Part shown: in pieces, positions 1-64,000 of the stretch | How the letters are laid out: each line of letters opens with the position of its first letter | How positions within the stretch are numbered: the stretch's first letter is position 1 | Assembly: GCA_037131105.1 (NCBI GenBank) | Contig: JBAXRQ010000001.1 | Location: forward strand, 66,039 to 130,038 | DNA length: 64,000 nt | Source of the DNA: a bacterium | GTDB lineage: Bacteria; Patescibacteriota; UBA1384; CAILIB01 | Direction of reading: 5' to 3' | Notes under the pieces: model-generated | What the model saw: only the letters and a program-made list of their open reading frames with translations | Databases searched by the model: none | What the model was told of the DNA's origin: nothing | Program-made: the position numbers and the translations under genes

Positions 1-81
1 ATTGGGATGGCCGATAGGAGCAATAACCGGCGCGTTACCCGCGTAGGCCTTCTGGACAAAAAGCGCAAGAAGTGATATCAT
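1..81 (-). CDS. possible 5'-partial CDS (27 N-terminal codons, runs off the window start)
   Basis: ATG at rc 79-81 opens the frame MISLLALFVQKAYAGNAPVIAPIGHPN, which continues past position 1; no clear SD. Confidence 0.2.
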   Translation of the reverse strand, partial: MISLLALFVQKAYAGNAPVIAPIGHPN

Positions 82-144
82 CGATCGATGTTGAAAGGTT
101 TCATTTCATTCATTATATGAATCTTACTCGTTAAAGTAAACGAT

Positions 145-1206
145 ATGTCACAAGAAGGAGAGATGGTTAACCCTACCTGGACTAAATATGTCTGTACCAT
201 AGGGCCTGCCAGTCAAAGTAGGGAAGTTATGGAAGGCCTCATTTTGGCCGGCGCAAATATCATGCGTAGCAATTTTGCACATACTCAGTACGACGAGTAC
301 CGGGAGCGCAAGGCTGTCGTGGATGATATGAATGCCCTTTATGGTCTGCACGTCGAGATGCAGGCTGATTTACAGGGTCCAAATATCCGGGTCGGCAGCG
401 GCATCCCCGAGGACGGCATGGATATTGAGGCCGGCAAGGAGTATACCTTCTATACCAATGCCTGCACCGATCCTCAGGAGGGCGAGATCCAGATCAATGA
501 TGAGACCCTGCACATGGATGTTAAGGCCGGTGAGCCTATTACCTTCATGGATGGTGCCCTGGAAGGTACCATTACTGCGGTAGACGGAGCCAGGATCAAG
601 TGCATACTGATCAACAGCGGTCGGCTGAAGCCCCGCAAGAGCGTTAATGTGCCTGATACCGACCTTTCTTCTCCTTCTATTACAGAAAAGGACCGCCGCG
701 ACCTGGAATTCCTCCTGGAAGCCGGTGTGGACTGGATCGCGCTGTCCTTCATCCCCAGTCGCAAGGAAGTGGATGAGATTCGTCAGATGATCGGTAGCCG
801 TCCGGTCAAGATCATGACCAAAGTGGAGCGCAAGGCTGCTATCAAGAATATCGTTGAGCTGGTAGACGCTTCCGACGCCATCATGATCGCCCGCGGTGAC
901 CTGGGCATCGAGATGCCAATGGAGGAGCTACCAATCCTGCAGCGCGATATGATCGACCTCTGCCGCCAGGCCGGCAAGCCGGTACTGACCGCTACCCAGA
1001 TGCTGATGTCCATGACCAGCGCCCTGCGGCCTACCCGCGCCGAGGTGTCTGACGTTGCTAATGCAGTATTTGCTGGTTCAGACGGACTGATGCTCTCTGA
1101 GGAGACCGCCGCCGGTATCGACCCGGTCAACGCTCTGAAGACTATGGTGAAGATCGCCCGCCGGATAGAGGAGTACAAGGCCCGCCCGAACTACTTCAAC
1201 CTTTAG
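145..1206 (+). CDS. pyk: pyruvate kinase, short form (353 aa, catalytic barrel only)
   Basis: TKYVCTIGPAS N-terminus, MTKVERKAAIKN, IMIARGDLGIEMP, LMLSEETAAG motifs; ends where the usual C-terminal regulatory domain would begin. Confidence 0.9.
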   Translation: MSQEGEMVNPTWTKYVCTIGPASQSREVMEGLILAGANIMRSNFAHTQYDEYRERKAVVDDMNALYGLHVEMQADLQGPNIRVGSGIPEDGMDIEAGKEYTFYTNACTDPQEGEIQINDETLHMDVKAGEPITFMDGALEGTITAVDGARIKCILINSGRLKPRKSVNVPDTDLSSPSITEKDRRDLEFLLEAGVDWIALSFIPSRKEVDEIRQMIGSRPVKIMTKVERKAAIKNIVELVDASDAIMIARGDLGIEMPMEELPILQRDMIDLCRQAGKPVLTATQMLMSMTSALRPTRAEVSDVANAVFAGSDGLMLSEETAAGIDPVNALKTMVKIARRIEEYKARPNYFNL

Positions 1207-1223
1207 GAGTTAGAAACAGAAAA

Positions 1224-1250
1224 AGGACCCCCGAAAGGGGGTCTTTTTTA
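1224..1250 (+). terminator. rho-independent terminator after pyk
   Basis: ggaccccc-gaaa-gggggtc stem-loop followed by a T6 run. Confidence 0.8.
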
Positions 1251-1435
1251 TTACCCAGATTATTGGAGAGTTATCCCATGTTATCCACCTGTGGAAAAGT
1301 GCCAAATGCTGAAAACCAAACATGCATATTAAAGGTATGATAGTATATGATTCATTATTTCTCTTGATTGCGCATAGCAAAACCACCCCCGACACAAACG
1401 TCGTGAGGTGGGTGGAATTGTGCGGCGGACCGCGA

Positions 1436-1774
1436 TTAGGCCTCGGCAGGTATTGTGGCGCTGTCGAGGAGTGCTCTCAGCTCCTCTGCTACTTGAGGAC
1501 CAAGGTTGAACTCGGAACGGTGCAAGATCCAGCGGATGATACCCAGGTCGATGCCGACGCCGGTGTGGTTTGGCTCCATGGCGTGGAAGAGGAGGACGGC
1601 ACTTGCCGCCTCGAAGCTGGTCATTGTGGTGGCGGTGGACTCAAAGCCATCGTCATACGTTATCAACTCGGCGTACCCACCTCCGAAACTGAAAGCGACC
1701 ATGTGGAGCTCCTTGTCCGGAGGTGTCTCTCCAAAAATAATCAGCGTACGTTCGGCTAAAGTACCTATCTTCAC
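1436..1774 (-). CDS. hypothetical protein (112 aa)
   Basis: GTG start preceded by AAAGGAG 7 nt upstream; the antisense + ORF lacks an RBS. Confidence 0.5.
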   Translation of the reverse strand: MKIGTLAERTLIIFGETPPDKELHMVAFSFGGGYAELITYDDGFESTATTMTSFEAASAVLLFHAMEPNHTGVGIDLGIIRWILHRSEFNLGPQVAEELRALLDSATIPAEA

Positions 1775-1876
1775 TTTGATCTCCTTTGTACGGCATCATG
1801 CCGGCCAGTGAGAGCTGGCAGTCGAAGAATACCATTTCTGCCTTAAAAAACAAGGCTCCTTTCAGATAGTTTCTTG

Positions 1877-1965
1877 AGCGTCAGGCAGTTGCTTATTGCT
1901 GCCTCCGCAGTACCGAATGGTTAGTTCAGTTTGAGGACAGTAGCAATAAGCAACTGCCTGACGCT
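1877..1965. promoter_or_regulatory. 24-bp perfect inverted repeat with a 41-nt loop, overlapping the stop codon of the antiporter gene
   Basis: agcgtcaggcagttgcttattgct at 1877-1900 and its exact reverse complement at 1942-1965. Confidence 0.6.
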
Positions 1966-3667
1966 AATCATAGTACAGCGCGTGGTTCTTGGCCTTTAGT
2001 AGCTTCAGCTCCTCGGCCTGCTGCTTGATGAAGCCGCGCAGCTCGTGATGCTCGTACTCGCTGATCAGGTCAGCTACATGCTCGCCGCCAAGCAAATGGG
2101 GCAGGATGACGTAATTGGCGCCCAGCTTGTAGTATTCCAGGGCGTCGTCGATGTGGTGGCTGGTGACGATAAGAATCGGCTTCTTGTGATGCGCCTTCAC
2201 CTCATTGATAAGGAAGGTGGTCTCCTGGCTGTGGGGGATGGTCGAGATGATCATCGAGGCCTTGTCGGCCTGGATTAGCTCCAGAATGTCCTCGTCCTGT
2301 ACGTCGCCGTACAGGCAGTCTACGCCCTGCTCCTTGAGCCGGCGGATGATGTCGGGATTGAAGTCCACTACCAGCACCCGATGGTGCAGAGCCCGCAGCT
2401 TGCTGAGGATGTGGTAGCCCATGCGGTGATAGCCGAAGATGATAATATGGTTCTCCAGCTCCTTCTCCTCGGCCAAATACAGGTGTTCGCGACCGTTGTG
2501 CTCAATGTGGCGCAGCGGCTTGCGGACTAGGTTATAGAGCCTCTCACGGTTATTGAGCAGGATGGTCGAGACAAAGATGGAAGCGATGGTGGTGAAGACG
2601 ATGCCGGTGGCGATATCGGAAGAGATCTGTCCCTGGGCCAGGCCGATGCTTACCAGTATCAAGGAGAACTCACTCATCTGTCCTAGGCTTAGCGAGGTGA
2701 GGAAGGCTGTGCGGTTCCGGAAGCCGCGCAGGTGCAGGGTAATAAAGGTCATCAGGGGCTTCACGATGACCGTGATGACCATCATGCCACCGATCAGGGC
2801 GTAGATGGAGGGACCGGGTATGGAAAGCTCGGTGCCGAAGCTTACAAAGAGCAAAATGACGAAGAAGTCCCTCAGCGACCTCAGGCGGCTTAGGATATCC
2901 AGGCTGTACGGCAATGCCGCCAGGCTGACGCCGGCCAGGAAGGCGCCGATCTCTACCGGGAAGTCATAATACGATCCGGCAATGGCCACTACGAAGCACC
3001 AGGCCAGACTGGCCAGGAAGAGCAGCTCACCTGACCTGGCAATCCTTCTGAACAGGCGTGGCAGTACGTACTGGGAAAGGAAGTAGAGGATGGCCAGTAG
3101 GGCCAGTGACTTGAGTAGCAGTAGCAAGAGCAGGCTACCGGTGCCCAGGCTGCTGGGGCTGCCGACGCCACCCAGCACTATCATCACAATGATGGCAGCC
3201 ACATCTTGGAACAGCAGCAATCCAACCGAGAGGCGGCCGTGCAGGGAGTTCATGTCCCGGGACTCGGAAAGGATCTTGATGACGATAACCGTAGAGGAGA
3301 AGGAGAGGGCAGCCCCCAGATAGATGCCGGTAAGCACCGGAAGACCAAGTACTGTGCTTAAAAGGTAGCCAGCCAGGAAGCTGCCACTGACCTGGGCGCT
3401 GCCGATCAGGAAGGTAGTGGCTAATTGGTGCTTGGTCTTGCTCCAGTCAAGTTCCAGTCCGACCAGGAAAAGCAGCAAGGCGATGCCGATCTGGCGAATG
3501 CCCTCGAACAGGTTCTGGTTCTGAATGAAGTGGGCACCGATGGGGCCGAGAATGACGCCGGCGATGATATAGCCCAGTATCGGAGGCTGCTTGAGTAGGC
3601 GGACCGCCAGAGCGCAAAACGTGGCGGCGGCCACCACTACGCCTATTTCGGTAAAGATCGTGTTCAT
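1964..3667 (-). CDS. monovalent cation:proton antiporter (CPA2/Kef-type) with C-terminal RCK/TrkA-N domain
   Basis: about 12 TM N-terminus, then IIIFGYHRMGYHILSKL...VVDFNPD Rossmann-type RCK domain. Confidence 0.85.
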   Translation of the reverse strand: MNTIFTEIGVVVAAATFCALAVRLLKQPPILGYIIAGVILGPIGAHFIQNQNLFEGIRQIGIALLLFLVGLELDWSKTKHQLATTFLIGSAQVSGSFLAGYLLSTVLGLPVLTGIYLGAALSFSSTVIVIKILSESRDMNSLHGRLSVGLLLFQDVAAIIVMIVLGGVGSPSSLGTGSLLLLLLLKSLALLAILYFLSQYVLPRLFRRIARSGELLFLASLAWCFVVAIAGSYYDFPVEIGAFLAGVSLAALPYSLDILSRLRSLRDFFVILLFVSFGTELSIPGPSIYALIGGMMVITVIVKPLMTFITLHLRGFRNRTAFLTSLSLGQMSEFSLILVSIGLAQGQISSDIATGIVFTTIASIFVSTILLNNRERLYNLVRKPLRHIEHNGREHLYLAEEKELENHIIIFGYHRMGYHILSKLRALHHRVLVVDFNPDIIRRLKEQGVDCLYGDVQDEDILELIQADKASMIISTIPHSQETTFLINEVKAHHKKPILIVTSHHIDDALEYYKLGANYVILPHLLGGEHVADLISEYEHHELRGFIKQQAEELKLLKAKNHALYYD

Positions 3668-3760
3668 GATGTCATTATAACCTGGCGAGGGGTCTCCGGT
3701 CTAATGAGTTGAGCCGTGCTTACCAGAGCCTATTATCCCTGTTGCCTCCTGCCCAACAGA

Positions 3761-3789
3761 TTGACAAAGTGGTCGGATTGGCCTATACT
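3761..3789 (+). promoter_or_regulatory. sigma70-like promoter (TTGACA-17-TATACT) with an A-rich leader of about 90 nt
   Basis: consensus hexamers upstream of the 3879 gene. Confidence 0.45.
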
Positions 3790-3878
3790 AATATAATTTC
3801 CAAAAAGGAAAAGACGAATACCAAAAAGAGGCGCGACAAAAGAGGGTTCAAAAGAAAAACAAAAACAAAAAGGTTCGC

Positions 3879-4433
3879 ATGACTTCCCAGTCTACCCGCA
3901 CAACCTATCGTCAGATCGCCGTCGCCTTCGTGGTATTCCGCTTGGTGGCGTTCTTCAGTGCCTCGCCTCTGGCTTTCGCCAAGGCAGGGGATACTGGCAC
4001 CGTGAGCGCTGCGGCTACCTCCGCCCGTCTTGAGCAATTCCCACCTCAGCAGTTTCTTGACCTCACCAATGCCGTCCGCCAGACCTACGGTGTCCTTCCT
4101 CTTACCCTGGATGACCAGCTGAATGCCGCCGCTCAGGCCAAGGCCCAAGATATGGTGGACAAGGGGTATTGGGCCCACTTCCGCCCCGGTGACAACAAGG
4201 CTCCTTGGGACTTCATTAGCGAGGCCGGTTATAGCTACCACGTGGCAGGTGAGAACCTGGCCAAGGGTTTTCGTAGTCCTGAGGGCATTACCCAGGCCTG
4301 GGTTGCTAGTCCTACTCATTTGGCTAACCTGGTTTCTCCTAAGTATAGTAATGTCGGATATGCCAGCGTGATGAGCACTGACAGTGATGGCTCTTCAGTC
4401 CTCCTGACTGTTGAAATGTTCGGCCACAAGTAA
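3879..4433 (+). CDS. CAP/SCP (PR-1-like, YkwD-type) domain secreted protein
   Basis: signal-anchor N-terminus; HVAGENLAKG and ASPTHLANL motifs typical of the CAP superfamily. Confidence 0.7.
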   Translation: MTSQSTRTTYRQIAVAFVVFRLVAFFSASPLAFAKAGDTGTVSAAATSARLEQFPPQQFLDLTNAVRQTYGVLPLTLDDQLNAAAQAKAQDMVDKGYWAHFRPGDNKAPWDFISEAGYSYHVAGENLAKGFRSPEGITQAWVASPTHLANLVSPKYSNVGYASVMSTDSDGSSVLLTVEMFGHK

Positions 4434-4448
4434 GAACGTGCGGGTTTT

Positions 4449-4931
4449 GTGGAGGTCGTGAAGTGCTATAATGGGCTTGTGAGCAGCCATCCTTACCGAT
4501 ATTTTTTCCGCCGCCTCTTACTCTGGCTGCGCGGTTCATTCAGCTTTCTCTGGCTGGCCCTGGTGGCCGGCTACTTGATGGTGCTGGCTGGGCACGCCGT
4601 CTACGCTAATTATCAGTCCCAACAGGAAACGGTTGACCTGCAGCGACAGCTTGTCAGGTCCCAGGAGCAGGAGGCCCGGTTGAATGCTCTTCTCATTTAC
4701 TATCGCACTGACTCGTTCAAGGAAAAGGTGCTGCGTAAGGATCTTCTTCTGAAATTGCCACAGGAACAGGTGTTTGCGCTTCCGGAGTCAAGCGGTAGTG
4801 CCAGTGAGCTTGATGAGGGGACGGTGGCGGAAGGTTTGGCCGATACGTCGTCTGTCTCTGGAAAAATAGAAAACGCCGGAGAATCCATATGGCGGCGGTG
4901 GGTGGATTACCTCTGGACCGGGCAGCGCTAA
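4449..4931 (+). CDS. septum formation initiator (FtsB/DivIC-like) protein
   Basis: single TM followed by coiled coil, then KEKVLRKDLLLKLPQEQVFALP; GTG start. Confidence 0.5.
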   Translation: MEVVKCYNGLVSSHPYRYFFRRLLLWLRGSFSFLWLALVAGYLMVLAGHAVYANYQSQQETVDLQRQLVRSQEQEARLNALLIYYRTDSFKEKVLRKDLLLKLPQEQVFALPESSGSASELDEGTVAEGLADTSSVSGKIENAGESIWRRWVDYLWTGQR

Positions 4932-4967
4932 ATCCCGGTTTTAACCTGTTGATATGTGGCTAGGGGA

Positions 4968-4996
4968 TTGACAAATCCCCCTTTTTGTGGTACATT
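4968..4996 (+). promoter_or_regulatory. sigma70-like promoter (TTGACA-17-TACATT)
   Basis: hexamers upstream of 5054; small hairpin ggggattgacaaatcccc overlaps the -35. Confidence 0.4.
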
Positions 4997-5053
4997 GGCT
5001 CAACTATCCACAGCCTGCGTGAGTGGGAGTGAGGTAGCGGAGGTGTAAGTATA

Positions 5054-5740
5054 ATGGTTAAGTTTTCGACGATTCTCGTTTTGCTTGCTGTTTTTTCCGG
5101 GATGGCCCATGCGGCAATCAACGTGGAGAGCGTTACTACCACAGCGGTGGTAAATACGTTAGCGGTTGATCAACTGGACGACTCGTCTAGCATCGCTAAA
5201 TACATCTTCCACGATGCTGCGGCCCACCAGGTCGCAACGGGCAGCTACTGTCTGCGAGTCAACTCGACGCTGGTCATCTCGACCACCGACTACAGTCAGT
5301 GTGCTACCCTCGACATGAGGGCCGACCTGAGTGGTCCCAGCGGGACGGTCTGCCTTACCAATAGGGTGGAGAAGACCGTCCAAAATAGGGATGTGGCGTC
5401 GGGCCAGTATCAATGCGCCCATCGCCAAGCGGTGAGGGCAGCAGCGTACTGCATGGTCGGTCTGATACGTAACCAGATCGAATCTTGGGAGCGTAACTGC
5501 CGCCACCCGTACATCACGGGGCCTTACTACTCTGACCAGGTCTGCACGACGCCGCGCCGGTATTGCGAGCCGCCGGTAGTCTACACGACGCCGCGCCGGT
5601 ATTGCGAGCCGCCAGTGGTCGTCATCGAGAGCCATTTCGGGGGTGGTAGAAGTCGTTTCCCCGTTAATATCATCATCCCTGTGCAGCCACAAGGCTGTCG
5701 GGATGACAGGAGGGGAGGTTATCGCCACTACGGGCGCTAA
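5054..5740 (+). CDS. secreted Cys-rich hypothetical protein with tandem TTPRRYCEPPVV repeat
   Basis: signal peptide MVKFSTILVLLAVFSGMAHA; 39-nt unit repeated twice. Confidence 0.6.
   Translation: MVKFSTILVLLAVFSGMAHAAINVESVTTTAVVNTLAVDQLDDSSSIAKYIFHDAAAHQVATGSYCLRVNSTLVISTTDYSQCATLDMRADLSGPSGTVCLTNRVEKTVQNRDVASGQYQCAHRQAVRAAAYCMVGLIRNQIESWERNCRHPYITGPYYSDQVCTTPRRYCEPPVVYTTPRRYCEPPVVVIESHFGGGRSRFPVNIIIPVQPQGCRDDRRGGYRHYGR
5546..5623 (+). repeat. 2 x 39-bp in-frame tandem repeat inside the CDS
   Basis: acgacgccgcgccggtattgcgagccgcc(g/a)gt(a/g)gtc(t/g)(a/t)c repeated. Confidence 0.8.
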
Positions 5741-5755
5741 TCTCAAAGAAGTACG

Positions 5756-5796
5756 AAAAGGGCGCGACCACATCAGTGGTCGCGCCCTCTTTCTTT
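5756..5796. terminator. bidirectional terminator between convergent genes
   Basis: gggcgcgaccac-atca-gtggtcgcgccc 12-bp stem, A-run upstream and T-run downstream. Confidence 0.8.
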
Positions 5797-5808
5797 GATT
5801 TCTAGGAA

Positions 5809-6258
5809 CTACTGGGTGGAAACGTTGGTGGAGTCGCTGCCGCCGACCGTGGTGCCGATACCGACGGCAAAACGGACGATGAAGAAGGCGGCTACGATGA
5901 CCACGATACCGATGACGGCGTTGATGATACCCTGGCGGGCTACCTTGGCTTTTTCTGCATTTCCGGCCGAGGTGATGTACTGGAAACCTGACCAGATCAG
6001 GTAGATCACAGCAAGGATACCGGCCAACAGCAATAGGATGTTGATGGCACGTCCAGCGATGGTGCCGATGCTGCCCTGTAGGTCATCAGCAGCTCCGGAG
6101 CCGTTGAAGTCAGTGCTTCCATTTATCTTGAGCTGGTAAGGGTCATTTCCTCCGACGCCGTTAGCGGCGAAGGCGCGACCGGCTCCGGCCATGGCGAGTG
6201 TAGCTCCGGTAGCGAACATTCCTGCGTACGTATAGGCCTTATAGGCTAATTTCTTCAT
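5809..6258 (-). CDS. TrbC/VirB2-like (T4SS-pilin-like) small membrane protein, paralogue 1
   Basis: signal peptide ...AFA, then TM-YITSAGNAEKAKVARQGIINA-TM module shared with three upstream paralogues. Confidence 0.6.
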   Translation of the reverse strand: MKKLAYKAYTYAGMFATGATLAMAGAGRAFAANGVGGNDPYQLKINGSTDFNGSGAADDLQGSIGTIAGRAINILLLLAGILAVIYLIWSGFQYITSAGNAEKAKVARQGIINAVIGIVVIVAAFFIVRFAVGIGTTVGGSDSTNVSTQ

Positions 6259-6343
6259 TTTCCTCCTTCTGGATTATGATTGTTACACTTATTGTAAGGT
6301 GGATCAGTTTTGCCTGTCAATCTCTGTATCGGCAAATAGACTC

Positions 6344-6775
6344 CTAAACCCTGCCTGCGAGGATGCGGGCAACGCCTATAATGGCTCCTAGTAAGGTATA
6401 AGCCGTTGCTATTACAACGACGGCGAGCAAGGAGTTAATGATGACCTGGCGGGCGCGCGTGACCGCCTCAGCGCTGCCATTGGCGGTGATATAGAGGATG
6501 CCGCCGTAAATAAGGCTTAGGACTGCCAGGCCGCCGAGAATGGGGAGGGCGACACGGTTGACCAGATGGTCCCAGACGAAATTTCCTACCCGGTTTACGT
6601 CGTCACCCTGCCCGTCAATAAAGCCGAACTGGGCTACGATAGCGGGGCTATTTGTACCGGCCGTACCCTGGCCGACGATATCGGGTATGGTGTTTCCGGC
6701 GTGGACAGCTGTCGGCGTGACGAAGGCCAGAGCCAGAGGAAGTAGTCGAAATGCGGTGAGTAGGCGGGCGATCAT
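6344..6775 (-). CDS. TrbC/VirB2-like small membrane protein, paralogue 2
   Basis: signal peptide; LIYGGILYITANGSAEAVTRARQVIINS-TM module. Confidence 0.6.
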   Translation of the reverse strand: MIARLLTAFRLLPLALAFVTPTAVHAGNTIPDIVGQGTAGTNSPAIVAQFGFIDGQGDDVNRVGNFVWDHLVNRVALPILGGLAVLSLIYGGILYITANGSAEAVTRARQVIINSLLAVVVIATAYTLLGAIIGVARILAGRV

Positions 6776-7548
6776 TGTACGACGCCGCTAAGGCCTGATG
6801 GCGGGGTGCCTGCATTGATATTTCCATCCACGGTGGCCTGGATAGATCCGTACAGAATAATTTTGGCAAAGATGGTGATAATGAGACCGGCATAGACAGC
6901 GATGAGGATGGTCTTGGCCTTTTTGACGTTTGCCTCACTGGCAAAGCCGGCGATGTACAGGAGTCCGGCATAGACGGTGAAGATGACCGCAAGAGCGCCA
7001 GCCGCCCAGTTTATAAGGGTAAGCCCCTTGTAAGAGAAAAATCTGAAGACGTCCAGACCCCAGTCTGCCGGAGGACAGGCGTTGGCGCCGGTGGCGTCGG
7101 GGCGAAGGTTATCAGGAATAAGGGGAAATACTGTATTGGCTGCCGGTTCCAGCACTTCAATAGTGCAGCCAGTGATGGGGGCTGGTGGATCTGCGATGGG
7201 AAGCGGTGTAGCCGGCTTGGTGTCTGGCTTGGTGTCCGGTTTAGTACCAGGTTTGGTACCCGGTTTAGTACCCGGCTTGGTGCCCGGCGGATCAGCTGCC
7301 AGAGTCCGTGAACTGGATACATCGCCCAATGTTCGTTCCTGAATAGACACAGTCGAATCCACTACGGCGGCCTGTGGCTTGGTGACAGTAAGGGTGGGGG
7401 CCAGAGCAAAAAGCAGTAGGCTTCCCCCGATGGTGACGGGAACGCCAATCAAGGCTGTCTTTGACTGCCAGCCAGTAGGTCCGCCGCTGCTCCTGGGAGC
7501 CGGCTTTGAGTGGGGGAAGGATTTTCCGAGGAAGGACTTCTTGGGCAT
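6772..7548 (-). CDS. TrbC/VirB2-like membrane protein, paralogue 3, with K-P-G-T repeat linker
   Basis: C-terminal VYAGLLYIAGFASEANVKKAKTILIAV-TM module; start placed at the ATG at 7548 (MPKKSFLGK..., signal-like) rather than the ORF-track 7593 start, which overlaps the upstream gene. Confidence 0.55.
   Translation of the reverse strand: MPKKSFLGKSFPHSKPAPRSSGGPTGWQSKTALIGVPVTIGGSLLLFALAPTLTVTKPQAAVVDSTVSIQERTLGDVSSSRTLAADPPGTKPGTKPGTKPGTKPDTKPDTKPATPLPIADPPAPITGCTIEVLEPAANTVFPLIPDNLRPDATGANACPPADWGLDVFRFFSYKGLTLINWAAGALAVIFTVYAGLLYIAGFASEANVKKAKTILIAVYAGLIITIFAKIILYGSIQATVDGNINAGTPPSGLSGVVQ
7213..7288 (-). repeat. 12-nt x 6 in-frame tandem repeat encoding (K/D)PGT
   Basis: ggcttggtgtct / ggtttagtacc(a/c) units on the + strand. 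Confidence 0.8.
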
Positions 7549-7549
7549 G

Positions 7550-7864
7550 CTACCTGAAGAGGTGGGTGATAAACCTGACGATGATGGCGGCAAAGACTAT
7601 AAGAAATATACCAAGAACCAGGTTCAATAAGTTCTTCTTGGCGGTAGTCCAGGCCTCAGGCTTGCCTGCCGAAGTGAGTAGAAGCCAGGCACAGAAGAGC
7701 AGGCACAGAAAGCCGAGCGGATAGGCGGCGAAGGTCAGCAGGTCGAGAGCCCGATTGAAGAGGTCGGGTACAGTTGTGACCGTTCCTGGTCCTGGAATGG
7801 TCAGAACGGCATCATCGGCATGGGCCGTCCCGATACCTAGCAGCAGTGTGAAGAATGGGTTCAT
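7550..7864 (-). CDS. TrbC/VirB2-like small membrane protein, paralogue 4
   Basis: signal peptide ...TAHA; LLLTSAGKPEAWTTAKKNLLNLV-TM module. Confidence 0.6.
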   Translation of the reverse strand: MNPFFTLLLGIGTAHADDAVLTIPGPGTVTTVPDLFNRALDLLTFAAYPLGFLCLLFCAWLLLTSAGKPEAWTTAKKNLLNLVLGIFLIVFAAIIVRFITHLFR

Positions 7865-7872
7865 GGCCAGAA

Positions 7873-9300
7873 CTAGGATGTGGGAACTGCGACTGGGTTC
7901 AGTAGGGTGTCTATCTGGTCGGCGGCAGTCTTGATGGCGTCAGCCGGGGAAATGCCGTTCTGGCTGACATTAACGATGGTTTGGTGGAAGGTTTGGTCAA
8001 ACTGGGTATGGCCTAGTTTGTAGGTGGTCTTGCCGGTGAGAATTTGCTTGCTCAGGAAGTCGCTGGAACTGTTCTGGTCCAAAGTAGCCGCAAATGGTGA
8101 CTTGAGCTTCAGTTCGCTGGCTAGGCCCTTGGCCATGGCTTGGTTGGTGTAAAGTTTCATAAAGGCAAAGGCGGCGGCTGGATTGTCGGCAGTCTTGGTG
8201 ACGGTCTCAAGAGAGAAACGGATCCAGTTTACTGGAGTCTGCGATACGCTTACCTGCGGCACAGGGCTAATTTGGGGACTGAAGTGAGGGTATTTTACTT
8301 TGAGTTTTTGTCCGAAGTCGGAGTACGCGACCACCATGGCAAGCTTTCCCTGGGCAAAGGCGTCGAGAGCGTCCGGCATGGAAGGGTTCCAGGAGTAGGT
8401 AGCCTTGCTAGGATCTGAGAACGAGGAGAAGAAGGAGAGGGCATTCTCACCTGGGCGTACCTGTCCTCCAGAAGGAGTGGTGGTGGGAACATGGAAAAGT
8501 GGGTTCTTGTGGTCGTCACTGACTATCTTGGCACCGTTCTGGCTGATCAGAAGTTCCAAAGTATCTTGGGCATTGGGAATGTTGTCGGCGGTACCGAGAG
8601 CGATGGCGGAGCGGGTGATGGTATTGCCGTTACGAATGGTAATGTACTTGACGTCATTGACTACATCGTCCCAGGTGGCCGGGGGATTATTCAATAGTAA
8701 GCGAACTGGTTGGTATAAGGCGTCGCTGAAATTGGTTCCGAGTGACTTGCGATAATCTTGTAGGGCTTGACTGAAGACGTCTTGGTTTACATAGAGCCTG
8801 AGAGTATCGACATTGGTAGGTAGGCCGTAGACATGGGTGCCGTCGGCACTGATGATCTGGCTGGAGATGCCGACAGGGTACAGTTTCTTCACTTCGTCCA
8901 CCGGCTTGGGGCTGCCGGTCACCTGGCTGAAGAAGTCGTCGGGGAGAGGCTGGACCTGGTCCTGGTAGTCGCCTATCCAGTCGTTGGGGATGCTCCAGAT
9001 ATCCGGCCCCTGCCTTCCGGCGAGCGACTTCAGGGAGGCAAATTCGTAGTTATCGATAGTTCGGTTCTGGTAGCTGACCTTGGTAGCTGTGTGGTCCTTC
9101 TGGAACTGAGTAATGGTGTCACGGAAGGAGTCGACTGCCTGGCCTACCCGCCAGATACGGATCAGGTTGGTATGGGGGGTGCTAGTACCGGTAGTGCTGC
9201 AGCCGGTCGCCACAAGGCCGAAAATGCCGATGAGGCCGACAGTGGCTCCCTTGGAGAGCTTCAGCCTCAGTTTTTTTGATGGTGAGTGGTGCTGCCCCAT
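7873..9300 (-). CDS. lipoprotein, extracellular solute-binding protein (ABC family-1-like), orphan
   Basis: lipobox LVATGC; PDIWSIPNDWIGDY and LYVNQDVF resemble sugar-binding proteins; no permease or ATPase adjacent. Confidence 0.55.
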   Translation of the reverse strand: MGQHHSPSKKLRLKLSKGATVGLIGIFGLVATGCSTTGTSTPHTNLIRIWRVGQAVDSFRDTITQFQKDHTATKVSYQNRTIDNYEFASLKSLAGRQGPDIWSIPNDWIGDYQDQVQPLPDDFFSQVTGSPKPVDEVKKLYPVGISSQIISADGTHVYGLPTNVDTLRLYVNQDVFSQALQDYRKSLGTNFSDALYQPVRLLLNNPPATWDDVVNDVKYITIRNGNTITRSAIALGTADNIPNAQDTLELLISQNGAKIVSDDHKNPLFHVPTTTPSGGQVRPGENALSFFSSFSDPSKATYSWNPSMPDALDAFAQGKLAMVVAYSDFGQKLKVKYPHFSPQISPVPQVSVSQTPVNWIRFSLETVTKTADNPAAAFAFMKLYTNQAMAKGLASELKLKSPFAATLDQNSSSDFLSKQILTGKTTYKLGHTQFDQTFHQTIVNVSQNGISPADAIKTAADQIDTLLNPVAVPTS

Positions 9301-9312
9301 AGCACGAGATGA

Positions 9313-10194
9313 TTATGAGATGGTTTCCTGAAGGTACTTTCTAAAGTCGGCACCGAGGTCCTCGCGCTCGAGGGCGAACTCAACAGTGGCCTTCAGGTAC
9401 TCAAGCTTATTGCCGCAGTCGAAGAACTTGACTCCCTTGAGCTCCTTGGCGAAAGTAGGGCGCTCCTGAAGAAGGGCGTTGAGGGCGTCAACCAGCCAGA
9501 TCTCGCCGCCTTTGCCGGCAGTCTGCTGTTCGAGCTTGGTAAAGATGTCCGGGGTAAGTACGCAAGAGCTGATGAAGGCATAGGGGGAGATCTTGTTGTC
9601 TACGCCTGGCTTTTCTACGACCTCGGAGAGTTCATACACTCCGTTTCCCTTGTCTTCCTTCACCTTGACATAGCCGTACTTGTCGTAGTCGCTGTCGGCG
9701 GTTCGTTCCATTACCGAGAGAACTGGTCCCTGGTATTGCTCGTAGGTGGCGATCAGCTGCTCGATCTTAGAGGGGGTTCCCTTGTAGACCTCATCCCCCC
9801 AGACCATGACGAAGGGCTCGTCGCCTACCACTTCCTTAGCCTGGAGAATGGCATGGCCGTTGCCCAGCTGCTCCTTCTGGCGGACGTAGACGAACTTGGC
9901 GATATCAGAGATGTCGCGGATCATCTTCTTCTGGGCCAGCTTACCTGATTTCTCAAGCAGGTATTCGAGCTCCAGATTGTAATCGAAGTAGTCCTCGATG
10001 GCCCGCTTACTGTAGCCGGTGATAAGAATGACCTCGGTGATGCCAGCCGCTACCGCCTCTTCGACGATATACTGGATGACCGGACGGTCAACGATGGGCA
10101 GCATCTCCTTGGGTATGGACTTGGTGAAGGGGAGAAAGCGGGTGCCGTAGCCGGCTACCGGGATGACGATCTTGCGAATTTTGGACATTTCCAA
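9313..10194 (-). CDS. galU: UTP--glucose-1-phosphate uridylyltransferase
   Basis: KIVIPVAGYGTRFLPFTKSIPKEMLPIVDRPVIQYIVEE. Confidence 0.9.
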   Translation of the reverse strand: MEMSKIRKIVIPVAGYGTRFLPFTKSIPKEMLPIVDRPVIQYIVEEAVAAGITEVILITGYSKRAIEDYFDYNLELEYLLEKSGKLAQKKMIRDISDIAKFVYVRQKEQLGNGHAILQAKEVVGDEPFVMVWGDEVYKGTPSKIEQLIATYEQYQGPVLSVMERTADSDYDKYGYVKVKEDKGNGVYELSEVVEKPGVDNKISPYAFISSCVLTPDIFTKLEQQTAGKGGEIWLVDALNALLQERPTFAKELKGVKFFDCGNKLEYLKATVEFALEREDLGADFRKYLQETIS

Positions 10195-10251
10195 TGAATG
10201 TTACGGTGGGTAGATACTCTTCCTTTGGGCGCTCTTGAGGCGGGCTCCGAA

Positions 10252-10647
10252 CTAACCGATTTCGACGGCGATGGTCTTAGTCCTAGCCTTGGCGGCCTTG
10301 GGAACGGTGACAGTAAGGATGCCATTGACCAGACGGGCTGTGGCCTTGTCGGAGTCTACGGCGACAGGTAGAGCATAGACGCGGGAGAAGGAGCCCCAGT
10401 AGCATTCCTGGACCATGTAGCCGTCTACCTGCTCGCTCTGGTTGTCATGGCGCTCACCTCGGATGCTGACCTGCTCGTCGGTGATGGTGACGTCAAGGTC
10501 TTCCTGGCGTACGCCGGCGATAGGGGCTTTGAGGATGATTTCGGACGGGGTCTGGTAGACGTCGATAGCCAGCTGGCCTTCAAGCTCTTCCATCCAGTCG
10601 GCCGGATCCACTATGGCCTGCATTGTCTCTTCTGGTTTTTTGCTCAT
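10252..10647 (-). CDS. Hsp20/alpha-crystallin small heat-shock protein
   Basis: alpha-crystallin domain; GILTVTVPK C-terminus. Confidence 0.85.
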   Translation of the reverse strand: MSKKPEETMQAIVDPADWMEELEGQLAIDVYQTPSEIILKAPIAGVRQEDLDVTITDEQVSIRGERHDNQSEQVDGYMVQECYWGSFSRVYALPVAVDSDKATARLVNGILTVTVPKAAKARTKTIAVEIG

Positions 10648-10695
10648 ACGGTCCTCCTTATTCCTATAATTCCTAGGATCTGATCTGTCACTAGT

Positions 10696-12003
10696 ATGCC
10701 CCAGTTTCCAGTGGCTTGCAAGGGTGGCCCGGACCTTGGAAATGCGGTAATGTACAGAGGTATGGCATATCTCTCTACACTCATTGCCTGGGCTCGCCGC
10801 CGCCCTGCCTCTGCCTTGCTCGCTGTCTTGGGAGTGGTCGCATTTGCAATTGGTATCTGGGCCCGGCTATATCACCTGGGAACTCCTAGTTCGCAGGTGT
10901 TTGACGAGGTCTATTTCCCGGTTTTTGCCAATGATTATCTGACCCACGTCAACTTCTTCGACGTGCATCCGCCGCTGGGTAAGTTCATCATCGCCCTAGG
11001 GGTCTGGGTATTCGGCAATGTGCCGTTTGGTTGGCGGATCATGCCGGCAGTGTTTGGCTTGGGTCTACCGGTGCTAGGCGGCTTCACTTGGTATTGGTGG
11101 CGCAAGGAGAGGCTGGGCGCCCTGCTGTTCGCAGTCTTTCTGGCTATTGAGACGATACTCATTGTCTATTCTCGCACCGGGCTGATGGACGGCATCCAGA
11201 CCTTCTTCATACTGGCTGTGTTTGCGGCGGCGGTGCGGATCAAGCGGCCCGAGCAGGTGGTCTGGGTGGCCTTGCTGCTGGGCATGGCTTGTGGGGTCAA
11301 GTGGATTTCACTGGGAGTCATCGTGCCGGTTCTCTATGTGATGTGGCGGCGGAAGTTGTTACTTCCGTTTCTGTTGAGTGTGCCGGTGGTTTTGGCGGCG
11401 TACCTGGTAGTCGTGGTGGTCGGCCAGGCACTTACGGGCTCTACCGATCCCTGGCAGGGTATGGTGCTATGGCACCAACAGGCCTGGGGCTATCAGCTGG
11501 GACTCACCGCCACCCATCCGTGGAGCTCGAAGTGGTGGAGCTGGCCGCTGATGCTGAGGCCGGTACTCTTTTATTACCAGTCCGATGACCAGGGTCGCAT
11601 AATGATGATTACCGCGCTAGGCAATCCCATTCTCTGGTGGAGTAGTACTGCAGCGGTAGTAGTTAGCCTTTTCGTGGTAATCAATGCCTGGTGGCAGGCC
11701 GGGTGGAGGAAGATGCTTGAGCATCCGCTTGTACCGTTGCTGCTCGGCTGGTCGGCACTATTTCTGCCGTTTATCCCGGTACACCGGGTCATGTTCATTT
11801 ATCATTACCTGCCGTCATATGCGTTTGCCATGCTGATGCTGACCGATCTGCTGGGCCGGATCTGGAAGCGCTCGCCCTGGCCGGTGGTGCTGTTTGTGGC
11901 AGTGGTGCTGGGGATCTCAATCTACTACCTGCCCTTTGCCATGGGTCTGCCGCTTAGTCCTGAAGGAAACCAGCAGCATCTCTGGCTGCAGTCGTGGCTC
12001 TAG
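10696..12003 (+). CDS. dolichyl/polyprenyl-phosphate-mannose--protein O-mannosyltransferase (GT39/PMT family)
   Basis: DEVYFPVFANDYL...FFDVHPPLGK signature loop, polytopic; true start may be M19 or M23. Confidence 0.75.
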   Translation: MPQFPVACKGGPDLGNAVMYRGMAYLSTLIAWARRRPASALLAVLGVVAFAIGIWARLYHLGTPSSQVFDEVYFPVFANDYLTHVNFFDVHPPLGKFIIALGVWVFGNVPFGWRIMPAVFGLGLPVLGGFTWYWWRKERLGALLFAVFLAIETILIVYSRTGLMDGIQTFFILAVFAAAVRIKRPEQVVWVALLLGMACGVKWISLGVIVPVLYVMWRRKLLLPFLLSVPVVLAAYLVVVVVGQALTGSTDPWQGMVLWHQQAWGYQLGLTATHPWSSKWWSWPLMLRPVLFYYQSDDQGRIMMITALGNPILWWSSTAAVVVSLFVVINAWWQAGWRKMLEHPLVPLLLGWSALFLPFIPVHRVMFIYHYLPSYAFAMLMLTDLLGRIWKRSPWPVVLFVAVVLGISIYYLPFAMGLPLSPEGNQQHLWLQSWL

Positions 12004-12662
12004 CCCACTGGGCGAGTCGCTGGGAGACGAGATTGCTGGACCTCTTCTTTCCTCGGAAGTGTGTTGAGTGTGGTATGGCAGGTGCGTGGCTTTGTGCTGG
12101 GTGTGAGGGTAAGTACCTGGTGGGGGCGGTGCCAGAGGTGCTGCCTTCGGAGGTGCTGCCGGCCGTTGTGTGTCTGCTGGACTTCGGCGCGGGTCCGGTC
12201 CGGGAGCTTATTCATTCCTTGAAATATGACGGGATCCGCGAGGCGGCGGGTGTTTTGGTGGGGTTGGCGGGGAAGTGTGTCAGTCTTGATGAGGCGCGAG
12301 GGTATTACGGGCCTGAGGCTATCTTAGTGCCGGTACCAACTAGCAAGGCAAAGCTAAAAATGCGGGGATACAACCAGGCACAGCTGTTGGCTGAGGAGAT
12401 TGCGGCGTGGCTGGGAGTGGAAGTAAAGGAGGGCTTAGTCGCGCATAAAAGAAAGCAGTCCCAGGTGGGCAAGGGACTGGCGGAACGGAGTCATTTGGAA
12501 GGCCGCTTTAGTGTGGTAAAGGATGGACTGCCCAAGGACCGGCCATTGGTGCTGGTGGATGACGTGTATACGACGGGGAGCACGCTCAGGGCCTGTGCGG
12601 AGGCGCTAAAGAGGGACGGGTATCGGGTGGCGGGTGGGTTGGTGCTGGCGCACAAACGCTAA
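11994..12662 (+). CDS. comFC: ComF family protein (double zinc ribbon + phosphoribosyltransferase domain)
   Basis: CxxC...CxxC N-terminus; VLVDDVYTTGSTLRACAEAL PRTase motif. Confidence 0.7.
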   Translation: MALAHWASRWETRLLDLFFPRKCVECGMAGAWLCAGCEGKYLVGAVPEVLPSEVLPAVVCLLDFGAGPVRELIHSLKYDGIREAAGVLVGLAGKCVSLDEARGYYGPEAILVPVPTSKAKLKMRGYNQAQLLAEEIAAWLGVEVKEGLVAHKRKQSQVGKGLAERSHLEGRFSVVKDGLPKDRPLVLVDDVYTTGSTLRACAEALKRDGYRVAGGLVLAHKR

Positions 12663-12741
12663 GGCGGTCCGTTGCTTTGGTGAGCTACGAACCGCCTTGG
12701 AAGCTTTTTGGTAGTACGCGTAGTGCGCAGCACCTCTGTCG

Positions 12742-13002
12742 TTAGTCGATGACCATATCCCAGAATTCAGGGGGAAAGTTGCTTTGGGAATCGTCGAGCC
12801 ATCTTAGCGTAGGAATCACTACTGTCTCATTGCGATGGGCAAGTTTCGCACATACCAGTCGGAGACGAGCGGTCTCAACCTGCGTGTGCGTTGCGCGTCC
12901 CGATATCTTCATATTTCGCAATCTTCTGTACCTCGCCTTGGCCCTTTTTACTGTGTGAGCCAATTGCGACGGACTTTTTGGGGAATCAAGATTCAGTACC
13001 AT
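12742..13002 (-). CDS. possible small basic protein (86 aa)
   Basis: internal ATG preceded by AAGGAG at 5 nt spacing; no recognisable domain. Confidence 0.3.
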   Translation of the reverse strand: MVLNLDSPKSPSQLAHTVKRAKARYRRLRNMKISGRATHTQVETARLRLVCAKLAHRNETVVIPTLRWLDDSQSNFPPEFWDMVID

Positions 13003-13217
13003 GATGCTCCTTTGCATGGTCGATACGGGGGTATCAGCCTACTGTCTCAAGAGTACTATTTTGGGGGAGAAAGTACAGGTACTTTGCCCGGCAGGAATGT
13101 GCCCTTCGGGCACCGCTTCCCGGTCTGCAGCGGCCGCTTAGGCGGCCTTGCTTACGCCGGGAGCACGAACGAACCTGCATCTATCGTAAGAAGGTCGCAG
13201 GTTCTTTCAGTTGAACG

Positions 13218-13263
13218 CACCAAAGAAAAAGAACCAACCGAAGTTGGTTCTTTTTCTTTGGTG
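13218..13263. terminator. terminator hairpin after tRNA-Arg; stem extends into the tRNA 3' end
   Basis: caccaaagaaaaagaaccaac-cgaa-gttggttctttttctttggtg; the same 38-nt trailer follows tRNA-Met at 56175. Confidence 0.75.
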
Positions 13264-13334
13264 CGCCCGGCAGGAATCGAACCTGCGACCTTCTGGACCG
13301 CAACCAGACGCTCTATCCCCTGAGCTACGAGCGC
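13259..13334 (-). tRNA. tRNA-Arg; anticodon reads GCG, CCA encoded
   Basis: manual cloverleaf GCGCTCG/CGGGCGC acceptor, TTCGATT T-loop, anticodon loop TTGCGGT; close to E. coli tRNA-Arg(ACG) overall. Confidence 0.8.
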
Positions 13335-13437
13335 AAACACTTTGCGGTTAATCTCACTTACCTCCTTCTCTAAGCGGAAGGTCTTCGCTGGTGTGGGACA
13401 CACACAGTGGAAACCATTCAGACCCTAGGACTCGCCT

Positions 13438-13470
13438 CCCGGCGGTCCGTCGCCTGAGCTACGAGCGCGA
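13438..13470 (-). repeat. degenerate copy of the tRNA-Arg 5' end (17 nt identical, then diverges)
   Basis: cctgagctacgagcgc shared with the tRNA-Arg 5' acceptor and D-arm. Confidence 0.5.
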
Positions 13471-13605
13471 ACAGTGGTGCCGACGACCGGCTTTGTGCGG
13501 ATAACAGGGTAACTATAGCGGAACCTGGTCTTTTTGGCAATGATCCGGGGCTATCCCCATATTGGAAAAGCTATGCTACGGTAAAAGCGACCCTAACTTC
13601 TCCTT

Positions 13606-14388
13606 ATGCGCATTGGCATCTTTGATTCCGGCTTGGGCGGTCTGCTCATCTGCCACTCCCTAGTGGCGGCATTACCTGACTATGATTACGTGTATCTCGG
13701 AGATACCAAACGAGTGCCCTACGGCAACCGTTCCCAGGAGGCGGTGTTCGAATTTACCTGCCAGGCGGCACAGTATCTTTTTGAAAAGGAAGACTGCCAG
13801 CTGATCATTGTGGCCTGCAATACGGCTTCGGCCGAGGCCTTGCGGAAGGTCCAGCAGGAGTGGCTGCCACAGCATTTTCCCGAGAGAAGGGTGCTGGGAG
13901 TGATCGTGCCGACGGTAGAGGCGCTCGGTTCGTTACAAGAAGGTGATAAGGTAGGTATCCTGGCTACCACAAGTACGGTAAACTCGCAGGCTTATCCCAT
14001 TGAGATTGCCCAACGTTTCCCAAGCCTTACCGTGATCCAGCAGGCGGCTCCGCTTCTGGTACCGCTCATCGAGCATAAGGGGCTTCAGTGGGCTGGGCCT
14101 ATCCTTGATCACTATCTCGAACCGCTGAGGGACTGCGCGGCCATAGTGCTCGGCTGCACCCATTATGCGGCCATAAAGGACATGGTGGCGGAGCGGCTGC
14201 CGCATGCGCAGATAATCGCCCAGGACGAGCTGATTCCGGCTTCGTTCAAGCAGTATTTGGGGCGTCACCCTGAGACTGAAATACTACTGGGACGAGGTGG
14301 AGGCAGACACTACCTGGTGACCGACTTGACCGAGAACCTACCTCATTTCAATAGCGTTGACATCAGCCTAACCGAGATCGCCCTATGA
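13606..14388 (+). CDS. murI: glutamate racemase
   Basis: IGIFDSGLGGL, YLGDTKRVPYG, VACNTAS motifs. Confidence 0.9.
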   Translation: MRIGIFDSGLGGLLICHSLVAALPDYDYVYLGDTKRVPYGNRSQEAVFEFTCQAAQYLFEKEDCQLIIVACNTASAEALRKVQQEWLPQHFPERRVLGVIVPTVEALGSLQEGDKVGILATTSTVNSQAYPIEIAQRFPSLTVIQQAAPLLVPLIEHKGLQWAGPILDHYLEPLRDCAAIVLGCTHYAAIKDMVAERLPHAQIIAQDELIPASFKQYLGRHPETEILLGRGGGRHYLVTDLTENLPHFNSVDISLTEIAL

Positions 14389-14846
14389 ACGCAGAAAACC
14401 CGCTAAGCCAGGAAGAGTTCGACAGCATCTATGCGAAGGTTCCCCGCCTGACGGTTGAGATTATTGTGAAGAATGACTCTGGCGCCATATACCTCACTGA
14501 GCGGGCCATCGGGCCTTGCAAGGGGAAGTGGCATCTGCCGGGTGGGACCGTGCGCTTCGGCGAGCCCATGGTGGAGGCGGTGGCTAGGATTGCCAAGCGG
14601 GAGCTGAGTATTGAAGTGACAGCCAGTCAGAATGTGGGGTATATCGAGTATCCCAGCCATTATCTACACGGGCTGGACTCACCGGTGGGCATTGTCTTTG
14701 AAGTGACGGCGTTTGACGGTGAGCTGGCGGTCAATGCCGAGGCCTCACACGGAGGCTGGTTCACTGCAGTCCCTGAGTGCATGCACGAGGATCAGGATGT
14801 TTTTCTCATTGAGCGCCGTTACTTGTCGACTTCAGGTAAGGGGTAA
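14385..14846 (+). CDS. NUDIX hydrolase
   Basis: Nudix box GGTVRFGEPMVEAVARIAKRELSIEV. Confidence 0.8.
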   Translation: MNAENPLSQEEFDSIYAKVPRLTVEIIVKNDSGAIYLTERAIGPCKGKWHLPGGTVRFGEPMVEAVARIAKRELSIEVTASQNVGYIEYPSHYLHGLDSPVGIVFEVTAFDGELAVNAEASHGGWFTAVPECMHEDQDVFLIERRYLSTSGKG

Positions 14847-15274
14847 TTGCCGAGGACCCGGCCGATGATCTGGCTCTTCAGAATCGGTCCGTAGACCCGG
14901 GAGTCAGTGCTGCCGCCCCGGTTGTCGCCTTCGACGAAGTATTGGTTCTCTTGTAATACTACCGGCTGGTTCTGCACGAGTACGGTCTCACCGGGAAGTC
15001 CCTCGACCCGCTTTACGAATCTTACCGACTGGGCGCCCTCGTACTGGACGATGACTACATCGTCTTTCTGGGGAGTGCGGAACCAGAGGCAGGCCTCGCA
15101 CACCGCCAGCGGCTGTCCGTTCTGGAGGGTGGGCTGCATGCTGTGGCCGTCTACCCTGAAGATGGTGATGACAAAGGCATTGGCCAGGATAAGCACTACC
15201 AGCAGTACGGCGATGCGACCCAGTAGGGTGTGGGCGTAGCGGAGCAGGCGGATGGGCTTGATGCTATTCAACAT
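14819..15274 (-). CDS. lepB: signal peptidase I
   Basis: VDGHSMQPTL, KRVEGLPGE, GDNRGGSTDSR boxes. Confidence 0.8.
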   Translation of the reverse strand: MLNSIKPIRLLRYAHTLLGRIAVLLVVLILANAFVITIFRVDGHSMQPTLQNGQPLAVCEACLWFRTPQKDDVVIVQYEGAQSVRFVKRVEGLPGETVLVQNQPVVLQENQYFVEGDNRGGSTDSRVYGPILKSQIIGRVLGNYPLPEVDK

Positions 15275-16679
15275 TGGGGTCCTTTAGTGAGGCCATGTCC
15301 TTGGAAATGGATTTGACAGTGTTCTCGATCCTGCGCAGAAATAGCAGGGGCTCGACGATGGCTTCATCCTGGGTGCTGTACCACTGAGGGACGCTGCAGC
15401 TAGTGTGACGGAAACGCTCGAGCCACTGATGAGAGCGGCGTCCCGCCAATGCGAACGGCATGAGCTGGAAGAGGAGGATGCCTTGGGTGCCCTCTTGCCC
15501 GATATGCTGGGAGTCAGCCAGGTAGCCGAGGAACTTCGAGCACTCTCCCAGGTAGCTCTTTCCCAGCGCTGAAAAGCTGAGGGTATGGCCTCCTGCCCAG
15601 TAGAGGGCGACGCCACCCAAGTACAGACCTACTCCCGCCCAGAGAATGACCGAAAAGCTGCTGAGCAGGGTGGCTCCTAGAGCCGCATAGAGCAGGCCAG
15701 CGAACTGCACCCCGATAGCCAGGGTCTTGATGCGCAGGTGGGTGAAGCGGGGATTCTCGGCAAAATAACCTTGTGTCTGGAAGCCGTCATAGATCTCAAG
15801 GTAAATCTGGTTTACCGCTGCTGAGAAGAGGTCCTTATCCAGGCTGGCCAAAATGTCCTCGAGGTGGCTGGTCTGGTTGGTGGCAAAAAGCAGGGCCAGA
15901 AGGCCGCGCTCATAGTCAGTCAGTCCTTCTACGGTTGCAGTGCGGAGAAATAGGATGCCATGGGGACCTTGGATGATTTGGAGATAGCCACGTTCAGCCA
16001 GGTCAAATAGCAGGGCGATGAGATCGGCAGGACCGACACCGCCATGGTGAAGGATGGCCAGTTGGATGGGGCGCAGGTCGGCCGGAGGGGTCGGGGTGCT
16101 TTGACGGCCGGTTTTCAGGGGAGAACGGCTGATCCATACTGAATAGCCTGAAAGCACCAGTAGAATGAGACCGGCGGCTATCGGTCCGTCATTGGGATTG
16201 AGGCCTCCCAGCCAGCGCTCAAAACGGACGAGGAGTCCTGGTGTGAAGAATCCCGGGTCAGCCTGGAGGGAGACGGCGGTATAGGAGTCAGGAACGATGT
16301 CGACTATCTGCAGGGTGAGGCGCCGCTCATCCAGCCAGCTGCTGTACAGAGTGCTGGTACCTTGTATAGAGATAAAGGTGGGAGTCACCTGCTCTTCTGC
16401 CTGGCTTTGGTCGAAGTCTATTTCGACCTGGGTATTGACCGGCTGGTCGGCATTATTTGGGGTGACCAGGGGAATGGAGAGCTCTCCAGCGGGTGTAAGC
16501 CTACCTACCAGCGTATTTCCTTGGCGGGCGTTACCCTGGCTGTCTACGCTGATGGGGAGAGCAAGATCTACGGGTGAGATCCGGCTATTCAGATAGAGTC
16601 CCGAAACGGCAAAGGCCAGTACCGCGACGGTGACGAGCGGCAGGGCCTGGGCAGCGAGAGTACGAGTCGAGAACGGCAT
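15264..16679 (-). CDS. hypothetical membrane protein (DUF2207-like architecture)
   Basis: signal peptide, extracytoplasmic domain, TM, cytoplasmic segment, then 2-3 C-terminal TMs. Confidence 0.5.
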   Translation of the reverse strand: MPFSTRTLAAQALPLVTVAVLAFAVSGLYLNSRISPVDLALPISVDSQGNARQGNTLVGRLTPAGELSIPLVTPNNADQPVNTQVEIDFDQSQAEEQVTPTFISIQGTSTLYSSWLDERRLTLQIVDIVPDSYTAVSLQADPGFFTPGLLVRFERWLGGLNPNDGPIAAGLILLVLSGYSVWISRSPLKTGRQSTPTPPADLRPIQLAILHHGGVGPADLIALLFDLAERGYLQIIQGPHGILFLRTATVEGLTDYERGLLALLFATNQTSHLEDILASLDKDLFSAAVNQIYLEIYDGFQTQGYFAENPRFTHLRIKTLAIGVQFAGLLYAALGATLLSSFSVILWAGVGLYLGGVALYWAGGHTLSFSALGKSYLGECSKFLGYLADSQHIGQEGTQGILLFQLMPFALAGRRSHQWLERFRHTSCSVPQWYSTQDEAIVEPLLFLRRIENTVKSISKDMASLKDPNVE

Positions 16680-16707
16680 GATTCCAGTATACTCCGGACA
16701 GCTTCCT

Positions 16708-17427
16708 TTAGGCTACGAGCCCGGCCAGCCAGTAGGCCAGGCCACCGGCGGCACCGCCCACTAGAACAGTTTGGAGGGAGCTGCGCAAGGCAGGACTGCC
16801 AGTTGCCTTGCCCTTGAGATAGCCAAACAGAATAAGGGCCAGTAGGGTGAATCCTATTGAGAAGAGCAGTCCTTCATGGGCGTTGCTGGTAAAGAGATAG
16901 GGTGCCAGGGGGATGGATCCACCGACAATGTAGGCGGCGGCTATAGTGGCGGCACTGACAAGGGCACGCTGGGGATGTGGCTCCTCAAGACCTAGCTCGA
17001 ATCTCATCATGAAATCTACCCAGGCTTCTGGCTTGCGCCGTAGTCCGTCTACTACGATCTTCGCCTCGTCATGGTTCAGTCCGTAGGTGGTTAGTACGTG
17101 GGCGACCTCCTGGGCTTCGGTCTCAGGTACGCGCTCCACCTCATCCACTTCTCGCTTGCGTTCATTCACGTAATGCTCGGCCTCGCTACGGGCTGCCAGG
17201 TAGCCTCCCAGTCCCATGGAAATGGATCCGGCGGCGATCTCGGCCAGTCCTGCCGCGACGATGATATGCGAGGCGGCCACGGCTCCGGCGAGTCCGGCAG
17301 CCAGGGCGAAGGGTACGGTAAGCCCATCGGCCATTCCCAGGATGACATCGCGGATGGAGTCGGAAGAATGAAGGTGAGGCTCGGGATGATGGTGGTCGGT
17401 TGGCATACGTTGAAATGAGTTAGACAA
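16708..17427 (-). CDS. VIT1/CCC1-family iron/manganese transporter
   Basis: RDVILGMADGLTVPFALAAGLAGA motif, two TM bundles. Confidence 0.75.
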   Translation of the reverse strand: MSNSFQRMPTDHHHPEPHLHSSDSIRDVILGMADGLTVPFALAAGLAGAVAASHIIVAAGLAEIAAGSISMGLGGYLAARSEAEHYVNERKREVDEVERVPETEAQEVAHVLTTYGLNHDEAKIVVDGLRRKPEAWVDFMMRFELGLEEPHPQRALVSAATIAAAYIVGGSIPLAPYLFTSNAHEGLLFSIGFTLLALILFGYLKGKATGSPALRSSLQTVLVGGAAGGLAYWLAGLVA

Positions 17428-17460
17428 TAAAAAGTAACTGGCTGTACCTGTAGGCGGGGC

Positions 17461-18291
17461 TTAGTAGCCGAAGCGCGCTATCAGTATGAGCAGCACCAAG
17501 GCCAGGGCGAACCTATAATAGGCGAAGCTGGTCAGCGAGTAGCGGGTATAGAACCTCAGCAGGAACTTCAGGGTGAAGTATCCGGTGATGAATGAGACGA
17601 CCGCGCCTACGAGATAGAAGGCAAGTACGTCGGCGGCAATTCCCTGGCTATGAATGAGGCTAACGAAGTCCAGCAGCTTCTTGCCGGTGGCGGCGATGGT
17701 GATCGGTACTGAGAGGAGGAAGCTGTAGCGGGCGGCAGTTACCCGGTCCATACCGAGGAAGAGACCGGTGGTAATGGTTATGCCGGAACGGGAGACGCCG
17801 GGAACGAATGCCAGACACTGGGAGAGAGCGGTCGCAACTATCTGAAGAGGAGTAGGTTCAACGTTGTGGTCGCGCCGCCAGGTGATCACTTCGGCCACGA
17901 TCATCAGGATACCTACGATGACAAGGCTGGCGGCGATATATGAGAGTGAGCGAAACTGGGTCTCGATCCGCTTCTGCAGCAGCATGCCGAGCAGGCCAAC
18001 CGGGACAGTGGCTCCCAGTATTAGCCAGGGCATCTGTTCCTTGGCGGCAAGCGGCTTGGCACCGGAGGGGAGGCGGAGCCTTCCGAAGATGTCCCTAAGG
18101 TCACTCCAGAAAAAGATAAGGACGGCGGCGATAGTCCCAAGATTGATAAACATGTCGAAGGACAGGCCGTAGGTGGCCTGATTCAGTCCGAACAGCTTCT
18201 CGGTAATGATAAGGTGTGCGGTGGAGGAGACCGGCAGGAATTCGGTAATGCCTTGGACGGCACCAAGGATGATAGCTTGGATAATGTGCAT
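17461..18291 (-). CDS. uppP: undecaprenyl-diphosphate phosphatase
   Basis: GITEFLPVSSTAHL signature. Confidence 0.9.
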   Translation of the reverse strand: MHIIQAIILGAVQGITEFLPVSSTAHLIITEKLFGLNQATYGLSFDMFINLGTIAAVLIFFWSDLRDIFGRLRLPSGAKPLAAKEQMPWLILGATVPVGLLGMLLQKRIETQFRSLSYIAASLVIVGILMIVAEVITWRRDHNVEPTPLQIVATALSQCLAFVPGVSRSGITITTGLFLGMDRVTAARYSFLLSVPITIAATGKKLLDFVSLIHSQGIAADVLAFYLVGAVVSFITGYFTLKFLLRFYTRYSLTSFAYYRFALALVLLILIARFGY

Positions 18292-18383
18292 AGCCTTACT
18301 ATAGCTGCCTTAGCTGAGGGTTTCCAGCCTAAAAGCCAAAACCCCGGCCACAGGACGTGGGCGGGGAGTTGGGAAAGGCCGTG

Positions 18384-18767
18384 TCAGTCGATGCGGCGGC
18401 TCTTCATCCAGGTGCTGAAGATCTCTTCTCGAAGGAGGTTAAGGACTCCAGGAGTCACAAGGAAGAGGACGTAGACGGCAGGTATGGCTACATAGCCAGG
18501 AAATCCAACAGAGCAGGATATCCAGCCGGCGGCTATGCCAAGGCAGATAGTGCGGACAAGCTCCAGATAGCGGGCTGGCGCCTCAAGCCAGCGGACTACA
18601 ACGTCGGATGTGAAAGGGGCGGCTGCCACTCCCAATAGGATATACACGTGCTCGGTAGTGCGTAGGAATTCAACTTCAACCCCAACGAGTGTGATGAGCA
18701 ATAGTATCTTCATGCCAGCAATAACTCGTCTTGCTATGCGCTCAAATATTGCAGGGTTCACGGTCAC
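18384..18767 (-). CDS. hypothetical small membrane protein (127 aa, 3-4 TM)
   Basis: hydrophobic profile; same strand and tightly spaced with 18787 and 19200. Confidence 0.45.
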   Translation of the reverse strand: MTVNPAIFERIARRVIAGMKILLLITLVGVEVEFLRTTEHVYILLGVAAAPFTSDVVVRWLEAPARYLELVRTICLGIAAGWISCSVGFPGYVAIPAVYVLFLVTPGVLNLLREEIFSTWMKSRRID

Positions 18768-18786
18768 TCCTTTTCAAATGCTAGGA

Positions 18787-19167
18787 CTATACTGTCCAGT
18801 CGGCTCCACCGACTTCCCATCCTACCTTCCCGACATAGTAGTTGCTGATTGCTACCACTGCTCCCCAGGCAAGGGAGGCGATGGCAAGAAGGACCGGTGT
18901 GAGGTTGGCGTATGCCCAGATTACGCAGACGCTGATAGCTACAAAGGCCAGTATCGGTGAAGCGCATTCGAGGGACATGCCGAAAGCTCTTCTGGTGTCC
19001 CATCTCTCACTGTAAAAGCCCTTGCTTACGCTGGTACTCGTGAGTCGTATACCCCAATACTGGGCAGCTAATGAAAGAACCCACATGACTACACAAATGA
19101 TGATCATCAGTCTATCCTTTTGTGCCACAGGAATGTTAAGCGGCAAATAATGTCCGTGGCGGGACAC
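18787..19167 (-). CDS. hypothetical small membrane protein (about 110-126 aa)
   Basis: hydrophobic profile; 30-bp gap from the upstream large gene. Confidence 0.45.
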   Translation of the reverse strand: MSRHGHYLPLNIPVAQKDRLMIIICVVMWVLSLAAQYWGIRLTSTSVSKGFYSERWDTRRAFGMSLECASPILAFVAISVCVIWAYANLTPVLLAIASLAWGAVVAISNYYVGKVGWEVGGADWTV

Positions 19168-19199
19168 TCTTCAGGAGGAGTGTATCTGTTCTGCTACTC

Positions 19200-21059
19200 T
19201 TATTCAAGGCCGGGAGTCAGCTGTTTCATACGTTCCTGAAAGCGTTTGTTTTGCTGTGCTTGCTGATATAGGTTTGGAAATCTTTTGAGATGGTCAAGGG
19301 CGAGTATCTGCAGTTCGTCGTCGTCAAACGTTACGCAGCTAAGGGATATCTCGCCAAGGTCATCCTTTCGATACAGGCTGTCAAATACTGCTCTCATGTC
19401 GATGCCTAGTTCAGGGTACTCTTTCTGGAGACTGAAGAGAGTCCCGGTCTTGCTGGAGGTAAATATTCTCTTAGTTGTGTTGGGGATCTCAGCGGCTAAA
19501 TAGGGGATAAGTGTTGGAGGTAGGTTCTGGGTGGTGCCGGTGGTTAGGATGAAGTCAAGAACATTACGGGCAAAGACGGCTTGTTGGGCCTCAACTGTGG
19601 AGTGGCCGCCGGCATCCTTCCGGGAAGCGCTTTCTATTCTTTGTGCGTAGTAGGCCATGATGGCATGGATCGCCTCGGGGTCTGGGTTGCGTCTTAGCTG
19701 GTCTTCGTAGGCTTGAACTATGGGTTCCATGCGAGTCGGGGTATAGTCCAGATCGTACATTTCGCCGGTTTTGAGGTTCTCTTTTGCCCAGGTTGCATCA
19801 ACGACCGTGACTTCGCCGGAGCCGTCCTTTGTGACGGTGAGAAAGCTGTTCCAGGCATGGGATGTGTCGAGGTTTTCCTTTCCGGGCGCATAGTCGTGGC
19901 CGCTGCTGTATATACAGTGGGTGTTGCGAAGCTGGTTGAGCTCTTTCTGGCTTGCCTTTAGTGCGTTGAAGACATCCAGTACGGCTGCGGCAAAGTTTCG
20001 ACAGACCCCGTTTCCTTTCCAATCAGGATCGCTACGATTGATTAGTCCTTCCTCCAATAGCTCGATGGTGGAGCTGGTGTCGGCGGACGTAGGGGCATAC
20101 CGTTCTGTTATCTCCCCTTTCTCATCTCTCTTCACCCGCTCTGATTTATAGTCGGCGTAGTATTTTCTGAGCTTGACTATCAGAGAGGTCGATAGCTCGG
20201 CCGCTTGCCGGGGGCTCAACTCGCGCAGGTTGGTGATCCCGATCTGGCGGGCAAGTTCGGGCTCTTCCTGGAGCAAATAGCCTTGCACAAAGCGGTAGAG
20301 CTCTCGTTCCCACCCCTCTCGTTTCATGGTCTCACTGTGGGTGGCCACTCTCGTAAGCTCACGCTCGTACTCGCCTCTTACACCCCCGATCTGGGAGTGA
20401 GCGTAAGCGTTATCAGAGGTGTAAAACTTATCCCCGAGCTCCTTGCTGATGGGGTATTCCTGGTCAGTAGGCGAAGGCTGAGGGTCGTAGCCGTTGAAAT
20501 CCACGAACGAGACGGTAGTGTTTGGGTCGGGCTTGAAGCGGAGCAGGGGGCTGTGACTGAGCTGTTCCTCGTAGTGGGCCCGTTGGTCGATGTAGCAGTG
20601 TCTGGCTTCTTCCCAGGTCGCACAACGTGAGCTCCCGATGACCAGTTCACCACTTTCCAGGTCAACTAGCTGGGGGTAGACTACGGCATACGTTCCATCC
20701 GGCTTTTTCTCAATGCTGCAGTTCACCGTATAGGTCGCGGCCAGCTCTTTCTGGTCGTAATATTCGCGCATGAGGGTTCGTTTCTGCATCCAGTCACCTG
20801 CTCCTTTCTGGATGTCGGCTTGTGCCTGCATGTCGATCTGAGAGTCAGCTGCGGCACGCTCGGCACTTTCGCGGTCAAAAAACCCTTCGGTGGCGGTACC
20901 GATTATTCTTCCGTTGAAATCGGTGAGCCCTGGGAGAATTGCCTCGAAGGCGCCGCTTGCAGTCTCTCGCACTTCATACAATGCGGAAAGACCCCGCTGT
21001 TCCGGCCTAGGTGTCTCGGCGTCTTTAACCGGTGGTGCTTCGTGCTCGTAACTCATCAC
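19200..21059 (-). CDS. large cytoplasmic protein with central transglutaminase-like cysteine-protease core
   Basis: GNGVCRNFAAAVLDVF (Cys), about 39 aa later SHAWNSFL (His), about 17 aa later VVDATW (Asp): spacing typical of the transglutaminase-like superfamily; about 340-aa N-terminal and 200-aa C-terminal regions unrecognised; no signal peptide. Confidence 0.6.
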   Translation of the reverse strand: MMSYEHEAPPVKDAETPRPEQRGLSALYEVRETASGAFEAILPGLTDFNGRIIGTATEGFFDRESAERAAADSQIDMQAQADIQKGAGDWMQKRTLMREYYDQKELAATYTVNCSIEKKPDGTYAVVYPQLVDLESGELVIGSSRCATWEEARHCYIDQRAHYEEQLSHSPLLRFKPDPNTTVSFVDFNGYDPQPSPTDQEYPISKELGDKFYTSDNAYAHSQIGGVRGEYERELTRVATHSETMKREGWERELYRFVQGYLLQEEPELARQIGITNLRELSPRQAAELSTSLIVKLRKYYADYKSERVKRDEKGEITERYAPTSADTSSTIELLEEGLINRSDPDWKGNGVCRNFAAAVLDVFNALKASQKELNQLRNTHCIYSSGHDYAPGKENLDTSHAWNSFLTVTKDGSGEVTVVDATWAKENLKTGEMYDLDYTPTRMEPIVQAYEDQLRRNPDPEAIHAIMAYYAQRIESASRKDAGGHSTVEAQQAVFARNVLDFILTTGTTQNLPPTLIPYLAAEIPNTTKRIFTSSKTGTLFSLQKEYPELGIDMRAVFDSLYRKDDLGEISLSCVTFDDDELQILALDHLKRFPNLYQQAQQNKRFQERMKQLTPGLE

Positions 21060-21125
21060 TTTTTATAGTAGAAAATAGAGCCTCATAGTTGTTCCTGGCG
21101 GTGCCATTGGCTTACACTAGTATAT

Positions 21126-21752
21126 ATGAAATACCAGGTGCCTGCACTCTACAAGCGCATAGATGCCTTTGCCAAGACCCCGGCCAATGCCCTGGTCGCC
21201 TTTCTATGGGGGGTATGCGAGGGGATATTCTTCTTTATAGTACCGGATGTCTACTGCGCCTATATCACGCTTTTCAACCGAAGAGCCGGCTGGACCGCTA
21301 TAGGCTTTTCAATCCTGGGTACCCTTCTGGCCTCGGTGGTCATGTATGCAGTCGTAGTGCTGGCGGGCAACGGGATCATTACCTACCTTCTGCACGTGCC
21401 TGAGATTAGCCGCCCCATGCTGGATACTGTTTCGAATACGCTAGCGGCTGGGGGCCTGGCGGGGCTGGGGAAGCTGCACATCTCCCGGCTGATACTGGGG
21501 GCCATTCCCAGTAAGGTGTATTCGAGCTTGGCGGCGCTTGCCGGAATACCCCTGTGGGCCTTTCTGCTCTGGACCATTCCTATGCGTATTCTGAGGCTTT
21601 CTTGGGCCATGCTGCTTTCCACCTGGCTGAATGGCAGATATAGCGCTAGTATTAAGGCGCATACCAAATCCTGGACCGTGGGGTATGTCATATTCTGGAC
21701 CGTGTTGCACGCATCATACTATGTAGTCGTCGCCCTTAGCTTTCACCAGTAA
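21126..21752 (+). CDS. hypothetical polytopic membrane protein
   Basis: 5-6 TM; first gene of the phospholipid cluster. Confidence 0.5.
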   Translation: MKYQVPALYKRIDAFAKTPANALVAFLWGVCEGIFFFIVPDVYCAYITLFNRRAGWTAIGFSILGTLLASVVMYAVVVLAGNGIITYLLHVPEISRPMLDTVSNTLAAGGLAGLGKLHISRLILGAIPSKVYSSLAALAGIPLWAFLLWTIPMRILRLSWAMLLSTWLNGRYSASIKAHTKSWTVGYVIFWTVLHASYYVVVALSFHQ

Positions 21753-21763
21753 CTGAAATTATC

Positions 21764-22363
21764 ATGGGTATCTACTCGGTAAAGCCAAAGTTTCAGAAGA
21801 TTCTTACCCCGGTGAAAGACCTGCTGGTGAGGGGAAAGGTGCATCCGACCACCATCAATATCATCGGGCTGGCGATCTCGCTCCTGGCGGGCATAGCGCT
21901 TTATTACTCAGGACAGTATGCCCTGCTGCTCTGGTACATCCCGGTGGCCGGCTTTGTGCGTACTGCCTGTAACGCCTTGGATGGCCTGGTTTCAAGAGAG
22001 CTGGGGGAGGCCTCGGCCTTTGGGGAGGTGCTCAATGAGTTCATTGACCGCATATCCGACTCGGCTATCTTTCTCGGCGTCACGTTCTCGGCATTAGCTG
22101 ATATGCGACTGGGGATAGTTACTCTGGTAGTTATCCTGCTGAACAGCTATCTCAGCATCGTCAGCAAGGCAGCTGGCGGTAGTAGGCAGTACGGAGGCAT
22201 CATGGGTAAGGCCGATAGGATGATCTACCTCGGTATCGCTGCGGTGGCTGTAGCTGTGAGCGGTTATACGGAGATCTGGAATTATTTCCTTGTCTTTATT
22301 CTAGCCGGCACTATGATTACCATGTACCAGCGCTTCATGGTCACCCGCAAGGAGCTTGCCTAG
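21764..22363 (+). CDS. CDP-alcohol phosphatidyltransferase family protein
   Basis: DG(x2)AR(x8)G(x3)D(x3)D motif: NALDGLVSRELGEASAFGEVLNEFIDRISD. Confidence 0.75.
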   Translation: MGIYSVKPKFQKILTPVKDLLVRGKVHPTTINIIGLAISLLAGIALYYSGQYALLLWYIPVAGFVRTACNALDGLVSRELGEASAFGEVLNEFIDRISDSAIFLGVTFSALADMRLGIVTLVVILLNSYLSIVSKAAGGSRQYGGIMGKADRMIYLGIAAVAVAVSGYTEIWNYFLVFILAGTMITMYQRFMVTRKELA

Positions 22364-23315
22364 TATGGAGGGCCTCTTTGCGAATCCGCTGGCAAATCCC
22401 ATTTTCATCCCCCTGATGACCAGGATGTTGGTGCTCTTTTCGGCCGGCTTCCTGATCCTGTTGGCACTGAAGAAGGGTAATTATGCTGCCCTGATGGGCT
22501 CGAACCTCGGCCAGCGTTACGTTGGCTGGCTCATTCTTTTTCCGATCTACGTGGTAGGCACCTTTTTCGGTGCTCTTTTTGGTCATATCGTACTCTTTGC
22601 TTTTATGTACCTGGCCTTGGCCGAGATAGTCAGGGTCTCGGGACTTTCGCGGGCGTACCACGTCGCCTTGGTGGTTCTCTCGATCTATAGCCTGTTCATC
22701 GCTGCCTTGCATCCTGAGTATTTCTTCTCCCTCCCCTTGGTGTACTTCATTGTCCTCACCCTGGTCGCTATCCGGTCCAATGACGCTGAAAAGGGTCTGC
22801 AGCAGGCGGCCGTCTCCCTATTCGTGGCCATCTGGATTATCTTCAGCATGAGTCATATCGACCTACTGGCCCACCTGAACAACCATCTTGATCAGACCAG
22901 TAGCTTGGTCTTCCTGGTGATCTTCGCGGTGGCCCTGGCCGATATCGGAGGATATATCTTCGGCAAGACGTTTGAGAAGCTGCATTTCTTTGATGCCTAC
23001 AAAATCGCTCCCAACCTTAGTCCAAATAAGACGTATGCGGGGACGCTGGGCTATATGATTGGCGCCGGCATCGGTATCGCCTTCCTCTACTTCGCGGTGG
23101 GAGGGTACCTGGCCCCTCCGCTCTGGGTTGTTGTAGCTGTTCTGATTGGCTTGTTCGCTCCGGTCGGGGGGATGACTCACTCGCTTTTCAAACGTTTTTA
23201 CGGTGTGAAGGACAGCGGTAGCCTGATTCCCGGACACGGCGGTATCCTGGACCGGGTAGACAGCATGGTCCGCGTAGTGGTCATCCTCTATTATTTCTTC
23301 CGACTATTCCTCTAG
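22356..23315 (+). CDS. cdsA: phosphatidate cytidylyltransferase
   Basis: SPNKTYAG...KRFYGVKDSGSLIPGHGGILDRVDS signature. Confidence 0.85.
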   Translation: MPSMEGLFANPLANPIFIPLMTRMLVLFSAGFLILLALKKGNYAALMGSNLGQRYVGWLILFPIYVVGTFFGALFGHIVLFAFMYLALAEIVRVSGLSRAYHVALVVLSIYSLFIAALHPEYFFSLPLVYFIVLTLVAIRSNDAEKGLQQAAVSLFVAIWIIFSMSHIDLLAHLNNHLDQTSSLVFLVIFAVALADIGGYIFGKTFEKLHFFDAYKIAPNLSPNKTYAGTLGYMIGAGIGIAFLYFAVGGYLAPPLWVVVAVLIGLFAPVGGMTHSLFKRFYGVKDSGSLIPGHGGILDRVDSMVRVVVILYYFFRLFL

Positions 23316-23642
23316 GAGGGTCACGGTGGCGATAGCATAGTCGCAGTCATGGGAGATGCTGCAGTCTAGTGAGAGAATGGTTTTTTGGTGGGCTTCGGGG
23401 GATATCTTAAGGGACGGTTTGCCGTTTTCAGCATAGATGACCTCGATATCCAGCCAGCTGCCAGCTTTGAGCCCGAACGCCTTGAGAGCGGCCTCCTTCA
23501 GGGCGAAGACTCCTGCCGCATGCAGGGGATCGCGGCGGCGCAGCTCCCCGGGATGAAATATGCGGAAACTCGAGGCTTCGCTTTCTATAAGGGGAAGGAC
23601 ACGATCTATCTTCACGATGTCGCAGCCGGTAGAAATAGTCAT
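23304..23642 (-). CDS. acpS: holo-[acyl-carrier-protein] synthase (4'-phosphopantetheinyl transferase)
   Basis: start at internal M (MTISTGCDIVKI), AGVFALKEAALKA, SISHDCDYAIATV; ORF-track start at 23753 adds 37 non-conserved residues. Confidence 0.75.
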   Translation of the reverse strand: MTISTGCDIVKIDRVLPLIESEASSFRIFHPGELRRRDPLHAAGVFALKEAALKAFGLKAGSWLDIEVIYAENGKPSLKISPEAHQKTILSLDCSISHDCDYAIATVTLLEE

Positions 23643-26101
23643 AACTCTTCCACCATCTTCTGGATCGCTTCGGTCGCTTGGATATAGGAAAGGGTTCTGG
23701 AAAGCGTGACCGGGGACCCGATTGTGACCGTAGTAGTTCCTTTTTTTGGCCAATGAGAGCCTTTAGGGAGAAGGTTCTGGTTTCCCTGCATCTTAATAGG
23801 AACGATAGGGCCCCCGAGTTCCAGGGCGGCCAGTCCTATACCATGTTTGAAGGCGCCGAGTCTGCCAGTAGTGCTGCGGGTTCCCTCAGGATAGATCAGT
23901 ACCGAGTAGCCGCGGTCCAGGAAGGCTCCCATGGCGGCAATGCTGCTGCCGGCATTTCCGTCCCGGTCGACGGGGAAGGCATTGAAGAGTAGTCGGGCCC
24001 AGAACGAGCGGATCCTGGTTTTGAAGAAGTAATCCTTGGCAGCGGCGGTAGCTAGATGGTCACTGATGCCAAAAGGCAGGGACCGCAGAACGGTAGGGGT
24101 GTCGAAATGACTGGTATGGTTGGCGACGAAGATAGACGGTTGCTGAGGCATTTCGCCCACCAGTCTGACCTGAAGCCGCTGGTAATACCAGACAAAGACC
24201 ACAATGGGAACGCGAAGGATGACGCGGATAAAGCCTATTCCCCATGAGAGTGGCCAAAGGACTATGGGCTGTCCGCTTAGTTCAGCGGCCTTTCCGACCT
24301 TGACCAAGTTTGCCAGTTGACCGACGCTGGTGGTCTGGTCGAGCTCATCCTCGCTCAATACGGTCCCTAGATCTTCTTCAATCTGGGAAAGAAGCTCTAG
24401 CCGTTTGATTGAATCAAGACCAAGGTCAGCCACTAACAATTGGGAATCCGCCAAGGTGTCAGGCGCTACCGAGCAGACGCGGGAAAGAATAAGAAAAAGG
24501 GCTGAGACATCCTTGCCAGTGTCACTGTGGGCTAGCGTCTTGTCGTCATGCGACTGCTCTAGCCGCTTCCTTATCTCCTCCCTACGGACTTTGCGGGTGG
24601 TGGTGCGGGGAAAGTCCTCATCAGGCCAAGGGATTATCTCGCGTAGGGTCTGGTGCGAAGCCAGGCGTCCGTTTAGGGTGACTGCCATCTCTTTCAGGTC
24701 GGGCTGTCCGACGGAAATGACCGTGGCTACCAGTTGAATCTCGCCGTGGCGCTCTATACCGGTTACCACGCTGTCACGCACCGTAGAGAGTCCGTTTAAG
24801 AGCTTTTCGATGTCTTCCGGGTGCACCTTCATTCCCGAACTAGTAATGATCATGGTCTTGATGCGGCCTTTCAGTCGCAGGTAGCCATCAGAGCCAAGCT
24901 CGCCAATATCGCCGGTTTTGAACCAGCCTTCCGGGGTAAGGGTCGCTGCGGTAGCCTCGGGGTTCTGCCAATAGCCCTTAAAGATGTGCGACCCCTTGAG
25001 CTGGATCTCGCCGCCTTCGGCAAGGGTCAGCTCTTGTTCGGGAAGTGGTCTGCCGACGGTCCCGGCCTGATAGAAGAGCAGGCTACTTGAGGTGACGGCG
25101 GGACTGCTTTCGGTCATCCCGTAGCCTTGCAGAACGTGGATGCCTAGCCTTTCCCAAAAGTCTTCGACTTCGGTGGGAAGGGGGGCGCCGGCTACAGTAA
25201 AGAAGATAAGTCTGCCGCCGAGGCTTCGGTGGATGCCATGGAAGAGTCGTCGTCGAAAGGACCGGGGAAGGCGGCCGGCCAGGTGTAATGCTCGCTCGAG
25301 CTGCTTGCTGCGGCCTTGTTCGCTAGCCTCCTGGACGATGCGATGCTGCATAAGCTCAAGAAATGCCGGCACGGTCACCATGGTGGTAGGCCGTTCCAGT
25401 CTGAGGCTGCGGCGAATCTCCACTGGCCTAACCGATATCGGATAGATCACTGGGCTGCCGCAGGCAAAGGGTACGAACAGGCCGAGAGTCTGCTCGAACA
25501 TATGGCTGAGAGGTAGGGTGGAAAGGAGCCTGTAGTCGTTGCCAATCTCCCAGGCCTGTCTGAGTGAGGTTATGTCGGAAAGGATATTGCCATGGCTGAG
25601 CATCACTCCTTTGGGCGTCCCAGTGCTGCCTGAAGTGTAAACAATCTCGAGTAGATCATCGGGCTCGGTGGCTATGGTAGTGGTGTGACGGGGAAGCCCA
25701 CTTATGAGGGAGGGGAGCTCTTCAAGGGGAACGACCATGGCGTTTGTGGGGAAGAAGGACTGTTTGAAGAGTGAGGTGAAACAGAGCTTGGGAGAGGTCT
25801 GCTTTAGAACGCTGTCGATAAAATCGGGCGTGGAGTTTAGATCCAAGGGCACCGCGATGACACCTAGCTTGGCGCAGGCGAGGAAGGCGGCCACCCAGAG
25901 GGGGCTGTTAGTGCCACAGATCACTACTCGGTCTCCCTTGCGGAGGTGGCCGTATTCAAGCAGTGTTGCTATGCGGGCCGATACCTGCAAAATCTGCTCA
26001 TAGCTCCATTCAATGCGGCGATAGCGTCGTCGTTCGATGAAGGCTGTCTGAGATCCGCGTCCAGCCGCCGTATTCTCTAGGTAGTGAAAAAGATTCTCCA
26101 T
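23639..26101 (-). CDS. three-domain fusion: acyl-AMP/acyl-CoA ligase + phosphopantetheine carrier domain + PlsC-type acyltransferase
   Basis: YTSGSTGTPKGV AMP-binding box; LGLDSIKRLEL carrier motif with Ser; NHTSHFD (HX4D) and YPEGTRS acyltransferase motifs. Confidence 0.8.
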   Translation of the reverse strand: MENLFHYLENTAAGRGSQTAFIERRRYRRIEWSYEQILQVSARIATLLEYGHLRKGDRVVICGTNSPLWVAAFLACAKLGVIAVPLDLNSTPDFIDSVLKQTSPKLCFTSLFKQSFFPTNAMVVPLEELPSLISGLPRHTTTIATEPDDLLEIVYTSGSTGTPKGVMLSHGNILSDITSLRQAWEIGNDYRLLSTLPLSHMFEQTLGLFVPFACGSPVIYPISVRPVEIRRSLRLERPTTMVTVPAFLELMQHRIVQEASEQGRSKQLERALHLAGRLPRSFRRRLFHGIHRSLGGRLIFFTVAGAPLPTEVEDFWERLGIHVLQGYGMTESSPAVTSSSLLFYQAGTVGRPLPEQELTLAEGGEIQLKGSHIFKGYWQNPEATAATLTPEGWFKTGDIGELGSDGYLRLKGRIKTMIITSSGMKVHPEDIEKLLNGLSTVRDSVVTGIERHGEIQLVATVISVGQPDLKEMAVTLNGRLASHQTLREIIPWPDEDFPRTTTRKVRREEIRKRLEQSHDDKTLAHSDTGKDVSALFLILSRVCSVAPDTLADSQLLVADLGLDSIKRLELLSQIEEDLGTVLSEDELDQTTSVGQLANLVKVGKAAELSGQPIVLWPLSWGIGFIRVILRVPIVVFVWYYQRLQVRLVGEMPQQPSIFVANHTSHFDTPTVLRSLPFGISDHLATAAAKDYFFKTRIRSFWARLLFNAFPVDRDGNAGSSIAAMGAFLDRGYSVLIYPEGTRSTTGRLGAFKHGIGLAALELGGPIVPIKMQGNQNLLPKGSHWPKKGTTTVTIGSPVTLSRTLSYIQATEAIQKMVEEL

Positions 26102-26131
26102 AAGCTTAGTGTGCTTTGTGTCCTAATCTCA

Positions 26132-27268
26132 TCACTTGGTATATAAGTAAAAAAAGTCTTTTTCGTAGCCGTGTAGGTAGGCCTTGCCCCCGTCTGTTAG
26201 TCCTTTGACCAGCGGGGACCAGGTGTATCCGCCTCCTGTATAATCATACACCATGAACCTGACCCAGAAATCGTTGATGTCGAGCTGCATGGCATTCTGA
26301 CTACCGGCCAGGCGTAAGGCGTCAGCGAGGGAAGTCGGGGTGAGCGAAGGCCCGACTGCATAGACCAGATCTCCGTCTGCCGTCACCCCTAGTCCAGACC
26401 TCCAAGTGACATAGCCTCCGGCCGCCGTGCCGGCCCAGAGGTCTATGCCGTGGGAGGTATTCTGGGCAGTCTTACCGTTAATGACCAAGAGGGGGCCGTT
26501 CTGGCGGGCGGCAATGACGTCAGAAGGTAGAGGAGTGCCTTCATAGGTAGTCAACTCGGTATGACCGTCGGCATATATGAGAAAGATGCTCAGGCCCTTC
26601 CGGAAGGGAACGTAGGTAGTGCCATCGGCGTACATGCCGTAGTGCCCGTCCTTCCCCTGGAATCCTCCGTTAAAGGCGGCGATGAGTCGGCCGCTATCTT
26701 GTATTGCCTGGGGGACCTTGCCCGGACCGGGTGCTCCGCCGGGGTACTTGGTGCCGGCCACCTCGTTGATACCTACCAGCTTCGAGGGGATCTCAACCAG
26801 ATTGACCACCGCAAACGGCCGCTCCTGATCGGTACGGATAAAGGTGGTAAACAACGGCGTCCCGGCAATGCCGCGCCAGACCCCTTCCCCGGCCAGCGGA
26901 TGGGTGATGTCAATAATGGGCGTGATAGGTGTCGGGGGTGGATTCGGGTCGGGAGTAGAGGCGGCCAGTGGCTCAGTAGTGGGGACCGGAACGGTCTTCA
27001 CGTCTACGGCATAAGCGGTAGTATCAGGGAGGTGGCCTAAGTGACGCTTGATCCTGTCCTGTAGTCCAAAGACGGCCCCCTCAAGGGAAATTACCGCCTT
27101 GTCACCGATGAGGGGTCGCAGAACGTTATCGGTGAAGGTGGCCGCTCCGGCCGGATTTTTGGAGAGATACAGCAGTCCGCCGCCCGAGACCATAATAAAA
27201 AAGACCAGGATGCCGCCGGTGGTATAAGCGGTAAGCCGCCAGGTGCGGGGAGATATGCGCATGACCAA
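26132..27268 (-). CDS. phosphodiester glycosidase-family (DUF2233-like) exported protein
   Basis: N-terminal TM anchor; AAFNGGFQGKDG...VINGK resembles the NAGPA-like domain. Confidence 0.45.
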   Translation of the reverse strand: MVMRISPRTWRLTAYTTGGILVFFIMVSGGGLLYLSKNPAGAATFTDNVLRPLIGDKAVISLEGAVFGLQDRIKRHLGHLPDTTAYAVDVKTVPVPTTEPLAASTPDPNPPPTPITPIIDITHPLAGEGVWRGIAGTPLFTTFIRTDQERPFAVVNLVEIPSKLVGINEVAGTKYPGGAPGPGKVPQAIQDSGRLIAAFNGGFQGKDGHYGMYADGTTYVPFRKGLSIFLIYADGHTELTTYEGTPLPSDVIAARQNGPLLVINGKTAQNTSHGIDLWAGTAAGGYVTWRSGLGVTADGDLVYAVGPSLTPTSLADALRLAGSQNAMQLDINDFWVRFMVYDYTGGGYTWSPLVKGLTDGGKAYLHGYEKDFFYLYTK

Positions 27269-27279
27269 ACTATACAGGT

Positions 27280-28233
27280 TTGGTCACCGGCTTGTATACT
27301 TGGGGCATGTCAAAACCCAGAAAAAAGCGGATACGCTGGATACGGGTCTTTACCCTACTGTGTGTAGTGGTTTTGGTGGCGGGCGCCGGGACGTATTGGT
27401 ACGGGAGAAAGGGCGGGGAGCCCGTCGTGGTGTTGGCGACTCCGACTCCGACTGCCCTTGTGACAGCTGATGCTGTGGCCACACCTTCGTCCACTCCGAC
27501 GCTTGCAGCTTCAGCTACTCCGTTTGCGGTCCAAATTTCTGTGGTCAAGATCGCATTGCAAAAAGCGATCTCCGCCCATCCTGAGCTTATAGTTGGCGCC
27601 AGTTTTATTGACCTGAATACCGGCACCCGTACCGATGTGAACGGCGACCGGGTCTTCACGGCGGCCAGTACCACTAAAGCCCTCATCGCCTGCCTGGTGC
27701 TTTCCCAGGTGGAGGCGGGGAAACATAGTCTGAGTGATCCGCTGGATGGGGGCACGGTGAAGTCACATCTGCAGCGTATGATAAACCAGAGCAACAATGA
27801 CTCCTGGATGGATTTGATGCAGTTCATTGGCTACTCCTACCAGATTCCCTACGCCAAGAGTATCGGCATTACTACCTATGACTTTCAGAATAACCGGATC
27901 TCGCCCAATGACGACGCCCTCCTGCTTTCGAAGTTGTATGCCGGCAAGCTGCTAAACCAGGCCGATACGGCCTTGTTGCTTTCCTATATGCATGACACCA
28001 ACTTCGACTATCTGATCCCGCCGGCCGTGCCAAAGGGGGTGAAGGTGTTTCACAAGTACGGGGACTATGAGGACGGGCTCCATGATACGGCTATCATCGA
28101 CGACGGGAAGAATCCCTTCGTACTTACGATCTATACCAACAGCACCAGCGGCGGCCTGGGGTATGAGGTCCGCTACCCGGCCTTTCAAGAGATTACCAAG
28201 GCGGTGGAGGAGGCGATGAATGTGCAGCTTTAG
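27280..28233 (+). CDS. class A beta-lactamase-like serine hydrolase, membrane-anchored
   Basis: FTAASTTK (SxxK), SNND (SDN-like), HKYGD (KTG-like) triad positions; Thr/Pro linker after TM. Confidence 0.6.
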   Translation: MVTGLYTWGMSKPRKKRIRWIRVFTLLCVVVLVAGAGTYWYGRKGGEPVVVLATPTPTALVTADAVATPSSTPTLAASATPFAVQISVVKIALQKAISAHPELIVGASFIDLNTGTRTDVNGDRVFTAASTTKALIACLVLSQVEAGKHSLSDPLDGGTVKSHLQRMINQSNNDSWMDLMQFIGYSYQIPYAKSIGITTYDFQNNRISPNDDALLLSKLYAGKLLNQADTALLLSYMHDTNFDYLIPPAVPKGVKVFHKYGDYEDGLHDTAIIDDGKNPFVLTIYTNSTSGGLGYEVRYPAFQEITKAVEEAMNVQL

Positions 28234-28303
28234 CTCAGCGCTCATGGTCGCCTAGGAACACAATGTGCTGTGCTTCTAGGCAAGATGGGGGCTGCGATGA
28301 AGG

Positions 28304-28570
28304 CTATAATGTGCCATCTGGTCGTTCCTTTGCTACCGGTACCTTGAATCCGGTGATCCTATCGTTCTCAACTCTGACTTCGGCGCCGCAGACATTGCAC
28401 CACAGCGTAACGGTACCCCTGCTGAGATCATCTGCGATCTCGATAGGGAGCGGTAGCTCGGTTTTCTTTGCCTGACACTCTGGATTAGGGCAGAGCACCA
28501 CCGACTTGTCGCCAATGTAGCTCCACATATCCTGTGGCGCTTCCGTATCTACTTCCGACATGGTCATCAC
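28304..28570 (-). CDS. small zinc-ribbon protein (88 aa)
   Basis: CPNPEC...CNVCG; AGGAGG SD 5 nt upstream of the ATG. Confidence 0.5.
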   Translation of the reverse strand: MMTMSEVDTEAPQDMWSYIGDKSVVLCPNPECQAKKTELPLPIEIADDLSRGTVTLWCNVCGAEVRVENDRITGFKVPVAKERPDGTL

Positions 28571-28722
28571 CTCCTTTGCGTATCCGCCTTTACCATATGG
28601 GAAAGACGGGAAATGTCAATGACAACGAGGTAGTTGGCGGATGGTTGACGTCTGCGGGGTAATTCTATAGGGTGTGGGGTACCGCGACAGTATGCGGAAA
28701 TGCGAGAGAAGGGGGCGGGGTA

Positions 28723-29157
28723 ATGAATTTCATATACGTGTTGTCGACCCATGGGACGGTGCTGTGCGTGGACTGCGCTACTAAGCCGAAGTCAAATGGG
28801 TCAGTAATCGTCACAAGACACGCCGGGATATACGGTTATTGTGATTATATCGTCGGAGGGGAGCTTACCGATGGCGAGTCCATCGGTATCAGCGAGCCAC
28901 GTGGCATCGTTATCTATACCCCGGAGGCCGGTACGGTAAAACGTGACGGTCTCTGGGCACCTGTGTGGCACTCCGGGATTCCAGCTGAGCATACCGCCCC
29001 TATTGTCGGGTTGTTTCCCAGTCCTAATGGGCTAGGCGATATCTCTGCTTGTCGAGATCTCTTGTCATGGGATCCTCGCTGGGCTGAGCAGAGCTTCGAC
29101 CTTTTGGCTGAGATGCGTCAACTGGAGGGTGTTATATTTCTGCCTGCCTGGGTGTGA
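28723..29157 (+). CDS. hypothetical protein (about 144 aa)
   Basis: start at M18 preceded by a G-rich SD; no domain recognised. Confidence 0.35.
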   Translation: MNFIYVLSTHGTVLCVDCATKPKSNGSVIVTRHAGIYGYCDYIVGGELTDGESIGISEPRGIVIYTPEAGTVKRDGLWAPVWHSGIPAEHTAPIVGLFPSPNGLGDISACRDLLSWDPRWAEQSFDLLAEMRQLEGVIFLPAWV

Positions 29158-29168
29158 AGCCAGTGATC

Positions 29169-29912
29169 TTACAAGCCTCCTTGTCCCGTGCCACTAGTTG
29201 GCGCGGGACATTGTGCTATATAGATGCTTTTCTGTTCTGTAGATACTCCAGCAGGCCGTGGTGGAGATGCTGCTTTCCGTCCCAGACTACCTTGCCCAAG
29301 GTTACTGGGCGATGGCGTTGGTGAAGTCACGTATAGTAAGTGCCTGGCAGTATAGGTGCTTAGTGTGTCGACATTGGCGACGGTGACGCCGGCGGTCTGG
29401 CCGGGGAGGGTGATCTTTAGGCTCTTGATGGGCTTGCAGACGCCGCTGGTGAAGGTGGCGGGATTGGGGAAGCCGACGCTGGTATAGACGCTCCTGGCAG
29501 GAGCGACGGTAAGGTGAGTAGTTGAATCAGGGGTGGGGGCAGTGGTGCCGACGACAGTGCCACTAGCGTTCAGCGCGGCGATTGTGGGGGGATCGGTGGT
29601 GACTGTGCAGTCGACAGTGCCCTTATTGGTAAGGGTGAGATTGTAATAACTGGTGCCCGCAGTTCCCCCACCTACCTGGGCGGTAAGAGTGGCGGTGAGA
29701 TTGGCGGGAAGACAGGCAGCTACAGTGGGGGTCGAGGGGCTGGGCGTGGCTGCGGCGGGTGGGGTGGGCGTTCCTATCTGCTTCTGTAGAGCGGTAATCT
29801 GGTTCTGTAGGTCAGCCTGTTTGATATCAGTTTGGTGCTTCAGATAGAGAAAGGAGATGCCGCCAGCAACTAGAGCAGTAAGGACGATGGTGGTGACGAT
29901 GCTAGGAAACAT
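29169..29912 (-). CDS. signal-anchored hypothetical protein (DUF4232-like)
   Basis: N-terminal TM, Pro/Thr linker, Cys-flanked beta-rich domain. Confidence 0.45.
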   Translation of the reverse strand: MFPSIVTTIVLTALVAGGISFLYLKHQTDIKQADLQNQITALQKQIGTPTPPAAATPSPSTPTVAACLPANLTATLTAQVGGGTAGTSYYNLTLTNKGTVDCTVTTDPPTIAALNASGTVVGTTAPTPDSTTHLTVAPARSVYTSVGFPNPATFTSGVCKPIKSLKITLPGQTAGVTVANVDTLSTYTARHLLYVTSPTPSPSNLGQGSLGRKAASPPRPAGVSTEQKSIYIAQCPAPTSGTGQGGL

Positions 29913-30102
29913 GCTCTTGGGAGGTATGGGGAATTATTACAGATACATTCGTAGTTGATTGAGGCCGGGAATCTCACAAACTCCCTCCGGTCGTTTCAAA
30001 GGGCCCCTCGGCCCTTTGCGCTCGCTTCGCTCGCTGAACCCGCCGCGGGAGAACTCCCGTTCTCCCGACCCCTCTCCCGTTCGAATCCCGACTCTCGACC
30101 AA

Positions 30103-30136
30103 ACAAAAAAGACCGTCCTAAGGACTGTCTTTTTTG
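30103..30136. terminator. terminator hairpin after tRNA-Ser(GCT)
   Basis: aaaaaagaccgtcc-taa-ggactgtctttttt. Confidence 0.7.
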
Positions 30137-30138
30137 TT

Positions 30139-30229
30139 CTGGCGGAGAGGCCGGGATTCGAACCCGGGAAACCCTTTTGGAGTTTAACTCGTTAGCAGTG
30201 AGCCGCTTTCGACCACTCAGCCACCTCTC
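30139..30229 (-). tRNA. tRNA-Ser (anticodon GCT), type II, CCA encoded
   Basis: manual cloverleaf; 3-bp D-stem, long variable arm, anticodon loop CTGCTAA; close to E. coli tRNA-Ser(GCU). Confidence 0.85.
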
Positions 30230-30287
30230 CACGTCCTCCAAGGTATCATAAACCAGATACCAGGACAAGCTGAGATAATCTGGGAAC

Positions 30288-30806
30288 CTAGATACGGAAG
30301 TAGCGGCTGATGGCGTCTGCGGTGGTTTGCTTGCGGGGTTCCACCTCGGCCATGACGCCATGTAGGATCTGACGGGCCTCTTCCTCGTTGTCATTGGCGT
30401 ACAGGAAGCAGACCGGGTAGGTGGCCGCCTTGGAGGGCTCTATGTTGACGAGTAGCTGGCCAAGATCCTCCTGCAACCAGAATCCGGCAAGGGTGCCGAG
30501 AGGATATTCGTGCTTTCCGACCACTAGGCGAGTTGTGGTGAGGGCGATCTCCAGGGAGGGATGTACGCGACGACGCTGGGTGACTAGGAAAATACCGGCG
30601 GCCACAGCGGCTACGGCAGCCATATAAAAGGTAATGTCCTGCTGGAAGTAGCCCAGAAGAAGCATGAGGACGGTCACGACTGAGGCCCCGGCAAAGACCT
30701 GGAGTGTGAACTGCTGCTGGTTTGGCGGCGTGACGCGGGTAGGCTCAGTCCACTGGGCGACGAGCTCCTCGGGTTGTGCCGGCGCGGCGGGCGCTTTTGG
30801 ATCCAT
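30288..30806 (-). CDS. hypothetical membrane protein (2 TM)
   Basis: hydrophobic profile. Confidence 0.45.
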   Translation of the reverse strand: MDPKAPAAPAQPEELVAQWTEPTRVTPPNQQQFTLQVFAGASVVTVLMLLLGYFQQDITFYMAAVAAVAAGIFLVTQRRRVHPSLEIALTTTRLVVGKHEYPLGTLAGFWLQEDLGQLLVNIEPSKAATYPVCFLYANDNEEEARQILHGVMAEVEPRKQTTADAISRYFRI

Positions 30807-30858
30807 GGTCCTCCTTTGTAATAGCTATACCCATACTATGCCAGGGAAGGGGTTGTGT

Positions 30859-32037
30859 CTAGCCGAGCAAGAAGAAGTCGTCCTGGGTATGTGTGGTGAC
30901 GACTGGGCCTTTTTCGGGATCCATATAGACGTTGAGCTCTAGTCTGACCCCAAAGTCCTTGGTGTAGATGCCGGGCTCTACGGTGAGGCCGATGCCGGGG
31001 ATGATAACGCGGGTGTCATGGGCGGAAATGTCGTTGAGGCCGACGCCAGGGGCATGCACGGAGTCGCCGGGGCCGATGGGATGGCCTGTGCTGTGGATGA
31101 ACTGGTCGCCGTAGCCTTGGCTTGTGATGTAGTCGCGGGCGATCCTGTCCAGCTCCCAGCCCTGGAGGGTCTCTTTCTTGGTCCAGGTTTCAGTGAGTCG
31201 TTCGACTACCAGTTTCTGGGCGGTACGGACGGCGTCAAAGACCTTTCTGGCTTCAGGAGGGACGGTGGTTCCGGCGAAGCCCATTACGGTAATGTCTGCG
31301 AAGGTGCCGTCAGCACCTTCGGGCTTGGCCCAGAGGTCGATGAGGACGATGTCGCCTTTTTGGACGGGGCTGTGGTGCTCTTTGGTGGGTTCGTAGTGGG
31401 GGAATCTGCCGTTTTTGCCGGCTGCGACGATGGCAGGCCCGTCCTGGATTAGCTTGTGACGGTCCATCTCGGCAATGATCAGCTGCTGGACGGTGTATTC
31501 GTCGATGGGCTTATCCCCGCGCAAGGAAGTGCTGATGAGGTCGAAGGCCTTGGCGTTGATTTCTTCGAGGGCGCGGGCGGCTTGGTGATGGGAGGCAAGA
31601 TTGGCGGGGGTCCAGGTGGGGGCGGTGGCTTGCAGAAGATCGGCAGAAGTGACGATCTCCGGGCCGAAGCTGCGGACCAACTCAAGGGTGCCAGCGTCTA
31701 CGAATGAAACGCTGGGTAGGTCGCTGTTTGGAGAGTATTCCATGGCCACCTTCTTGTGCGGAGTAAGGTTTTTCTCAAGCCAAGCGCGAATGTCTTGGTG
31801 GCTGACGAAGCTGTCAACGACGATGTCAGAGTCCTTGTGGTTAAGGATCTCAAGGGTGTGGACCAGCAGGCGGGGCTGGCCGTTAGCAGGGATGATGAGG
31901 AAGGTTCGCCCAGTGTCGTGGCTCTGCTGGGTAATGAACTTGGAGAGGGTGGGATTGCTGCCGCAGTAGTCATGAATAAGCCAGGCGTCGAGGCCGAGGG
32001 AGGAGAGGGCGGTTTGGGCGGCGGGGATGGAGATCAT
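30859..32037 (-). CDS. M24-family metallopeptidase (Xaa-Pro aminopeptidase/prolidase-like)
   Basis: HSTGHPIGPGDSVHAPG and GLTVEPGIY pita-bread motifs. Confidence 0.85.
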   Translation of the reverse strand: MISIPAAQTALSSLGLDAWLIHDYCGSNPTLSKFITQQSHDTGRTFLIIPANGQPRLLVHTLEILNHKDSDIVVDSFVSHQDIRAWLEKNLTPHKKVAMEYSPNSDLPSVSFVDAGTLELVRSFGPEIVTSADLLQATAPTWTPANLASHHQAARALEEINAKAFDLISTSLRGDKPIDEYTVQQLIIAEMDRHKLIQDGPAIVAAGKNGRFPHYEPTKEHHSPVQKGDIVLIDLWAKPEGADGTFADITVMGFAGTTVPPEARKVFDAVRTAQKLVVERLTETWTKKETLQGWELDRIARDYITSQGYGDQFIHSTGHPIGPGDSVHAPGVGLNDISAHDTRVIIPGIGLTVEPGIYTKDFGVRLELNVYMDPEKGPVVTTHTQDDFFLLG

Positions 32038-32105
32038 AAGGATATGGTAGCAGGAGTTTAACGTAAAGGAATTCGCCCTTCGGACTTGCTGCTAGAGCAA
32101 AGGTT

Positions 32106-32165
32106 GTCCTCGCTGCGCGCTAACAGCGCGGAGGTTTCCGCTCGGACACTAGCCGGTCCTCCCGG
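32106..32165 (-). repeat. conserved roughly 60-nt element, copy A (also at 45814-45875)
   Basis: CCGGGAGGxCCGGCTAGxGTCCGAGCGGAAACCTCCGC-[hairpin]-GCAGCGAGGAC; internal hairpin differs between copies but keeps pairing. Confidence 0.6.
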
Positions 32166-32202
32166 ATCGGCGTCGCCTGGTTTCGATCCTTTACCCTCCG
32201 CC

Positions 32203-32239
32203 AAATGAAAAAGTACCACTTAGTGGTACTTTTTCATTT
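32203..32239. terminator. perfect hairpin after tRNA-Ser(TGA), core of a longer imperfect IR (32178-32264)
   Basis: aaatgaaaaagtaccac-ttag-gtggtactttttcattt. Confidence 0.75.
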
Positions 32240-32323
32240 GGCGGAGGGTAAAGGAATCGAACCTTCAACATTGCTGTTGGTCCGGTTTTCAAGACCGGTT
32301 ACGAGCCACTCGTACTACCCTCC
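32239..32323 (-). tRNA. tRNA-Ser (anticodon TGA), type II, CCA encoded
   Basis: manual cloverleaf; anticodon stem CCGGT/ACCGG, loop CTTGAAA, variable arm CAACA-GCAA-TGTTG. Confidence 0.85.
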
Positions 32324-32361
32324 ACGTGCCGTCCCAGTCCCAGCACTATACCAATTCCAGG

Positions 32362-33942
32362 TTATCTCGTCAAAAGCAGATTGCCGCCTACCATTCCGTT
32401 GAAGCTGAAGTCCGATGCTTCCAGGTGTTCGTGGTCCTGGCCGGACTGCTTCAGATACATAAGGGCGTCGTGAAAACCGGGTTGGTCAGGCAGGTCGTAG
32501 CTGATGGTGGCCGGGAGGCTGACGCTAATGCGCTGCCAGGAGGGCTGGCTGTCCAGCTTGTAAGCCTGGCTTATGGCAAGGTTGCTGGCCTGAACCGGCA
32601 GATAGACATCCAGGGATCCGGAGCCACCACTCAGCGTTACGGTCTGCCTCAGGCTATGACCAAAGAGCGTGCCGGCCTGACTGACCTGAGTAGTACGGGG
32701 ATCGGCAGTGGTACCTACGGTCTTCAGCCAGTTACCTTCCTTTGGGGCTTGGTCGGAGTCGGCGTGGGCAGCTATGACAGACTCAAGATCGGACAGTCGA
32801 GCCCAGAGCTGTAGGGTCTTGTTCTGGTTAGCTTCGGCCAGGACCAGTGCGAGACGGCTGGCGGCTTCAGGAAGGCGGCTCAGCTTGTCTACTAGTCCAG
32901 GGAGCAGAGCGGCCAGGGACGGGGTGGCCAACAGCTGGGGTTTCCCTGAAATGACGCTGACTGTAGGATTTTCGGTCCGACCGGTAGTAATGGGTCCGCT
33001 GAGACCTAGGAGCTTGTCCATGAACGGCGCGTCCAGGAGGACGATGCCGTCGACAGATGTTCCTAGGCTGCTGGAATACGCGTTGGCCAGCTGGGGAGAC
33101 GACTCGGCAAACAGGCCGGGGTAGGTTTTGCTAAAGGCCAGCGGGATCTGGTCAGAATAGGTGAGGCCGGTAATGGCGCCGCCCTTTCCGTTAATCAGGA
33201 CGTAGTTTACTATCTGGCTGCCGAAATCCTGAAGGTGGGCGGGATATTGGAAACCGACTAGTATGGTGTGGGTGTTGGTGTCCTTGCTGCCAAGAGCTAC
33301 TGGAAGCTGGTCGCTGACCCCGCGGGCCACCTGGAGATTGCTGTCGGCTGCGGCCACATCGGCTTTCAATTGGCGGAGCTGGGCAGAATTTCCCAGTAGT
33401 ATCCAGTCGGGTATTCCCTGGAGCTGGTCGTTGGCTTCATCGAGATTGGACTGCAGGTCAGCTAGCTCCTGGGCATGACTGGCATACCAGTGCAGATAGG
33501 CGGAGCTGCTGTCGCGCAGAAGCGGTGAAAGCTCCTCGGGCTGTGCCGGAGTAAGCACGGGGAAGCTGGCGACCAGCTGGCTGGCTTGGCCACCGGCGAC
33601 GGCAAGCGCGTGACTTCCCTTCAGAAGTCGTACCTCCCAGCGGAAGGGGGGAATAGTGGCTACCAGCTTTACCAGGAAGGGAAGTCCTTGGAGACGCTGG
33701 AAGCCCTGCTCAAGATCAGCGGCAGCTGAGTTGAACGACTGGGTGGCGTCTGTGGGATGAGAAAGGAGCTGGCTTTGGCCCACCTGGAGTTCGGTGAGCC
33801 CCTGGCGGGAGGACGGCAGTGAGAGAGTGACGAGGATGACTAATGATGCAACTAGATAAACTGCCCCCAGGAAAGCCAGAAGCCTGAATACGAGCGGAGC
33901 GTGACGCCGTCTGTGTGCCATATACCCTTTAGTATATACCAC
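32362..33942 (-). CDS. signal-anchored extracytoplasmic hypothetical protein (DUF4012-like)
   Basis: N-terminal TM then about 480-aa soluble domain. Confidence 0.45.
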   Translation of the reverse strand: MVYTKGYMAHRRRHAPLVFRLLAFLGAVYLVASLVILVTLSLPSSRQGLTELQVGQSQLLSHPTDATQSFNSAAADLEQGFQRLQGLPFLVKLVATIPPFRWEVRLLKGSHALAVAGGQASQLVASFPVLTPAQPEELSPLLRDSSSAYLHWYASHAQELADLQSNLDEANDQLQGIPDWILLGNSAQLRQLKADVAAADSNLQVARGVSDQLPVALGSKDTNTHTILVGFQYPAHLQDFGSQIVNYVLINGKGGAITGLTYSDQIPLAFSKTYPGLFAESSPQLANAYSSSLGTSVDGIVLLDAPFMDKLLGLSGPITTGRTENPTVSVISGKPQLLATPSLAALLPGLVDKLSRLPEAASRLALVLAEANQNKTLQLWARLSDLESVIAAHADSDQAPKEGNWLKTVGTTADPRTTQVSQAGTLFGHSLRQTVTLSGGSGSLDVYLPVQASNLAISQAYKLDSQPSWQRISVSLPATISYDLPDQPGFHDALMYLKQSGQDHEHLEASDFSFNGMVGGNLLLTR

Positions 33943-33951
33943 TGAACTCGT

Positions 33952-34038
33952 TGGAAAACTCTGTTTCCAGCTGCAAACCGGTTTTTTCGCTGAAAAAAGA
34001 ATTTTCCAATGAGTTCATTGTATACTGGGTTTATGCCC
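33952..34038. promoter_or_regulatory. divergent intergenic region with 19-bp imperfect inverted repeat
   Basis: cactgaactcgttggaaaa ... ttttccaatgagttcattg flanking a 49-bp core. Confidence 0.4.
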
Positions 34039-34752
34039 TATCTTTCTATCATTATACCCGCCTACAACGAGTCGCACCGGCTGCCTGAGACCTTGGTGTT
34101 GCTAAAGGATTATTTGGCCAAGCAGTCGTATGACTACGAGGTGCTGGTGGTGGATGACGGTAGTACTGACGATACGGTGGAGCTGGCCGGTAAGGCTGCT
34201 AAACGTTTCCCCGGCCTGCGAGTCATTCGAAATGCTCAGAATAAGGGCAAGGGCGGCGTGGTCAAGCAGGGGATGCTGGAGGCAAAGGGCGAGCTCAGAC
34301 TGTTCATGGACGCTGATTACTCTACTCCGATTGACCAGATTGAGAAGCTGCTTCCCCAGACCAAGAAGTATGACGTTGTGATCGGCTCCCGTTATCTTGA
34401 GCCTGGCAGCATTAAAGTGAGGCAGCCCCTGAGACGGCGTATCATTTCTCGTACCTGCAATGTAGTGATCCAGGCCCTGATCTTACCTGGTATCAAGGAC
34501 ACCCAGTGCGGCTTTAAGTTGTTTTCGGCTGGGGCTACCGAGAAGATCTTTCCCAAGCTTACGATGAGCGGCTGGGCCTTTGATATCGAGCTGCTGGCCA
34601 TTGCCAAGCAGACTGGCAATCCTATTAAGGAAGTGGCTGTAGACTGGTTTGACTCCAAGTGGTCGAGCCTGCGCGCAACCAGAGGCATTGGCACCTTTCT
34701 TTCTGACCTGGCGACCATAGTCAGGCGCTACCGTAGCCAGGCATACCGCTAG
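34009..34752 (+). CDS. GT2 polyprenyl-phosphate sugar synthase (Dpm1-like)
   Basis: IIIPAYNE, VDDGSTD, DADxS motifs. Confidence 0.8.
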   Translation: MSSLYTGFMPYLSIIIPAYNESHRLPETLVLLKDYLAKQSYDYEVLVVDDGSTDDTVELAGKAAKRFPGLRVIRNAQNKGKGGVVKQGMLEAKGELRLFMDADYSTPIDQIEKLLPQTKKYDVVIGSRYLEPGSIKVRQPLRRRIISRTCNVVIQALILPGIKDTQCGFKLFSAGATEKIFPKLTMSGWAFDIELLAIAKQTGNPIKEVAVDWFDSKWSSLRATRGIGTFLSDLATIVRRYRSQAYR

Positions 34753-34760
34753 CCCCTGCT

Positions 34761-35294
34761 GTGCGAAGGCTTTTTCTCATACTCCTGATACCCGTCGCCC
34801 TGGCTGCTGCTTGGTGGCTGCGTCTGCCGGCTGAAAGCCAATTTGTCGCGGCCACTCCCACTTCCACACCGACGCTTTCCAATGACACAGCTTTGCTGCC
34901 CGATTCGGCCCGGGCGGTGCTGGCCAATTTCTATACCGCCTATGAGGAGCGTGACCGTGAACGGCTGGCTACTCTTTTTACCCCAGATATCGTGGCTGCG
35001 GACCAGCATGTGCATGAGGGGTTGTTTCCGATTCAAGCTCATGAGGGGTCACCTTTGTTTGCCTCGGTAACTACCGACCAGTCACCCAGTAGGTATGTGG
35101 TCCTTGATACGGTAGCTTCTGGAGACGGCTGGCTTCTTACTATCAGGGAATATCGGCATACAGGCGGAGGTCGTGAGGTCGGAACGGTGACCACTCAGAT
35201 GCTCCTGATGCCCTCTCAGCCTTCTCCGTGGGCGCTGGCCTCGTACTCCCATGTTGCTCGAGCTGGCAAGTATGATGGTTTTCTGCTTGAATAA
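34761..35294 (+). CDS. hypothetical secreted or anchored protein
   Basis: N-terminal hydrophobic segment. Confidence 0.4.
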   Translation: MRRLFLILLIPVALAAAWWLRLPAESQFVAATPTSTPTLSNDTALLPDSARAVLANFYTAYEERDRERLATLFTPDIVAADQHVHEGLFPIQAHEGSPLFASVTTDQSPSRYVVLDTVASGDGWLLTIREYRHTGGGREVGTVTTQMLLMPSQPSPWALASYSHVARAGKYDGFLLE

Positions 35295-35328
35295 GCCTAG
35301 ACGCTATCATATTTCCTCCTTCTTATAG

Positions 35329-35562
35329 ATGCTGCTAAGAAAACAGGCTACATTGGATCGTACCGAGGGCAAATTGGCAGTGCTCTCATTGGAAAACGGC
35401 CAGGAGCTACGCCTGCTTCGGAGTGAGTTGGGGGACGCAGAGGTAGGAGGGGGCTTCACCGTCCAGATTCTTCCTGAGGAAGAGGCGGGACTCGAGCGCG
35501 AATCACTGGCCCGGACTATTCTCAATCAGATCATCAACGATGACAGTCAAGCTGAAAACTGA
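35329..35562 (+). CDS. hypothetical small protein (77 aa)
   Basis: ORF overlaps the downstream start by 23 nt. Confidence 0.35.
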   Translation: MLLRKQATLDRTEGKLAVLSLENGQELRLLRSELGDAEVGGGFTVQILPEEEAGLERESLARTILNQIINDDSQAEN

Positions 35563-37384
35563 AAAGAAATCGGATTCCGAGAATCCTGAGGCCAAGGCCA
35601 GGACCGGAAGAGTGCGGCGGCTGCGGCCGTGGCACTGGGTTGTAATCTCGGGACTTGCTCTCCTTATCGTGCTGGCAGGTGGCCTGACTGGCTATGCCTT
35701 TTACGTGAATACCCGCATCCTTCCCCACACCCAGATCTCCGGGGTGGAAGTCGGAGGACTTACCAAGTCTGAGGCGAGCATCCGTCTTGCCGCCAAGGAG
35801 GCTTCTTTCAAGGCGGGTACCCTCACCTTGCGCTACCAGGACAAGAGCTGGCCGGTGGCCGTGAAGGATTTGGACGTCAAGTTCCAGAACACTGCTTCCC
35901 TGGACGCTGCCTACGCCGTCGGGAAGAGCGGGGGTGCTTACGGCCAGGTAAAGGATTTTCTCGCTTCACTGGTACGGTATCGTTATTTTGAAGCTGACAT
36001 GGCGCCACTTACGCCCGCCGCTCTCAAGGGCCTTGATACTAAGGTCCTCACCACTATCGAGGTTCCTCCTACCGAGACTGGCCTGGTGCTGGTGCCTGGA
36101 AAAGTGACGGTAGCTCCCGGCAAGACTGGTCAGAAACTGAAGGTGGATGTCTTCGAGGGTTCTCTGTATCACGATTTCAAGTCTGGTGACACGAGGATCT
36201 CATTGGAGCTGGCACCCTTTGCCCCTGAGGTGACTCCGGACGAGGCTATACCGGCCCGCGACCTAGCAAGCGCAATACTGTCAGATAGTTGGAAGTTGCA
36301 GGCTGGCGACAAGGTGCTGACTATTTCTCCCCAGGATGTAGCTGGCTGGCTGACCGTCTCAGTGGCCCGTGATGCTGGCGGTCAGGCTACCGGACTTAGC
36401 GTGGCCCTTAGTAGTGACGGCCTCAGTAAGAAGGTGACTGACTTTGCTAAGACGGTGAATGTAGCTCCTGTCGACGCGCGCCTCAAGGCCGATGGTACTG
36501 GGCTGGCCATTACAGTGCCCGACAAGCCGGGGCTCACTTTGACCGCAGACACTAGTCTGACCAAACTAAAGACAGCTATCCTTGCCGGGGGTACCGGTGC
36601 GGCTCGAACCGTGGCAGCAGACGTGGTGGTGGCCCAGGCTGACCTCCGGGCCGACACTATCACCGCACTGGGTATCAAGGAACTTGTCGGTACTGGCACC
36701 ACTGACTTCTCGGGAAGTCCTTCAAACCGTATCACCAACATTGCCCGCGGGGTGGAGCTCTTGAACGGTAAGCTGGTCAAGGACGGTGAGACGTTTTCTA
36801 CGATTACCTCGCTCAGCCCTATCGACCAGGCCCATGGCTATGTCCAGGGACTGGTGATCGTGAATAACAAGACGCTGCCTGCCGACGGCGGCGGCCTCTG
36901 CCAGGTCTCTACTACCTTTTTCCGAGCGGTTCTGAACGCCGGACTACCGGTAGTGGCCCGGGCCAATCACTCCTATGAGGTCTCCTACTATCAGCGAGGC
37001 ATCGGCCCTGGTCTGGACGCCACCATCTATGACCCAAATCCAGACTTCAAGTGGAAGAATGACACCGGCCACGCCATTTACGTGCAAACCTACATCACAG
37101 GTAAGAACCTCACCTTCGAGCTCTACGGTACCAGGGACGGTAGGACGGCTGCGGTGGATGGCCCACACACCCTGCAGACCTTCGAGCCGAGCGGTGACCC
37201 TATCTATGTGAATACCGACACCCTGCCCAAGGGTACCACTAAACAGATTGATCCGCCGGTACAGGGAGCCAAAACCACTGCGACCTATACGGTGACCCGG
37301 GGCGGTACCGTGATAAATACCCAGACGTTCAACAGTTTTTATCAGGCCATGCCTGCTCAGTATCTGGTGGGGACACACGAGTAA
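35540..37384 (+). CDS. VanW-family protein with N-terminal TM and repeated beta domains
   Basis: DGGGLCQVSTTFFRAVLNAGLPVV VanW signature. Confidence 0.7.
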   Translation: MTVKLKTEKKSDSENPEAKARTGRVRRLRPWHWVVISGLALLIVLAGGLTGYAFYVNTRILPHTQISGVEVGGLTKSEASIRLAAKEASFKAGTLTLRYQDKSWPVAVKDLDVKFQNTASLDAAYAVGKSGGAYGQVKDFLASLVRYRYFEADMAPLTPAALKGLDTKVLTTIEVPPTETGLVLVPGKVTVAPGKTGQKLKVDVFEGSLYHDFKSGDTRISLELAPFAPEVTPDEAIPARDLASAILSDSWKLQAGDKVLTISPQDVAGWLTVSVARDAGGQATGLSVALSSDGLSKKVTDFAKTVNVAPVDARLKADGTGLAITVPDKPGLTLTADTSLTKLKTAILAGGTGAARTVAADVVVAQADLRADTITALGIKELVGTGTTDFSGSPSNRITNIARGVELLNGKLVKDGETFSTITSLSPIDQAHGYVQGLVIVNNKTLPADGGGLCQVSTTFFRAVLNAGLPVVARANHSYEVSYYQRGIGPGLDATIYDPNPDFKWKNDTGHAIYVQTYITGKNLTFELYGTRDGRTAAVDGPHTLQTFEPSGDPIYVNTDTLPKGTTKQIDPPVQGAKTTATYTVTRGGTVINTQTFNSFYQAMPAQYLVGTHE

Positions 37385-37413
37385 CGGCCGTAATACCGGA
37401 TTAACCCGAATAT

Positions 37414-38136
37414 ATGTCAGGACATAGCAAATGGGCAGGAATTAAGCACAAGAAGGCCCTTGTTGATGCTAAGAGGGGTAGCTCATTCACCAAACTTGCC
37501 AACAACATCACCGTTGCCGCCAAGCAGGGCGGCGGCGACCCAGTGATGAACGCGTCGCTACGGCTGGCCATTGAGAAGGCCCGTGGCGCCAACATGCCCA
37601 AGGACAACATCGAGAGGGCGGTGAAACGTGGTACAGGTGAGAGCGGCGGCGCTGCCGTCGAAGAAGTGCTCTATGAGGGCTTCGGTCCCGGTGGCGTAGC
37701 TATTTTGGTGGAGGCGCTAACTGATAACCGCAACCGCAGCAATTCTGACATCCGCAACATTTTTAATAAGAACGGCGGCCGTATGCCTGAAGGCGGAGGC
37801 ATTGCCTACCAGTTCGGCCAGAAGGGCGTCGTACGGGCTGATCTTTCCGATGCCAACCTTGATGTCTTTGAGGAGGCGGTCATCGAAAGCGGGGCCGACG
37901 ATTATACGCTGGGAGATGATTTTGCTACGGTTTACACTTCTATACCTGATTTGCATCGGGTCAAGGATGAATTGGAGGCCAAGGGCTTCAAGATCGGCTC
38001 TGCCAAGATCGAGAGGATTCCCAATCTGCCTATTGAGCTGGCTGATGAGGAGGATCTGGAAAAAGCCTTCAAACTTATCGAAGTACTAGAAGAGAATGAC
38101 GACGTGACCAACGTCTTCACGAACCTGGCCGAATGA
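37414..38136 (+). CDS. yebC: YebC/PmpR-family transcriptional regulator
   Basis: MSGHSKWAGIKHKKALVDAKRG. Confidence 0.9.
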   Translation: MSGHSKWAGIKHKKALVDAKRGSSFTKLANNITVAAKQGGGDPVMNASLRLAIEKARGANMPKDNIERAVKRGTGESGGAAVEEVLYEGFGPGGVAILVEALTDNRNRSNSDIRNIFNKNGGRMPEGGGIAYQFGQKGVVRADLSDANLDVFEEAVIESGADDYTLGDDFATVYTSIPDLHRVKDELEAKGFKIGSAKIERIPNLPIELADEEDLEKAFKLIEVLEENDDVTNVFTNLAE

Positions 38137-38618
38137 TAATCCTGGGGCTGGATCCCGGTACTGCCATCGTCGGCTGGGGGGTAATCGATACTGGTCCCCG
38201 CAACGACGTCTCATCCGCAGTGTGCGTGGCATACGACTGCATACTTACTGACAAGGGGCTCTCGGACAGCCGTCGGCTGGTGGCTATCGCTTCCGGACTT
38301 GAAGGTCTGCTGAAGCAGTACACTCCGGATCTGGTTTCGGTGGAGAAGCTGTTCTTTGCTAAAAACCAAACTACGGTCATGACCGTCTCCCAGGCCCGCG
38401 GCGTCCTGCTGCTTGGGATTGAGCAGCAGGGAATTCCGCTGGTAGAGTTTACGCCGCTCCAGGTAAAACAGGCGCTCACTGGCTATGGGAAGGCTGACAA
38501 GTCCCAGATCCAGAACATGGTGAAGCTGCTGCTGAAGCTGCCGGGAATACCGAAGCCGGATGACGCGGCTGACGCCTTGGCTATCGCCATTACCGCCGCC
38601 CAAACCCAGAAGTACTAG
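38133..38618 (+). CDS. ruvC: crossover junction endodeoxyribonuclease
   Basis: IILGLDPGTAIVGWGVID. Confidence 0.9.
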   Translation: MIILGLDPGTAIVGWGVIDTGPRNDVSSAVCVAYDCILTDKGLSDSRRLVAIASGLEGLLKQYTPDLVSVEKLFFAKNQTTVMTVSQARGVLLLGIEQQGIPLVEFTPLQVKQALTGYGKADKSQIQNMVKLLLKLPGIPKPDDAADALAIAITAAQTQKY

Positions 38619-39535
38619 GGTTTTTCCGTCTCCACAGTAAAGTGGTCTCCATACAAAACCAGATGTATGCGTCCTTGGGTATCAGTACGATAGGTCGGTA
38701 TGTGGGCGGCTGCAAGCTTGGCGATGGTCGAAGGGGCTGGGTGTCCGTAGGAGTTCTTGAGGCCTACCGGTATGACTGCGACCTGTGGTGCTACGGCGGC
38801 TAGGAATGGCGGCGAGAGGCCGGTAGCCGATCCGTGATGAGGAGTTTGTAGGACGGTAGCCGAAAGGGTGCAGTCTGGCGGGGGACAGGTTTCGAGCATC
38901 TGTTTCTCGTGGGTCTCGTTTAGATCCCCTATCAGAAAGAGTGATTCGCCGTGAAAGCTGACTTTGACCGATACGGTAGCATCGTGTTGGTCGCCCGGAA
39001 GACTGCCGGTCATATCGGTCAGGGGGTGGTAGACCTGTAGGGTAAGCTGACCGAAGACTGTCGTCGGCGGGCAAGGGGTACCTGCTACACAGTCGGCCGC
39101 CTTGAAGAAGCGGGTTTGTACGGGGACCTGGTGTTGGCTGATCTCTTTTTGGAAGGCCCTGAAGTCAGCAGTGGCGTACAGGGCTCCGGAAACCCAGATC
39201 TCCTTAACCGTATAACGCTGAAGTACTGTGATAAGGCCGCGCAAGTGGTCACTGTGATTATGGGAGAGAATGACTAGGTCGATGCTGCGGTCCCAGGCAG
39301 GCACTACGTCGCCTAGCTGGGTAAGCACCGAGTCGTCGGGCCCGCCGTCGTAAAGTATTTTCTTCCCGCTCGGCTCGTGGATAAGTACGCTTTCACCCTG
39401 ACCAACATCAAGTACCCAGGCATCCAGTGCTGGAGCGGCGGCGTAGTGAGGCCTGAGGCTGGCAAAGGTCCAGACTACTGCACAGAAGATGCAGAAGAAC
39501 AGGAGTGAGAGCTTGGTGATGGATTTCCGAGGCAT
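38615..39535 (-). CDS. comEC: ComEC/Rec2 C-terminal metallo-beta-lactamase domain (separate ORF)
   Basis: LDVGQGESVLI...LYDGG, SHNHSDH; no SD before the ATG; 8 nt from the upstream ORF in a different frame. Confidence 0.7.
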   Translation of the reverse strand: MPRKSITKLSLLFFCIFCAVVWTFASLRPHYAAAPALDAWVLDVGQGESVLIHEPSGKKILYDGGPDDSVLTQLGDVVPAWDRSIDLVILSHNHSDHLRGLITVLQRYTVKEIWVSGALYATADFRAFQKEISQHQVPVQTRFFKAADCVAGTPCPPTTVFGQLTLQVYHPLTDMTGSLPGDQHDATVSVKVSFHGESLFLIGDLNETHEKQMLETCPPPDCTLSATVLQTPHHGSATGLSPPFLAAVAPQVAVIPVGLKNSYGHPAPSTIAKLAAAHIPTYRTDTQGRIHLVLYGDHFTVETEKP

Positions 39536-39543
39536 AGTGGGGA

Positions 39544-40896
39544 CTAAGACGTGTGGATGACGCCGAACTGAACCTTTCCGAAGCTGCTGATGACCGAAAG
39601 CACTGCATGCAGCAGTATCCAGAGCGGCAATCTCATTGCCAGCATAATAGCAGGGATCCAGCCCAGTGCAGCAATAATAAGTCCGAGCACGGTGATGGCC
39701 GGCAGCAGCCAGAGAATGAGCGGATTGACGATGAGGCCAAGGAGTGAAAGCTGGTGGAACAGAAGTAATGAAAGCGGCGCAGTACCTAGAGTGGCTGCCG
39801 TCGTCTCTGCCAGGGCTGACTTGATCGGCTCTGGCCAGACCTTCGTGGGCTTGTAACGGTCGAGAAAGCTGTTTATGGGACCACTCAAGTAGAGAAGTCC
39901 AGCGAAGGCGGCAAACGACAGCTGAAAGCCGGGGTCAGCAGCCAGAAGTAATGGATTTCCCAGTACGAGCACGGTCATGGACAGTAAGAGAAACGGGGTC
40001 GCCCAAGCTTTTCGGGAGCGAAGCCTCAGGAATCTTCCAAGACATGCCACAAAGGCTCCTCGCATGACGCTGGCTGAGGCGCCAGTAAGTAGTGTCATGA
40101 ATAGGCTCAAGCCAACGACCATATGGAACTGGCGCCTAGCACAGTAGACCGGAAGTACTGATATCAGGATATCAAGCAGGATGGTGATGTTGGCACCGCT
40201 GATGGCGACGATGTGCGAGGTGCCGGTCTGACGCAGGTCGGCCTGGATCTGCTCAGGGATGGATCCTTTGCTGCCGAGTAGTATGCCGGCCAGCAGGCTG
40301 GCTTCCGGCTCTGGTATAGTGGCCTGAACGCGAGATTCTACCCCGTCTTTGAGACGGTACAGTGCGGCGAGTACGGGACTGCCGCGGTTATGGGAGATGA
40401 GTCTCAGCTTCTCTGGTCGACTGACGATGCCGGTGATGCCGAATCGCTCCAAATAGAGCGGATAGTTAAAGCTGTTAAAGGGTTTGGGAGCTTCGACGGC
40501 TCCCTCCCACTGTACGAGGTCTCCGTATGCCCAGGTAGGGTAGCGGTCGGCCCTGATCAGCAGTTTGGTAGGCGGTCCGTTGTCGACTACCCGTACGGTC
40601 AGCTGGATAGCTGTCGCCCTCACATCGGGCGGCTCGCTGATAATGCCGGTGAGCGTACCGTTTGTCCCTGCCAATGAGGCCTGGTGTAAAAGTCTCCAGG
40701 CTGATATGTAAACATGGCCTGCCGTCAAAAAGCCCAGGCAGAGGGCCAGACTTCTAGCCTTTCTATTATGAAATAGAACGGAGATCACCAGGAAGGCAGC
40801 CCCTAGCAGGAGTGAGGGACCGATGGGGTCGGGAGCCTGAAAGGACCCGGTAAGCACCCCGATAAGGAAGCTGGCGAGAGAGATAGTGAGGTACAT
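39544..40896 (-). CDS. comEC: ComEC/Rec2 membrane part (DUF4131 + competence domain)
   Basis: polytopic; TSHIVAISGANITIL competence-domain motif. Confidence 0.75.
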   Translation of the reverse strand: MYLTISLASFLIGVLTGSFQAPDPIGPSLLLGAAFLVISVLFHNRKARSLALCLGFLTAGHVYISAWRLLHQASLAGTNGTLTGIISEPPDVRATAIQLTVRVVDNGPPTKLLIRADRYPTWAYGDLVQWEGAVEAPKPFNSFNYPLYLERFGITGIVSRPEKLRLISHNRGSPVLAALYRLKDGVESRVQATIPEPEASLLAGILLGSKGSIPEQIQADLRQTGTSHIVAISGANITILLDILISVLPVYCARRQFHMVVGLSLFMTLLTGASASVMRGAFVACLGRFLRLRSRKAWATPFLLLSMTVLVLGNPLLLAADPGFQLSFAAFAGLLYLSGPINSFLDRYKPTKVWPEPIKSALAETTAATLGTAPLSLLLFHQLSLLGLIVNPLILWLLPAITVLGLIIAALGWIPAIMLAMRLPLWILLHAVLSVISSFGKVQFGVIHTS

Positions 40897-41010
40897 GCGC
40901 TCACCTTAGTTTGCAGGGACATGCCCGACAAGCTAGTTTGCAGAGTAGTAAATCAACACTAGGTCGAGGGCAGCTTTGTAAGCGGGGATCGGCATGCGGA
41001 GTGGTATTCA

Positions 41011-41039
41011 TTGACAGACTCACCTGTCGGGACGATAAT
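41011..41039 (+). promoter_or_regulatory. consensus sigma70 promoter TTGACA-17-GATAAT for the pilin gene
   Basis: perfect -35 and near-perfect -10 hexamers. Confidence 0.55.
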
Positions 41040-41059
41040 AGTCTCAAGTAGCTATCTCT

Positions 41060-41815
41060 ATGTCCTTGCGCATTCGAACGAAGATGACCGGCTTCACTCT
41101 CATTGAGCTTGTTTTGATTGTGGCTATCGTCGGTATCCTGGCTACTCTTGGAGTCCAGAGCTATGACGGTGCCCGCACTAGGGCCTATAATACGAATCTT
41201 CGAGGTAGCGTGGGCGAGTACTCCCAGGCTATGGATCTGTATTATGCTCAGAGCCACACCTACTTTGTGACCTGGGCGGGAGCGGGTGCGACCACCTGTG
41301 AGGCTCCTTACGACCTTGGTAAAGTTGAGAAAATATCCGGAACGCCGTGGGGTTATACCCTGCAGGGCTATGGTAACGGTTCGCCTACCTGCGTAGGATT
41401 GGATGGTGGCAGCCAGGGCAGGATGACCCGTTCACATATCCATGGCACCACTATTGCACTGGGATCCAGCCGTGGCGGTGGTATGATCTTGCAGTTCAAC
41501 CACGCCTATGACAACTACTCCATTGCCGACGCCTTGGTCTCACAGGGTGTCCTTAAGGAGGTAAGGGCCTATCCGGGGGTCGATTCCTTTCAGGAAGACT
41601 CGCCCGACTTTGTCCTTACTCTCTGTAATGCCCAGGGTCAGCAGGCCACCGGTAAGGCCGACGCACTTAACTTCGCGGTCTATGCTAGTCTGAAGGGGGC
41701 CGCTACATCTGTTGATACCAGCAAGGTCCATAGCCTGTGCGGCAGCGCGGACACCCGTTACGGCTGGAATTACGTCGAAGACTGGGAAGACGCTGACCTT
41801 CCTCCTGCCCCGTAA
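41060..41815 (+). CDS. type IV pilin (prepilin with class III leader), 251 aa
   Basis: leader then G|FTLIELVLIVAIVGILATL prepilin cleavage/methylation motif. Confidence 0.75.
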   Translation: MSLRIRTKMTGFTLIELVLIVAIVGILATLGVQSYDGARTRAYNTNLRGSVGEYSQAMDLYYAQSHTYFVTWAGAGATTCEAPYDLGKVEKISGTPWGYTLQGYGNGSPTCVGLDGGSQGRMTRSHIHGTTIALGSSRGGGMILQFNHAYDNYSIADALVSQGVLKEVRAYPGVDSFQEDSPDFVLTLCNAQGQQATGKADALNFAVYASLKGAATSVDTSKVHSLCGSADTRYGWNYVEDWEDADLPPAP

Positions 41816-41844
41816 AGAAGTACGAGGGCTCTGCTGATTTTTTG

Positions 41845-41874
41845 CTTGACAAAATGTCAAGTATACTTTACATT
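41845..41874 (+). promoter_or_regulatory. promoter TTGACA-17-TACATT overlapped by the perfect palindrome CTTGACA-AAA-TGTCAAG
   Basis: upstream of grpE-dnaK-dnaJ. Confidence 0.5.
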
Positions 41875-41900
41875 TTAAGGGATCACTCATAACCCGTCCC

Positions 41901-42401
41901 ATGTCCAGTAAGAAGCCCGTCGAACCTGATATGCAGCCTGAGGAGGTACTTATTTCCGAGCCCCAGGAGCCAGATTACCAGGATCTTTGGCAGCGGGCGG
42001 TGGCTGAGCAGCAGAACGCCCAGAAGCGGTTTGAGACCGAAAAGCAGAACCAGGCCCGTTACTCCAAACAAGGCCTGATTGACTCACTGCTGCCGGTAGT
42101 CGATAACTTCTATAGGGCTACTGAGCATGTCCCAACCGAGCTGGAGGGCTCTCCCTGGGTGGCTGGCATTCTCTACATCCAGAAGAACCTTTTGGACGTA
42201 CTGGAGGGTGAAGGCGTAGCTGAGATATCTGCCAAGGCCGGCGATCAGTTTGATCCTCATCTGCATGAGGCCATCGGCGTCGTGCATGAGCCGGCTCAGC
42301 CTGACGATGTGATCACTGAGATCAAGAACAAGGGCTATAAGCTGCATGACCGGATCCTCCGGCCGGTGCAGGTTATCGTCAATCATCATTCTACAAACTA
42401 A
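41901..42401 (+). CDS. grpE: nucleotide exchange factor GrpE
   Basis: DNFYRATEHV...FDPHLHEAIG. Confidence 0.85.
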   Translation: MSSKKPVEPDMQPEEVLISEPQEPDYQDLWQRAVAEQQNAQKRFETEKQNQARYSKQGLIDSLLPVVDNFYRATEHVPTELEGSPWVAGILYIQKNLLDVLEGEGVAEISAKAGDQFDPHLHEAIGVVHEPAQPDDVITEIKNKGYKLHDRILRPVQVIVNHHSTN

Positions 42402-42413
42402 TAAAACAGCCTT

Positions 42414-44321
42414 ATGGCAAAAGTAATCGGCATCGACCTCGGTACCACCAACTCATGTGTAGCCGTCATGGAAGGCGGCACCGCTAAGGTAATTCCATCC
42501 GCTGAAGGCGCTAATACCGTCCCTTCTATCGTCGCCGTCAAAAAGGACGGGGAGCGGGTAGTTGGTACTCCGGCCAAGCGCCAGGGCGTCACCAACCCTG
42601 CTAACACCATCTTCTCGGTAAAGCGCTTCATCGGCCGTCACTTTGCCGACAAGGAGACCCAGGAGGACGCCAAGCGGGTCCCATATAAGATTGCCAAGGG
42701 TAAGAACGACGCCGTCGAGGTGGTCATGGGCGACAAGGAGTACACTCCCCAGGAAATCTCCGCATTTATCCTCCAGAAACTGAAGGCTGACGCCGAGGCC
42801 TATCTTGGTACTACGGTCACCGAGGCGGTCATTACCGTTCCCGCCTACTTTAATGACGCCCAGCGTCAGGCTACCAAGGACGCCGGTAAGATCGCTGGCC
42901 TTGAGGTGAAGCGCATCATCAACGAGCCTACTGCCGCCGCCCTGGCCTACGGTATCGAACGCAAGAAGGACGAGAAGATTGCTGTCTATGACCTGGGAGG
43001 CGGAACCTTCGACATCACAATCCTGGAGCTGGGCAGCCATGAGGGCGAGTCCTCCTTTGAGGTGCTTTCCACCAACGGCGACACCCACCTTGGCGGTGAT
43101 GACTTTGACAAGGCCCTGATGGATTATATCCTGGCCGAGTTTAAGACCCAGGAAGGCAGCGACCTTTCCAGTCAGGTAGACGCTATCCAGCGCGTCAAGG
43201 AAGCTGCAGAGAAGGCCAAGATTGAGCTCTCCAACGCTACTGAGACTGAGATCAACCTACCTTTCATTACCGCGGACGCCTCCGGTCCTAAGCACCTGGT
43301 GCTGAAGCTGACCCGGGCCAAGCTTGAGCAGCTGACTGAGACCTTGGTGCAGCGTTCCATTGAGCCGCTTAAGAAGGCTTTGAAGGACGCCAAACTGGAG
43401 CCTAAGGACATTGACGAGGTGATCTTGGTGGGCGGCCAGACTCGCATGCCTAAGGTCGTTGAAGAGGTCCGTGCCTTCTTCGGCAAGGAACCCAACCGCT
43501 CAGTAAACCCTGACGAGGCAGTCGCCCTCGGCGCTGCTATCCAGGCTGGTGTACTCTCAGGAGACGTCAAGGACATCCTGCTGCTGGACGTTACCCCGCT
43601 TTCCCTGGGAATCGAAACCATGGGCGGCGTCATGACCAAACTGATCGAGCGCAATACCACCATTCCTACTTCAAAGAGCCAGGTATTCTCTACTGCCGCA
43701 GACAACCAGACCCAGGTAGAGGTCCACGTACTGCAAGGTGAGCGCGAGATGGCTGCGGACAACCGTACCTTGGCCCGCTTTACCCTCGATGGCATCCCAC
43801 CGGCACCCCGTGGTGTGCCTCAGGTAGAAGTAAGCTTTGACATCGACGCCAACGGCATCGCCCATGTAAAGGCGGTCGACAAGGCTACTAACAAAGAACA
43901 GAAGGTTACTATCACCGCCTCCAGCGGTCTGTCCGAGGAAGAGGTGGAGAAGATGCGTCAGGACGCTGAGGTGCACGCCGAGGACGACCGTAAAAAGAAG
44001 GAGCTGGTCGAGGTTCGCAATGACGCCGACAGCCTGATCTACACGGCAGAAAAGACCCTGCGCGAGGCCGGCGACAAGGCCAAGCAGGAGGATAAGCGGG
44101 CCGTAGAGGACGCCGTAGCTGAACTGAAGAGTGTGCACGGCAATGAGGACGTCGAGGCCATCAAGGCCAAGCTGAACGTCCTGAGCGAGAAGCTGCAGGT
44201 AGTTGGCGCCGCCATGTACCAGCAGGCCCAGGAAGAAGGCGCCACTGAGGAGCCAAAGGCTGACACCGAAGAGTCCAAGAAGGATGAGGAGAAGGGCGAC
44301 GACGAACCCCATAAAGAGTAG
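42414..44321 (+). CDS. dnaK: molecular chaperone DnaK
   Basis: [23 protein letters not shown]-terminal EEVEKM. Confidence 0.97.
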
Positions 44322-44326
44322 TTCCG

Positions 44327-44905
44327 GTGGCCGCTGACGATTATTACGGCTTGCTAGGGGTCGCAAAGGGCGCCAGTCCTGATGAGATAAAGAAAGCCTT
44401 CAGGAAGAAGGCCCATGAGCTGCATCCTGACAAAGGGGGTGATGCCGAGGCCTTCAAGAAGGTAAACGAGGCCTACCAGGTACTTTCTGATCCCCAGAAG
44501 AAAGCCCAATACGACGCTTACGGCACCGCCGGCCCTCAGGGCTACGGAGGCGGAGGAGGCTTCGACGGATCCGACTTCGGAGGGGGATTCGGATTTGGCG
44601 GGGGATTTGCCGATATATTCTCCGATATGTTTGGCGCTGCCATGGCAAACATCCAGGCTGAAGTTGACATTTCAGTGCCCCAGGCGGTATTGGGTGACCA
44701 TATTGAACTGCGGGTAGGGGACGAGCGTCTGCGCTTGGAAATTCCAGCCGGATGCCAGGACGGCTCCCAGCTGGTATTCCGTGGAAAAGGGCGCCAGCAT
44801 CAGCGCGGCCGGGGGGATCTTACTATTATTATTCGGGTCGTAGTGCCGCGTCGCCTTTCCCGCCGTCAAAAAGAACTCTACGAAGAGTTGAAGAAACTAG
44901 GGTAA
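44327..44905 (+). CDS. dnaJ: short J-domain protein (DnaJ-like, Gly/Phe-rich, no zinc-finger domain)
   Basis: DYYGLLGV...HPDK J-domain, G/F-rich linker, 192 aa total. Confidence 0.75.
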
Positions 44906-44924
44906 TGCCGCATACTAGGGGCAT

Positions 44925-45431
44925 ATGAATCTTCTCACCTGGGATACCGGGATCATTGCCTCGCTTGGTCTACTCTTGGCCTACAGCCTACTTATTCGTA
45001 AGCATAAGTCGCTGGCCACATTGGTGAGCGTCTACGCCGGGTATGTTATGGCTGCCGCTTGGGGAGCCACTATTACTCAGTTATTTACAGGTGACAGGGT
45101 CATCTTTAGCTCAGTGTGGATCAAGGCCAATGCTTCACCCTGGGTGGTACAGTCCTTTTTACTGGTTCTGGTCGCCTTTTTGCTTTCTTCGTTCATTAAG
45201 CTGGGGGGCCGTCGAGCACGGTATTCGGCTGTAGAGGTAACTGCCTATGCAATAGCTACTTTAGCACTTGCCGTCGCCTGTATTGTAGGATTTATGCCTC
45301 CTCCCGTCCTTGCCCATGCTGAGGCAGGTTCCAAGATTTTGCCGTATATCTACCAGTTCCGGCCCTGGATCATGGTGGTACCAGTGTTTGTGATTATTTT
45401 CTTCGGAATTTACTCTAACGAAGACAACTAA
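44925..45431 (+). CDS. hypothetical membrane protein (4 TM)
   Basis: hydrophobic profile. Confidence 0.45.
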   Translation: MNLLTWDTGIIASLGLLLAYSLLIRKHKSLATLVSVYAGYVMAAAWGATITQLFTGDRVIFSSVWIKANASPWVVQSFLLVLVAFLLSSFIKLGGRRARYSAVEVTAYAIATLALAVACIVGFMPPPVLAHAEAGSKILPYIYQFRPWIMVVPVFVIIFFGIYSNEDN

Positions 45432-45605
45432 CTAGACCTGGGCGGGTTTTTCAGATATGGTACGGGGGTAATCCCGTGATGCAGAACGTTCACTCGGGTC
45501 GTACTCGCAGCTATGCTGCTCGTGGGTCTGTCTACGCACTGCGTGCGTAGCCTCCCTCGCTCGGACCAAGCTGTCCAAGCAAGCTTGACAGCTTTCTCCT
45601 CACTC

Positions 45606-45680
45606 GGGTCTGTAGCTCAATGGTAGAGCAGTGGCCTTTTAAGCCATTGGTTGTGGGTTCGAGTCCCACCGGACCCACCA
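45606..45680 (+). tRNA. tRNA-Lys (anticodon TTT), CCA encoded
   Basis: manual cloverleaf; anticodon loop CTTTTAA; T-loop TTCGAGT. Confidence 0.9.
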
Positions 45681-45775
45681 CAAGTATGCCCTCAGAAAAC
45701 TGATCGACTCAAGGGAGCCTGTCTACAGTATCCCTCCGGGATACGTCTCAAAAGTTTTCTGAGGGCATACTTGTG
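45679..45775. repeat. 23-bp perfect inverted repeat with a 51-nt spacer, starting at the tRNA-Lys 3' end
   Basis: cacaagtatgccctcagaaaact ... agttttctgagggcatacttgtg; spacer has its own small hairpin tatccc-tcc-gggata. Confidence 0.75.
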
Positions 45776-45813
45776 GTGTGAAAAGGGGACTCAAACCCGT
45801 GGGCGAAGCCGGC

Positions 45814-45875
45814 CCGGGAGGGCCGGCTAGCGTCCGAGCGGAAACCTCCGCACTTGTCGGTGCGGCAGCGAGGAC
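45814..45875 (+). repeat. conserved roughly 60-nt element, copy B, followed by a degenerate half-copy at 45887-45914
   Basis: same consensus as copy A; hairpin gcacttgtcggtgc. Confidence 0.6.
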
Positions 45876-45994
45876 GAGTCCTTTTCCGGGAGGGTTGGCT
45901 AGGACGTGAGCGGTATCCTCTGTGCGCGTCCCGCACCAGCGAAGGTCTTCCTCGTAGTGCTCCCGATTGAGTTTCAGGCAAAGTTGTTTGTTGT

Positions 45995-46024
45995 TTGCAT
46001 CCCCTTGCCGTTCTCCTCTATACT
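45995..46024 (+). promoter_or_regulatory. sigma70-like promoter TTGCAT-18-TATACT
   Basis: upstream of the 46056 start, which has an AAAGGGGGG SD. Confidence 0.45.
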
Positions 46025-46055
46025 GAACCTAGAACGTTTGAGCCTAAAGGGGGGA

Positions 46056-47765
46056 ATGCCACACGCAACTATTGAGCAACATGTGCAGAAGCTGGACGAG
46101 CGCGTTGAGCGTCTGGAACGTCGTGTAGACGCTTCCTGGCATCGTCGTCTCCTTGCCTCCATTCGTGCTCTGACCCCTGGTGAGGTTTTGCATATGACTG
46201 GTTGGCTGCTTGTGACCGTCTCTGCTCTTTCCCTCTTTGCCACCAACGACAGCGCCGACACCAGCGTGCTGGTTTCCTGCGTCGGTCTGCTGGCCGGATT
46301 GTGGCTAGTATTTAGGGACTCTTCCTGGCCTCGCATCAGCCAGTCTACTCGTCATCTACTCCAAGAGGAGCGCAGTGCTCGTCGCATTCATGCTACTAGC
46401 CAGCACCAGCCGTTCTTTTCCTTTGCCAAAGAGGACACATCCTGGCAGGCTATGACTGGTTACTACCTAGTTCTAGCTGCTTCGCTCTTATTTGCTCTAG
46501 TGTATGCATGGTTGGTTCTCACCTATCTTCCTGAAGGTGCTTGGCAGCTATGGGGGGCATTGCTGGTGCCTACCGTGGGTCTGGCCTATTCCCTAGCTGG
46601 CTCTCATCGCTCACTACTGTACTTCTCCTTGGTCGCTGTCTTCTTGCTGCTGAGCTTCACCCAGGCTCCGCTCTTTGCCCTGGGATATCTTACCCTTCTG
46701 GCCCTAGCCTTCGTCGCGTGGGTCTGGATGAGCCGTGATTGGCCCTCTCTGCTTCTGGTAGTGGCAGGAAGTTACGCAGTACTTGCTCGCTGGGCACTCT
46801 ATCCTGAAAGCTCCGCCACCATTTTGATGGTACTGCTGACTTCCCTCATCCTTTCGCTTGCCTTCGTACTTCCTTTTGCTCTGTTCCGCCGCGAGGCTGC
46901 GAATCGAGAGTTTGTCCGCCGGACCATATTTGGTAGCGTGGCGGCTTTCGTGCTGTTGCCCCTCCTACTACCTGGTAATCCTGTTTTCTCAGTAGCCTGG
47001 ATGGAGTCAGCCGGCCTGTATCTGCTAGTACTTATTGCTTTGGGCCTCATTAGCCTTATGCGCTACGGACGCTATTCCTTTGCCAAGTACTACGGCATAG
47101 CGGCTTTGGGACTACTCATGCTGGTGGCGCTGCTGGCGGGCAATACCGGGCTTACTAGTATCCTCTGGTTTGCCGTAAGTATCATTGCCCTGGGACTGGG
47201 CTTCTCAGTAGGGAGCTACAGCGTACGTACCGTCGGGCTCTGCTTGCTCGGGCTTACGCTTCTCTATTATCTTTCCGCCATTTTCCCCTATCCTACTTTG
47301 GTTCCCGGTCCCTTCCTGCTCCAGCAGCGTATCTGGCTGGGGGCAATATTTGCGCTGTTCCTTCCGGTGCTTGGGTTCTGGTATCGCGACCTTCCGGCTG
47401 GTGAGCCTGAGACGGCCGAGCGAAGCTATATCATTGAGCTGCTCTATGTAGGGTCCTTCATGCTGCTGCTTGGCATCGGCTGGGTTGGCTTTCAGGCTCC
47501 GGCCCAGACTGTATTTTGGTTGGTAGTGGGAGGTGTGTACCTCCTGGCTGGGCGTATTCAGAAGCTGCAGGTGGTCCAGTCTTTGGCTATCGCTGGGATG
47601 CTTTCGGGACTGGGCAAATACTTCTTCTTTGACAGCCTTTCATTGCCAAGAGAGGATCGCATTGCCATGCTGGCTGGGTTCGCTGTGTTGGCGCTACTGG
47701 CGGGCGTGCATCTCATCAGACATGTTTCCAAACCTCATATTACCCGTAAGTCAGAAACCCTATGA
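46056..47765 (+). CDS. large polytopic membrane protein with N-terminal coiled coil (DUF2339-like)
   Basis: start at M51 of the ORF-track ORF (good SD and promoter); at least 14 TM. Confidence 0.5.
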   Translation: MPHATIEQHVQKLDERVERLERRVDASWHRRLLASIRALTPGEVLHMTGWLLVTVSALSLFATNDSADTSVLVSCVGLLAGLWLVFRDSSWPRISQSTRHLLQEERSARRIHATSQHQPFFSFAKEDTSWQAMTGYYLVLAASLLFALVYAWLVLTYLPEGAWQLWGALLVPTVGLAYSLAGSHRSLLYFSLVAVFLLLSFTQAPLFALGYLTLLALAFVAWVWMSRDWPSLLLVVAGSYAVLARWALYPESSATILMVLLTSLILSLAFVLPFALFRREAANREFVRRTIFGSVAAFVLLPLLLPGNPVFSVAWMESAGLYLLVLIALGLISLMRYGRYSFAKYYGIAALGLLMLVALLAGNTGLTSILWFAVSIIALGLGFSVGSYSVRTVGLCLLGLTLLYYLSAIFPYPTLVPGPFLLQQRIWLGAIFALFLPVLGFWYRDLPAGEPETAERSYIIELLYVGSFMLLLGIGWVGFQAPAQTVFWLVVGGVYLLAGRIQKLQVVQSLAIAGMLSGLGKYFFFDSLSLPREDRIAMLAGFAVLALLAGVHLIRHVSKPHITRKSETL

Positions 47766-48418
47766 TCCCGCGCATTTCTGAAGTGCATGTCAGGTGGATA
47801 ATCGCTGAGCTCATCGGTACTTTACTGCTAACTGTGACCATCGGGGTGACTGCTATTGGCGGCGAACTGTATCTAAACCTGTATCGTTCCCTGTATTCGC
47901 CACTACTTATTGGCCTGGTCATAACCGTTCTGGTCTATCTGTTCGGCTCGGTCAGTGGTGCTCATTTCAATCCTGCCGTGACCATCTCGCTTTGGGTGGT
48001 TCGGAAGATAAAGCACGAACAGCTGGTTATTTACGTTGTATCTCAAATCGTTGGTGCTTATGTAGGTCTGCGTCTAGTGAAGCTCTTACTGGGAACGGCA
48101 CCTCAATTTTCAGGGGTGACTACCAGCGCGGCTATGCTGGCCGAGGCCATGGGAGCTTTTGTCCTGGTACTTGCTGTGACGTCGGTTGTGATAGGGAGGG
48201 TATCTGAATCGCTGAGCGGTTTGGTTATCGGACTGGCTCTGGTCATCGGCATCAGCATTGCCCTGATTCCCAGCGGCGGCGTATTGAACCCGGCGGTCGC
48301 CCTTAGCCTGGGTGCTATTCATTTTGTCTACTTGCTAGCTCCTATAGTTGGAGGCATCTGCGGCGCCGTGCTTGCAGTGGTGATTGGTGGATCAGAGGAA
48401 GAAAAAGCAAAGGTCTAG
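47762..48418 (+). CDS. MIP-family aquaporin/glycerol facilitator
   Basis: two NPA boxes: SGAHFNPAVT and GGVLNPAVAL. Confidence 0.85.
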   Translation: MIPRISEVHVRWIIAELIGTLLLTVTIGVTAIGGELYLNLYRSLYSPLLIGLVITVLVYLFGSVSGAHFNPAVTISLWVVRKIKHEQLVIYVVSQIVGAYVGLRLVKLLLGTAPQFSGVTTSAAMLAEAMGAFVLVLAVTSVVIGRVSESLSGLVIGLALVIGISIALIPSGGVLNPAVALSLGAIHFVYLLAPIVGGICGAVLAVVIGGSEEEKAKV

Positions 48419-48425
48419 GGGTATA

Positions 48426-49181
48426 ATGGCCAACCAGGAGATACTCAAGCGCGAGCAGCGCATCGAAGAGCTTGAGCTACAGGCTAGCAAAAAGCTGGAG
48501 TTCTTCCTGGCCGCTTCGCACCAGCTGAAGTCGCCCTTGGCCATCATTCAGTGGTGTCTGCAGACCGTCCTGGAGTCAAAGGAGGTAGTCGGCAAGGACC
48601 GTGAGCTGGTTCAGACCTCTATCGTGCAGGCTGAGGCCATGACTAGTCTGGTTACCGACATGCTGCATGTATTCAGGTTGTCAGACCGGCAGAACCGACG
48701 CCAGGAGTACGTGGCGGTGAATATGAACGGGCTCATTGACACGGTGCTGAAGGAATATGAGATGACGGCCAGCCAGAAGGGCATCCATCTGATCCGCGGG
48801 CCCATCGAGGTGCTGCCTACTATCTACGCCGACCAGGCCTATCTACGCCAGGCAGTCATCAATCTCATTACCAATGCCATCAAGTACTCAAGTGATGGCA
48901 GCTCGGTGACGGTCACGTCCCAGACTTCGGCTGACGGCTGGATCGAGGTGGCAGTAGAAGATCACGGCATCGGTATGACCGAGGCCGACCAGCAGCGTCT
49001 ATTTAGTGAGTTTTTCCGCAGTGAAGAGGCCCGCCAGATCGCCCATGAAGGGACCGGATTGGGGCTGGTACTGGTGAAGCGGATCATTGAGGAGCTCGGC
49101 GGAGAAGTGAAGGTGAAGAGCGAGCTGCACAAAGGATCTACATTTACCCTTAGGCTGCCGGTCGGAAACAGCCCAGAATAA
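48426..49181 (+). CDS. cytoplasmic sensor histidine kinase (HisKA + HATPase_c), orphan
   Basis: H-box AASHQLKSPL; N, G1, G2 boxes (NAIKYS, DHGIGM, GTGLGL); no TM and no adjacent response regulator. Confidence 0.75.
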   Translation: MANQEILKREQRIEELELQASKKLEFFLAASHQLKSPLAIIQWCLQTVLESKEVVGKDRELVQTSIVQAEAMTSLVTDMLHVFRLSDRQNRRQEYVAVNMNGLIDTVLKEYEMTASQKGIHLIRGPIEVLPTIYADQAYLRQAVINLITNAIKYSSDGSSVTVTSQTSADGWIEVAVEDHGIGMTEADQQRLFSEFFRSEEARQIAHEGTGLGLVLVKRIIEELGGEVKVKSELHKGSTFTLRLPVGNSPE

Positions 49182-50147
49182 AGAACGACGCCCCCGGCCG
49201 AATGGCCGGAGGCGGTTGGCGAACGTGCGGAGAACGTCGAGGGGACGTTGCCAGCGAGGTCGCGGTGCACCGGGAGGTGCGAACCTGAAGTGGGCTTCTC
49301 GTGTATTTGAGTTCTGCTGGGCATTCCAGCTGTAGTCAAACAGAAAAGCGTCGTTGGTGCCAAGTCCTTTCAAGAATTGAAAGCTGGCGTGGTCTTGTTC
49401 AACCGAGAAGGTGAAGGGGACCATGCCGTGCGAAGAGTGGATCACGGCCTCTATGCAATACTGGGAGGAATAGAGCGACTGGGCCAAGGGGCGCGTCACA
49501 TTGGCCAGACGCAAGCCCAAAAGGCAGTTGATGGTACGAGCCTCCTTCCAGGTTGGGCATTCCTCGATGCCGCCGTATCCCAGGCGCCACACGATATCTT
49601 GGCTGGCATGCAGCAGTATCATGAGAACGTTCCTGCCGGGGCGCTTAAGTCGAGAGAGATGGACCTTCATGTCCTGGGCGATCTCGTACACGACATTACC
49701 GCGGGGCCAACCGGAATCCATCGCTTCTTTCATTTCCATAGCTATGACATCGAGACCTTTGGTAAAGAGCAGGCCAGACAGCCAACCGAATTGGTACACT
49801 ACGACGACTATGGACCATTGGCTGATGTCGGGTGTGAGCATTGCCACTCTGGCGGCACTGAGTCCCATGAGAAACGCCGTGAGTTGCATGAGTAGGCCGA
49901 GGACAATGGCGGATATCGGCTCCGGTGGGTGGGGCTTATAAAGCCTGTCCATAAGCAGAAGTGTGGGAACGCCGCTGGCTAGGGCTGCAAGGAATAAGAC
50001 GAAGGGGTCTGTCTTACCCAGATACGTGACAAAACTCGTGCCGCATATCGCTATGGAAATCGCTACCGTGTATAGCACGGCCTTGCCGGTTACCTGGCCT
50101 GCAAACGAACAAACTGATCTGAACACAAGAGTACCTCTCTCAATCAA
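48999..50147 (-). CDS. hypothetical membrane protein; 3' about 180 nt overlap the convergent HK gene
   Basis: N-terminal 4 TM plus soluble region look genuine; last about 110 aa are Arg/Pro-rich antisense-looking translation. Confidence 0.35.
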   Translation of the reverse strand: MIERGTLVFRSVCSFAGQVTGKAVLYTVAISIAICGTSFVTYLGKTDPFVLFLAALASGVPTLLLMDRLYKPHPPEPISAIVLGLLMQLTAFLMGLSAARVAMLTPDISQWSIVVVVYQFGWLSGLLFTKGLDVIAMEMKEAMDSGWPRGNVVYEIAQDMKVHLSRLKRPGRNVLMILLHASQDIVWRLGYGGIEECPTWKEARTINCLLGLRLANVTRPLAQSLYSSQYCIEAVIHSSHGMVPFTFSVEQDHASFQFLKGLGTNDAFLFDYSWNAQQNSNTREAHFRFAPPGAPRPRWQRPLDVLRTFANRLRPFGRGRRSLFWAVSDRQPKGKCRSFVQLALHLHFSAELLNDPLHQYQPQSGPFMGDLAGLFTAEKLTK

Positions 50148-50185
50148 GATTGTGTCAAAGCGGCAACACTAACCGTTTTATACCA

Positions 50186-51979
50186 CTACCGCTTCAGCAG
50201 GTCAATAAATACCTGGGTAGGGATCTGGACGTTGCCGAACTGCTTCATCCGCTTCTTACCCTTTTTCTGCTTCTCGAGCAGTTTGTTTTTTCGGGTAACG
50301 TCGCCGCCGTAGAGCTTGGCGGTCACGTCTTTGCGCACGGCTGAGATGGTCTCGCGGGCGATGATCTTGCCGCCAATGGTGGCCTGCAGGGCTACTTCAA
50401 AGTTATGGCGGGGAATGAGCTCCTTGAGCTTTTCCACAGTGGCCCGGCCGATACCTACCGAGCTTTCGCGGGGACAAACGCTGGAGAGGGCCTCCACGTC
50501 ATTGCCGGCCACCATGATGTCCAGGCGGACCAGGTCGGCGGTCCGGTAGCCGATGATTTCGTAGCTCATTGAGGCGTAGCCGGCGCTGACTGACTTCAGG
50601 TGGTCGTAGTAGTTCACGACTATCTCGGAAAGCGGCACCTCGTAGCTCAGGACTACCCGCTCCTCGTCGAGGAACTGGGTCTCCTGGTAGACGCCGCGGC
50701 GCTGCTGGGTGAGATCCATGATGGAGCCCATGTAGTTCTTGGGAGTGACCACTTCCAGCTTGATCCAGGGCTCACGAGTTTCGCTGATCTGGGACTGATC
50801 GGGTAGTTCACTGGGATTGTGCACCTCGAGTTCCTTGCCGGCCGTGGTGACGATGCGATAGGCGACTGAGGGGACGGTGGCGATCACTTCGACGTCATAC
50901 TCGCGGGCCAGCCGCTCAATGACAATCTCCATGTGCAGCATGCCAAGGAAGCCACAGCGGAAGCCAAATCCCAAGGCCTGGGAATGCTCGGGCACATAAC
51001 TCAGTGAGGCGTCGTTTAGCTTCAGCTTGCCGATGGAGTCACGCAGCTCTGGATATTCGTCAGTATCAAGGGCGTAAAGCGAGGCGAAGACCATGGGGGT
51101 GACTACCCTGTAGCCGGGCAGTGCCTCGGGCAGCTCGCGTCCGTCACCGGTAATGGTGTCTCCGATACCGATATCGCTGACTTCCTTGAGTCCAGTGACG
51201 ATGTAGCCGATCTCTCCTGTTTCCAGGCTGGCTGACTTGTTGCGGCTAGGTAGAAAATAGCCGACTTCCAAGGCCTCGGTGGTCTTATTCCCCTGGATCA
51301 GGCGCACCTTAGTGTCAGAGCGGAGGCTGCCATCCATGACTCTGACGTAGGCGACTACTCCACGGTAGGGATCATAGATACAGTCAAAAACCAGGGCTCG
51401 TAGTGGTTTCTCAGCTGGTAGTTCGGGTGCCGGGACATGTTTCACTACGGCGTCCAGGATGTCGGTGACGCCCAGGCCGGTCTTGCCAGAAGCGAAGATG
51501 ATCTCGTCGGGGGAGCAGCCGATCAGCTTAATCAGTTCCTGGGCCCGTCGCTCAGGCTCGGCGTGGGGGAGGTCGATCTTGTTGATGACCGGGATGATGG
51601 TCAGTCCCTGCTCAATGGCCTGGTAGAGGGTGGAAAGGGTCTGGGCCTGGACGCCTTGGGATGCATCCACAAGTAATACGGCGCCTTCAACGGCCGCCAG
51701 AGAGCGGGAAACCTCATAGGAAAAGTCGACGTGGCCGGGGGTATCGATGAGGTTTAGGAGGTATTCCTGGCCTTCGGTGGAGTAATGCATCCGTACCGGC
51801 TGCAGCTTGATGGTGATGCCGCGCTCGCGCTCAAGGTCCATGGTGTCCAGGAGTTGTTCTTGCATGTCACGGTCTGCCACCGTGTGGGTGAGCTCGAGCA
51901 TGCGGTCAGCCAGGGTGGATTTCCCGTGATCGACGTGGGCGATGATGCAGAAGTTTCGAATCGGGAGATTACTCATCAA
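50186..51979 (-). CDS. lepA: elongation factor 4
   Basis: IRNFCIIAHVDHGKSTLADR and LepA-specific C-terminus. Confidence 0.95.
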   Translation of the reverse strand: MMSNLPIRNFCIIAHVDHGKSTLADRMLELTHTVADRDMQEQLLDTMDLERERGITIKLQPVRMHYSTEGQEYLLNLIDTPGHVDFSYEVSRSLAAVEGAVLLVDASQGVQAQTLSTLYQAIEQGLTIIPVINKIDLPHAEPERRAQELIKLIGCSPDEIIFASGKTGLGVTDILDAVVKHVPAPELPAEKPLRALVFDCIYDPYRGVVAYVRVMDGSLRSDTKVRLIQGNKTTEALEVGYFLPSRNKSASLETGEIGYIVTGLKEVSDIGIGDTITGDGRELPEALPGYRVVTPMVFASLYALDTDEYPELRDSIGKLKLNDASLSYVPEHSQALGFGFRCGFLGMLHMEIVIERLAREYDVEVIATVPSVAYRIVTTAGKELEVHNPSELPDQSQISETREPWIKLEVVTPKNYMGSIMDLTQQRRGVYQETQFLDEERVVLSYEVPLSEIVVNYYDHLKSVSAGYASMSYEIIGYRTADLVRLDIMVAGNDVEALSSVCPRESSVGIGRATVEKLKELIPRHNFEVALQATIGGKIIARETISAVRKDVTAKLYGGDVTRKNKLLEKQKKGKKRMKQFGNVQIPTQVFIDLLKR

Positions 51980-51983
51980 AAGA

Positions 51984-52370
51984 TTAAGGTGTAGAAGTGG
52001 GGATCTGACTGGCTGCGGCCTTCTTGGCAGCGTCTATCTGGGCCTGGACCTGTTTGTCAGCTTCTTTCTGAATGGCGTCTTTGGCTGCGTTTCCGGCCTG
52101 CTCCTTGGCCTGATCGGCCGAGTTTTGTACGCTTTGGCCGAGGTTCTGCTTGATCTGGTTCAGGAAGTCATCATTGGCGTTTACACCGTTGGTAGTGGGG
52201 ACTACTAAGTTCAAATGGAATAGCCGGCTGTGCTTGACGATAGAGCCAAGCTGCAAGAGTATCAATCCTACTACAATGAGGTATGCTACCACGATGGCCG
52301 CCACCCAACTGCACCCCGCGTAGGGAGTGTGGTCTACCGGCCCCTCGACAAGACCTTGCTCTGCAGCCAT
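51984..52370 (-). CDS. hypothetical single-TM protein with Ala/Lys/Gln-rich tail
   Basis: TM then low-complexity C-terminus. Confidence 0.4.
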   Translation of the reverse strand: MAAEQGLVEGPVDHTPYAGCSWVAAIVVAYLIVVGLILLQLGSIVKHSRLFHLNLVVPTTNGVNANDDFLNQIKQNLGQSVQNSADQAKEQAGNAAKDAIQKEADKQVQAQIDAAKKAAASQIPTSTP

Positions 52371-53920
52371 GAAAGTTCCTCCTTATTTCTGATGCTACTA
52401 TAGCCAAAATAGACTAACATTCCAACTCCTGCAGCCAAGAAGGTCTGTACAAGTAAGCCTAGGACCTTTTCGGTGCCAAATCCTGGCGTAAAGGTGTATG
52501 CGTAATCGACGGCATGAAGGGTAAGCCACGTTGCTCCTGCCAGTAGGATGGAGCCGACGCCAGAGACCAGAGTTATATGACTGAGAAGCTGGGTAGAGAG
52601 GTTGAGATGATTGCGCCGATGTAGGATTACCAGGTAGAGCACGCACTGGACACTGGCGATAAGGGTCTCACTGACCGCGAGCGTGGCAACCGTGGAGTGG
52701 AAGTAACGGATACCGATTATGCTGAGGACAATACCGCAGGCAGCACTTACTGAAGTAATGATCAGAGGAGTCTTGGTATCCTTGGTGGCGTAAAACACCC
52801 GGGCGAGAATAACTACCAGGGATGAAGGAATGATACCGATAATGAACCAGGTGAACGTGGCGATGGCGATGTCGGTAAGCTCCCAGTTGGTGTGGCCGAT
52901 GCCTATGTATAGCCGGACAATCTGGGCCCGTAGGACTAAGCTCATAACCAAGGTGGGTAGGAGTAAAAAGAGGCTTACTCTAATGACTTTGGTTAGGAGG
53001 TGGCTCATCTCCTCCCACTTCTCACTAGCCACTTGGGTAGCCAGAGCGGGGAAGACGGCGGTAGCAAGCGAGTTGGCAATGATCACTGTAGGAGTGGTTT
53101 GCAAGTCATTCATACCACTGAAGATGGCAATCGAGCCGGCGGTAAGTCCGGAGGCCAGGCTGGTATAGACCAATAGGACAATCTGGTTCATGCCCTGGCT
53201 GAGGCTCCTGGGAACCATCAGGCGGGCTACCGTCTTTACTTCCTCGCTCAGGCGCAGGTCGATGCGGGGAATGAAGCCGATTCTCCAGGCTTCGACAAGC
53301 TGGATCAGGAAATGCCCGAAGGCGCCGACTACCACTAGTAGTACCAGGATCTTCACCCCATGCTGGTTGGCTAGGACGCCGCCTACTATGAGGGCGATAT
53401 TGTAGACCAAAGGGGCCAGGGCGTAGCTGGTGAAGCGTCGGTAGCCGTTTAGCAGGGCTCCAATAATAAACGACCATGAGAAAAACAGGGCCTGGATGAG
53501 TAGTATCCGGCTTAGGAAGACCGTGTCTAGCTGGCGGGCGGCATCAAAGCCGTAGAACAGGTGACTGACCAGCCACGGCATGATGGCAGCCAGTATGCTG
53601 ATAAGCACCAGGATGGCCAGGCTAGCCCAGCTGAAGATCTGGTTGGTAACCCGTCGGGCCTCACCCTCCTTTTGATTAGCGATAAGCTCTGATAGTACCG
53701 GAATCACGGCACTGGTGACTGCACCGATGATCAGAAGGTTCAGTATGAAGTCAGCAATCCGGAAGCTGGCGAAGTAGACATCGAGCTGGCCTTTGTCGAT
53801 GAATCGGTAAAATACCAGGTTCCGCATCAAGCCGAGCCCGTTGCTGAGCAGTGCAGTAATCGCAAGCAACGTTGAAGCCTGGCGTACCGACTGGGACCGA
53901 AAGAGTGAGGGAAGGCCCAT
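52334..53920 (-). CDS. murJ: lipid II flippase MurJ
   Basis: 14-TM MOP/MviN architecture with MurJ-typical N-terminus. Confidence 0.8.
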   Translation of the reverse strand: MGLPSLFRSQSVRQASTLLAITALLSNGLGLMRNLVFYRFIDKGQLDVYFASFRIADFILNLLIIGAVTSAVIPVLSELIANQKEGEARRVTNQIFSWASLAILVLISILAAIMPWLVSHLFYGFDAARQLDTVFLSRILLIQALFFSWSFIIGALLNGYRRFTSYALAPLVYNIALIVGGVLANQHGVKILVLLVVVGAFGHFLIQLVEAWRIGFIPRIDLRLSEEVKTVARLMVPRSLSQGMNQIVLLVYTSLASGLTAGSIAIFSGMNDLQTTPTVIIANSLATAVFPALATQVASEKWEEMSHLLTKVIRVSLFLLLPTLVMSLVLRAQIVRLYIGIGHTNWELTDIAIATFTWFIIGIIPSSLVVILARVFYATKDTKTPLIITSVSAACGIVLSIIGIRYFHSTVATLAVSETLIASVQCVLYLVILHRRNHLNLSTQLLSHITLVSGVGSILLAGATWLTLHAVDYAYTFTPGFGTEKVLGLLVQTFLAAGVGMLVYFGYSSIRNKEELSWLQSKVLSRGR

Positions 53921-53923
53921 AGG

Positions 53924-55894
53924 CTAGGCCAGGGTTGTCTCGACCGGTGGCTTGTCCACCTTGGTACTGCTTTCCAAAATCTTAGTCAGTTCTTCGCCAC
54001 CGATGGTTTCTTTTTCTAGGAGCTGCTCGGTAAGAATCTCCAGGGCGCTACGGTACTTGGCGAGTACTTCCTTGGCCTTGGCCTTAGCTTCCTCGATGAT
54101 ACGGGTTACCTCGAGATCGATCTTTTCGGCAGTAGCCTCGGAGTAATCCTTCTCCTCACCCATGCTGCGGCCCAGGAACATCTGACCCTGGCGCTCACCG
54201 TAGGTGCGCATACCCAGCTTCTCACTCATGCCGTATTCGGTGACCATGGCCCGGGCTGTGGCGGTGGCCCGCTGCAGGTCATTGGAAGCACCAGTGGTAG
54301 GCTCGTTGAAGTACTGGATCTCGGCCAGCAGACCGCCCAGCATCATGGCGAGCTCGTCTTGGAACTTGCTGCGGGAGGTGGTGTGGGTGTCTTCGCGGGG
54401 TAGGCTCCAGGTCAGACCGAGGGCATTACCCCGGCTGATGATGGACACCTTATGCACGTCATTGGTGTTGGGAAGTACATGTCCGACGATAGCATGACCG
54501 GCCTCGTGAACGGCGGTGATCTTCTTCTCTTTTTCAGTAAGTACTCGGCTTGGGCGCTCTGGGCCAACCAGAATCTTCTCCACGGCTTCGTGCAGAATCT
54601 CCTGGGTAATTTCCTTAAGGCCGCCCCGGGCAGTAAGAATAGCAGCCTCGTTCATGACATTCTTAAGGTCGGCAGGGGACAGTCCGGCGGTCTGTCCGGC
54701 GATATCGTCAAGTTTCACGTTGGCTGCGATAGGCTTGTGGGCCGAGTAGACTTTCAGTACCTCTAGGCGCTCGCCGCGAGTGGGCAAGTCGACGGTAACC
54801 CGGCGGTCAAAGCGTCCGGGACGCAGCAGAGCGGGGTCGAGTACGTCAGGGCGGTTAGTAGCTGCCATGACGATGACCCCCTGGTCGGTATCGAAGCCGT
54901 CCATCTCGACAAGAATCTGGTTCAAGGTCTGCTCACGCTCATCGTGTCCACCGCCCATACCAGAGCCGCGCTGGCGTCCGATGGCATCAAGCTCATCGAT
55001 AAAGATGATACAAGGGCTGGTTTTCTTAGCCTTGGTAAAGAGGTCGCGGACGCGGGAGGCGCCTACACCCACAAACATCTCGACGAACTCTGAGGCTGAG
55101 ATTGAGTAAAATGGTACGCCTGCCTCACCGGCGACTGCCTTGGCCAGCAAGGTCTTACCGGTTCCAGGAGGGCCTACCAAGAGTACTCCCTTGGGGATCT
55201 CGGCGCCGATGCTCCTAAATTTACCAGGATTGCGTAAGAACTCTACTTCTTCCATGAGTTCCATCTTTGCCTCCTTCAGGCCGGCGACGTCCTTGAAACG
55301 GATCTTGGACATATTGGCGATCTTGGCCTTGCTCTGGCCGAAACTCATGGCCTTCATGTTGGCACCGGCGGTGGCGCGGAACATGTAGATGATCAGGCCG
55401 ACGATGATGAGGGCAGGTAGAAAGGTCTGCAGGAAGGCTAGGGCGATGGCGCTAGTGGAATCGTACTTTATGTCGATGCTGGTTTTATCAGAGGTAATGC
55501 CGTAATCCTTTAGGGAGTCGGCTGAGCGCACCGTCGACTTTTCCTGGCTGCCATCTTTAAGGTCGACTACCAGGTCGGTGTCGTTGTTTACGGTCACCTG
55601 TTTCACTTCGCCCTTGCCAACCTGGGTGGCCACCTGGGAGAGTGGGACCTCAGGGACAGTCTTGCGATTAGGGTTGTAGAAGTAGGAAAGGAGGGCGAGC
55701 GCGATAAGAATGCCGGCGATCCAATACAGGTTCCGGCCGCAGCCAGGAGTCTGCTCGGGCATCTGGGGCATCTTTAAGTTTGAGGGACGCTTGCCGGGCC
55801 GACGGGGTGGCTTTGGGCTTTGAGGGGTGGGTTTACCTTCAGCTTCCGGGTGAATACCCGACTGGTTTTCGTCCTGTGGTTCGGTGGTTGGCAT
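53924..55894 (-). CDS. ftsH: ATP-dependent zinc metalloprotease FtsH
   Basis: [18 protein letters not shown] Walker A, SRH region, HEAGHA zinc motif. Confidence 0.95.
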
Positions 55895-56097
55895 GAACTA
55901 TAAGGTTAGTCGGTAAGGTGGCTCACTTGACGCTCCGGCTGCAGTAGGGTAGTATTGCATCTGTAAGTGTCGTTCCGGAAGTTGTCGGTAGGCAGGGATG
56001 GCAGCATGCCAGCGTGCCCATGACAATTTCCAGTATGACAAAACCAGGCAAATTGTAAAGTCTGTTTTACATTTTTGTCTATTATTGTGTGACCCAA

Positions 56098-56174
56098 AGC
56101 GGGGTGGAGCAGCCCGGAAGCTCGTCTGGCTCATAACCAGAAGGTCGTTGGTTCAAATCCAACCCCCGCTACCA
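56098..56174 (+). tRNA. tRNA-Met (CAT), initiator-like body, CCA encoded
   Basis: AGCGGGGTGGAGCAGCC...CTCATAA...GGTTCAAATCC, close to bacterial tRNA-fMet but with an A1-U72 pair and only two G-C pairs in the anticodon stem. Confidence 0.8.
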
Positions 56175-56213
56175 AAGAAAAAGAACCAACTTCGGTTGGT
56201 TCTTTTTCTTTGT
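56175..56213 (+). terminator. terminator hairpin, same 38-nt sequence as the tRNA-Arg trailer
   Basis: aagaaaaagaaccaac-ttcg-gttggttctttttcttt. Confidence 0.8.
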
Positions 56214-56410
56214 CAGGAAGCTGGATTTGAACCGTGAGTTGGGTCGGAAGAACAGTAGTTCTTCCGTGGAGGAAGGTAGCCGCGAAGCGGCGTCAAGGAA
56301 ACCGTGGGTTTCCTGAAACGAGCGAAGTGCCTGCCGGAGGCGGCCGAAGCACTGGCGCTTCTCGCGTAAGCAAGCGGAGCGCTGCAGACGAGAAAGCCGT
56401 GGAGCGTAGC

Positions 56411-56445
56411 GGAACCGTTTGTTCAATTCCCAACCCCCGCATTGC
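56411..56445 (+). repeat. degenerate direct copy of the tRNA-Met 3' end (T-arm + acceptor + CCA)
   Basis: cgtttgttcaattcccaacccccgcattgcca vs tRNA cgttggttcaaatccaacccccgctacca. Confidence 0.5.
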
Positions 56446-56453
56446 CAGGAGTC

Positions 56454-57170
56454 TTATTCTTTCGCCAGCGCCGTTGTCTCCCCCTCCAGATAATTTCTAA
56501 TTCCCTTCGCCACCCCTTCCGCCAGCATGTCGTCATGCTTCTTGAACATCGATCTATCAATGGAATTGGTGATAAACCCTAGCTCGATAAGCGCTCCGGG
56601 AGTCTTGGGATCGATGGAATGGATGAACTTGCTGTAGTTGAATGCGTAGTACTGGGTCATATTGTCAGTGATGGTAGGATTGCGATACATGCCGGTGACT
56701 TCGCCGTAGGCTGCTTCGATACTGTCGCTGAGCGACTGGGCTTTGCTGTCTATACTGTCCCACTGTGAGGGGGCCACCTTGTACCCGTACACCGACGAAT
56801 CGTCATTACCATCGGCATGAATGGCTATGAAGGCATTGGCGCAGTAGTCCTCGGGAATAGTGGCAGGTAATATGTCGACGGCAATATTCTCTGACTTGAG
56901 AAGGGCTGCCACCTTCTGAGCGATATTAAGGTTCACATCTACTTCATTTACTCCGGCGGCTGAGGCGCCGTAGTCCCATTGTAGCTTTGAGAGCTCATCG
57001 GGAAGTTGGTCGATCCGCCAGTGTCCGGCCTGGATGCCCACTTTCTTGGCGGCTCCGAGGGTTTCGGGACAAGTAGCGGGTATAGCCTCTGCATTGGCTA
57101 ATGTAACAACCTTCTTAATTACGCTAGCAGTTGGTTGCGTGGCTAGTGCGTCGTGACGATAAGTAAACAC
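56454..57170 (-). CDS. N-acetylmuramoyl-L-alanine amidase (Amidase_3 family); true N-terminus probably further upstream
   Basis: GIQAGHW, AFIAIHADG, LIELGFITN motifs; annotated GTG start lacks the signal/TM, which is encoded in-frame just upstream without a canonical start. Confidence 0.65.
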   Translation of the reverse strand: MFTYRHDALATQPTASVIKKVVTLANAEAIPATCPETLGAAKKVGIQAGHWRIDQLPDELSKLQWDYGASAAGVNEVDVNLNIAQKVAALLKSENIAVDILPATIPEDYCANAFIAIHADGNDDSSVYGYKVAPSQWDSIDSKAQSLSDSIEAAYGEVTGMYRNPTITDNMTQYYAFNYSKFIHSIDPKTPGALIELGFITNSIDRSMFKKHDDMLAEGVAKGIRNYLEGETTALAKE

Positions 57171-57282
57171 ATAGTATCCAGTGCCGCCCAGAGCGACTAA
57201 CAGAATGGCGCTAGCTACGGTAGTGAAGAGAAGGACTCGCTGGCTGATGGAGGAAGAAATAGAGACTTTGACTAAGGATATA

Positions 57283-57600
57283 TCAAGAAGCTGAGGGACC
57301 CATGAGGATGGTGGATAGAATACTAAGCTTCTCCTCGATCATTCGGAAGCGTTTTTCATCGTTACGATCTTTCTCTACAAGGAAGTCAAGGATCTTGTCG
57401 ACTTTGTCTTCTAGCCTTTGCATGCGATCCTCCAGGGCATCGAGCCGTCTCTCGATTGCATCAAATCGCTTATTGATAGACTCAAAGATCCGGTCGTGCC
57501 TGATGAGCTCCTGTTCAGTCCCGCGCACTCGCACGTCTAATTCGACTACCTTTTCGGCAACGAATGAGGGCGCTGAGGAATGGGAAGGCTTGATGGACAT
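57283..57600 (-). CDS. coiled-coil small protein (105 aa), possibly the N-terminal part of the amidase
   Basis: heptad-rich sequence; frame is +1 relative to the amidase; both frames open over 57283-57338. Confidence 0.4.
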   Translation of the reverse strand: MSIKPSHSSAPSFVAEKVVELDVRVRGTEQELIRHDRIFESINKRFDAIERRLDALEDRMQRLEDKVDKILDFLVEKDRNDEKRFRMIEEKLSILSTILMGPSAS

Positions 57601-57689
57601 GGGCTAAGTATATGACAGGCGATGGCGGCAGTGAACCTATTTCACAGTGGCACATATCGTACTAGCTGTAATATTCCTACCAGAGGGCC

Positions 57690-58196
57690 TTATAACAAGG
57701 AAACGTGTTCAAAGTTTCCAGTTTCCGTGTCGTAGATGCCGAAGCTGGGTTTTCCAAACCTGAAACCTGCCACTTCTCCCGGATTTGCGAGAAGGGATTC
57801 CCCAACCATTTCCTGGGCTGCCACATGGTTGTGGCCATGGAAGGCAGCGTCATAACGCCCAGAAAGCGCGGCGATACGGGCAACTTCGGGATAGTGGGTG
57901 ATAAAGATCTTTTTGCCGCCTAATTCTATCTCGGCAAAGTCCTGCTCGGCGTATTCCATGGTGCCGTACTCAGCCGTCTTGCGATAGGTCTGCAGTTTGT
58001 CGCCGTCCACGTTTCCCCAGACACAGTGCCACTTGAGGCCTGATTCAGCTAAGAGGATGGCAGCTGGAGGCGCACACATGTCGCCAAGGTGTAGGCCTTC
58101 GGAAATGCCGCGGGCCTTGGTCAGCTCCAGGGCTTTCTTGATGTTTTCCATATTGTCGTGGGAGTCGGAGAGTATGGCGATGAGCATGACAGGCAT
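57690..58196 (-). CDS. YfcE/MJ0936-type metallophosphoesterase
   Basis: DSHDN, GD, GNVD, GHNH motif series. Confidence 0.75.
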   Translation of the reverse strand: MPVMLIAILSDSHDNMENIKKALELTKARGISEGLHLGDMCAPPAAILLAESGLKWHCVWGNVDGDKLQTYRKTAEYGTMEYAEQDFAEIELGGKKIFITHYPEVARIAALSGRYDAAFHGHNHVAAQEMVGESLLANPGEVAGFRFGKPSFGIYDTETGNFEHVSLL

Positions 58197-58368
58197 TAGG
58201 TTTCTACTACCAGTATACTACATGGTCGGATGGGGGAGAACGTAGCGAAGGTAGTACACTGGGCCGCTCCTGAAATGTTCAAATGAGGGGGAATGGATGG
58301 CCTTCGCTGGTGCGCGACGTGACAGATGAGTCACTCTGGCCATAGCCGATTCTCCCGGATCAGCGTCT

Positions 58369-58443
58369 AATTCCCGCCCCTGCCACCAAAAAGAGAACCA
58401 TCTAAAATAAATGGTTCTCTTTTTGGTGGCAGGGGCGGGAATT
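58369..58443. repeat. 33-bp perfect inverted repeat (9-nt loop) containing the tRNA 3' 20 nt
   Basis: aattcccgcccctgccaccaaaaagagaaccat-ctaaaataa-atggttctctttttggtggcaggggcgggaatt. Confidence 0.85.
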
Positions 58444-58498
58444 GAACCCGCGACCAAGAGCTTATGAGTCTCCTGCTCTACCCCTGAGCTACCCTGCC
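58424..58498 (-). tRNA. tRNA with CAT anticodon, body closest to tRNA-Ile2 (lysidine) type; elongator Met possible
   Basis: GGCAGGGTAGCTCAGGGGTAGAGCAGGAGACTCATAAGCTCTTGGTCGCGGGTTCAATTCC...; resembles E. coli tRNA-Ile2. Confidence 0.8.
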
Positions 58499-58609
58499 AT
58501 GCGAGACTACCATATCAGATTTACACCTGGTTCTCAAGGTTGAGCGTAGTCGCCTGGATAGTCTGCCGAGGTCATTCATTCTGGCTCTGCTTACTGCTAT
58601 ACTGGCTGT

Positions 58610-59803
58610 ATGCGTATTCTGTTAGCCACGGAGTCATTTCATCCGGTAGTCTCAGGCGTCTCGGTAGTCACCCAGCGATTGGGGGCTGCCTTGGCGGAGC
58701 GTGGTCACGAGGTTACCATCGTCGCTCCTTCGCTTGACCGTCGCTTCCGCCGGGAGACCCAGGATGGCTATACTGTTTACCGGCTACCTTCGCGCCGTCA
58801 TCCCTTCAAGAAAGGGGCTCGCTTCGCCCCGTTCAGCTACCGCTACGTGAAGCGGGTGCTTGATGTGACGCAGCCCCAGGTGGTACACATCCAGGAGCCA
58901 GCTACCCTCTGTAGGCCGGTGGCCCGCCAGGCTTTCCGCCGGGGTATTCCAGTGATCGCCACTCAGCATTTTCTATTTGAGTTCCTGATGACCTTTCTGC
59001 CGCTACTCAAGAGCTGGCATCCGCTCATCCAGACCGTTACCGAGCGCAATATCCTTTCCTTTTACAAATGCTGCGATGTGGTGACAGTGCCGAGCCAAAC
59101 GTTGAAGCGTTACCTTGAGGAACGGGATATTACCGTACCAGTAGTGGTCATAAGTAATGGCGTGGACACTACCCGGTTCGCCCCCCGTCAGCGGTCTACT
59201 GCCCTTTTACGTAAATACCGCCTCCCCAACGACAGGCCCCTGCTGGGCTATGTGGGACGTCTGGACCCTGAGAAAAATCTAGAGGTATTTCTAGAGGCGT
59301 TGGCTCTGGTCAAGGATGAGTATGATTTTCAGGCCGTAATGGTCGGAAGCGGCCAGGCCAGTCGCCATCTGCAGGCCAGGTCGCGTCAGATGGGGCTTTC
59401 ACCGATGATTCGCTGGATCCGGCCGGTAGCCAACAAAGACAAAGCCTTGCCCCAGATCTTCAATCTTATGGATGTGTTTTGTATTCCCTCAGTGATCGAG
59501 ACTGAGTCTTTGGTGACTATGGAAGCTATGTCCAGCGGTCTGCCGGTCCTGGCCGCTAACGAAGGGGCGCTGCCTGAGCTGGTTACCTCAGGGAAGAACG
59601 GCTACCTGGTGTCTGAGGATACCGCCGAGTCCTGGGCAACTTCTCTTCGTCGTATGCTTTCCAACCAGGAGGCTTTCAAGGCGATGGGCGAGGATAGCCG
59701 CAAGCGTATTGCCAAGCGAGACGTAGTGGATAGTGTCATCCAGTTTGAAGAGCTATACGCCAAGGTGGCATCAGGGGCTGATCACAAGGCTGAGGTCACC
59801 TAA
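58610..59803 (+). CDS. GT4-family glycosyltransferase
   Basis: EAMSSGLPVLAANEGALPELV E-x7-E region; -10 TATACT 13 nt upstream, so nearly leaderless. Confidence 0.85.
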   Translation: MRILLATESFHPVVSGVSVVTQRLGAALAERGHEVTIVAPSLDRRFRRETQDGYTVYRLPSRRHPFKKGARFAPFSYRYVKRVLDVTQPQVVHIQEPATLCRPVARQAFRRGIPVIATQHFLFEFLMTFLPLLKSWHPLIQTVTERNILSFYKCCDVVTVPSQTLKRYLEERDITVPVVVISNGVDTTRFAPRQRSTALLRKYRLPNDRPLLGYVGRLDPEKNLEVFLEALALVKDEYDFQAVMVGSGQASRHLQARSRQMGLSPMIRWIRPVANKDKALPQIFNLMDVFCIPSVIETESLVTMEAMSSGLPVLAANEGALPELVTSGKNGYLVSEDTAESWATSLRRMLSNQEAFKAMGEDSRKRIAKRDVVDSVIQFEELYAKVASGADHKAEVT

Positions 59804-60301
59804 GTTCTGTAGAAGATTGCGGTCGCCCTGGGTCAGGCGGCTTTTTTGCTGCGTTGTTATGAGGGTGGAGCCTGCCTGAAGCGGTGTAATAGTAAGAGCC
59901 ACCAACGGGGAGACCTGGGCAAGGGTGGCAGCACTGGCCAGACTGCAGCTTACCTGGATTGACCCAAGTACCGGGTCAATCTTTTGGGTGAGTTGACTGG
60001 AGCAGATAGTTCCAGCCGATGTGACGTTGTCGATGTGCAGTATGGCGGGATCGTAGGAAAGTAAGGCGCTGGCCTGTTCAATGCGGCCGCCACCATTGTC
60101 GATGAGTAGACTGATAGAGGTCGCAGTACCTACCCGGATGCCTGCGGGACCTTTGCGGAGAAGAAGGCGGGCGCTACCGGCACGAACCGAGGGATCAAAG
60201 GAGAGGGATCGCTTGGCAACCAGGTTCTGCTCGACAGCATACGACCCGTATACACTTACGACTGCCACCATGATCAGGGTGATAAGAGCGGTTCCTTTCA
60301 T
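59771..60301 (-). CDS. signal-anchored protein with cohesin-like beta domain
   Basis: LLSYDPAILHIDNV resembles the cohesin-domain core. Confidence 0.4.
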   Translation of the reverse strand: MKGTALITLIMVAVVSVYGSYAVEQNLVAKRSLSFDPSVRAGSARLLLRKGPAGIRVGTATSISLLIDNGGGRIEQASALLSYDPAILHIDNVTSAGTICSSQLTQKIDPVLGSIQVSCSLASAATLAQVSPLVALTITPLQAGSTLITTQQKSRLTQGDRNLLQNLGDLSLVISP

Positions 60302-61335
60302 CGGAGGCAGTTACGGGAAAGGGAAAGAGGGACCGTAGTAAGTAGGGAGACCGGGGCTTCTCCGCCCAGGGTGGCAATGGTTTTCCCAATGAGTACTTGA
60401 GAGCTTCCGGCGGCTATGACTGGCTGCCTGAAGTCGGTGCCAAGGTGTTCCTGCACATATCCTATGGTGTCGGCGGAGCCTAGCAGTACTCCATCAGTGG
60501 TAACCGGTGCATGCAGGGCCAGTATTCCCCGGTTATCTGCGAGAGCCAAGTTCCTGTTTCCAGGTGATAGTGATGAAAGATACTCGCTATCTATACGGCG
60601 GCCTATCAGCAGCCAGCCGGCCGGGCTCCCGTCTCCACTCACTATAGTGTGGCCGGCCACGAGAAACAGTCCAGTGTCACGGATACGGGCCAGCCCTGAA
60701 AAGGTATCCTGGACTTCTAAGCCGGGGAGCCAGGCCATATAATCGGCCAGGCTACCGTTCCAACTCTGTGCATTCGGAGTCGCTGCCACTATGATCCCCT
60801 TTGCATCGGTAATGATGGACAGTTGGAGCTGGTTAGTGCGGGCCGTACTCGTCATCCAGCTGGGTGTTGGAAGGAGGACTGTGGGATCCTGGGCCAGTCG
60901 GGCGACTACTGAGCTCAGGGCATCCCTATTGGCGCCGATGGCTTCAACGGTTGCGGTGAGGGTTGTGGAGGCGCGGTCTGTCTCTATCTCTTGGCAGTAG
61001 CGACCGGCCAGAATGGTTCCAGTAGGTATCGTAACAAGGATGAGTGCACAGAGCAGTAGCCAAACAACGGGAAGGCGAGAGGAGCGCAACAACAACAGAG
61101 CTAGACAACAGCCGGCAATGCCACCAAGACCGGCCATCCAGCCCCAGGAGGTCTCCCATACCAGCAGGGGAATGATCAAACCCGCCATCACGAGGACTCC
61201 GCTTATCACCGATCTCCAAAGGGGTCGCCAGGCCTGCACCGGTGTCATTATCACAAAGACCAGAGCAGCAAAAAGCAGGGAGCTGGTACCGGTCACCAGG
61301 TAGAAAATGGCCAGGTGAAGCTGGTATGCGGTCAT
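60298..61335 (-). CDS. hypothetical membrane protein (4 TM + extracytoplasmic domain)
   Basis: hydrophobic profile. Confidence 0.45.
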   Translation of the reverse strand: MTAYQLHLAIFYLVTGTSSLLFAALVFVIMTPVQAWRPLWRSVISGVLVMAGLIIPLLVWETSWGWMAGLGGIAGCCLALLLLRSSRLPVVWLLLCALILVTIPTGTILAGRYCQEIETDRASTTLTATVEAIGANRDALSSVVARLAQDPTVLLPTPSWMTSTARTNQLQLSIITDAKGIIVAATPNAQSWNGSLADYMAWLPGLEVQDTFSGLARIRDTGLFLVAGHTIVSGDGSPAGWLLIGRRIDSEYLSSLSPGNRNLALADNRGILALHAPVTTDGVLLGSADTIGYVQEHLGTDFRQPVIAAGSSQVLIGKTIATLGGEAPVSLLTTVPLSLSRNCLR

Positions 61336-61350
61336 TGCTGGCGTGGAGGA

Positions 61351-62535
61351 CTAATTGGTGAACTTGATCGAAGTGATCATGCGGGCGAGGCGCTGGCCAT
61401 CATCGGTGGTGGGAGGCTCTTCCTTGATCCAAAAGGCATAGACGGTGTCAGCATGCTGGACGAAATATTGGTATCCCGAAAGGGGATTATGGGAAGTAGG
61501 CTGTGCCAACCAGGCTGGCTGACCCATGAAGGTGCTTTGGTTGAGGGAATAATCGCTGGTCGGTGCATAGGTATTAGTGTTGCTGGCCATCCAGTCATCC
61601 AGCTTTGTGTGGGCCGGTACTACGGTCCGGGTTACCTTCAGGAGGTAGCCACTCTTACGTAGAAACCAGAGATTACTTCCCCCGGTGGTGTGTACCATGT
61701 TTGAGGTATTTTTGGGGTATTCCATGGTAATACCGAAGTCACTGTCAGTGGTGGTGGACCAGACGGTGCTGGCATAGGCCAGATCGGCAAATGACTCGGA
61801 GAAACTTTCGGCAATATCAGCTCCTGGAGAGGCGTTGATACTTGGGTCGGTACTGGCTCCGGCTACTTTGCCGGTTGCGGAGGGCTGCTTGGGTATGGTG
61901 CTGCCGGTCTTAAGTACGTTCCAGGTGAAGCCTCCCACGGCTACCACGATGGTCAGGCCGACAAGACGTACTACCAATCTACGGACAGGTACGGGACGTC
62001 GAGGGGACCGCTCCTTTTTTTCCTTCTTTACTCTCTTTTCAATGGGAGGCAGCTTGAGCTGGGTGACTACCGGTACCACGGGCTCCGGTTGCAATTCAGG
62101 AATGACGACTACAGGAGTCGGGGTCTCGATAGTTGCTTGGGGGGTTACCGGACGAGGCCTGATGTCTCGCAGGTGGAGTACTCCTGTGGGTCCTCCATGT
62201 ATGAATACCTCACGCACCTGGCGCTGGTAGTCGGTAAGGCGCTCTTCTAGCTGGCTGAGCTGGCTGTTTTTCTCCTGGTTTTCAGCATGGAGAGAAGTGA
62301 CTGCCTCGCGCAGCCTTTTCATTTCATCGGCAAGTCGTGAGCCCTCATCTTGTACTACGGGTTCATGAAGGCCGCCCTCTTCAACCTGGCGCTTGAGTAG
62401 GTCAAGCTCCTGGGAGGTCTGTCGAACAAGCTCGAGCTGTCGCTGTTGAAGGCGGCTGATCTGTTCGCTCAACGAATAACGGGGATCGCTGGTATCCATG
62501 TCTCCATGATACCATGCGGGTTCTTCCACTCTCAA
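61351..62535 (-). CDS. bitopic protein: cytoplasmic coiled coil, TM, extracellular domain
   Basis: heptad N-terminus, Pro-rich linker, TM LVGLTIVVAVGGF. Confidence 0.45.
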   Translation of the reverse strand: MRVEEPAWYHGDMDTSDPRYSLSEQISRLQQRQLELVRQTSQELDLLKRQVEEGGLHEPVVQDEGSRLADEMKRLREAVTSLHAENQEKNSQLSQLEERLTDYQRQVREVFIHGGPTGVLHLRDIRPRPVTPQATIETPTPVVVIPELQPEPVVPVVTQLKLPPIEKRVKKEKKERSPRRPVPVRRLVVRLVGLTIVVAVGGFTWNVLKTGSTIPKQPSATGKVAGASTDPSINASPGADIAESFSESFADLAYASTVWSTTTDSDFGITMEYPKNTSNMVHTTGGSNLWFLRKSGYLLKVTRTVVPAHTKLDDWMASNTNTYAPTSDYSLNQSTFMGQPAWLAQPTSHNPLSGYQYFVQHADTVYAFWIKEEPPTTDDGQRLARMITSIKFTN

Positions 62536-62546
62536 CCAATGAGTTC

Positions 62547-63734
62547 TTACTTCTTTTCTGCGTCAGGTGCGGCTTCCGCGGCTTTGGTAGGCTCGGCGGC
62601 AGGCTTGCCCTTTTCCTTGTCAGATTCTACAGGTTTGTTGAAGTCGGGTTTGAGTTGGCGGAGAATGTTCTCCTTGGCCTTCTGGAACTCCTCACGGTAC
62701 TGCTCACGGCCCTTGGCGCCCTTCTCAGCCAATAGGTCTAGCTTTCCTTCAAGTGAGGCTAGTTCGCCTAGCTCCATCTCGAAGAGACGGTCCAGGGTCC
62801 GCTTGCGCCGGCGCTCGAGAAGGTATAGCCGATAGGTAAAGAAGACAATAGCAAGGGTGAGGCTCAGTACCGGTATCATGCCGATCATAAGGGCGGCAAG
62901 GCCGGTGGTATCTTTCTTCATGGAGCCAAGCTGTCCAAATGAGGAGAATACGTCACGAAGGGCTTGGATCACCGATCGTTTCTGGGAGGTGCTGGCAGCG
63001 TTGTCTTTTGAGGAGGCAGCCGTCGCAGCTGGGGTAGCAGTTGCCTTGGGGAGGTTTTGTACCGGCGCGGCGGTAGGGGCTACGGTGGGAGCAGGGGTGG
63101 TCTCTACCTTAGGCGTCTCGGCTGCCTTGGGGGCCTGGCTAACGACGGGAGTAGGTGTGGCCTTAGCAGGGGTGGGCGTGGCCTTTGTAGTGGTACTGCC
63201 GGCAGCAGGAGTGGCCGTAGCGGCAGGAGGAGGCGTCGCGGCAGCCGTTACGGTAATGCTGCGCCCGCTGCAGCCACCGGTGATGTCTGTACCGTGTCCG
63301 TCGTTAGCTAGTACCTGGCAGCCGCTCAATCCGAACGTGCCGCTTCCGGCAGCAATGGCCTTGAGGGTAATAGTGCCCACCAGTCCGGAGCCGGTCAGTC
63401 CGGCTGGGGCGCCGCAGGTGGCCGTGGCTGAGCCGCCGCTTGGGTTAGGTGTGGTAATGGGTAGGGTACAGACTGAGCCTGAGAAGCTACCGCTCGCACC
63501 GCTGAAGAGACCACTGTTATAGCTGAGTGTGGCGTCGAAGGAGTTGGCGCTGACGCCGCCAGTATTCACATTGATGCTTACCGTCACCGTGTCGCCGACA
63601 GCAACGCTGCTGGGGGCCGAGACTGACATGCTGGCCGCCGCCTCAGCCGTAGGAATGACGCCAGCTACCAGCGCTCCGAAGGCGAAGACCAGTGATAGGC
63701 TGAGGAAGAGAATTCTTTTGAGTATGGTGCGCAT
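62547..63734 (-). CDS. surface protein: signal peptide, cohesin-like domain, Pro/Thr/Ala linker, TM, charged tail
   Basis: SFDATLSYNSGLF cohesin-like core; C-terminal TM LAALMIGMIPVLSLTLAIVFF. Confidence 0.5.
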   Translation of the reverse strand: MRTILKRILFLSLSLVFAFGALVAGVIPTAEAAASMSVSAPSSVAVGDTVTVSINVNTGGVSANSFDATLSYNSGLFSGASGSFSGSVCTLPITTPNPSGGSATATCGAPAGLTGSGLVGTITLKAIAAGSGTFGLSGCQVLANDGHGTDITGGCSGRSITVTAAATPPPAATATPAAGSTTTKATPTPAKATPTPVVSQAPKAAETPKVETTPAPTVAPTAAPVQNLPKATATPAATAASSKDNAASTSQKRSVIQALRDVFSSFGQLGSMKKDTTGLAALMIGMIPVLSLTLAIVFFTYRLYLLERRRKRTLDRLFEMELGELASLEGKLDLLAEKGAKGREQYREEFQKAKENILRQLKPDFNKPVESDKEKGKPAAEPTKAAEAAPDAEKK

Positions 63735-64000
63735 CAGAGCGATTGTCGAATGAGAAGGTCTTGCTTGGGTAGGGTTCCTTTGTAAAGCTGAGTGCCCTTG
63801 CCGTCATTGGCGAGTATCTGGGCGGTATCGTTCTGAAGGCTGAACGAGGTTGACCCTACGTTGTGACTGGTGATGTTTATCAGCAGTATTGACGAATCGC
63901 CGGTAAAGCCTGGCGAAGGGGCGCCGCAGGAGATACGTATCTCCCCCTTTATGTTATCAAAGGCGTTGCCAGTATAAAAGGAGCAGAAGGAAGCTGCTGT
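63734..64000 (-). CDS. 3' fragment of an upstream gene (88 C-terminal codons); TGA overlaps the ATG of the next gene (TGATG)
   Basis: open frame ...GKGTQLYKGTLPKQDLLIRQSL* from the window edge. Confidence 0.4.
   Translation of the reverse strand, partial: TAASFCSFYTGNAFDNIKGEIRISCGAPSPGFTGDSSILLINITSHNVGSTSFSLQNDTAQILANDGKGTQLYKGTLPKQDLLIRQSL

Follow-up and report, generated by a model that had tools for sequence, protein, structure and literature searches.

The window analysed here, 64,000 nucleotides from the ~949-kb (~0.95-Mb) Patescibacteria/CPR MAG of an ultra-small bacterium, carries on its minus strand five closely spaced genes, which encode a SBP_bac_1 lipoprotein (475 amino acids; positions 7873–9300) followed by proteins of 104, 258, 143 and 149 amino acids, designated pilins A (7550–7864, the first gene of the array), B (6772–7548), C (6344–6775) and D (5809–6258). 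Independent gene calls from ENA and Logan return the same five products and, together with the list of open reading frames (ORFs), agree with a preliminary description of the locus on the positions and lengths of the four pilin genes. The start codon of pilin A lies 8 nt past the stop codon of the lipoprotein gene, while the start of pilin C overlaps the stop codon of pilin B by 4 nt. The 258 residues of pilin B are counted from an ATG; started at a TTG, its longest ORF encodes 273. Upstream and on the same strand are genes for a GalU-like UTP--glucose-1-phosphate uridylyltransferase (9313–10194; Pfam NTP_transferase), 12 nt from the lipoprotein gene, and for an HSP20 small heat-shock protein (10252–10647; Pfam HSP20, 71.5 bits). 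Beyond pilin D the minus strand carries a Rho-independent terminator hairpin (5756–5791), consisting of a 16-bp stem and then a T run, which is bidirectional and shared with a convergent gene at 5054–5740.

A Kyte-Doolittle scan placed in every pilin an N-terminal hydrophobic segment and two C-terminal hydrophobic helices (residues 45–63 and 82–100 of pilin A, 71–89 and 108–126 of pilin C), in accord with the signal peptide and two-TM C-terminal module that had been assigned to each gene. The module common to the four proteins reads signal/anchor, TM, loop, TM. The loop motif said to be shared by all of them is evident in three (QYITSAGNAEKAK, LYITANGSAEAVT and LLLTSAGKPEAWTTAK), whereas that of pilin B is more divergent (LYIAGFASEANVKKAK). 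The AlphaFold (AF2) model of pilin D is the anticipated two-helix hairpin (helices 56–96 and 101–143; pLDDT about 90), and in that of pilin B a hairpin spans residues 163–243 (helices 163–199 and 205–243; pLDDT about 70–77), the remainder being disordered. Hydropathy and AF2 models together yield the topology of PF18895, which comprises a signal peptide or anchor, a two-helix TM hairpin and a short polar/basic loop. In pilin B the N-terminal anchor is followed by a long Pro/Thr/Lys-rich linker, a Cys-containing region and then the pilin hairpin. The (K/D)PGT linker noted previously in one pilin is this one (PGTKPGTKPGTKPGTKPDTKPDTKP); its (G/D)TKP units are specified by a 12-bp tandem repeat present in 6.8 copies (7208–7288; Tandem Repeats Finder). 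In pilin B orthologues FLGK, FP and the Cys/Trp positions are invariant.

Three of the four proteins exceed the gathering score of PF18895 (T4SS_pilin; 26.6 bits), namely D (43.0 bits), A (35.8) and C (27.5), while B (21.3) falls just below it, the E-values in the order D, C, B and A being 4.8e-11, 3.4e-06, 2.9e-04 and 8.8e-09. A local HMM made from homologues and run on the 855 stop-to-stop ORFs of the window matched just the four pilins (E 1e-53 to 4e-08; next best ORF, E 1.7). On the strength of these PF18895 E-values, and of the recovery of the four pilins alone by the local HMM, the family resemblance is far above chance. Pilin B was itself recovered by the family HMM (E 4e-08), and one of its homologues (P0061) carries PF18895. 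Among array members of related loci PF18895 is present in 91 of 92, and the TrbC family PF04956 in 22 of the 92 (E<=0.01, best 5.8e-08). Every pilin of the window lies below the PF04956 (TrbC/VirB2) gathering score of 27.9 bits, the best being A at 20.7 bits, with D at 14 bits; the pilin A orthologue of locus L004 has a precomputed PF04956 match and that of L029 only a weak one. NCBIfam returned sub-threshold matches to the Mbov_0395 pilin-like conjugal transfer family (NF045849). An hhalign comparison with an Agrobacterium-type VirB2 profile gave a probability of 10% (E 0.0032); the alignment covers 47 columns and keeps the hairpin in register. A PDB profile search with the pilins produced no sequence match, and all Foldseek matches were non-significant (8dfu, the conjugation pilus of A. 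pernix, ranked fourth with E 1.6), as is to be expected of a fold that is a bare helical hairpin. The homology of the array pilins to canonical VirB2 is weak, but the evidence supports membership of all four proteins in the T4SS pilin (VirB2-like) superfamily, as the preliminary description had proposed. It could be argued that the products are instead small Sec-exported proteins released via a T4SS as effector or toxin subunits, like those of pertussis toxin, as proposed by McLean et al. 2020 for the TM7x 'Sec-secreted array' (PMC7427843). Their N-terminal signal peptides and small size would fit such a role. This explanation is, however, extremely improbable, since all four proteins contain two strongly hydrophobic helices predicted to form a membrane hairpin, they are matched by pilin HMMs, and such arrays have since been re-read by the field as VirB2-like pilins.

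A VirB2 array has been defined in Patescibacteria as at least two pilin genes in tandem or one gene apart with low mutual identity (PMC12102498); here four consecutive pilin genes, with local pairwise identities of 25–34% (pilin C being closest to D, at 34%), occur in a Patescibacteria genome. Such low identity, in line with a published mean of 25% (PMC12102498), and the presence near the array of 0 to 3 extra solitary pilin genes, varying among relatives, would be consistent with paralogues that are interchangeable alternative major pilins, maintained so that antigens or host range can vary, a role proposed for the VirB2 copies of Bartonella and Anaplasma and suggested for Patescibacteria (PMC12102498). 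Orthology, however, follows position. Same-position orthologues score 47–247 bits (47–126 for pilin A, 89–247 for pilin B), against 15–45 bits for cross-position pairs, and each position retains its own orthologue group across genomes whose SBPs share only about 50% identity. Architectures are likewise stable by position, with a short form of 104 amino acids at one and at another a form of 186–258 amino acids with a linker and Cys region. Variation is also at odds with a promoter that belongs to pilin D alone, as described below, and with the absence of recombination-type repeats flanking the pilin genes, the sole tandem repeat being the in-frame linker of pilin B. We therefore consider variation a very unlikely purpose of the array. 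As judged from these sequence comparisons, each of the four positions constitutes an orthologue group of its own that is conserved among the relatives, and recent duplication is rejected. The most conserved pilin is D, with a mean orthologue identity of 50% compared with 38% for A, 38.5% for B and 40% for C.

The locus had been described as an operon, and the genes are indeed tightly packed on the same strand. Pilin D, however, lies behind an 85-nt gap that contains a promoter-like site of its own (6291–6320, minus strand; TTGACA-N18-TACAAT), which matches the sigma-70-type consensus at 11 of 12 positions and is followed downstream by the RBS AAGGAGGA (6261–6268). In six related loci (L004, L005, L007, L009, L010 and L012) the C–D gap displays identical -35/-10 hexamers with 17–18 nt spacing and an AGGAGG RBS; among the four pilins an internal promoter was found for D alone. 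The array is thus not one simple operon, because a conserved promoter lies inside it. The transcription unit that includes the remaining genes probably begins further upstream, at the GalU-like gene or the HSP20 gene, the latter being a possible start. A hairpin with a T-run also occurs 3' of the pilin D gene in L004, L005, L007, L009 and L010. Its own promoter, strong RBS and terminator, in combination with the best conservation, make pilin D a candidate major subunit.

The lipoprotein upstream of the array scores 65.6 bits against PF01547 (SBP_bac_1; gathering score 26) and possesses a lipobox (...GLVATGC) whose Cys34 is invariant in four orthologues and is followed by a Ser/Thr-rich stretch. 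Its PDB relatives are weak and, without exception, SBPs of sugar ABC transporters (best 4qrz, 3.5e-10). The earlier recognition of a sugar-SBP-like lipoprotein is thus upheld, but the term 'orphan' then applied to it is not. Of 18 GTDB-representative loci retrieved by means of the SBP only, 16 have pilin genes immediately after it in the same orientation; the same is true of L005, L007, L029, L030 and L031, with 4- or 8-nt stop/start overlaps. The GalU-like protein (NCBIfam TIGR01099 galU, 296 bits over its full length, just below the 326.8 cut-off) is encoded immediately before the SBP in about 20 of the 22 loci that could be assessed, and ATGA overlaps occur in both L030 and L031; an HSP20 gene precedes the GalU–SBP pair in about 11 related loci, its orthologues being 73% identical on average. 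The order GalU-like gene, SBP lipoprotein gene and pilin array recurs in about 22 loci in which SBP identity extends down to 25–29%. The related loci are all from Patescibacteria MAGs, two of which (L020 and L025) bear Gammaproteobacteria labels. The SBP thus accompanies pilin arrays as a conserved partner that is often coupled to them in translation. A Pfam scan detected no ABC permease or ATPase gene (BPD_transp, ABC_tran) in the window, and neither lies beside the SBP in those related loci whose flanks are fully annotated, where pilin genes occupy that place. By its sequence the protein is a divergent sugar-type solute-binding lipoprotein with no transporter partner nearby.

T4SS genes are likewise missing from the surroundings of the array. 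Pfam scans of about 55 window ORFs, together with the flank to the left, revealed no VirB4, VirB6, VirB3/PrgI or VirD4 from about 15.6–16 kb to the left of the array to 58 kb to its right, and hence no T4SS locus (VirB4 with VirB6/VirB3-type channel genes) in the scanned region, which extends to the window and 15.6 kb to its left the original observation that VirB4, VirB6 and VirD4 were missing nearby. Nor was VirB4 or any other T4SS gene seen near the array, to a distance of about 10 kb, in those related loci that were inspected. The presumed assembly machine is thus unobserved. In the phylum as a whole VirB4 was found in 2,417 of 3,035 assemblies, and in those with both pilin and virB4 the pilin is near virB4 in 58% and away from it in about 40% (PMC12102498). 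The absence of SBP-coupled arrays beside virB4 in any of about 20 loci (about 10-kb flanks) contrasts with that 58%, and would fit a device that operates without a T4SS, in which the SBP and the four hairpins would form an envelope complex of their own, acting as a sensor or as an uptake/extraction conduit. The ligand would be a sugar, glycolipid or lipid head-group belonging to the host, and the hairpins would replace ABC permeases as the membrane part. An SBP gene followed by translationally coupled genes for small membrane proteins is indeed the layout of a transporter operon; the cognate permease and ATPase are absent from the window, and GalU is co-conserved with the cassette. It should be emphasized, however, that the flanks inspected span about 10 kb and are compatible with a distant T4SS, and that the pilin family is essential within the T4SS cluster of Southlakia, which has no PF01547 SBP. 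Moreover, the proteins have features typical of pilins, namely signal peptides that look cleavable and extracellular N-termini that vary, while four 2-TM hairpins lacking an energising component would be unlike any known importer. Such a device is, in our view, unlikely, and we think it quite unlikely that the GalU–SBP–pilin cassette provides environmental Patescibacteria with a self-contained envelope apparatus that needs no T4SS, in which the lipid-anchored SBP may capture a host-derived sugar, glycolipid or lipid head-group and the VirB2-like hairpins may supply a conduit or scaffold. Were this true, the apparatus would constitute a new nutrient or lipid acquisition route for bacteria that are unable to make their own lipids.

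On balance we lean towards the view that the locus is a Patescibacteria 'VirB2 array' of four ancient, non-interchangeable PF18895 paralogues that contribute to a filament, with a distant T4SS and the SBP as an accessory. According to this array model each pilin would be exported by Sec and then held in the cytoplasmic membrane as a hairpin, with both ends facing outward and the basic loop in the cytoplasm. Pilin D would be the abundant major subunit, while pilins A, B and C, produced at lower, coupled levels from a GalU–SBP–A–B–C transcript starting upstream, would be minor or specialised subunits serving as initiator, adaptor or tip; the long flexible extension of pilin B is probably extracellular. 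The subunits would polymerise into a surface filament or channel for contact with the host cell, a process presumed to require the VirB4/VirB6-type machine typical of the phylum, encoded elsewhere in the genome. The co-translated SBP would be tethered on the outer face of the membrane as an accessory specific to the array and not as a transporter receptor. Its ligand is most plausibly a glycan or glycolipid, which could be host-derived or could depend on UDP-glucose from the adjacent GalU, and the SBP would then assist in filament assembly, anchoring or triggering. The role of the SBP is the weakest step of the model because an SBP in pilus biogenesis has no tested precedent. The coupling of a ligand-binding lipoprotein and a UDP-glucose enzyme to the array offers two handles on the role of the T4SS and its pilin arrays in Patescibacteria, the ligand of the SBP and any contact between SBP and pilin. 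Position-specific orthology and a dedicated promoter lead, in addition, to a prediction that can be tested, namely that one subunit is major and three are minor; this supplants the vaguer idea of 'antigenic variation'.

The accepted design of Gram-negative T4SS pili is one major subunit with a minor subunit or subunits, of which the VirB5-type pilin is the minor one. The window pilins share with canonical TrbC/VirB2 (A. tumefaciens VirB2, RP4 TrbC) a leader peptide, two hydrophobic helices and a short basic loop, and they and their relatives give sub-threshold or partial PF04956 matches. They differ in falling below the PF04956 gathering score, in belonging to a monoderm host and in being encoded outside any virB-like operon, with no recognised VirB5 homologue. 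In canonical pili VirB2-like hairpins co-assemble with lipid. Among NCBIfam families the nearest to pilins D, C and A is Mbov_0395 of a mycoplasma ICE (NF045849), likewise a small protein with two TM segments from a monoderm T4SS; the scores, however, are below the 40-bit cut-off (D 34.5, C 21 and A 18.9 bits), and Mbov_0395 is a single-copy gene in an ICE as opposed to a chromosomal array. SBPs act in T4SS-related signalling rather than transport in the case of Agrobacterium ChvE (with VirA) and enterococcal PrgZ, which provide a precedent for proteins of the SBP fold as T4SS-linked ligand sensors. These proteins, however, belong to other SBP families and are not known to be translationally coupled to pilin genes or to interact with pilins.

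The closest experimental counterpart is Ca. Southlakia epibionticum ML1, in which an essential VirB2-like pilin array (SEML1_0014-0019) lies inside a T4SS cluster (Wang et al. 2023, PMC10633639) and adjoins an essential Hsp20 gene (PMC10633639). Both loci contain tandem PF18895 genes that are divergent in sequence and alike in structure, in a Saccharibacteria-type genome, and both have an Hsp20 gene and a ComF-like gene beside the array. The six pilin genes of ML1, however, abut VirB6-, PrgI- and VirB4-like genes near dnaA, its genome table lists no PF01547 SBP and its GalU is at another place, whereas in the window four pilins follow GalU and the SBP lipoprotein with no T4SS gene within -16/+58 kb. 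Absent from this cultivated organism, the cassette thus marks biology outside current experimental systems. Tandem 'VirB2 arrays' of 2–11 pilins have been reported in Patescibacteria, 441 of them in 383 assemblies (Quinonero-Coronel et al. 2025, PMC12102498), and, as similar arrays were published previously (McLean 2020; Wang 2023), the array described here is of a known kind and not unprecedented. Like the published examples, it is a tandem run of two or more PF18895/PF04956 genes that are about 25% identical to one another; pilins do not in every case lie near virB4. What the essential T4SS and pilin arrays do in Patescibacteria has been termed completely unknown (PMC11665869). The papers on VirB2 arrays (PMC12102498, PMC7427843) leave an SBP, GalU or HSP20 partner unmentioned and read the copies as variation, in contrast with the position-specific orthologues and the dedicated promoter of the last copy found here. 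This study extends the published description by the orthology of each array position, the promoter, RBS and terminator of pilin D, and the recurrent order of GalU, SBP and array.

The five minus-strand open reading frames considered here encode a 475-aa sugar-type solute-binding lipoprotein (SBP; SBP_bac_1, 7873-9300) and the VirB2-like pilins A (7550-7864, 104 aa), B (6772-7548, 258 aa counted from ATG), C (6344-6775, 143 aa) and D (5809-6258, 149 aa). Their positions match the preliminary description exactly, the independent gene calls of ENA and Logan for this DNA agree on the products, and the D protein is identical to WCO52_00395 of the NCBI MAG, encoded on a contig of 949,156 bp. Assignment to the T4SS_pilin family (PF18895, gathering score 26.6) is based on scores of 43.0 bits for D, 35.8 for A and 27.5 for C, with B under the threshold at 21.3 bits. 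Matches of A (20.7 bits) and D (14 bits) to the TrbC/VirB2 family PF04956 were sub-threshold, as was the score against the closest NCBIfam model, the Mycoplasma-ICE ‘Mbov_0395 pilin-like conjugal transfer protein'. Among 855 window ORFs, only A, B, C and D were recovered by an HMM trained on 56 homologues from databases. In related loci 91 of the 92 array proteins match PF18895 and 22 also match PF04956 (top E 5.8e-08); the latter are the best bridge to canonical VirB2.

A hydropathy scan of the four pilins revealed a hydrophobic segment at each N terminus and two transmembrane (TM) helices in the C-terminal part, and when this module is aligned they have in common a loop motif, Y-I-T-x-x-G-N/S-x-E, that is looser in B. 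AlphaFold2 modelled D as a signal helix, a disordered stretch (residues 26-55) and, with a pLDDT of ~90, a hairpin formed by helices 56-96 and 101-143, while for B, predicted from a six-sequence alignment (mean pLDDT 49.8), only the C-terminal hairpin was moderately confident. The PF18895 scores and the hairpin of D support the VirB2-like pilin reading originally proposed. As expected for short hydrophobic hairpins, comparisons with solved structures were indecisive: a profile search of PDB sequences with the pilin alignment returned only spurious GPCR and channel TM matches, and Foldseek found no match to the D model in the PDB at E<=0.001, helical hairpins not being discriminating. Alignment by hhalign to an Agrobacterium-type VirB2 profile of five members gave a probability of 10% (E 0.0032), and our broad pilin alignment was too divergent for deriving search patterns. 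A secreted-toxin reading of the array fits the data poorly; best supported is the view that all four are pilins of the Patescibacteria T4SS type, exported by Sec and folded as hairpins.

The pilin B gene contains a 12-bp tandem repeat (7208-7288) that encodes a (G/D)TKP x6 linker. The protein is best read as bearing a flexible Thr/Pro/Lys-rich arm in addition to a Cys-containing region. In B-type proteins an FLGK motif N-terminal to the first TM helix, an FP motif, and a Cys and a Trp preceding the hairpin are all invariant, a pattern that suggests a recognition or processing signal together with a folded or disulfide-bonded element unmodelled by AlphaFold2.

It could be argued that the four pilins are interchangeable variants that serve antigenic variation. 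The A-B-C-D order, however, is repeated in four related loci (L004, L005, L007 and L029) whose SBPs are ~50% identical, and same-position blastp scores (A 47-126, B 89-247 and D 103-137 bits) compare with 15-45 bits across positions, C being nearest to D. These sequence comparisons point to ancient paralogues, each retained in its own right, which fits distinct structural roles better than interchangeable variants; antigenic variation accommodates the data poorly. Mean orthologue identity is 73% for HSP20, 64% for GalU, 50% for both the SBP and D, and 38-40% for A, B and C.

Expression signals also set D apart. The A gene starts 8 nt after the SBP stop codon, B starts 1 nt after A, and the B and C reading frames overlap by 4 nt, but C and D are separated by an 85-nt gap that holds TTGACA-N18-TACAAT (11 of 12 consensus matches) followed by AAGGAGGA. 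Matching hexamers at 17-18 nt spacing, with a ribosome-binding site (RBS), occur in L004, L005, L007, L009, L010 and L012, and a hairpin with a T-run lies 3' of D in the window and in the first five of these loci. The description of the cassette as an operon needs revision, as the C-D gap contains a conserved promoter. The conserved promoter/RBS and terminator, together with the higher conservation of D, mark this protein as the likely major subunit; A, B and C would then be minor or specialised subunits, with the SBP lipoprotein produced in fixed proportion to them. Convergent with D, and using the same bidirectional terminator, is a plus-strand gene (5054-5740) whose product, a Cys-rich secreted protein of 228 aa, has a TTPRRYCEPPVV segment in duplicate and no Pfam or NCBIfam match. 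In relatives its slot is filled by unrelated unknown ORFs of 268-477 aa.

The SBP had been regarded as an orphan, a view that requires revision. A genome-contig search with the SBP alone as query gave no match. An alignment of four orthologous SBPs, which carried no pilin information, was used to search GTDB representative genomes. Eighteen loci were identified (SBP identity 25-60%), and 16 of these have 1-11 PF18895-like genes directly after the SBP on the same strand, which makes the lipoprotein a conserved partner of the array. Of the remaining two, L020 has its array on the opposite strand, 2.4 kb from the SBP, and L026 is a truncated locus. Two independent protein-database matches (L030 and L031, 27-29% identity) preserve the gene order and have GalU/SBP ATGA overlaps, the SBP and first pilin of L030 also overlapping by 4 nt, while the cassette order is absent from an outlier at 22% identity (L032). 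The first pilin after the SBP in L031 (11406-12335) contains a PG_binding_1 domain. In ~20 of 22 assessable loci the gene immediately upstream of the SBP is GalU-like (TIGR01099, 296 bits in the window), and about half of these loci have HSP20 upstream of GalU. No ABC permease adjoins the SBP in fully annotated related loci, and its solved relatives, all matched with weak E-values, are exclusively sugar ABC-transporter SBPs. The lipoprotein would serve as an accessory that, at the cell surface, binds a ligand of carbohydrate type.

Divergent from the cassette are plus-strand genes for a protein O-mannosyltransferase (10696-12003) and a ComF/GntX-like protein (11994-12662), both retained at that place in closer relatives; ComF/GntX also adjoins the pilin arrays of TM7x and Southlakia. 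The possibility that the nucleotidyltransferase is a GDP-mannose enzyme supplying this mannosyltransferase was rejected because its best match is GalU. Stretches rich in Ser/Thr occur in the SBP, in pilin B and in the tail at the C terminus of D, and these could be O-glycosylation targets.

The claim that VirB4, VirB6 and VirD4 are missing nearby was confirmed. A Pfam scan of ~55 window ORFs detected none of these, nor an ABC permease or ABC ATPase, among housekeeping and envelope functions (PK, Na/H exchanger, DivIC, MurJ, FtsH, LepA, DnaK/GrpE, ComEC, lipid-salvage enzymes and glycosyltransferases). The 15.6 kb left of the array contain no T4SS machinery, and no VirB4 was found in the related-locus flanks examined, all from Patescibacteria MAGs with labels that include Saccharibacteria, Berkelbacteria, Uhrbacteria and ‘Patescibacteria group'. 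Because virB4 is consistently absent near SBP-coupled arrays, the main rival, that these arrays constitute a T4SS-independent envelope device, stays viable. Under the T4SS-type reading that we favour, assembly would be carried out by a VirB4-type machine encoded elsewhere. A type IV pilus link was rejected: PilB occurs near the array in L016, L017 and L025, but this proximity is not conserved, and in the window PilB does not adjoin the array. L025 has a type IV pilus set (PilB, N_methyl pilins and PilX_N; 1462-8444) directly upstream of GalU and an array of 12 pilin genes. In L016 a segment (2119-8257) that encodes a large serine recombinase and a 1,243-aa protein joining a VirD4/T4CP-like ATPase to a Replic_Relax relaxase domain lies just upstream of the HSP20-GalU-SBP-pilin cassette and is probably an integrated mobile element, not part of the cassette.

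Further pilin modules occur outside the window. Some 1 kb beyond its left end (L001, 16178-17647), a 489-aa protein joins an N-terminal PF18895 module to a beta-sandwich that resembles CarboxypepD_reg, an arrangement suggestive of an adhesin-like domain anchored or displayed by the hairpin. A D-like paralogue (WCO52_00295, 55% identical) is found on the NCBI contig at a distance of ~20 genes. No decayed pilin gene was found in the 757-bp gap between PK and the Na/H exchanger, where relatives carry a pilin.

Elsewhere in the window (38615-41815), the ComEC competence channel (39544-40896) is encoded together with a metallo-beta-lactamase domain gene (38615-39535), and next to them lies a gene (41060-41815) for a type IV pilin-like protein that bears a methylation motif at its N terminus. 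A lipid-salvage-looking block (21764-26101) encodes a CDP-alcohol phosphatidyltransferase, CdsA and an 820-aa AMP-binding/PP-binding/acyltransferase fusion. Three products have no Pfam match (19200-21059, minus, 619 aa; 32362-33942, minus, 526 aa; and 45906-47765, plus, 619 aa), the last with ~13 predicted TM helices. The 395-aa product of 62547-63734 (minus) is a surface protein with a signal peptide and a weak cohesin-like domain; it also has a long linker rich in Pro, Thr and Ala, a single TM helix and a charged tail of coiled-coil type. The minus-strand tRNA at 32242-32324, called tRNA-Sec by Rfam (50.8 bits; gathering score 47) and tRNA-Ser(tga) by ARAGORN, is probably a serine tRNA with a long variable arm and not evidence of selenocysteine use.

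Pilin arrays have been described previously in these bacteria. McLean et al. 2020 (PMC7427843) reported a ‘novel array of small Sec-secreted proteins' beside VirB4/VirB6 in Saccharibacteria, and the six-gene pilin series of the Southlakia T4SS cluster is essential (Wang et al. 2023, PMC10633639). Quinonero-Coronel et al. 2025 (PMC12102498) listed 441 VirB2 arrays, each of 2-11 genes, from 383 assemblies (mean identity 25%); VirB4 was present in 2,417 of 3,035 assemblies, and of the 1,948 with both genes 1,135 have a pilin near virB4. Four tandem VirB2-like paralogues thus belong to a kind already described, and it is not exceptional for an array to lie away from virB4. None of the three studies mentions linkage of GalU and an SBP to the array. 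Southlakia ML1 contains no PF01547 protein and encodes GalU elsewhere. Within the literature searched, the GalU-SBP-coupled, virB4-unlinked and position-conserved four-pilin cassette is a variant not previously described.

Follow-up and report, generated by a model that had tools for sequence, protein, structure and literature searches.

Among CPR bacteria (Patescibacteria), a CPR-wide protease of the transglutaminase superfamily, CPR-C4, has already been characterised; it is a single-domain homodimer of 221 aa with a Cys61-His93-Leu(carbonyl) triad and a zinc site, and CPR-C4/vasohibin-like proteases are widely conserved in these bacteria without annotation (PMC9108980). Cys-His-Asp triads are found in the Pfam family PF01841, represented here by 3ISR of Cytophaga hutchinsonii and TgpA of Pseudomonas aeruginosa (6G49), in the eukaryotic enzymes TG2, factor XIII and peptide:N-glycanase, and in Salmonella SpvD (5LQ6), which has a small papain-like core.

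The protein family described here has the same Cys-His-Asp order and the same order of helices and strands as PF01841, with the Cys at the start of a helix in G-x-C-R-D/N-F-A, the His in H-A-W and the Asp in D-A/P-T. It departs from PF01841, however, in that a long stretch is inserted after the Cys helix, ahead of the first strand, and in that its flanking domains are entirely different (two N-terminal strand-helix modules, and helical domains). Whereas TgpA is periplasmic and membrane-anchored, the family is soluble and has no signal peptide. Like the CPR-C4/vasohibin-like proteases, it is widely conserved in CPR bacteria and unannotated; in contrast to CPR-C4, its members are multi-domain proteins of 600-750 aa that have an Asp in the triad and a 48-residue Cys-His spacing. 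The family shares its triad type and predicted core topology with TG2, factor XIII and peptide:N-glycanase, but it lacks beta-sandwich and barrel domains as well as any PUB or Rad23-binding region, and calcium or zinc sites were not recognised. SpvD is a secreted type III effector, whereas the present family has no link to a secretion signal or system.

A multi-domain protein family of Patescibacteria

The large gene lies on the minus strand at positions 19200..21059 of the window, the 64,000-nucleotide stretch of DNA analysed (ORF list; NCBI locus tag inferred as WCO52_00485). It encodes 619 aa from a GTG start, or 618 aa from the ATG at codon 2 (21056). The initial annotation saw no signal peptide. 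The maximum 19-residue Kyte-Doolittle mean is only 0.95, and the lack of a hydrophobic stretch supports a soluble protein without such a peptide; 158 of 160 family members likewise have no hydrophobic 19-residue window. The family members are soluble, acidic and multi-domain, and we infer a cytoplasmic location. The other 619-aa ORF of the window (45906-47765), considered as a possible paralogue, is unrelated.

The AlphaFold model (mean pLDDT 81, pTM 0.79; 85-97 across most of the core) suggests a layout of a disordered N-terminus, two tandem strand-strand-strand-helix modules, a helical domain, a very divergent transglutaminase-like core and a helical C-terminal domain. The two N-terminal modules, each of three strands followed by a long helix, span residues ~24-85 (20805..20990, minus strand) and ~110-168 (20556..20732, minus strand), as placed by the model and by the repeat consensus DGxFxVxLPGLxDxxxGxxVGTxxxxFxTxEEAExA. 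From alignment, the model and hhalign, the predicted core covers residues ~331-440 (19740..20069, minus strand); alignment and model place the all-helical C-terminal domain at residues ~441-614 (19218..19739, minus strand), where most family members have ~100 more residues. Identification of the N-terminal repeats as Cauli_VI, DUF1508 or DUF5633 is unproven, as every Pfam match was sub-threshold: the three models recurred in 12, 9 and 3 of 46 members, respectively, and in the 10 members inspected the matches were mostly confined to the 'F-x-T-x-E-E-A' strand-helix junction.

Translation confirmed the three putative catalytic residues. The predicted nucleophile, Cys353, is read back in GNGVCRNFAAAV (codon 20001..20003, minus strand; GNGVCRNFA), His401 in SHAWNSF (codon 19857..19859, minus strand) and Asp421 in VVDATW (codon 19797..19799, minus strand), with spacings of 48 residues between Cys and His and of 20 between His and Asp. 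Conservation of the catalytic Cys in orthologues had been set beforehand as a test on which the transglutaminase-like reading could fail, and the outcome was plainly in its favour. Across 146 family representatives the Cys was kept in 145 of 145, the His in 143 of 143 and the Asp in 139 of 141, the other two having Glu. All three residues are also invariant in a 16-sequence alignment, and the surrounding G-N-G-V-C-R-N, H-A-W and D-A-T-W are nearly fixed in the family.

The large protein had no match in Pfam, NCBIfam, PADLOC, PHROG or PDB sequences, and searches of PDB sequences with the protein and with full-family, core and N-terminal profiles gave no relevant chain. Its own family is nevertheless broad: at 50% identity it comprises at least 307 clusters with E <= 1e-3, and 138 of these reach E <= 1e-30; a word-indexed search returned 16 homologues. 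The closest relative, at 46% identity, comes from a Berkelbacteria bin. Among GTDB species genomes, 40 carry the family, 29 with Patescibacteria names and 11 with non-CPR names that are unverified; the Patescibacteria lineages include Berkelbacteria, Saccharibacteria, Moranbacteria, Levybacteria, Uhrbacteria, Gracilibacteria and Peregrinibacteria. A literature search for the family returned only CPR-C4, of another family, and a host transglutaminase that is unrelated. The family is undescribed, unnamed and almost confined to the ultra-small Patescibacteria (CPR).

Probable likeness of the core to the transglutaminase fold

In the model, a helix (353-369) begins at Cys353 and is followed by strands at 380-388, at 400-409, which carries His401, and at 415-420, next to which stands Asp421. 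The Cys is thus at a helix N-terminus and the conserved His and Asp are on successive strands. The PF01841 fragments of 3ISR, TgpA and peptide:N-glycanase have the same helix/strand order, and the 48- and 20-residue spacings fall within the range of these fragments and of TG2. Around the three residues, G-x-C-R-x-F-A, H-A-W and D-x-T are classic motifs of the superfamily, reportedly set out by Makarova, Aravind and Koonin in 1999.

Direct comparison of profiles was suggestive. Alignment of the core with a PF01841 profile by hhalign gave a probability of 64% (P 6.6e-5, score 30.0), whereas the reversed profile and 100 column-shuffled controls scored no higher than 21.2. Cys, His and Asp were in register when the alignment was extended at low stringency. 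An independent run with a 15-sequence alignment gave 52% (P 1.4e-4), confined to 20 columns near the Cys, whose helix supplied most of the score. Both probabilities are below the usual 90-95% bar for homology. The PF01841 profile was built from one subfamily (58-88% identical to 3ISR) and three PDB fragments, and is therefore narrow.

Standard searches did not recover such a relationship. PF01841 had no match in the window protein (E <= 1), in 16 family members (E <= 10) or in 10 outlying members; indeed, no Pfam model matched usably in the 16 members, even at E = 10, or in the ten outliers. Profile searches of PDB sequences returned no transglutaminase-like chain. The initial annotation had named structural similarity as a further test; in Foldseek, the whole model gave only weak, non-significant helical-repeat matches in the PDB, and the core model gave no significant match in the PDB or BFVD. 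Among the 50 core matches shown, TG2 ranked second (E 0.54, TM 0.33) and SpvD third (E 0.61, 81 columns), both non-significant. A CPR-C4 or vasohibin chain appeared in none of the PDB sequence, profile or core Foldseek searches, and membership of the CPR-C4/vasohibin-like group (CP01A) was rejected, given the Asp in the triad, the multi-domain 619-aa protein and the lack of any such PDB match.

The transglutaminase-like Cys-His-Asp core that the initial annotation proposed receives fair support from triad conservation, from the helix/strand order and from the hhalign register, and finds no counterpart in PF01841 searches or significant Foldseek matches. With a PF01841 probability of only ~52-64% and nothing significant in Foldseek, the reading, which draws on sequence and on a predicted structure, is supported, not proven; we nonetheless consider a papain/transglutaminase fold of the core quite probable. 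The central domain might instead be an unrelated fold that happens to conserve Cys, His and Asp, for instance as a thiol enzyme of a new fold, or to bind a metal or cofactor. The want of Pfam or PDB sequence matches, the non-significance of every Foldseek match, and an HH alignment whose confident part is the 20 columns around the Cys would all fit such a fold. We regard it as unlikely, because the order helix(Cys), strand, strand(His), strand(Asp) and its spacing agree with PF01841, the hhalign score exceeds all 100 shuffled controls with the triad in register, two members of the same superfamily are second and third among the core Foldseek matches shown, and the local motifs are those of the superfamily. 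It is far less probable still that the core is an inactive transglutaminase-fold scaffold for binding, of the kind seen in the Rad4/XPC TGD or protein 4.2. The core does lie between large helical domains and repeats, as would be expected of a scaffold, but inactive members of the superfamily typically lack the triad, and here it is kept in essentially all of the divergent representatives.

Two small membrane-protein genes and the gene neighbourhood

As the initial annotation had it, three minus-strand ORFs of 619, 126 and 127 aa lie in this region, the two small ones encoding multi-TM proteins. The first small ORF downstream of the large gene (18787..19167, minus strand; NCBI WCO52_00480, hypothetical protein) encodes an orphan membrane protein of at most 126 aa. 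Its likely start is the ATG at 19107, preceded by AGGA, which gives 106 aa with about three hydrophobic segments; NCBI uses the same start. The second (18384..18767, minus strand; NCBI WCO52_00475, hypothetical protein), another orphan membrane-protein ORF of at most 127 aa, probably starts at the GTG at 18761, 5 nt past AAGGAG, as in the JGI and ENA records, to give 125 aa with about four hydrophobic segments; NCBI instead uses the ATG at 18713 (109 aa). The intergenic gaps, put at about 30 bp by the initial annotation, measure 32 nt before the first small ORF and 19 nt before the second on maximal ORFs; with the probable starts they are ~92 and ~25 nt. A comparison of the two small proteins as possible paralogues of one another was negative.

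A hairpin followed by a T-run, resembling a terminator, lies directly 3' of the third ORF (18331..18356, minus strand; placed at 18341-18356 by the consensus scan), and the same kind of scan placed a promoter-like site 5' of the large gene (21146..21175, minus strand). These two signals are compatible with a single three-gene transcript here. The scan found 5 promoter-like sites against 2.5 expected in shuffles; another of its pattern matches (18298-18326) lies before uppP, the next gene. In the spacer that separates the first small ORF from the large gene the folding z-score was -0.3, which does not indicate a structured RNA, and an Rfam scan of the window found only tRNAs. The large gene and the two small genes are probably co-transcribed in this genome.

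Both small ORFs may be questioned as genes at all. A codon model for which 25 long genes of the window served as training set (mean 0.33, sd 0.13) gives them scores of 0.15-0.19, near the bottom of the range for genuine genes; their GC3 is 0.56-0.58, compared with 0.67. Together with the want of homologues and the disagreement of annotation pipelines on starts, this would be expected if one or both had arisen by chance in intergenic or 3' untranslated sequence. Yet the annotated frame of each is clearly the best of six in the codon model, each has a Shine-Dalgarno-like motif at a plausible start and regularly spaced hydrophobic segments, the PGAP, JGI and ENA callers all predict both, and a compact genome would otherwise be left with ~810 nt of non-coding sequence. 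Chance ORFs are thus an improbable explanation.

The initial annotation had likened the layout to a toxin/immunity, peptide-maturation or envelope-remodelling module, and had proposed a look for co-occurrence in related genomes. None was found in the related loci searched. Against 5.8 billion proteins the 127-aa protein found only itself, and a search for close relatives of the 106-aa protein found only an identical copy in JGI metagenomes; the 90% clusters of the small proteins have 1 and 3 identical members. By tblastn (E <= 1) neither small protein had a match in 47 related loci. The two small genes are lineage-specific orphans and not conserved partners of the large protein.

Nor did any other partner emerge. 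Across 41 non-redundant loci, no protein cluster recurred within 5 kb of the homologues (the best, ABC ATPases, was present in 4), and the immediate neighbours differed in size, strand and hydrophobicity; among 139 nearest neighbours no Pfam family was matched by more than 3 members. PADLOC matched none of the three proteins to a defence system, and scanning all three against Pfam, NCBIfam and PHROGs likewise yielded nothing usable. Matches to Tox-MPTase4 (E 0.077, one family member) and Imm59 (E 0.093, one N-terminal fragment) were taken as chance. Since several homologues have an ORF of 175-208 aa just upstream, as does the large gene of the window, we considered these as a conserved partner; phmmer showed them to be mutually unrelated, the divergently oriented 208-aa protein of the window included. 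RiPP/lasso-peptide maturation of the McjB type was rejected on the neighbouring genes of the window, namely BacA/UppP, VIT1, DUF2207, CDP-alcohol phosphatidyltransferase and CdsA, near which a signal peptidase is also encoded; neither an Asn-synthetase-like cyclase nor a RiPP recognition element was present among these or among the Pfam-scanned neighbours of homologues.

A module restricted to this lineage, in which the two small membrane proteins are partners or targets of the enzyme (a toxin with its immunity protein, say, or an enzyme that they anchor at the membrane for envelope work by the uppP/lipid genes), would account for the common strand and short gaps, and for a terminator-like site only after the third gene with a promoter-like site before the first. 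Slightly low GC3 and low codon scores (0.17 for the large gene) are common to all three genes relative to their neighbours, envelope and lipid functions are frequent among the surrounding genes (BacA/UppP, CDP-alcohol phosphatidyltransferase, CdsA, signal peptidase), and co-transcription here is compatible with some local functional link. We nevertheless think such a module distinctly unlikely. Besides the searches for the small proteins, which are absent from 47 of 47 related loci, and the lack of a PADLOC match, the Berkelbacteria closest relative has unrelated neighbours in convergent or divergent orientation, a small multi-span membrane ORF is next downstream in only 1 of 41 other loci, where it lies on the opposite strand, and the enzyme family is conserved over many CPR phyla without any partner.

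A predicted enzyme and its meaning

The explanation that we favour, at a probability of roughly 65%, is that the large gene encodes a standalone, divergent enzyme of the transglutaminase superfamily whose domains are arranged in a new way, and that the two membrane genes behind it are orphans specific to this lineage. Both the catalytic activity and the type of reaction are what we infer from the triad and its setting. Cys353, at the N-terminus of its helix, would be activated by His401, itself oriented by Asp421. The thiolate would then attack an amide or isopeptide carbonyl of a cytoplasmic protein or peptide substrate to form a thioester, to be resolved by water, as in a protease, amidase or deamidase, or, less likely, by an amine, as in a transamidase. 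The flanking domains may select the substrate. The gene would act alone, and in other genomes lies amid housekeeping genes that are unrelated.

A more specific proposal is that the family is a CPR-specific protein-modifying enzyme with a targeting architecture. The N-terminal modules, as domains of the RNase H1 N-terminal/DUF1508 type, could bind nucleic acid or ribosomes and steer the enzyme towards a substrate that is a nucleoprotein. Or else the protein could be exported without a signal peptide and modify host-cell proteins in an epibiotic lifestyle. Even taking the two versions together, we judge this proposal to be unlikely. If true, Patescibacteria would have an enzyme-targeting architecture that is new and found in them alone.

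The failure of the three-gene module beyond this genome limits the reach of the finding. Patescibacteria, however, account for much of the diversity of bacteria, and the majority of their proteins lack a functional assignment. The family of the large protein is broad, extends over many CPR phyla and has an essentially invariant triad, yet falls outside the Pfam, NCBIfam, PHROG and PADLOC models; it offers a tractable soluble target for work on structure and activity. A second, architecturally different family besides CPR-C4 would suggest that thiol-dependent protein processing or modification recurs in reduced CPR genomes.

Predicted catalytic centre and core fold

Translation of the window returned exactly the three consecutive minus-strand ORFs reported in the initial annotation: a large gene encoding 619 aa (19200–21059) and two small ORFs with maximal lengths of 126 aa (18787–19167) and 127 aa (18384–18767). 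It also confirmed, in the large protein, the GNGVCRN motif with Cys353 (codon 20001–20003) and TSHAWN...VVDAT with His401 (19857–19859) and Asp421 (19797–19799). All three residues, together with the flanking G-N-G-x-C-R-N-x-A, H-A-W and D-x-T-W-A, were invariant in a 16-sequence alignment. Among 146 domain matches from 50%-identity representatives, the aligned columns held Cys in 145/145, His in 143/143 and Asp in 139/141 (the other two being Glu). The catalytic Cys, on whose conservation in orthologues the transglutaminase-like reading had been staked, is retained, and the reading survives on this point.

An AlphaFold2 model computed from the family alignment (mean pLDDT 81, pTM 0.79; most of the core 85–97) places Cys353 as the first residue of helix 353–369, followed by strand 380–388, strand 400–409 starting at His401, and strand 415–420 ending immediately before Asp421. 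3ISR, TgpA (6G49) and mouse PNGase (2F4M), core sequences of which were obtained by PDB search, show the same succession in their transglutaminase-like cores: helix(Cys)-strand-strand(His)-strand(Asp). The Cys–His/His–Asp spacing is 48/20 in the large protein, compared with 34/15 in 3ISR and 44/17 in TgpA; in TG2 it is 58/23.

Searches of Pfam, NCBIfam, PADLOC, PHROGs and PDB sequences gave no match to the large protein, and no convincing Pfam match was found in 16 family members or in ten outlying members (up to 1,203 aa). Of the named families, PF01841 is the closest. hhalign comparison of a 122-sequence core alignment with a PF01841 profile (120 PF01841-annotated proteins plus fragments of 3ISR, 6G49 and 2F4M) gave Prob 64%, P 6.6e-5 and a score of 30.0, versus 10.7 for the reversed alignment and a mean of 10.0 (maximum 21.2) for 100 column shuffles. 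The alignment paired GVCRNFA of the family with GVCRDFA of PF01841, and HAW with HA(C/W); at low alignment stringency it extended so that VVDAT aligned with IFDAT. An independent hhalign run with smaller alignments gave Prob 52% and P 1.4e-4, covering only 20 Cys-helix columns. We conclude that the core (residues about 331–440) very probably (about 0.8) adopts a transglutaminase/papain fold, in highly divergent form. The initial assignment is reasonable, and the domain is formally a putative member of the superfamily: triad and topology agree, the PF01841 Pfam model does not match, the profile comparisons are suggestive, and Foldseek searches with the whole and core models gave no significant match.

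Distribution and architecture of the family

The large protein is acidic (Asp+Glu 98 versus Lys+Arg 70) and has no hydrophobic segment (highest 19-residue Kyte–Doolittle mean 0.95), in agreement with the proposed lack of a signal peptide. A hydrophobic window was likewise absent from 158 of 160 family proteins, which indicates a soluble family without a classical export signal.

A word-indexed search found 16 homologues with 27–46% identity across nearly the full length. Exhaustive searching with a profile, covering 1.84 billion cluster representatives, returned 307 clusters at E <= 1e-3 and 138 at E <= 1e-30. Scanning one genome per GTDB species gave 40 loci with a homologue. By record title, 29 of these belong to Patescibacteria (Berkelbacteria, with the closest homologue at 46% identity, Saccharibacteria, Moranbacteria, Levybacteria, Magasanikbacteria, Uhrbacteria, Falkowbacteria, Gracilibacteria, Peregrinibacteria, Paceibacterota and "Patescibacteria group"). 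The remaining eleven (loci L010, L015, L019, L024, L028, L029, L031, L033, L034, L038 and L047) are labelled as groups outside CPR: Gammaproteobacteria, Flavobacteriales, Bdellovibrionales, Pseudomonadales and delta proteobacterium. All eleven names come from automatically named "TPA_asm: uncultured" bins; either these bins are mislabelled or the family reaches beyond Patescibacteria.

Outside the core, one strand-strand-strand-helix module occurs twice, at residues 24–85 and 110–168 (20556–20990, minus strand; alignment A3 of the N-terminal repeats), with the common consensus DGxFxVxLPGLxDxxxGxxVGTxxxxFxTxEEAExA. In a Pfam survey of 46 members the repeats gave recurrent matches, all sub-threshold, to DUF5633 (12/46, best E 0.006), Cauli_VI, the RNase H1 N-terminal domain (9/46, best E 1.9e-4), and DUF1508 (3/46, best E 0.001). 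In ten members inspected, these were mostly limited to the last strand and helix start, at the 'F-x-T-x-E-E-A' junction. The repeats may be a nucleic-acid-binding-type module, a lead rather than an assignment. Helical domains flank the core at 227–297, where L-T/S-P-x-Q-A is invariant, and at 440–614; at the C-terminus, most members extend about 100 residues further than the window protein and its relative from Berkelbacteria. In five distant members of about 950–1,200 aa (P0142, P0154, P0157, P0158 and P0159), similarity to the family is confined to profile positions about 140–420, which comprise the linker, helical domain and Cys-His-Asp core. Their large additional regions had no convincing Pfam match (one member had weak, sub-threshold ones), so the core is found in other architectures too. 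Another window ORF of exactly 619 aa (45906–47765, plus strand), with no Pfam match, is not a relative (BLASTP E > 5); the equal length is a coincidence.

The small genes and their neighbourhood

Start context suggests that both small proteins are shorter than their maximal ORFs: an ATG at 19107 after AGGA gives 106 aa for the first, and a GTG at 18761, 5 nt past AAGGAG, gives 125 aa for the second. PGAP annotates them as hypothetical proteins WCO52_00480 (106 aa) and WCO52_00475 (109 aa, versus 125 aa in the JGI and ENA calls). Each ORF has three to four hydrophobic segments, and scored highest in its own frame under a codon model derived from 25 long window genes. Scores were 0.15–0.19 for the small ORFs and 0.17 for the large gene, at the low end against a training mean of 0.33 (sd 0.13); GC3 of the three genes was also somewhat low (0.56–0.62 versus 0.67). 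Both measures lie below those of neighbouring genes, and the 2-kb bin 18000–20000, into which the two small ORFs and the large gene's 3' end fall, ranks third from lowest in G+C within the window (0.527 versus about 0.556 overall). These values may reflect fast evolution or later acquisition.

A pattern scan, reporting consensus matches only, found promoter-like sites 5' of the large gene and 5' of uppP, and a terminator-like hairpin plus T-run directly 3' of the third ORF; with this placement the three genes could form one transcript in this genome. Between the large gene stop and the first small ORF, an inverted repeat (19164–19183; 8-bp arms, 4-nt loop) overlaps the GTG start of the maximal ORF; the spacer folds no better than shuffles (z = -0.3).

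The initial annotation had likened this layout, a large enzyme followed by small membrane proteins, to toxin/immunity, peptide-maturation or envelope-remodelling modules. Neither small protein had a tblastn match in any of 47 related loci, even at E = 1. The 127-aa protein matched only itself among 5.8 billion proteins; the sole match of the 106-aa protein in the metagenome collection was an identical 2.7-kb JGI contig. Their 90% clusters hold identical sequences only, and they are not paralogues of each other. All-against-all BLASTP of ORFs within 5 kb of 41 non-redundant homologues gave no cluster in more than four loci, the most recurrent being generic ABC ATPases. The ORFs directly on either side differ from locus to locus in strand, size and hydrophobicity; among the 41 loci a small multi-span membrane ORF comes next downstream only in L042, on the opposite strand. 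The 175–208-aa ORFs often found upstream are mutually unrelated. No Pfam family occurred in more than three of 139 nearest neighbours, and the families present are housekeeping ones (ComM/Mg-chelatase-like ATPase, ClpB, YchF, Fpg, S20, DNA polymerase III delta), as individual gene tables agree. A conserved three-gene module is, on these sequence comparisons, not supported.

Within the window, the unit is followed by BacA/UppP, VIT1, DUF2207 and signal peptidase genes. Divergently upstream lie a 208-aa unannotated hydrophobic membrane protein (21126–21752, plus), a CDP-alcohol phosphatidyltransferase (21764–22363, plus) and CdsA (22356–23315, plus). This envelope/lipid flavour is absent elsewhere, so no function was read from it. 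The 208-aa protein is a singleton 90% cluster with no Pfam, PADLOC or PHROG match and is unrelated to ORFs 5' of homologues elsewhere. Beyond CdsA are a holo-ACP-synthase-sized ORF (23304–23753, minus) and an 820-aa fusion of AMP-binding, phosphopantetheine-binding and acyltransferase domains (23639–26101, minus), reminiscent of Aas-type acyl-ACP synthetase/acyltransferase; 21764–26101 looks like a lipid-salvage cluster. Elsewhere, ARAGORN calls a tRNA-Ser with anticodon TGA at 32239–32324 (minus), and the Rfam tRNA-Sec score there is marginally above gathering (50.8 versus 47); the anticodon favours an ordinary long-arm tRNA-Ser over tRNA-Sec.

Predicted chemistry and relation to known enzymes

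Catalysis in the transglutaminase superfamily is the basis for the following analogy. His401, oriented by Asp421, would deprotonate Cys353, and the thiolate would attack a protein or peptide amide to form a thioester, to be hydrolysed by water (protease, amidase or deamidase) or resolved by an amine (transamidase). The near-fixed Arg354, Asn355, Trp403 and Thr423-Trp424, and a conserved D438-x-T-x-x-R443 just past the core, are candidates for the oxyanion and substrate sites. By this analogy the large protein is probably an active thiol enzyme, with a hydrolase clearly favoured over a transferase.

The closest biological precedent is CPR-C4, a CPR-wide protease of the same superfamily, with 221 aa, a single domain and a Cys-His-Leu(carbonyl) triad (PMC9108980). 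It gave no match to the family by sequence or Foldseek, and the literature searched held no paper describing the family. In this one genome, two predicted orphan membrane-protein genes lie 3' of the enzyme gene. The family, mainly confined to Patescibacteria, is very probably a new and divergent branch, with several domains, of an enzyme superfamily already known; unsurprising in kind, it marks a gap in annotation and is a useful candidate for biochemistry.

Follow-up and report, generated by a model that had tools for sequence, protein, structure and literature searches.

We describe here a compact, conserved gene module from a Patescibacteria (CPR) bacterium that probably serves lipid assimilation, and through which scavenged fatty acids would be built into membrane phospholipid. 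Fatty-acid activation and acyl transfer, combined in one tri-domain protein, are linked with CdsA and a head-group transferase, and this linkage is conserved across CPR genomes.

Gene content of the locus

Positions 21126-26101 of the window (the whole stretch of DNA analysed, 64,000 nucleotides) are filled, according to the ORF list, by five genes, no more and no fewer (Table 1), and the gene calls of the source contig (ENA ERZ27300165 k141_631109, 283,763 bp) match the window ORFs. An earlier, sequence-only reading had placed and named the same five genes, with acpS and the fusion gene convergent on the minus strand; the ORFs lie exactly at the positions it gave, and its gene identities are all correct. 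That reading had also put acpS next to the fusion gene, and the relationship goes beyond adjacency: the stop codon of the fusion and the start codon of acpS share the tetranucleotide ATGA (23639-23642), a translational coupling that is kept in relatives. At the junction of the transferase gene and cdsA (TAGTATG), the cdsA ATG begins 1 nt past the transferase stop. CdsA covers the Pfam profile CTP_transf_1 full-length (151.6 bits), whereas the scores of AcpS are 39.1 bits for Pfam ACPS, 56.7 bits for TIGR00556 (over the cut-off of 45.35) and 52.8 bits for TIGR00516 (acpS; under the cut-off of 59.8).

Table 1. Genes, protein domains and gene overlap of the lipid locus (window coordinates)
Feature	Position	Strand	Details
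Membrane protein, probable distant VTT/DedA type	21126-21752	+	208 aa, polytopic
CDP-alcohol phosphatidyltransferase	21764-22363	+	199 aa, Pfam CDP-OH_P_transf
cdsA, phosphatidate cytidylyltransferase (CDP-diacylglycerol synthase)	22365-23315	+	316 aa, Pfam CTP_transf_1
Convergent 3' ends, cdsA/acpS overlap	23304-23315		12 bp, from ORF coordinates
acpS, AcpS-type 4'-phosphopantetheinyl transferase	23304-23642	-	112 aa, Pfam ACPS
Ligase-carrier-acyltransferase fusion	23639-26101	-	820 aa, three Pfam domains
Adenylation (ANL) domain	24560-26077	-	aa 9-514
Carrier (ACP) domain	24302-24490	-	aa 538-600; Ser564 codon 24410-24412
Hydrophobic segment ahead of the acyltransferase domain	24182-24265	-	aa 613-640
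PlsC/AGPAT-type acyltransferase domain	23789-24151	-	aa 651-771

The tri-domain fusion protein

Each domain of the fusion scores over its Pfam cut-off (AMP-binding 228, PP-binding 38, Acyltransferase 65.2 bits). The adenylation domain comprises AMP-binding (aa 9-378) and AMP-binding_C_3 (aa 417-514), and its nearest solved structures are fatty-acyl, feruloyl and malonyl-CoA synthetases and FadD13; a match to the FAAL 3pbk (81 bits) covers the N-terminal part only. The carrier domain comes closest to the AcpP-type NCBIfam model acyl_carrier TIGR00517 (30.9 bits, under cut-off), and such an AcpP-like carrier fits an AcpS-type transferase. T. maritima PlsC (5kym, E 1e-11) is the sole PDB match of the acyltransferase domain. 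Across 36 fusion homologues, the adenylation lysine K504, the phosphopantetheine site D563-S564, the carrier motif LGLDS and the acyltransferase motifs N661-H662-x4-D667 and P738-E739-G740 are all invariant.

ElbD of Myxococcus xanthus likewise carries ligase, carrier and AGPAT-like acyltransferase domains in this order on one polypeptide; in vitro work confirmed the activity of its ligase and of its carrier, and acyltransferase activity was not detectable with the purified protein (PMC9131029). ElbD differs in its N-terminal fatty-acyl reductase-like domain and its place in the elb ether-lipid operon, whereas the window fusion, in which Pfam finds no reductase domain, has acpS, cdsA, the CDP-alcohol transferase gene and the VTT-like gene as neighbours. 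ElbD-like homologues lacking the FAR1 domain have been noted in other phyla (PMC9131029, citing Lorenzen et al. 2014). Judged by its sequence, the window fusion is an ElbD-like protein minus the reductase domain and is not symbiont-specific, full-length homologues being encoded by Dehalococcoidia (with 3-4 Mb chromosomes), Acidobacteriota, Vicinamibacteria, Nitrosomonas and Limnocylindria. The idea that it marks fatty-acid-synthesis-deficient symbionts thus has to be abandoned, and because the fusion is common in free-living bacteria, which presumably synthesise fatty acids themselves, its presence alone is no sign of a salvage-only function.

The parallel with ElbD, the nearest characterised multidomain relative, which acts in ether-lipid synthesis (PMC9131029), raises the alternative that the product of the fusion is not bulk phospholipid but some specialised lipid (for example an ether-lipid precursor as with ElbD, an amino lipid bearing an acyl chain, or a lipid anchor), with the CDP-alcohol transferase adding a non-standard head group. 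Consistent with this, the Myxococcales and Polyangiaceae matches are far longer ORFs containing the fusion architecture, the acyltransferase domain remains under the cut-off of TIGR00530 AGP_acyltrn (52.8 bits) and matches lyso-ornithine-lipid acyltransferase weakly, and the transferase is taken in by no curated NCBIfam equivalog. However, the fusion is devoid of the reductase domain, the tight pairing with CdsA indicates flux from phosphatidate to CDP-diacylglycerol, a genome of ~1 Mb would hardly retain five genes for an accessory lipid, and acylglycerol lipids have been found in CPR-enriched samples (PMC7242380), all of which makes this alternative quite improbable.

Conservation of the module

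The four-gene core, in which the fusion gene and acpS, in this order, face the transferase gene and cdsA, is shared by five or more further genomes, all very divergent (loci L008, L009/L010, L012, L092 and L093). These genomes range in GC content from 33 to 56% and include a Crystal Geyser Harrisonbacteria genome and a contig that carries a DPANN archaeal label, and the encoded proteins are 35-42% (fusion), 39-48% (AcpS), 45-58% (CdsA) and 48-66% (transferase) identical to those of the window. The ATGA coupling of acpS and the fusion recurs in L008, L009, L092 and L093, and overlaps of the cdsA/acpS type between 3' ends are found in L009 (24 bp), L092 (18 bp), L093 (12 bp) and L012 (6 bp), with no such overlap in L008. 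A co-linear arrangement, VTT>fusion>cdpOH>cdsA, occurs on a soil contig of 64% GC. Six further loci, taken from genomes that differ greatly, show this linkage again, and the clustering is not due to chance.

Among known systems, E. coli Aas (2-acylglycerophosphoethanolamine acyltransferase/acyl-ACP synthetase) also combines adenylation and a PlsC-family acyltransferase in one protein. In Aas, the acyltransferase domain comes first and there is no embedded carrier, free ACP being used instead; the window fusion thus has the opposite domain order and a carrier of its own, and it scores 19.7 bits against the NCBIfam Aas equivalog, the cut-off of which is 886. Together, LplT and Aas use exogenous fatty acid to re-acylate lysophospholipid (PMC11416262), whereas no LplT gene adjoins the window fusion. 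By analogy, the fusion could serve membrane repair or remodelling only, re-acylating lysophospholipids released by phospholipases or stress, with acyl chains supplied via FASII or intact lipid import encoded elsewhere and with cdsA and the transferase gene as ordinary Kennedy-pathway neighbours. The match of the acyltransferase domain to the Aas-type acyl-[ACP]-phospholipid acyltransferase model (46.9 bits), the wide occurrence of the fusion among free-living bacteria and the MFS transporter gene directly 3' of the fusion gene in L013, reminiscent of LplT-Aas (PMC11416262), speak for such a role, as does the limited stretch checked for fab genes (see below). Yet in at least six divergent genomes acpS, cdsA and the transferase gene accompany the fusion, which also has a dedicated, translationally coupled AcpS; recurrent linkage and coupling together argue for one pathway rather than chance neighbours. 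Moreover, the free-living carriers of the fusion show no linkage to acpS, cdsA or the transferase gene, and Patescibacteria are reported to be without fatty-acid synthesis (see below). We therefore consider a role confined to repair unlikely.

Fatty-acid synthesis genes

Pfam searches of the called genes of the window and ~14 kb beyond gave no match to the fab, acc, PlsX or PlsY families, in agreement with the earlier remark that no fab genes appear in 64 kb, and with family-specific HMMs the fusion remained the only ORF of the window to match carrier, PlsC-type or AMP-binding models. Because the 64-78 kb searched for FASII, a free AcpP, PlsX/Y/B and a second PlsC amount to only ~8% of the ~0.95 Mb genome (949 kb), the lack of fab genes in the window says almost nothing genome-wide. 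Reviews describe fatty-acid synthesis as missing from the Patescibacteria lineage (PMC7242380, PMC10633639), the membranes of which are nonetheless reported to contain acyl lipids and to be lysolipid-rich (PMC7242380); from this literature, the host would be expected to lack de novo fatty-acid synthesis. The affiliation of the host with the Patescibacteria speaks for the salvage route.

The head-group transferase and the membrane protein

The transferase scores 27.6 bits against Pfam CDP-OH_P_transf (cut-off 22); its top NCBIfam models are archaetidylinositol-phosphate synthase (104 bits) and PIP synthase (88 bits), both under their cut-offs, and the pgsA model gives 17 bits. Its best sequence and fold matches are PIP synthases (Mtb PgsA1, Renibacterium and M. 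kansasii PIPS) and archaetidylinositol-phosphate synthase, with E 2.5e-13 for the best PDB sequence matches, PIP synthases, and, for the AF2 model (pLDDT 87.6), TM 0.70-0.80 to PIP synthases and 0.55 to S. aureus PgsA. The enzyme thus resembles phosphatidylinositol-phosphate synthases, not PgsA, but represents an atypical subfamily: its motif, N70-x2-D73-G...G87-x3-N91-x3-D95-R96, has Asn at two of the four signature aspartates, Asp 1 and Asp 3. None of the module copies has a gene for inositol-phosphate synthase nearby. The Asn/Asn/Arg pattern is found in 118 of 120 homologues. The Asn residues correspond to D68 and D89 of Mtb PgsA1, which ligate Mg-1, D89 also bridging to Mg-2 (PMC6506517). 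Counterparts of PgsA1 D71, D93, R94, S132, R155 and R195 are kept; D73, D95, R96 and the phosphate-binding Ser/Arg set are invariant in the family, and D73 and D95 take the places of the second metal ligand and of the residue proposed as catalytic base.

With two metal-binding aspartates replaced by Asn, canonical chemistry is not guaranteed. Instead of acting as a canonical CDP-diacylglycerol:alcohol phosphatidyltransferase, the enzyme might use a single metal, join CDP-alcohol to diacylglycerol in the manner of choline/ethanolamine phosphotransferases, or exchange head groups on scavenged lipids. The marginal or sub-threshold profile scores and the diacylglycerol kinases encoded close to the L008 and L009 modules would fit such activities, which the invariant residues, the PIP-synthase fold and the position of the gene, always immediately 5' of cdsA in the module copies compared, nonetheless render rather doubtful.

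The 208-aa membrane protein has no Pfam match at the default threshold, its score against VTT_dom (PF09335; E 0.018, 16 bits) falling below the cut-off of 33.9. Within its family (442 relatives), however, 21 of 50 members (~40%) give weak but recurrent VTT_dom matches (best E 2.3e-7), and, like DedA/VTT proteins, it is small, polytopic and all-helical (AF2 model, pLDDT 93.9). Profile matches, rather than comparison with a solved structure, thus mark it as a probable distant member of the VTT/DedA superfamily. The family lies beside the module in four genomes (L009, L091 and L093 among the loci), in varying positions, and is confined to module loci among the 94 loci fetched. We consider it an accessory, position-variable part of the module and a putative lipid scramblase or flippase, a function suggested only by the conserved linkage to lipid genes.

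Proposed route

The identities of the domains, the catalytic residues, the coupling of the genes and the conservation between genomes are observed; from them we infer the substrates, the order of steps and the scramblase role as follows. The tri-domain protein would adenylate a free fatty acid and load the acyl chain onto the phosphopantetheine arm of its carrier domain, installed by the coupled AcpS, so that CoA would be used once per protein molecule. The PlsC-type domain, presumably tethered to the membrane through the hydrophobic segment, would then pass this chain on to a lysolipid. The acceptor is most likely lysophosphatidate, with glycerol-3-phosphate or a different scavenged lysolipid as further possibilities, and the product would be phosphatidate. 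CdsA would convert phosphatidate to CDP-diacylglycerol, to which the PIP-synthase-like transferase would add a phosphorylated polyol (inositol phosphate or glycerol phosphate); dephosphorylation elsewhere would yield an anionic phospholipid, and the VTT/DedA-like protein may move lipid or lysolipid between leaflets. The salvage route proposed in the sequence-only reading is partly supported, by the gene identities and the conserved linkage, but "self-contained" was too strong a term, because the first acylation, the phosphatase and the acceptor supply are unaccounted for: no phosphatase, glycerol-3-phosphate or inositol-phosphate supply, uptake system or lysolipid importer was identified, and the single PlsC-type domain must serve two acylations unless lysolipids are imported.

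The same logic underlies the soluble acyl-ACP synthetase AasS, or FakAB, with separate PlsX/PlsY/PlsC, which activate exogenous fatty acid, load a phosphopantetheine carrier and hand the acyl chain to glycerolipid acyltransferases (PMC12086093). Those systems, which operate in FASII-containing bacteria, rely on trans-acting free ACP and several separate enzymes, whereas the module fuses ligase, carrier and acyltransferase and has a private AcpS. The built-in carrier would permit the use of fatty acids without a free ACP or acyl-CoA pool, and the module is a testable candidate for how ultra-small (CPR) bacteria build their membranes.

Gene content and genomic setting of the lipid locus

All five genes of the phospholipid locus described in the sequence-only reading are present as open reading frames with exactly the boundaries it had proposed, Pfam and NCBIfam assigned the domains of four of them, and separate gene calls on the source contig (ENA ERZ27300165 k141_631109, 283,763 bp) match them. 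The genes lie close together: 11 nt separate the end of the membrane-protein gene from the transferase gene, the junction of the latter with cdsA reads TAGTATG (the transferase stop codon, one nucleotide and the cdsA ATG), and the tetranucleotide ATGA is common to the TGA stop of the fusion gene and the ATG start of acpS. The GC content of the region (0.54-0.56) is the same as in the remaining window, and a promoter and terminator scan of positions 20800-27600 yielded the same counts as shuffled sequence. Gene content of the window is typical of the Patescibacteriota (CPR), with several PF18895 pilin-like genes, ComEC, VanW, DUF2207 and many orphans; the closest named relatives of its LepA are a "Patescibacteria group bacterium" (77% identity) and Uhrbacteria (60%).

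Features of the five-gene module, its surroundings and the comparison loci
Locus	Feature	Position	Strand	Remarks
Window	VTT-like membrane protein	21126-21752	+	No Pfam or NCBIfam match at default thresholds
Window	CDP-alcohol phosphatidyltransferase	21764-22363	+	27.6 bits, just over the cut-off of 22
Window	CdsA	22365-23315	+	151.6 bits, full-length profile
Window	AcpS-type phosphopantetheinyl transferase	23304-23642	-	112 aa
Window	Tri-domain fusion	23639-26101	-	820 aa; AMP-binding aa 9-378, PP-binding aa 538-600, Acyltransferase aa 651-771
Window	cdsA/acpS 3' overlap	23304-23315		12 bp
Window	NAGPA-domain gene	26132-27268		30 nt upstream of the fusion
Window	BacA/UppP	17461-18291	-	Undecaprenyl-pyrophosphate phosphatase
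Window	619-aa ORF	19200-21059	-	Divergent from the VTT-like gene
Window	619-aa ORF	45906-47765	+
Window	MIP-family channel	47762-48418	+
Window	Run of four small genes	5809-7864	-	Three of four match PF18895 (T4SS pilin-like)
Window	Solute-binding protein gene	7873-9300		Directly upstream of the PF18895 gene run
Window	tRNA gene	32242-32324	-
L009	cdsA/acpS 3' overlap	10790-10813
L092	cdsA/acpS 3' overlap	8745-8762
L093	cdsA/acpS 3' overlap	8544-8555
L012	cdsA/acpS 3' overlap	8666-8671
L012	Four-gene module	5959-10218
L012	GatD and GatB/E genes	4474-5898, 10234-11583		Directly beside the module
L008	DAGK_prokar diacylglycerol kinase	13689-14000
L009	DAGK_cat diacylglycerol kinase	1287-2186
L013	MFS transporter	8395-9642		Directly downstream of the fusion
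L011	Metallo-beta-lactamase-fold protein	5224-5952		Directly upstream of the fusion
L018	Metallo-beta-lactamase-fold protein	5024-5869		Directly upstream of the fusion
L094	Asn/Asn transferase, shortened cdsA	7001-9744		Followed by a transposase

The earlier statement that the 64 kb contain no fab genes was likewise borne out by the Pfam matches of all called genes: no FASII, acetyl-CoA carboxylase, PlsX or PlsY family and no free acpP was found in window 1-64000 plus about 14 kb, an absence that carries little weight because the window represents just 8% or so of the genome. Searching the window with an HMM for each of the fusion's three domains brought up no additional ORF of carrier, PlsC or adenylating type.

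Several other features of the surroundings were recorded. The NAGPA-domain gene was excluded from the module; it is not kept beside it elsewhere. Neither 619-aa ORF matches a Pfam or NCBIfam family, and their products are unrelated to each other and to a protein of 619 aa encoded close to the module in Harrisonbacteria. The MIP-family channel is possibly a glycerol facilitator and could bear on glycerol supply. Besides the pilin-like gene run, a 489-aa PF18895 protein is encoded just outside the window start. A tRNA-Sec call by Rfam (50.8 against a gathering score of 47) was rejected; ARAGORN identifies the gene as tRNA-Ser(TGA), in all likelihood a normal tRNA-Ser with a long arm.

Conservation of the module across distant genomes

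The arrangement in which fusion and acpS converge on transferase and cdsA recurs in five other loci, namely GCA_964549935.1 (L008, GC 51%), a locus represented by JGI and Logan contigs (L009/L010, GC 47.5%), a JGI contig (L092, GC 39%), Candidatus Harrisonbacteria GCA_002773415.1 (L093) and a 356-kb contig labelled Candidatus Woesearchaeota archaeon (L012, GC 33%). The isolate name of the Harrisonbacteria genome bears the label CG10_big_fil_rev_8, as does the CPR-rich Crystal Geyser sample of Probst et al. (PMC7242380). A forest-soil contig of 64% GC (L091) carries a co-linear version, VTT-like gene, fusion, transferase and cdsA, without acpS. Identity to the window proteins across the five convergent loci is 35-42% for the fusion, 39-48% for AcpS, 45-58% for CdsA and 48-66% for the transferase; with identities this low and gene order kept, the linkage has outlasted long divergence, and the clustering of these genes is meaningful. 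Among the ten nearest homologues of the fusion, six have a longest contig equal in length to that of a close transferase homologue, in some cases a contig of just 5 kb. In five of the six genomes, the window included, the converging cdsA and acpS genes have 6-24 bp in common at their 3' ends, which leaves no space for terminators between the opposed transcription units.

Diacylglycerol kinase genes lie a few kilobases from the module in L008 and L009, a hint that scavenged diacylglycerol might supply phosphatidate by another route; the window showed no such gene. On an 811-kb contig (L094), a transferase with asparagines in place of the first and third signature aspartates (Asn/Asn) and a 262-aa, shortened CdsA are followed by a transposase standing where acpS and the fusion would be; the module may be disrupted here, or present in an alternative form.

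The archaeal-labelled contig carries the same four-gene module, including an Asn/Asn transferase, 48% identical. The adjoining GatD, an archaeal-type amidotransferase subunit, combines GatD_N and asparaginase domains. Its presence beside the module suggests that the contig is truly archaeal; L012 represents either a bacterial acyl-lipid module acquired by a DPANN archaeon or a mislabelled bin.

The ligase-carrier-acyltransferase fusion and its AcpS

All three fusion domains (AMP-binding, phosphopantetheine-binding and AGPAT-like acyltransferase) exceed their Pfam cut-offs, and they follow the same order as in Myxococcus xanthus ElbD, apart from the N-terminal reductase of the latter. Pfam detected no reductase or NAD-binding domain in the protein, whose AMP-binding domain begins at residue 9; lacking a FAR1-like N-terminal domain, it groups with the "ElbD-like, FAR-less" homologues. 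Ligase and carrier activities of ElbD were demonstrated in vitro, acyltransferase activity was not detected, and reductase-less "ElbD-like homologues", still uncharacterised, were noted in other phyla (PMC9131029). A survey of fatty acyl-AMP ligases (FAALs) also notes fusions to lysophospholipid acyltransferases that are likewise uncharacterised (PMC8460268).

Functional residues are kept in 36 fusion homologues: the adenylation lysine K504, the carrier motif LGLD563-S564 and the invariant acyltransferase blocks N661-H662-x4-D667 and P738-E-G740. A FAAL identity of the ligase domain was considered and not adopted: the domain is more similar to CoA ligases, its best solved relatives being FadD13 and malonyl- and feruloyl-CoA synthetases, FAAL 3pbk aligns with it over aa 20-257 only and at 81 bits, and at roughly 515 aa it appears too short for the FAAL-specific insertion. 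The carrier is closest to AcpP, which suits an AcpS-type transferase; the AcpS encoded here exceeds the cut-offs of TIGR00556 (56.7 versus 45.35 bits) and Pfam ACPS (39.1 versus 25) and falls a little under that of the equivalog TIGR00516 (52.8 versus 59.8). In sequence, the acyltransferase domain, which is preceded by a hydrophobic stretch (aa 613-640), most resembles PlsC/AGPAT: its sole PDB match is Thermotoga maritima PlsC 5kym (E 1e-11), TIGR00530 gives 52.8 bits against a cut-off of 102.95, and the acyltransferase part of Aas-type proteins is matched as well.

In function, the fusion comes closest to Aas of E. coli, which acts together with LplT (PMC11416262). In Aas, however, the acyltransferase is N-terminal to the ligase and free ACP is used, whereas the fusion has the reverse order and an embedded PP-binding domain; it scores 19.7 bits with the NCBIfam Aas model NF005959 (cut-off 886) and falls outside that family. 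Away from the CPR module, the fusion has different neighbours that recur: on a contig labelled Saccharibacteria (L013), it is followed by an MFS transporter, an arrangement reminiscent of LplT-Aas, and on two Dehalococcoidia chromosomes (L011, L018) a metallo-beta-lactamase-fold protein precedes it.

More than 7,000 homologues of the fusion exist. The matches listed in a contig profile search, mostly distant or ligase-only, include full-length fusions on 3-4 Mb Dehalococcoidia chromosomes and in Acidobacteriota, Vicinamibacteria, Nitrosomonas and Limnocylindria; in these genomes neither acpS nor cdsA nor the transferase gene adjoins the fusion. The exogenous fatty-acid scavenging interpretation is partly supported: the gene identities and linkage on which it was built stand, and the notion that the fusion itself marks symbionts deficient in fatty-acid synthesis does not: the fusion is not specific to symbionts, and what is distinctive is the module.

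CdsA and a CDP-alcohol transferase with an altered signature

CTP_transf_1 covers profile positions 2-264 of 264 in CdsA, and the E. coli-type equivalog model NF008635 reaches 84.7 bits against a cut-off of 385, making the protein a member of the CdsA family and not the equivalog. The transferase has both the CDP-alcohol phosphotransferase fold and Pfam membership. The JGI label for its family, PgsA, was rejected: TIGR00560 scores 17.3 bits (cut-off 109.1), and the fold is nearer to that of phosphatidylinositol-phosphate (PIP) synthases, with its AF2 model (pLDDT 87.6) giving TM scores of 0.70-0.80 to PIP synthases and 0.55-0.56 to Staphylococcus aureus PgsA. Its best PDB sequence matches are three solved PIP synthases, and the NCBIfam models for archaetidylinositol-phosphate synthase (NF040950, 104 bits, cut-off 180) and PIP synthase (NF045883, 88 bits, cut-off 170) score below their thresholds.

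The transferase motif, N70-x2-D73-G-x2-S-R78...G87-x3-N91-x3-D95, departs from the class I CDP-alcohol phosphotransferase signature, D-x2-D-G-x2-A-R...G-x3-D-x3-D. In the PIP synthase of Mycobacterium tuberculosis, a dinuclear Mg site is coordinated by D68, D71, D89 and D93, the last of which has been proposed to act as base, R94 is conserved among enzymes using inositol phosphate, and S132, R155 and R195 bind phosphate (PMC6506517). The window protein has N70, D73, N91, D95 and R96 at the positions of D68, D71, D89, D93 and R94, and S131, R152 and R190 at those of the three residues that bind phosphate; in an alignment of 20 homologues, all eight stay constant or almost constant. The arginine after the fourth aspartate and the phosphate-binding Ser/Arg set characteristic of PIP and archaetidylinositol-phosphate synthases are therefore both present, and the enzyme likely still uses a phosphorylated alcohol. 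The metal site, as judged from these replacements, would be altered. The Asn/Asn/Arg pattern is found in 118 of the 120 best homologues, defining a distinct subfamily, and likewise in the archaeal-labelled copy. Neither the window nor the flanks of any module copy contained an inositol-phosphate synthase (MIPS) gene.

A linked VTT-like membrane protein

An exhaustive HMMER search recovered 442 relatives of the membrane protein. The VTT (DedA) domain was matched at E<=1 by 21 of 50 aligned relatives (best E 2.3e-7), and the window protein itself reaches E 0.018 and 16 bits with VTT_dom (PF09335; cut-off 33.9). Its AF2 model is confident (pLDDT 93.9); compared with PDB folds it produced no match with E<=0.001, and the family profile searched against PDB sequences yielded only spurious HTH matches. 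The position of the gene relative to the module varies: it is upstream of the transferase gene in the window, next to and divergent from the transferase gene in L009, upstream of the fusion on the forest-soil contig (hhalign probability 99%), and in Harrisonbacteria it shares 4 nt with the start of the fusion (98.6%). Among the 94 loci searched with the family HMM, matches occur only in these module loci. Since linkage persists though positions shuffle, we argue that the protein is a working partner of the module, and by analogy with its superfamily it may be a scramblase or flippase.

DedA proteins also have a role in undecaprenyl-phosphate recycling, and a bacA/uppP gene, which could relate to lipid-carrier supply, lies 3 kb from the VTT-like gene; the linkage of the family to the module nevertheless fits such recycling less well than the putative scramblase or flippase role.

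A possible route for lipid assimilation

The domain composition suggests a pathway in which the fusion would adenylate a free fatty acid and pass the acyl group to its in-cis phosphopantetheine, installed by the coupled AcpS, a step supported by the in vitro data on ElbD; the PlsC-type domain would then hand the chain to a lysolipid or G3P at the membrane. CdsA would make CDP-diacylglycerol, the PIPS-like transferase would add a phospho-alcohol, a phosphatase encoded elsewhere would complete the lipid, and the VTT-like protein would even it out between the two sides of the bilayer. Imported lysolipids would explain two acylations with one acyltransferase domain. With the carrier fused, free ACP and an acyl-CoA pool would not be needed, which would make sense in a cell with minimal cofactor synthesis. 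CPR bacteria have been described as lacking fatty-acid synthesis (PMC7242380, PMC10633639) and as having acylglycerol membranes rich in lysolipids and incomplete lipid pathways (PMC7242380); the proposed route fits this picture of their membranes.

The components are of known kinds, and what appears to be new is their assembly: no paper that we found on lipid assimilation by CPR bacteria or by fused enzymes describes the module, with its private AcpS, Asn/Asn transferase subfamily and linked VTT-like protein. Tentatively, and as a reading that is possible rather than probable, we propose that the five genes constitute the lipid-assimilation pathway so far missing from the picture of many Patescibacteria and have also reached at least one DPANN archaeon; a self-priming fusion would build phosphatidate from host fatty acids and lysolipids without free ACP and with little CoA, a CPR-specific Asn/Asn transferase with a remodelled metal site would make a phospholipid from it and a dedicated VTT-type scramblase would distribute the product.

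How Patescibacteria acquire their membranes is an acknowledged gap, for which the module offers five concrete genes open to expression and assay. It also qualifies the remark of a key lipidomics study that no ACP-producing or ACP-requiring enzymes were identified in its CPR genomes (PMC7242380), as the module holds an ACP, hidden in the fusion, together with its own AcpS. Furthermore, it reveals a transferase subfamily with a changed catalytic signature and gives a reason for the carrier fusion, by which a free ACP or acyl-CoA pool would become dispensable. Should L012 prove to be archaeal as labelled, a bacterial-type acyl-lipid pathway would reside inside a DPANN archaeon.
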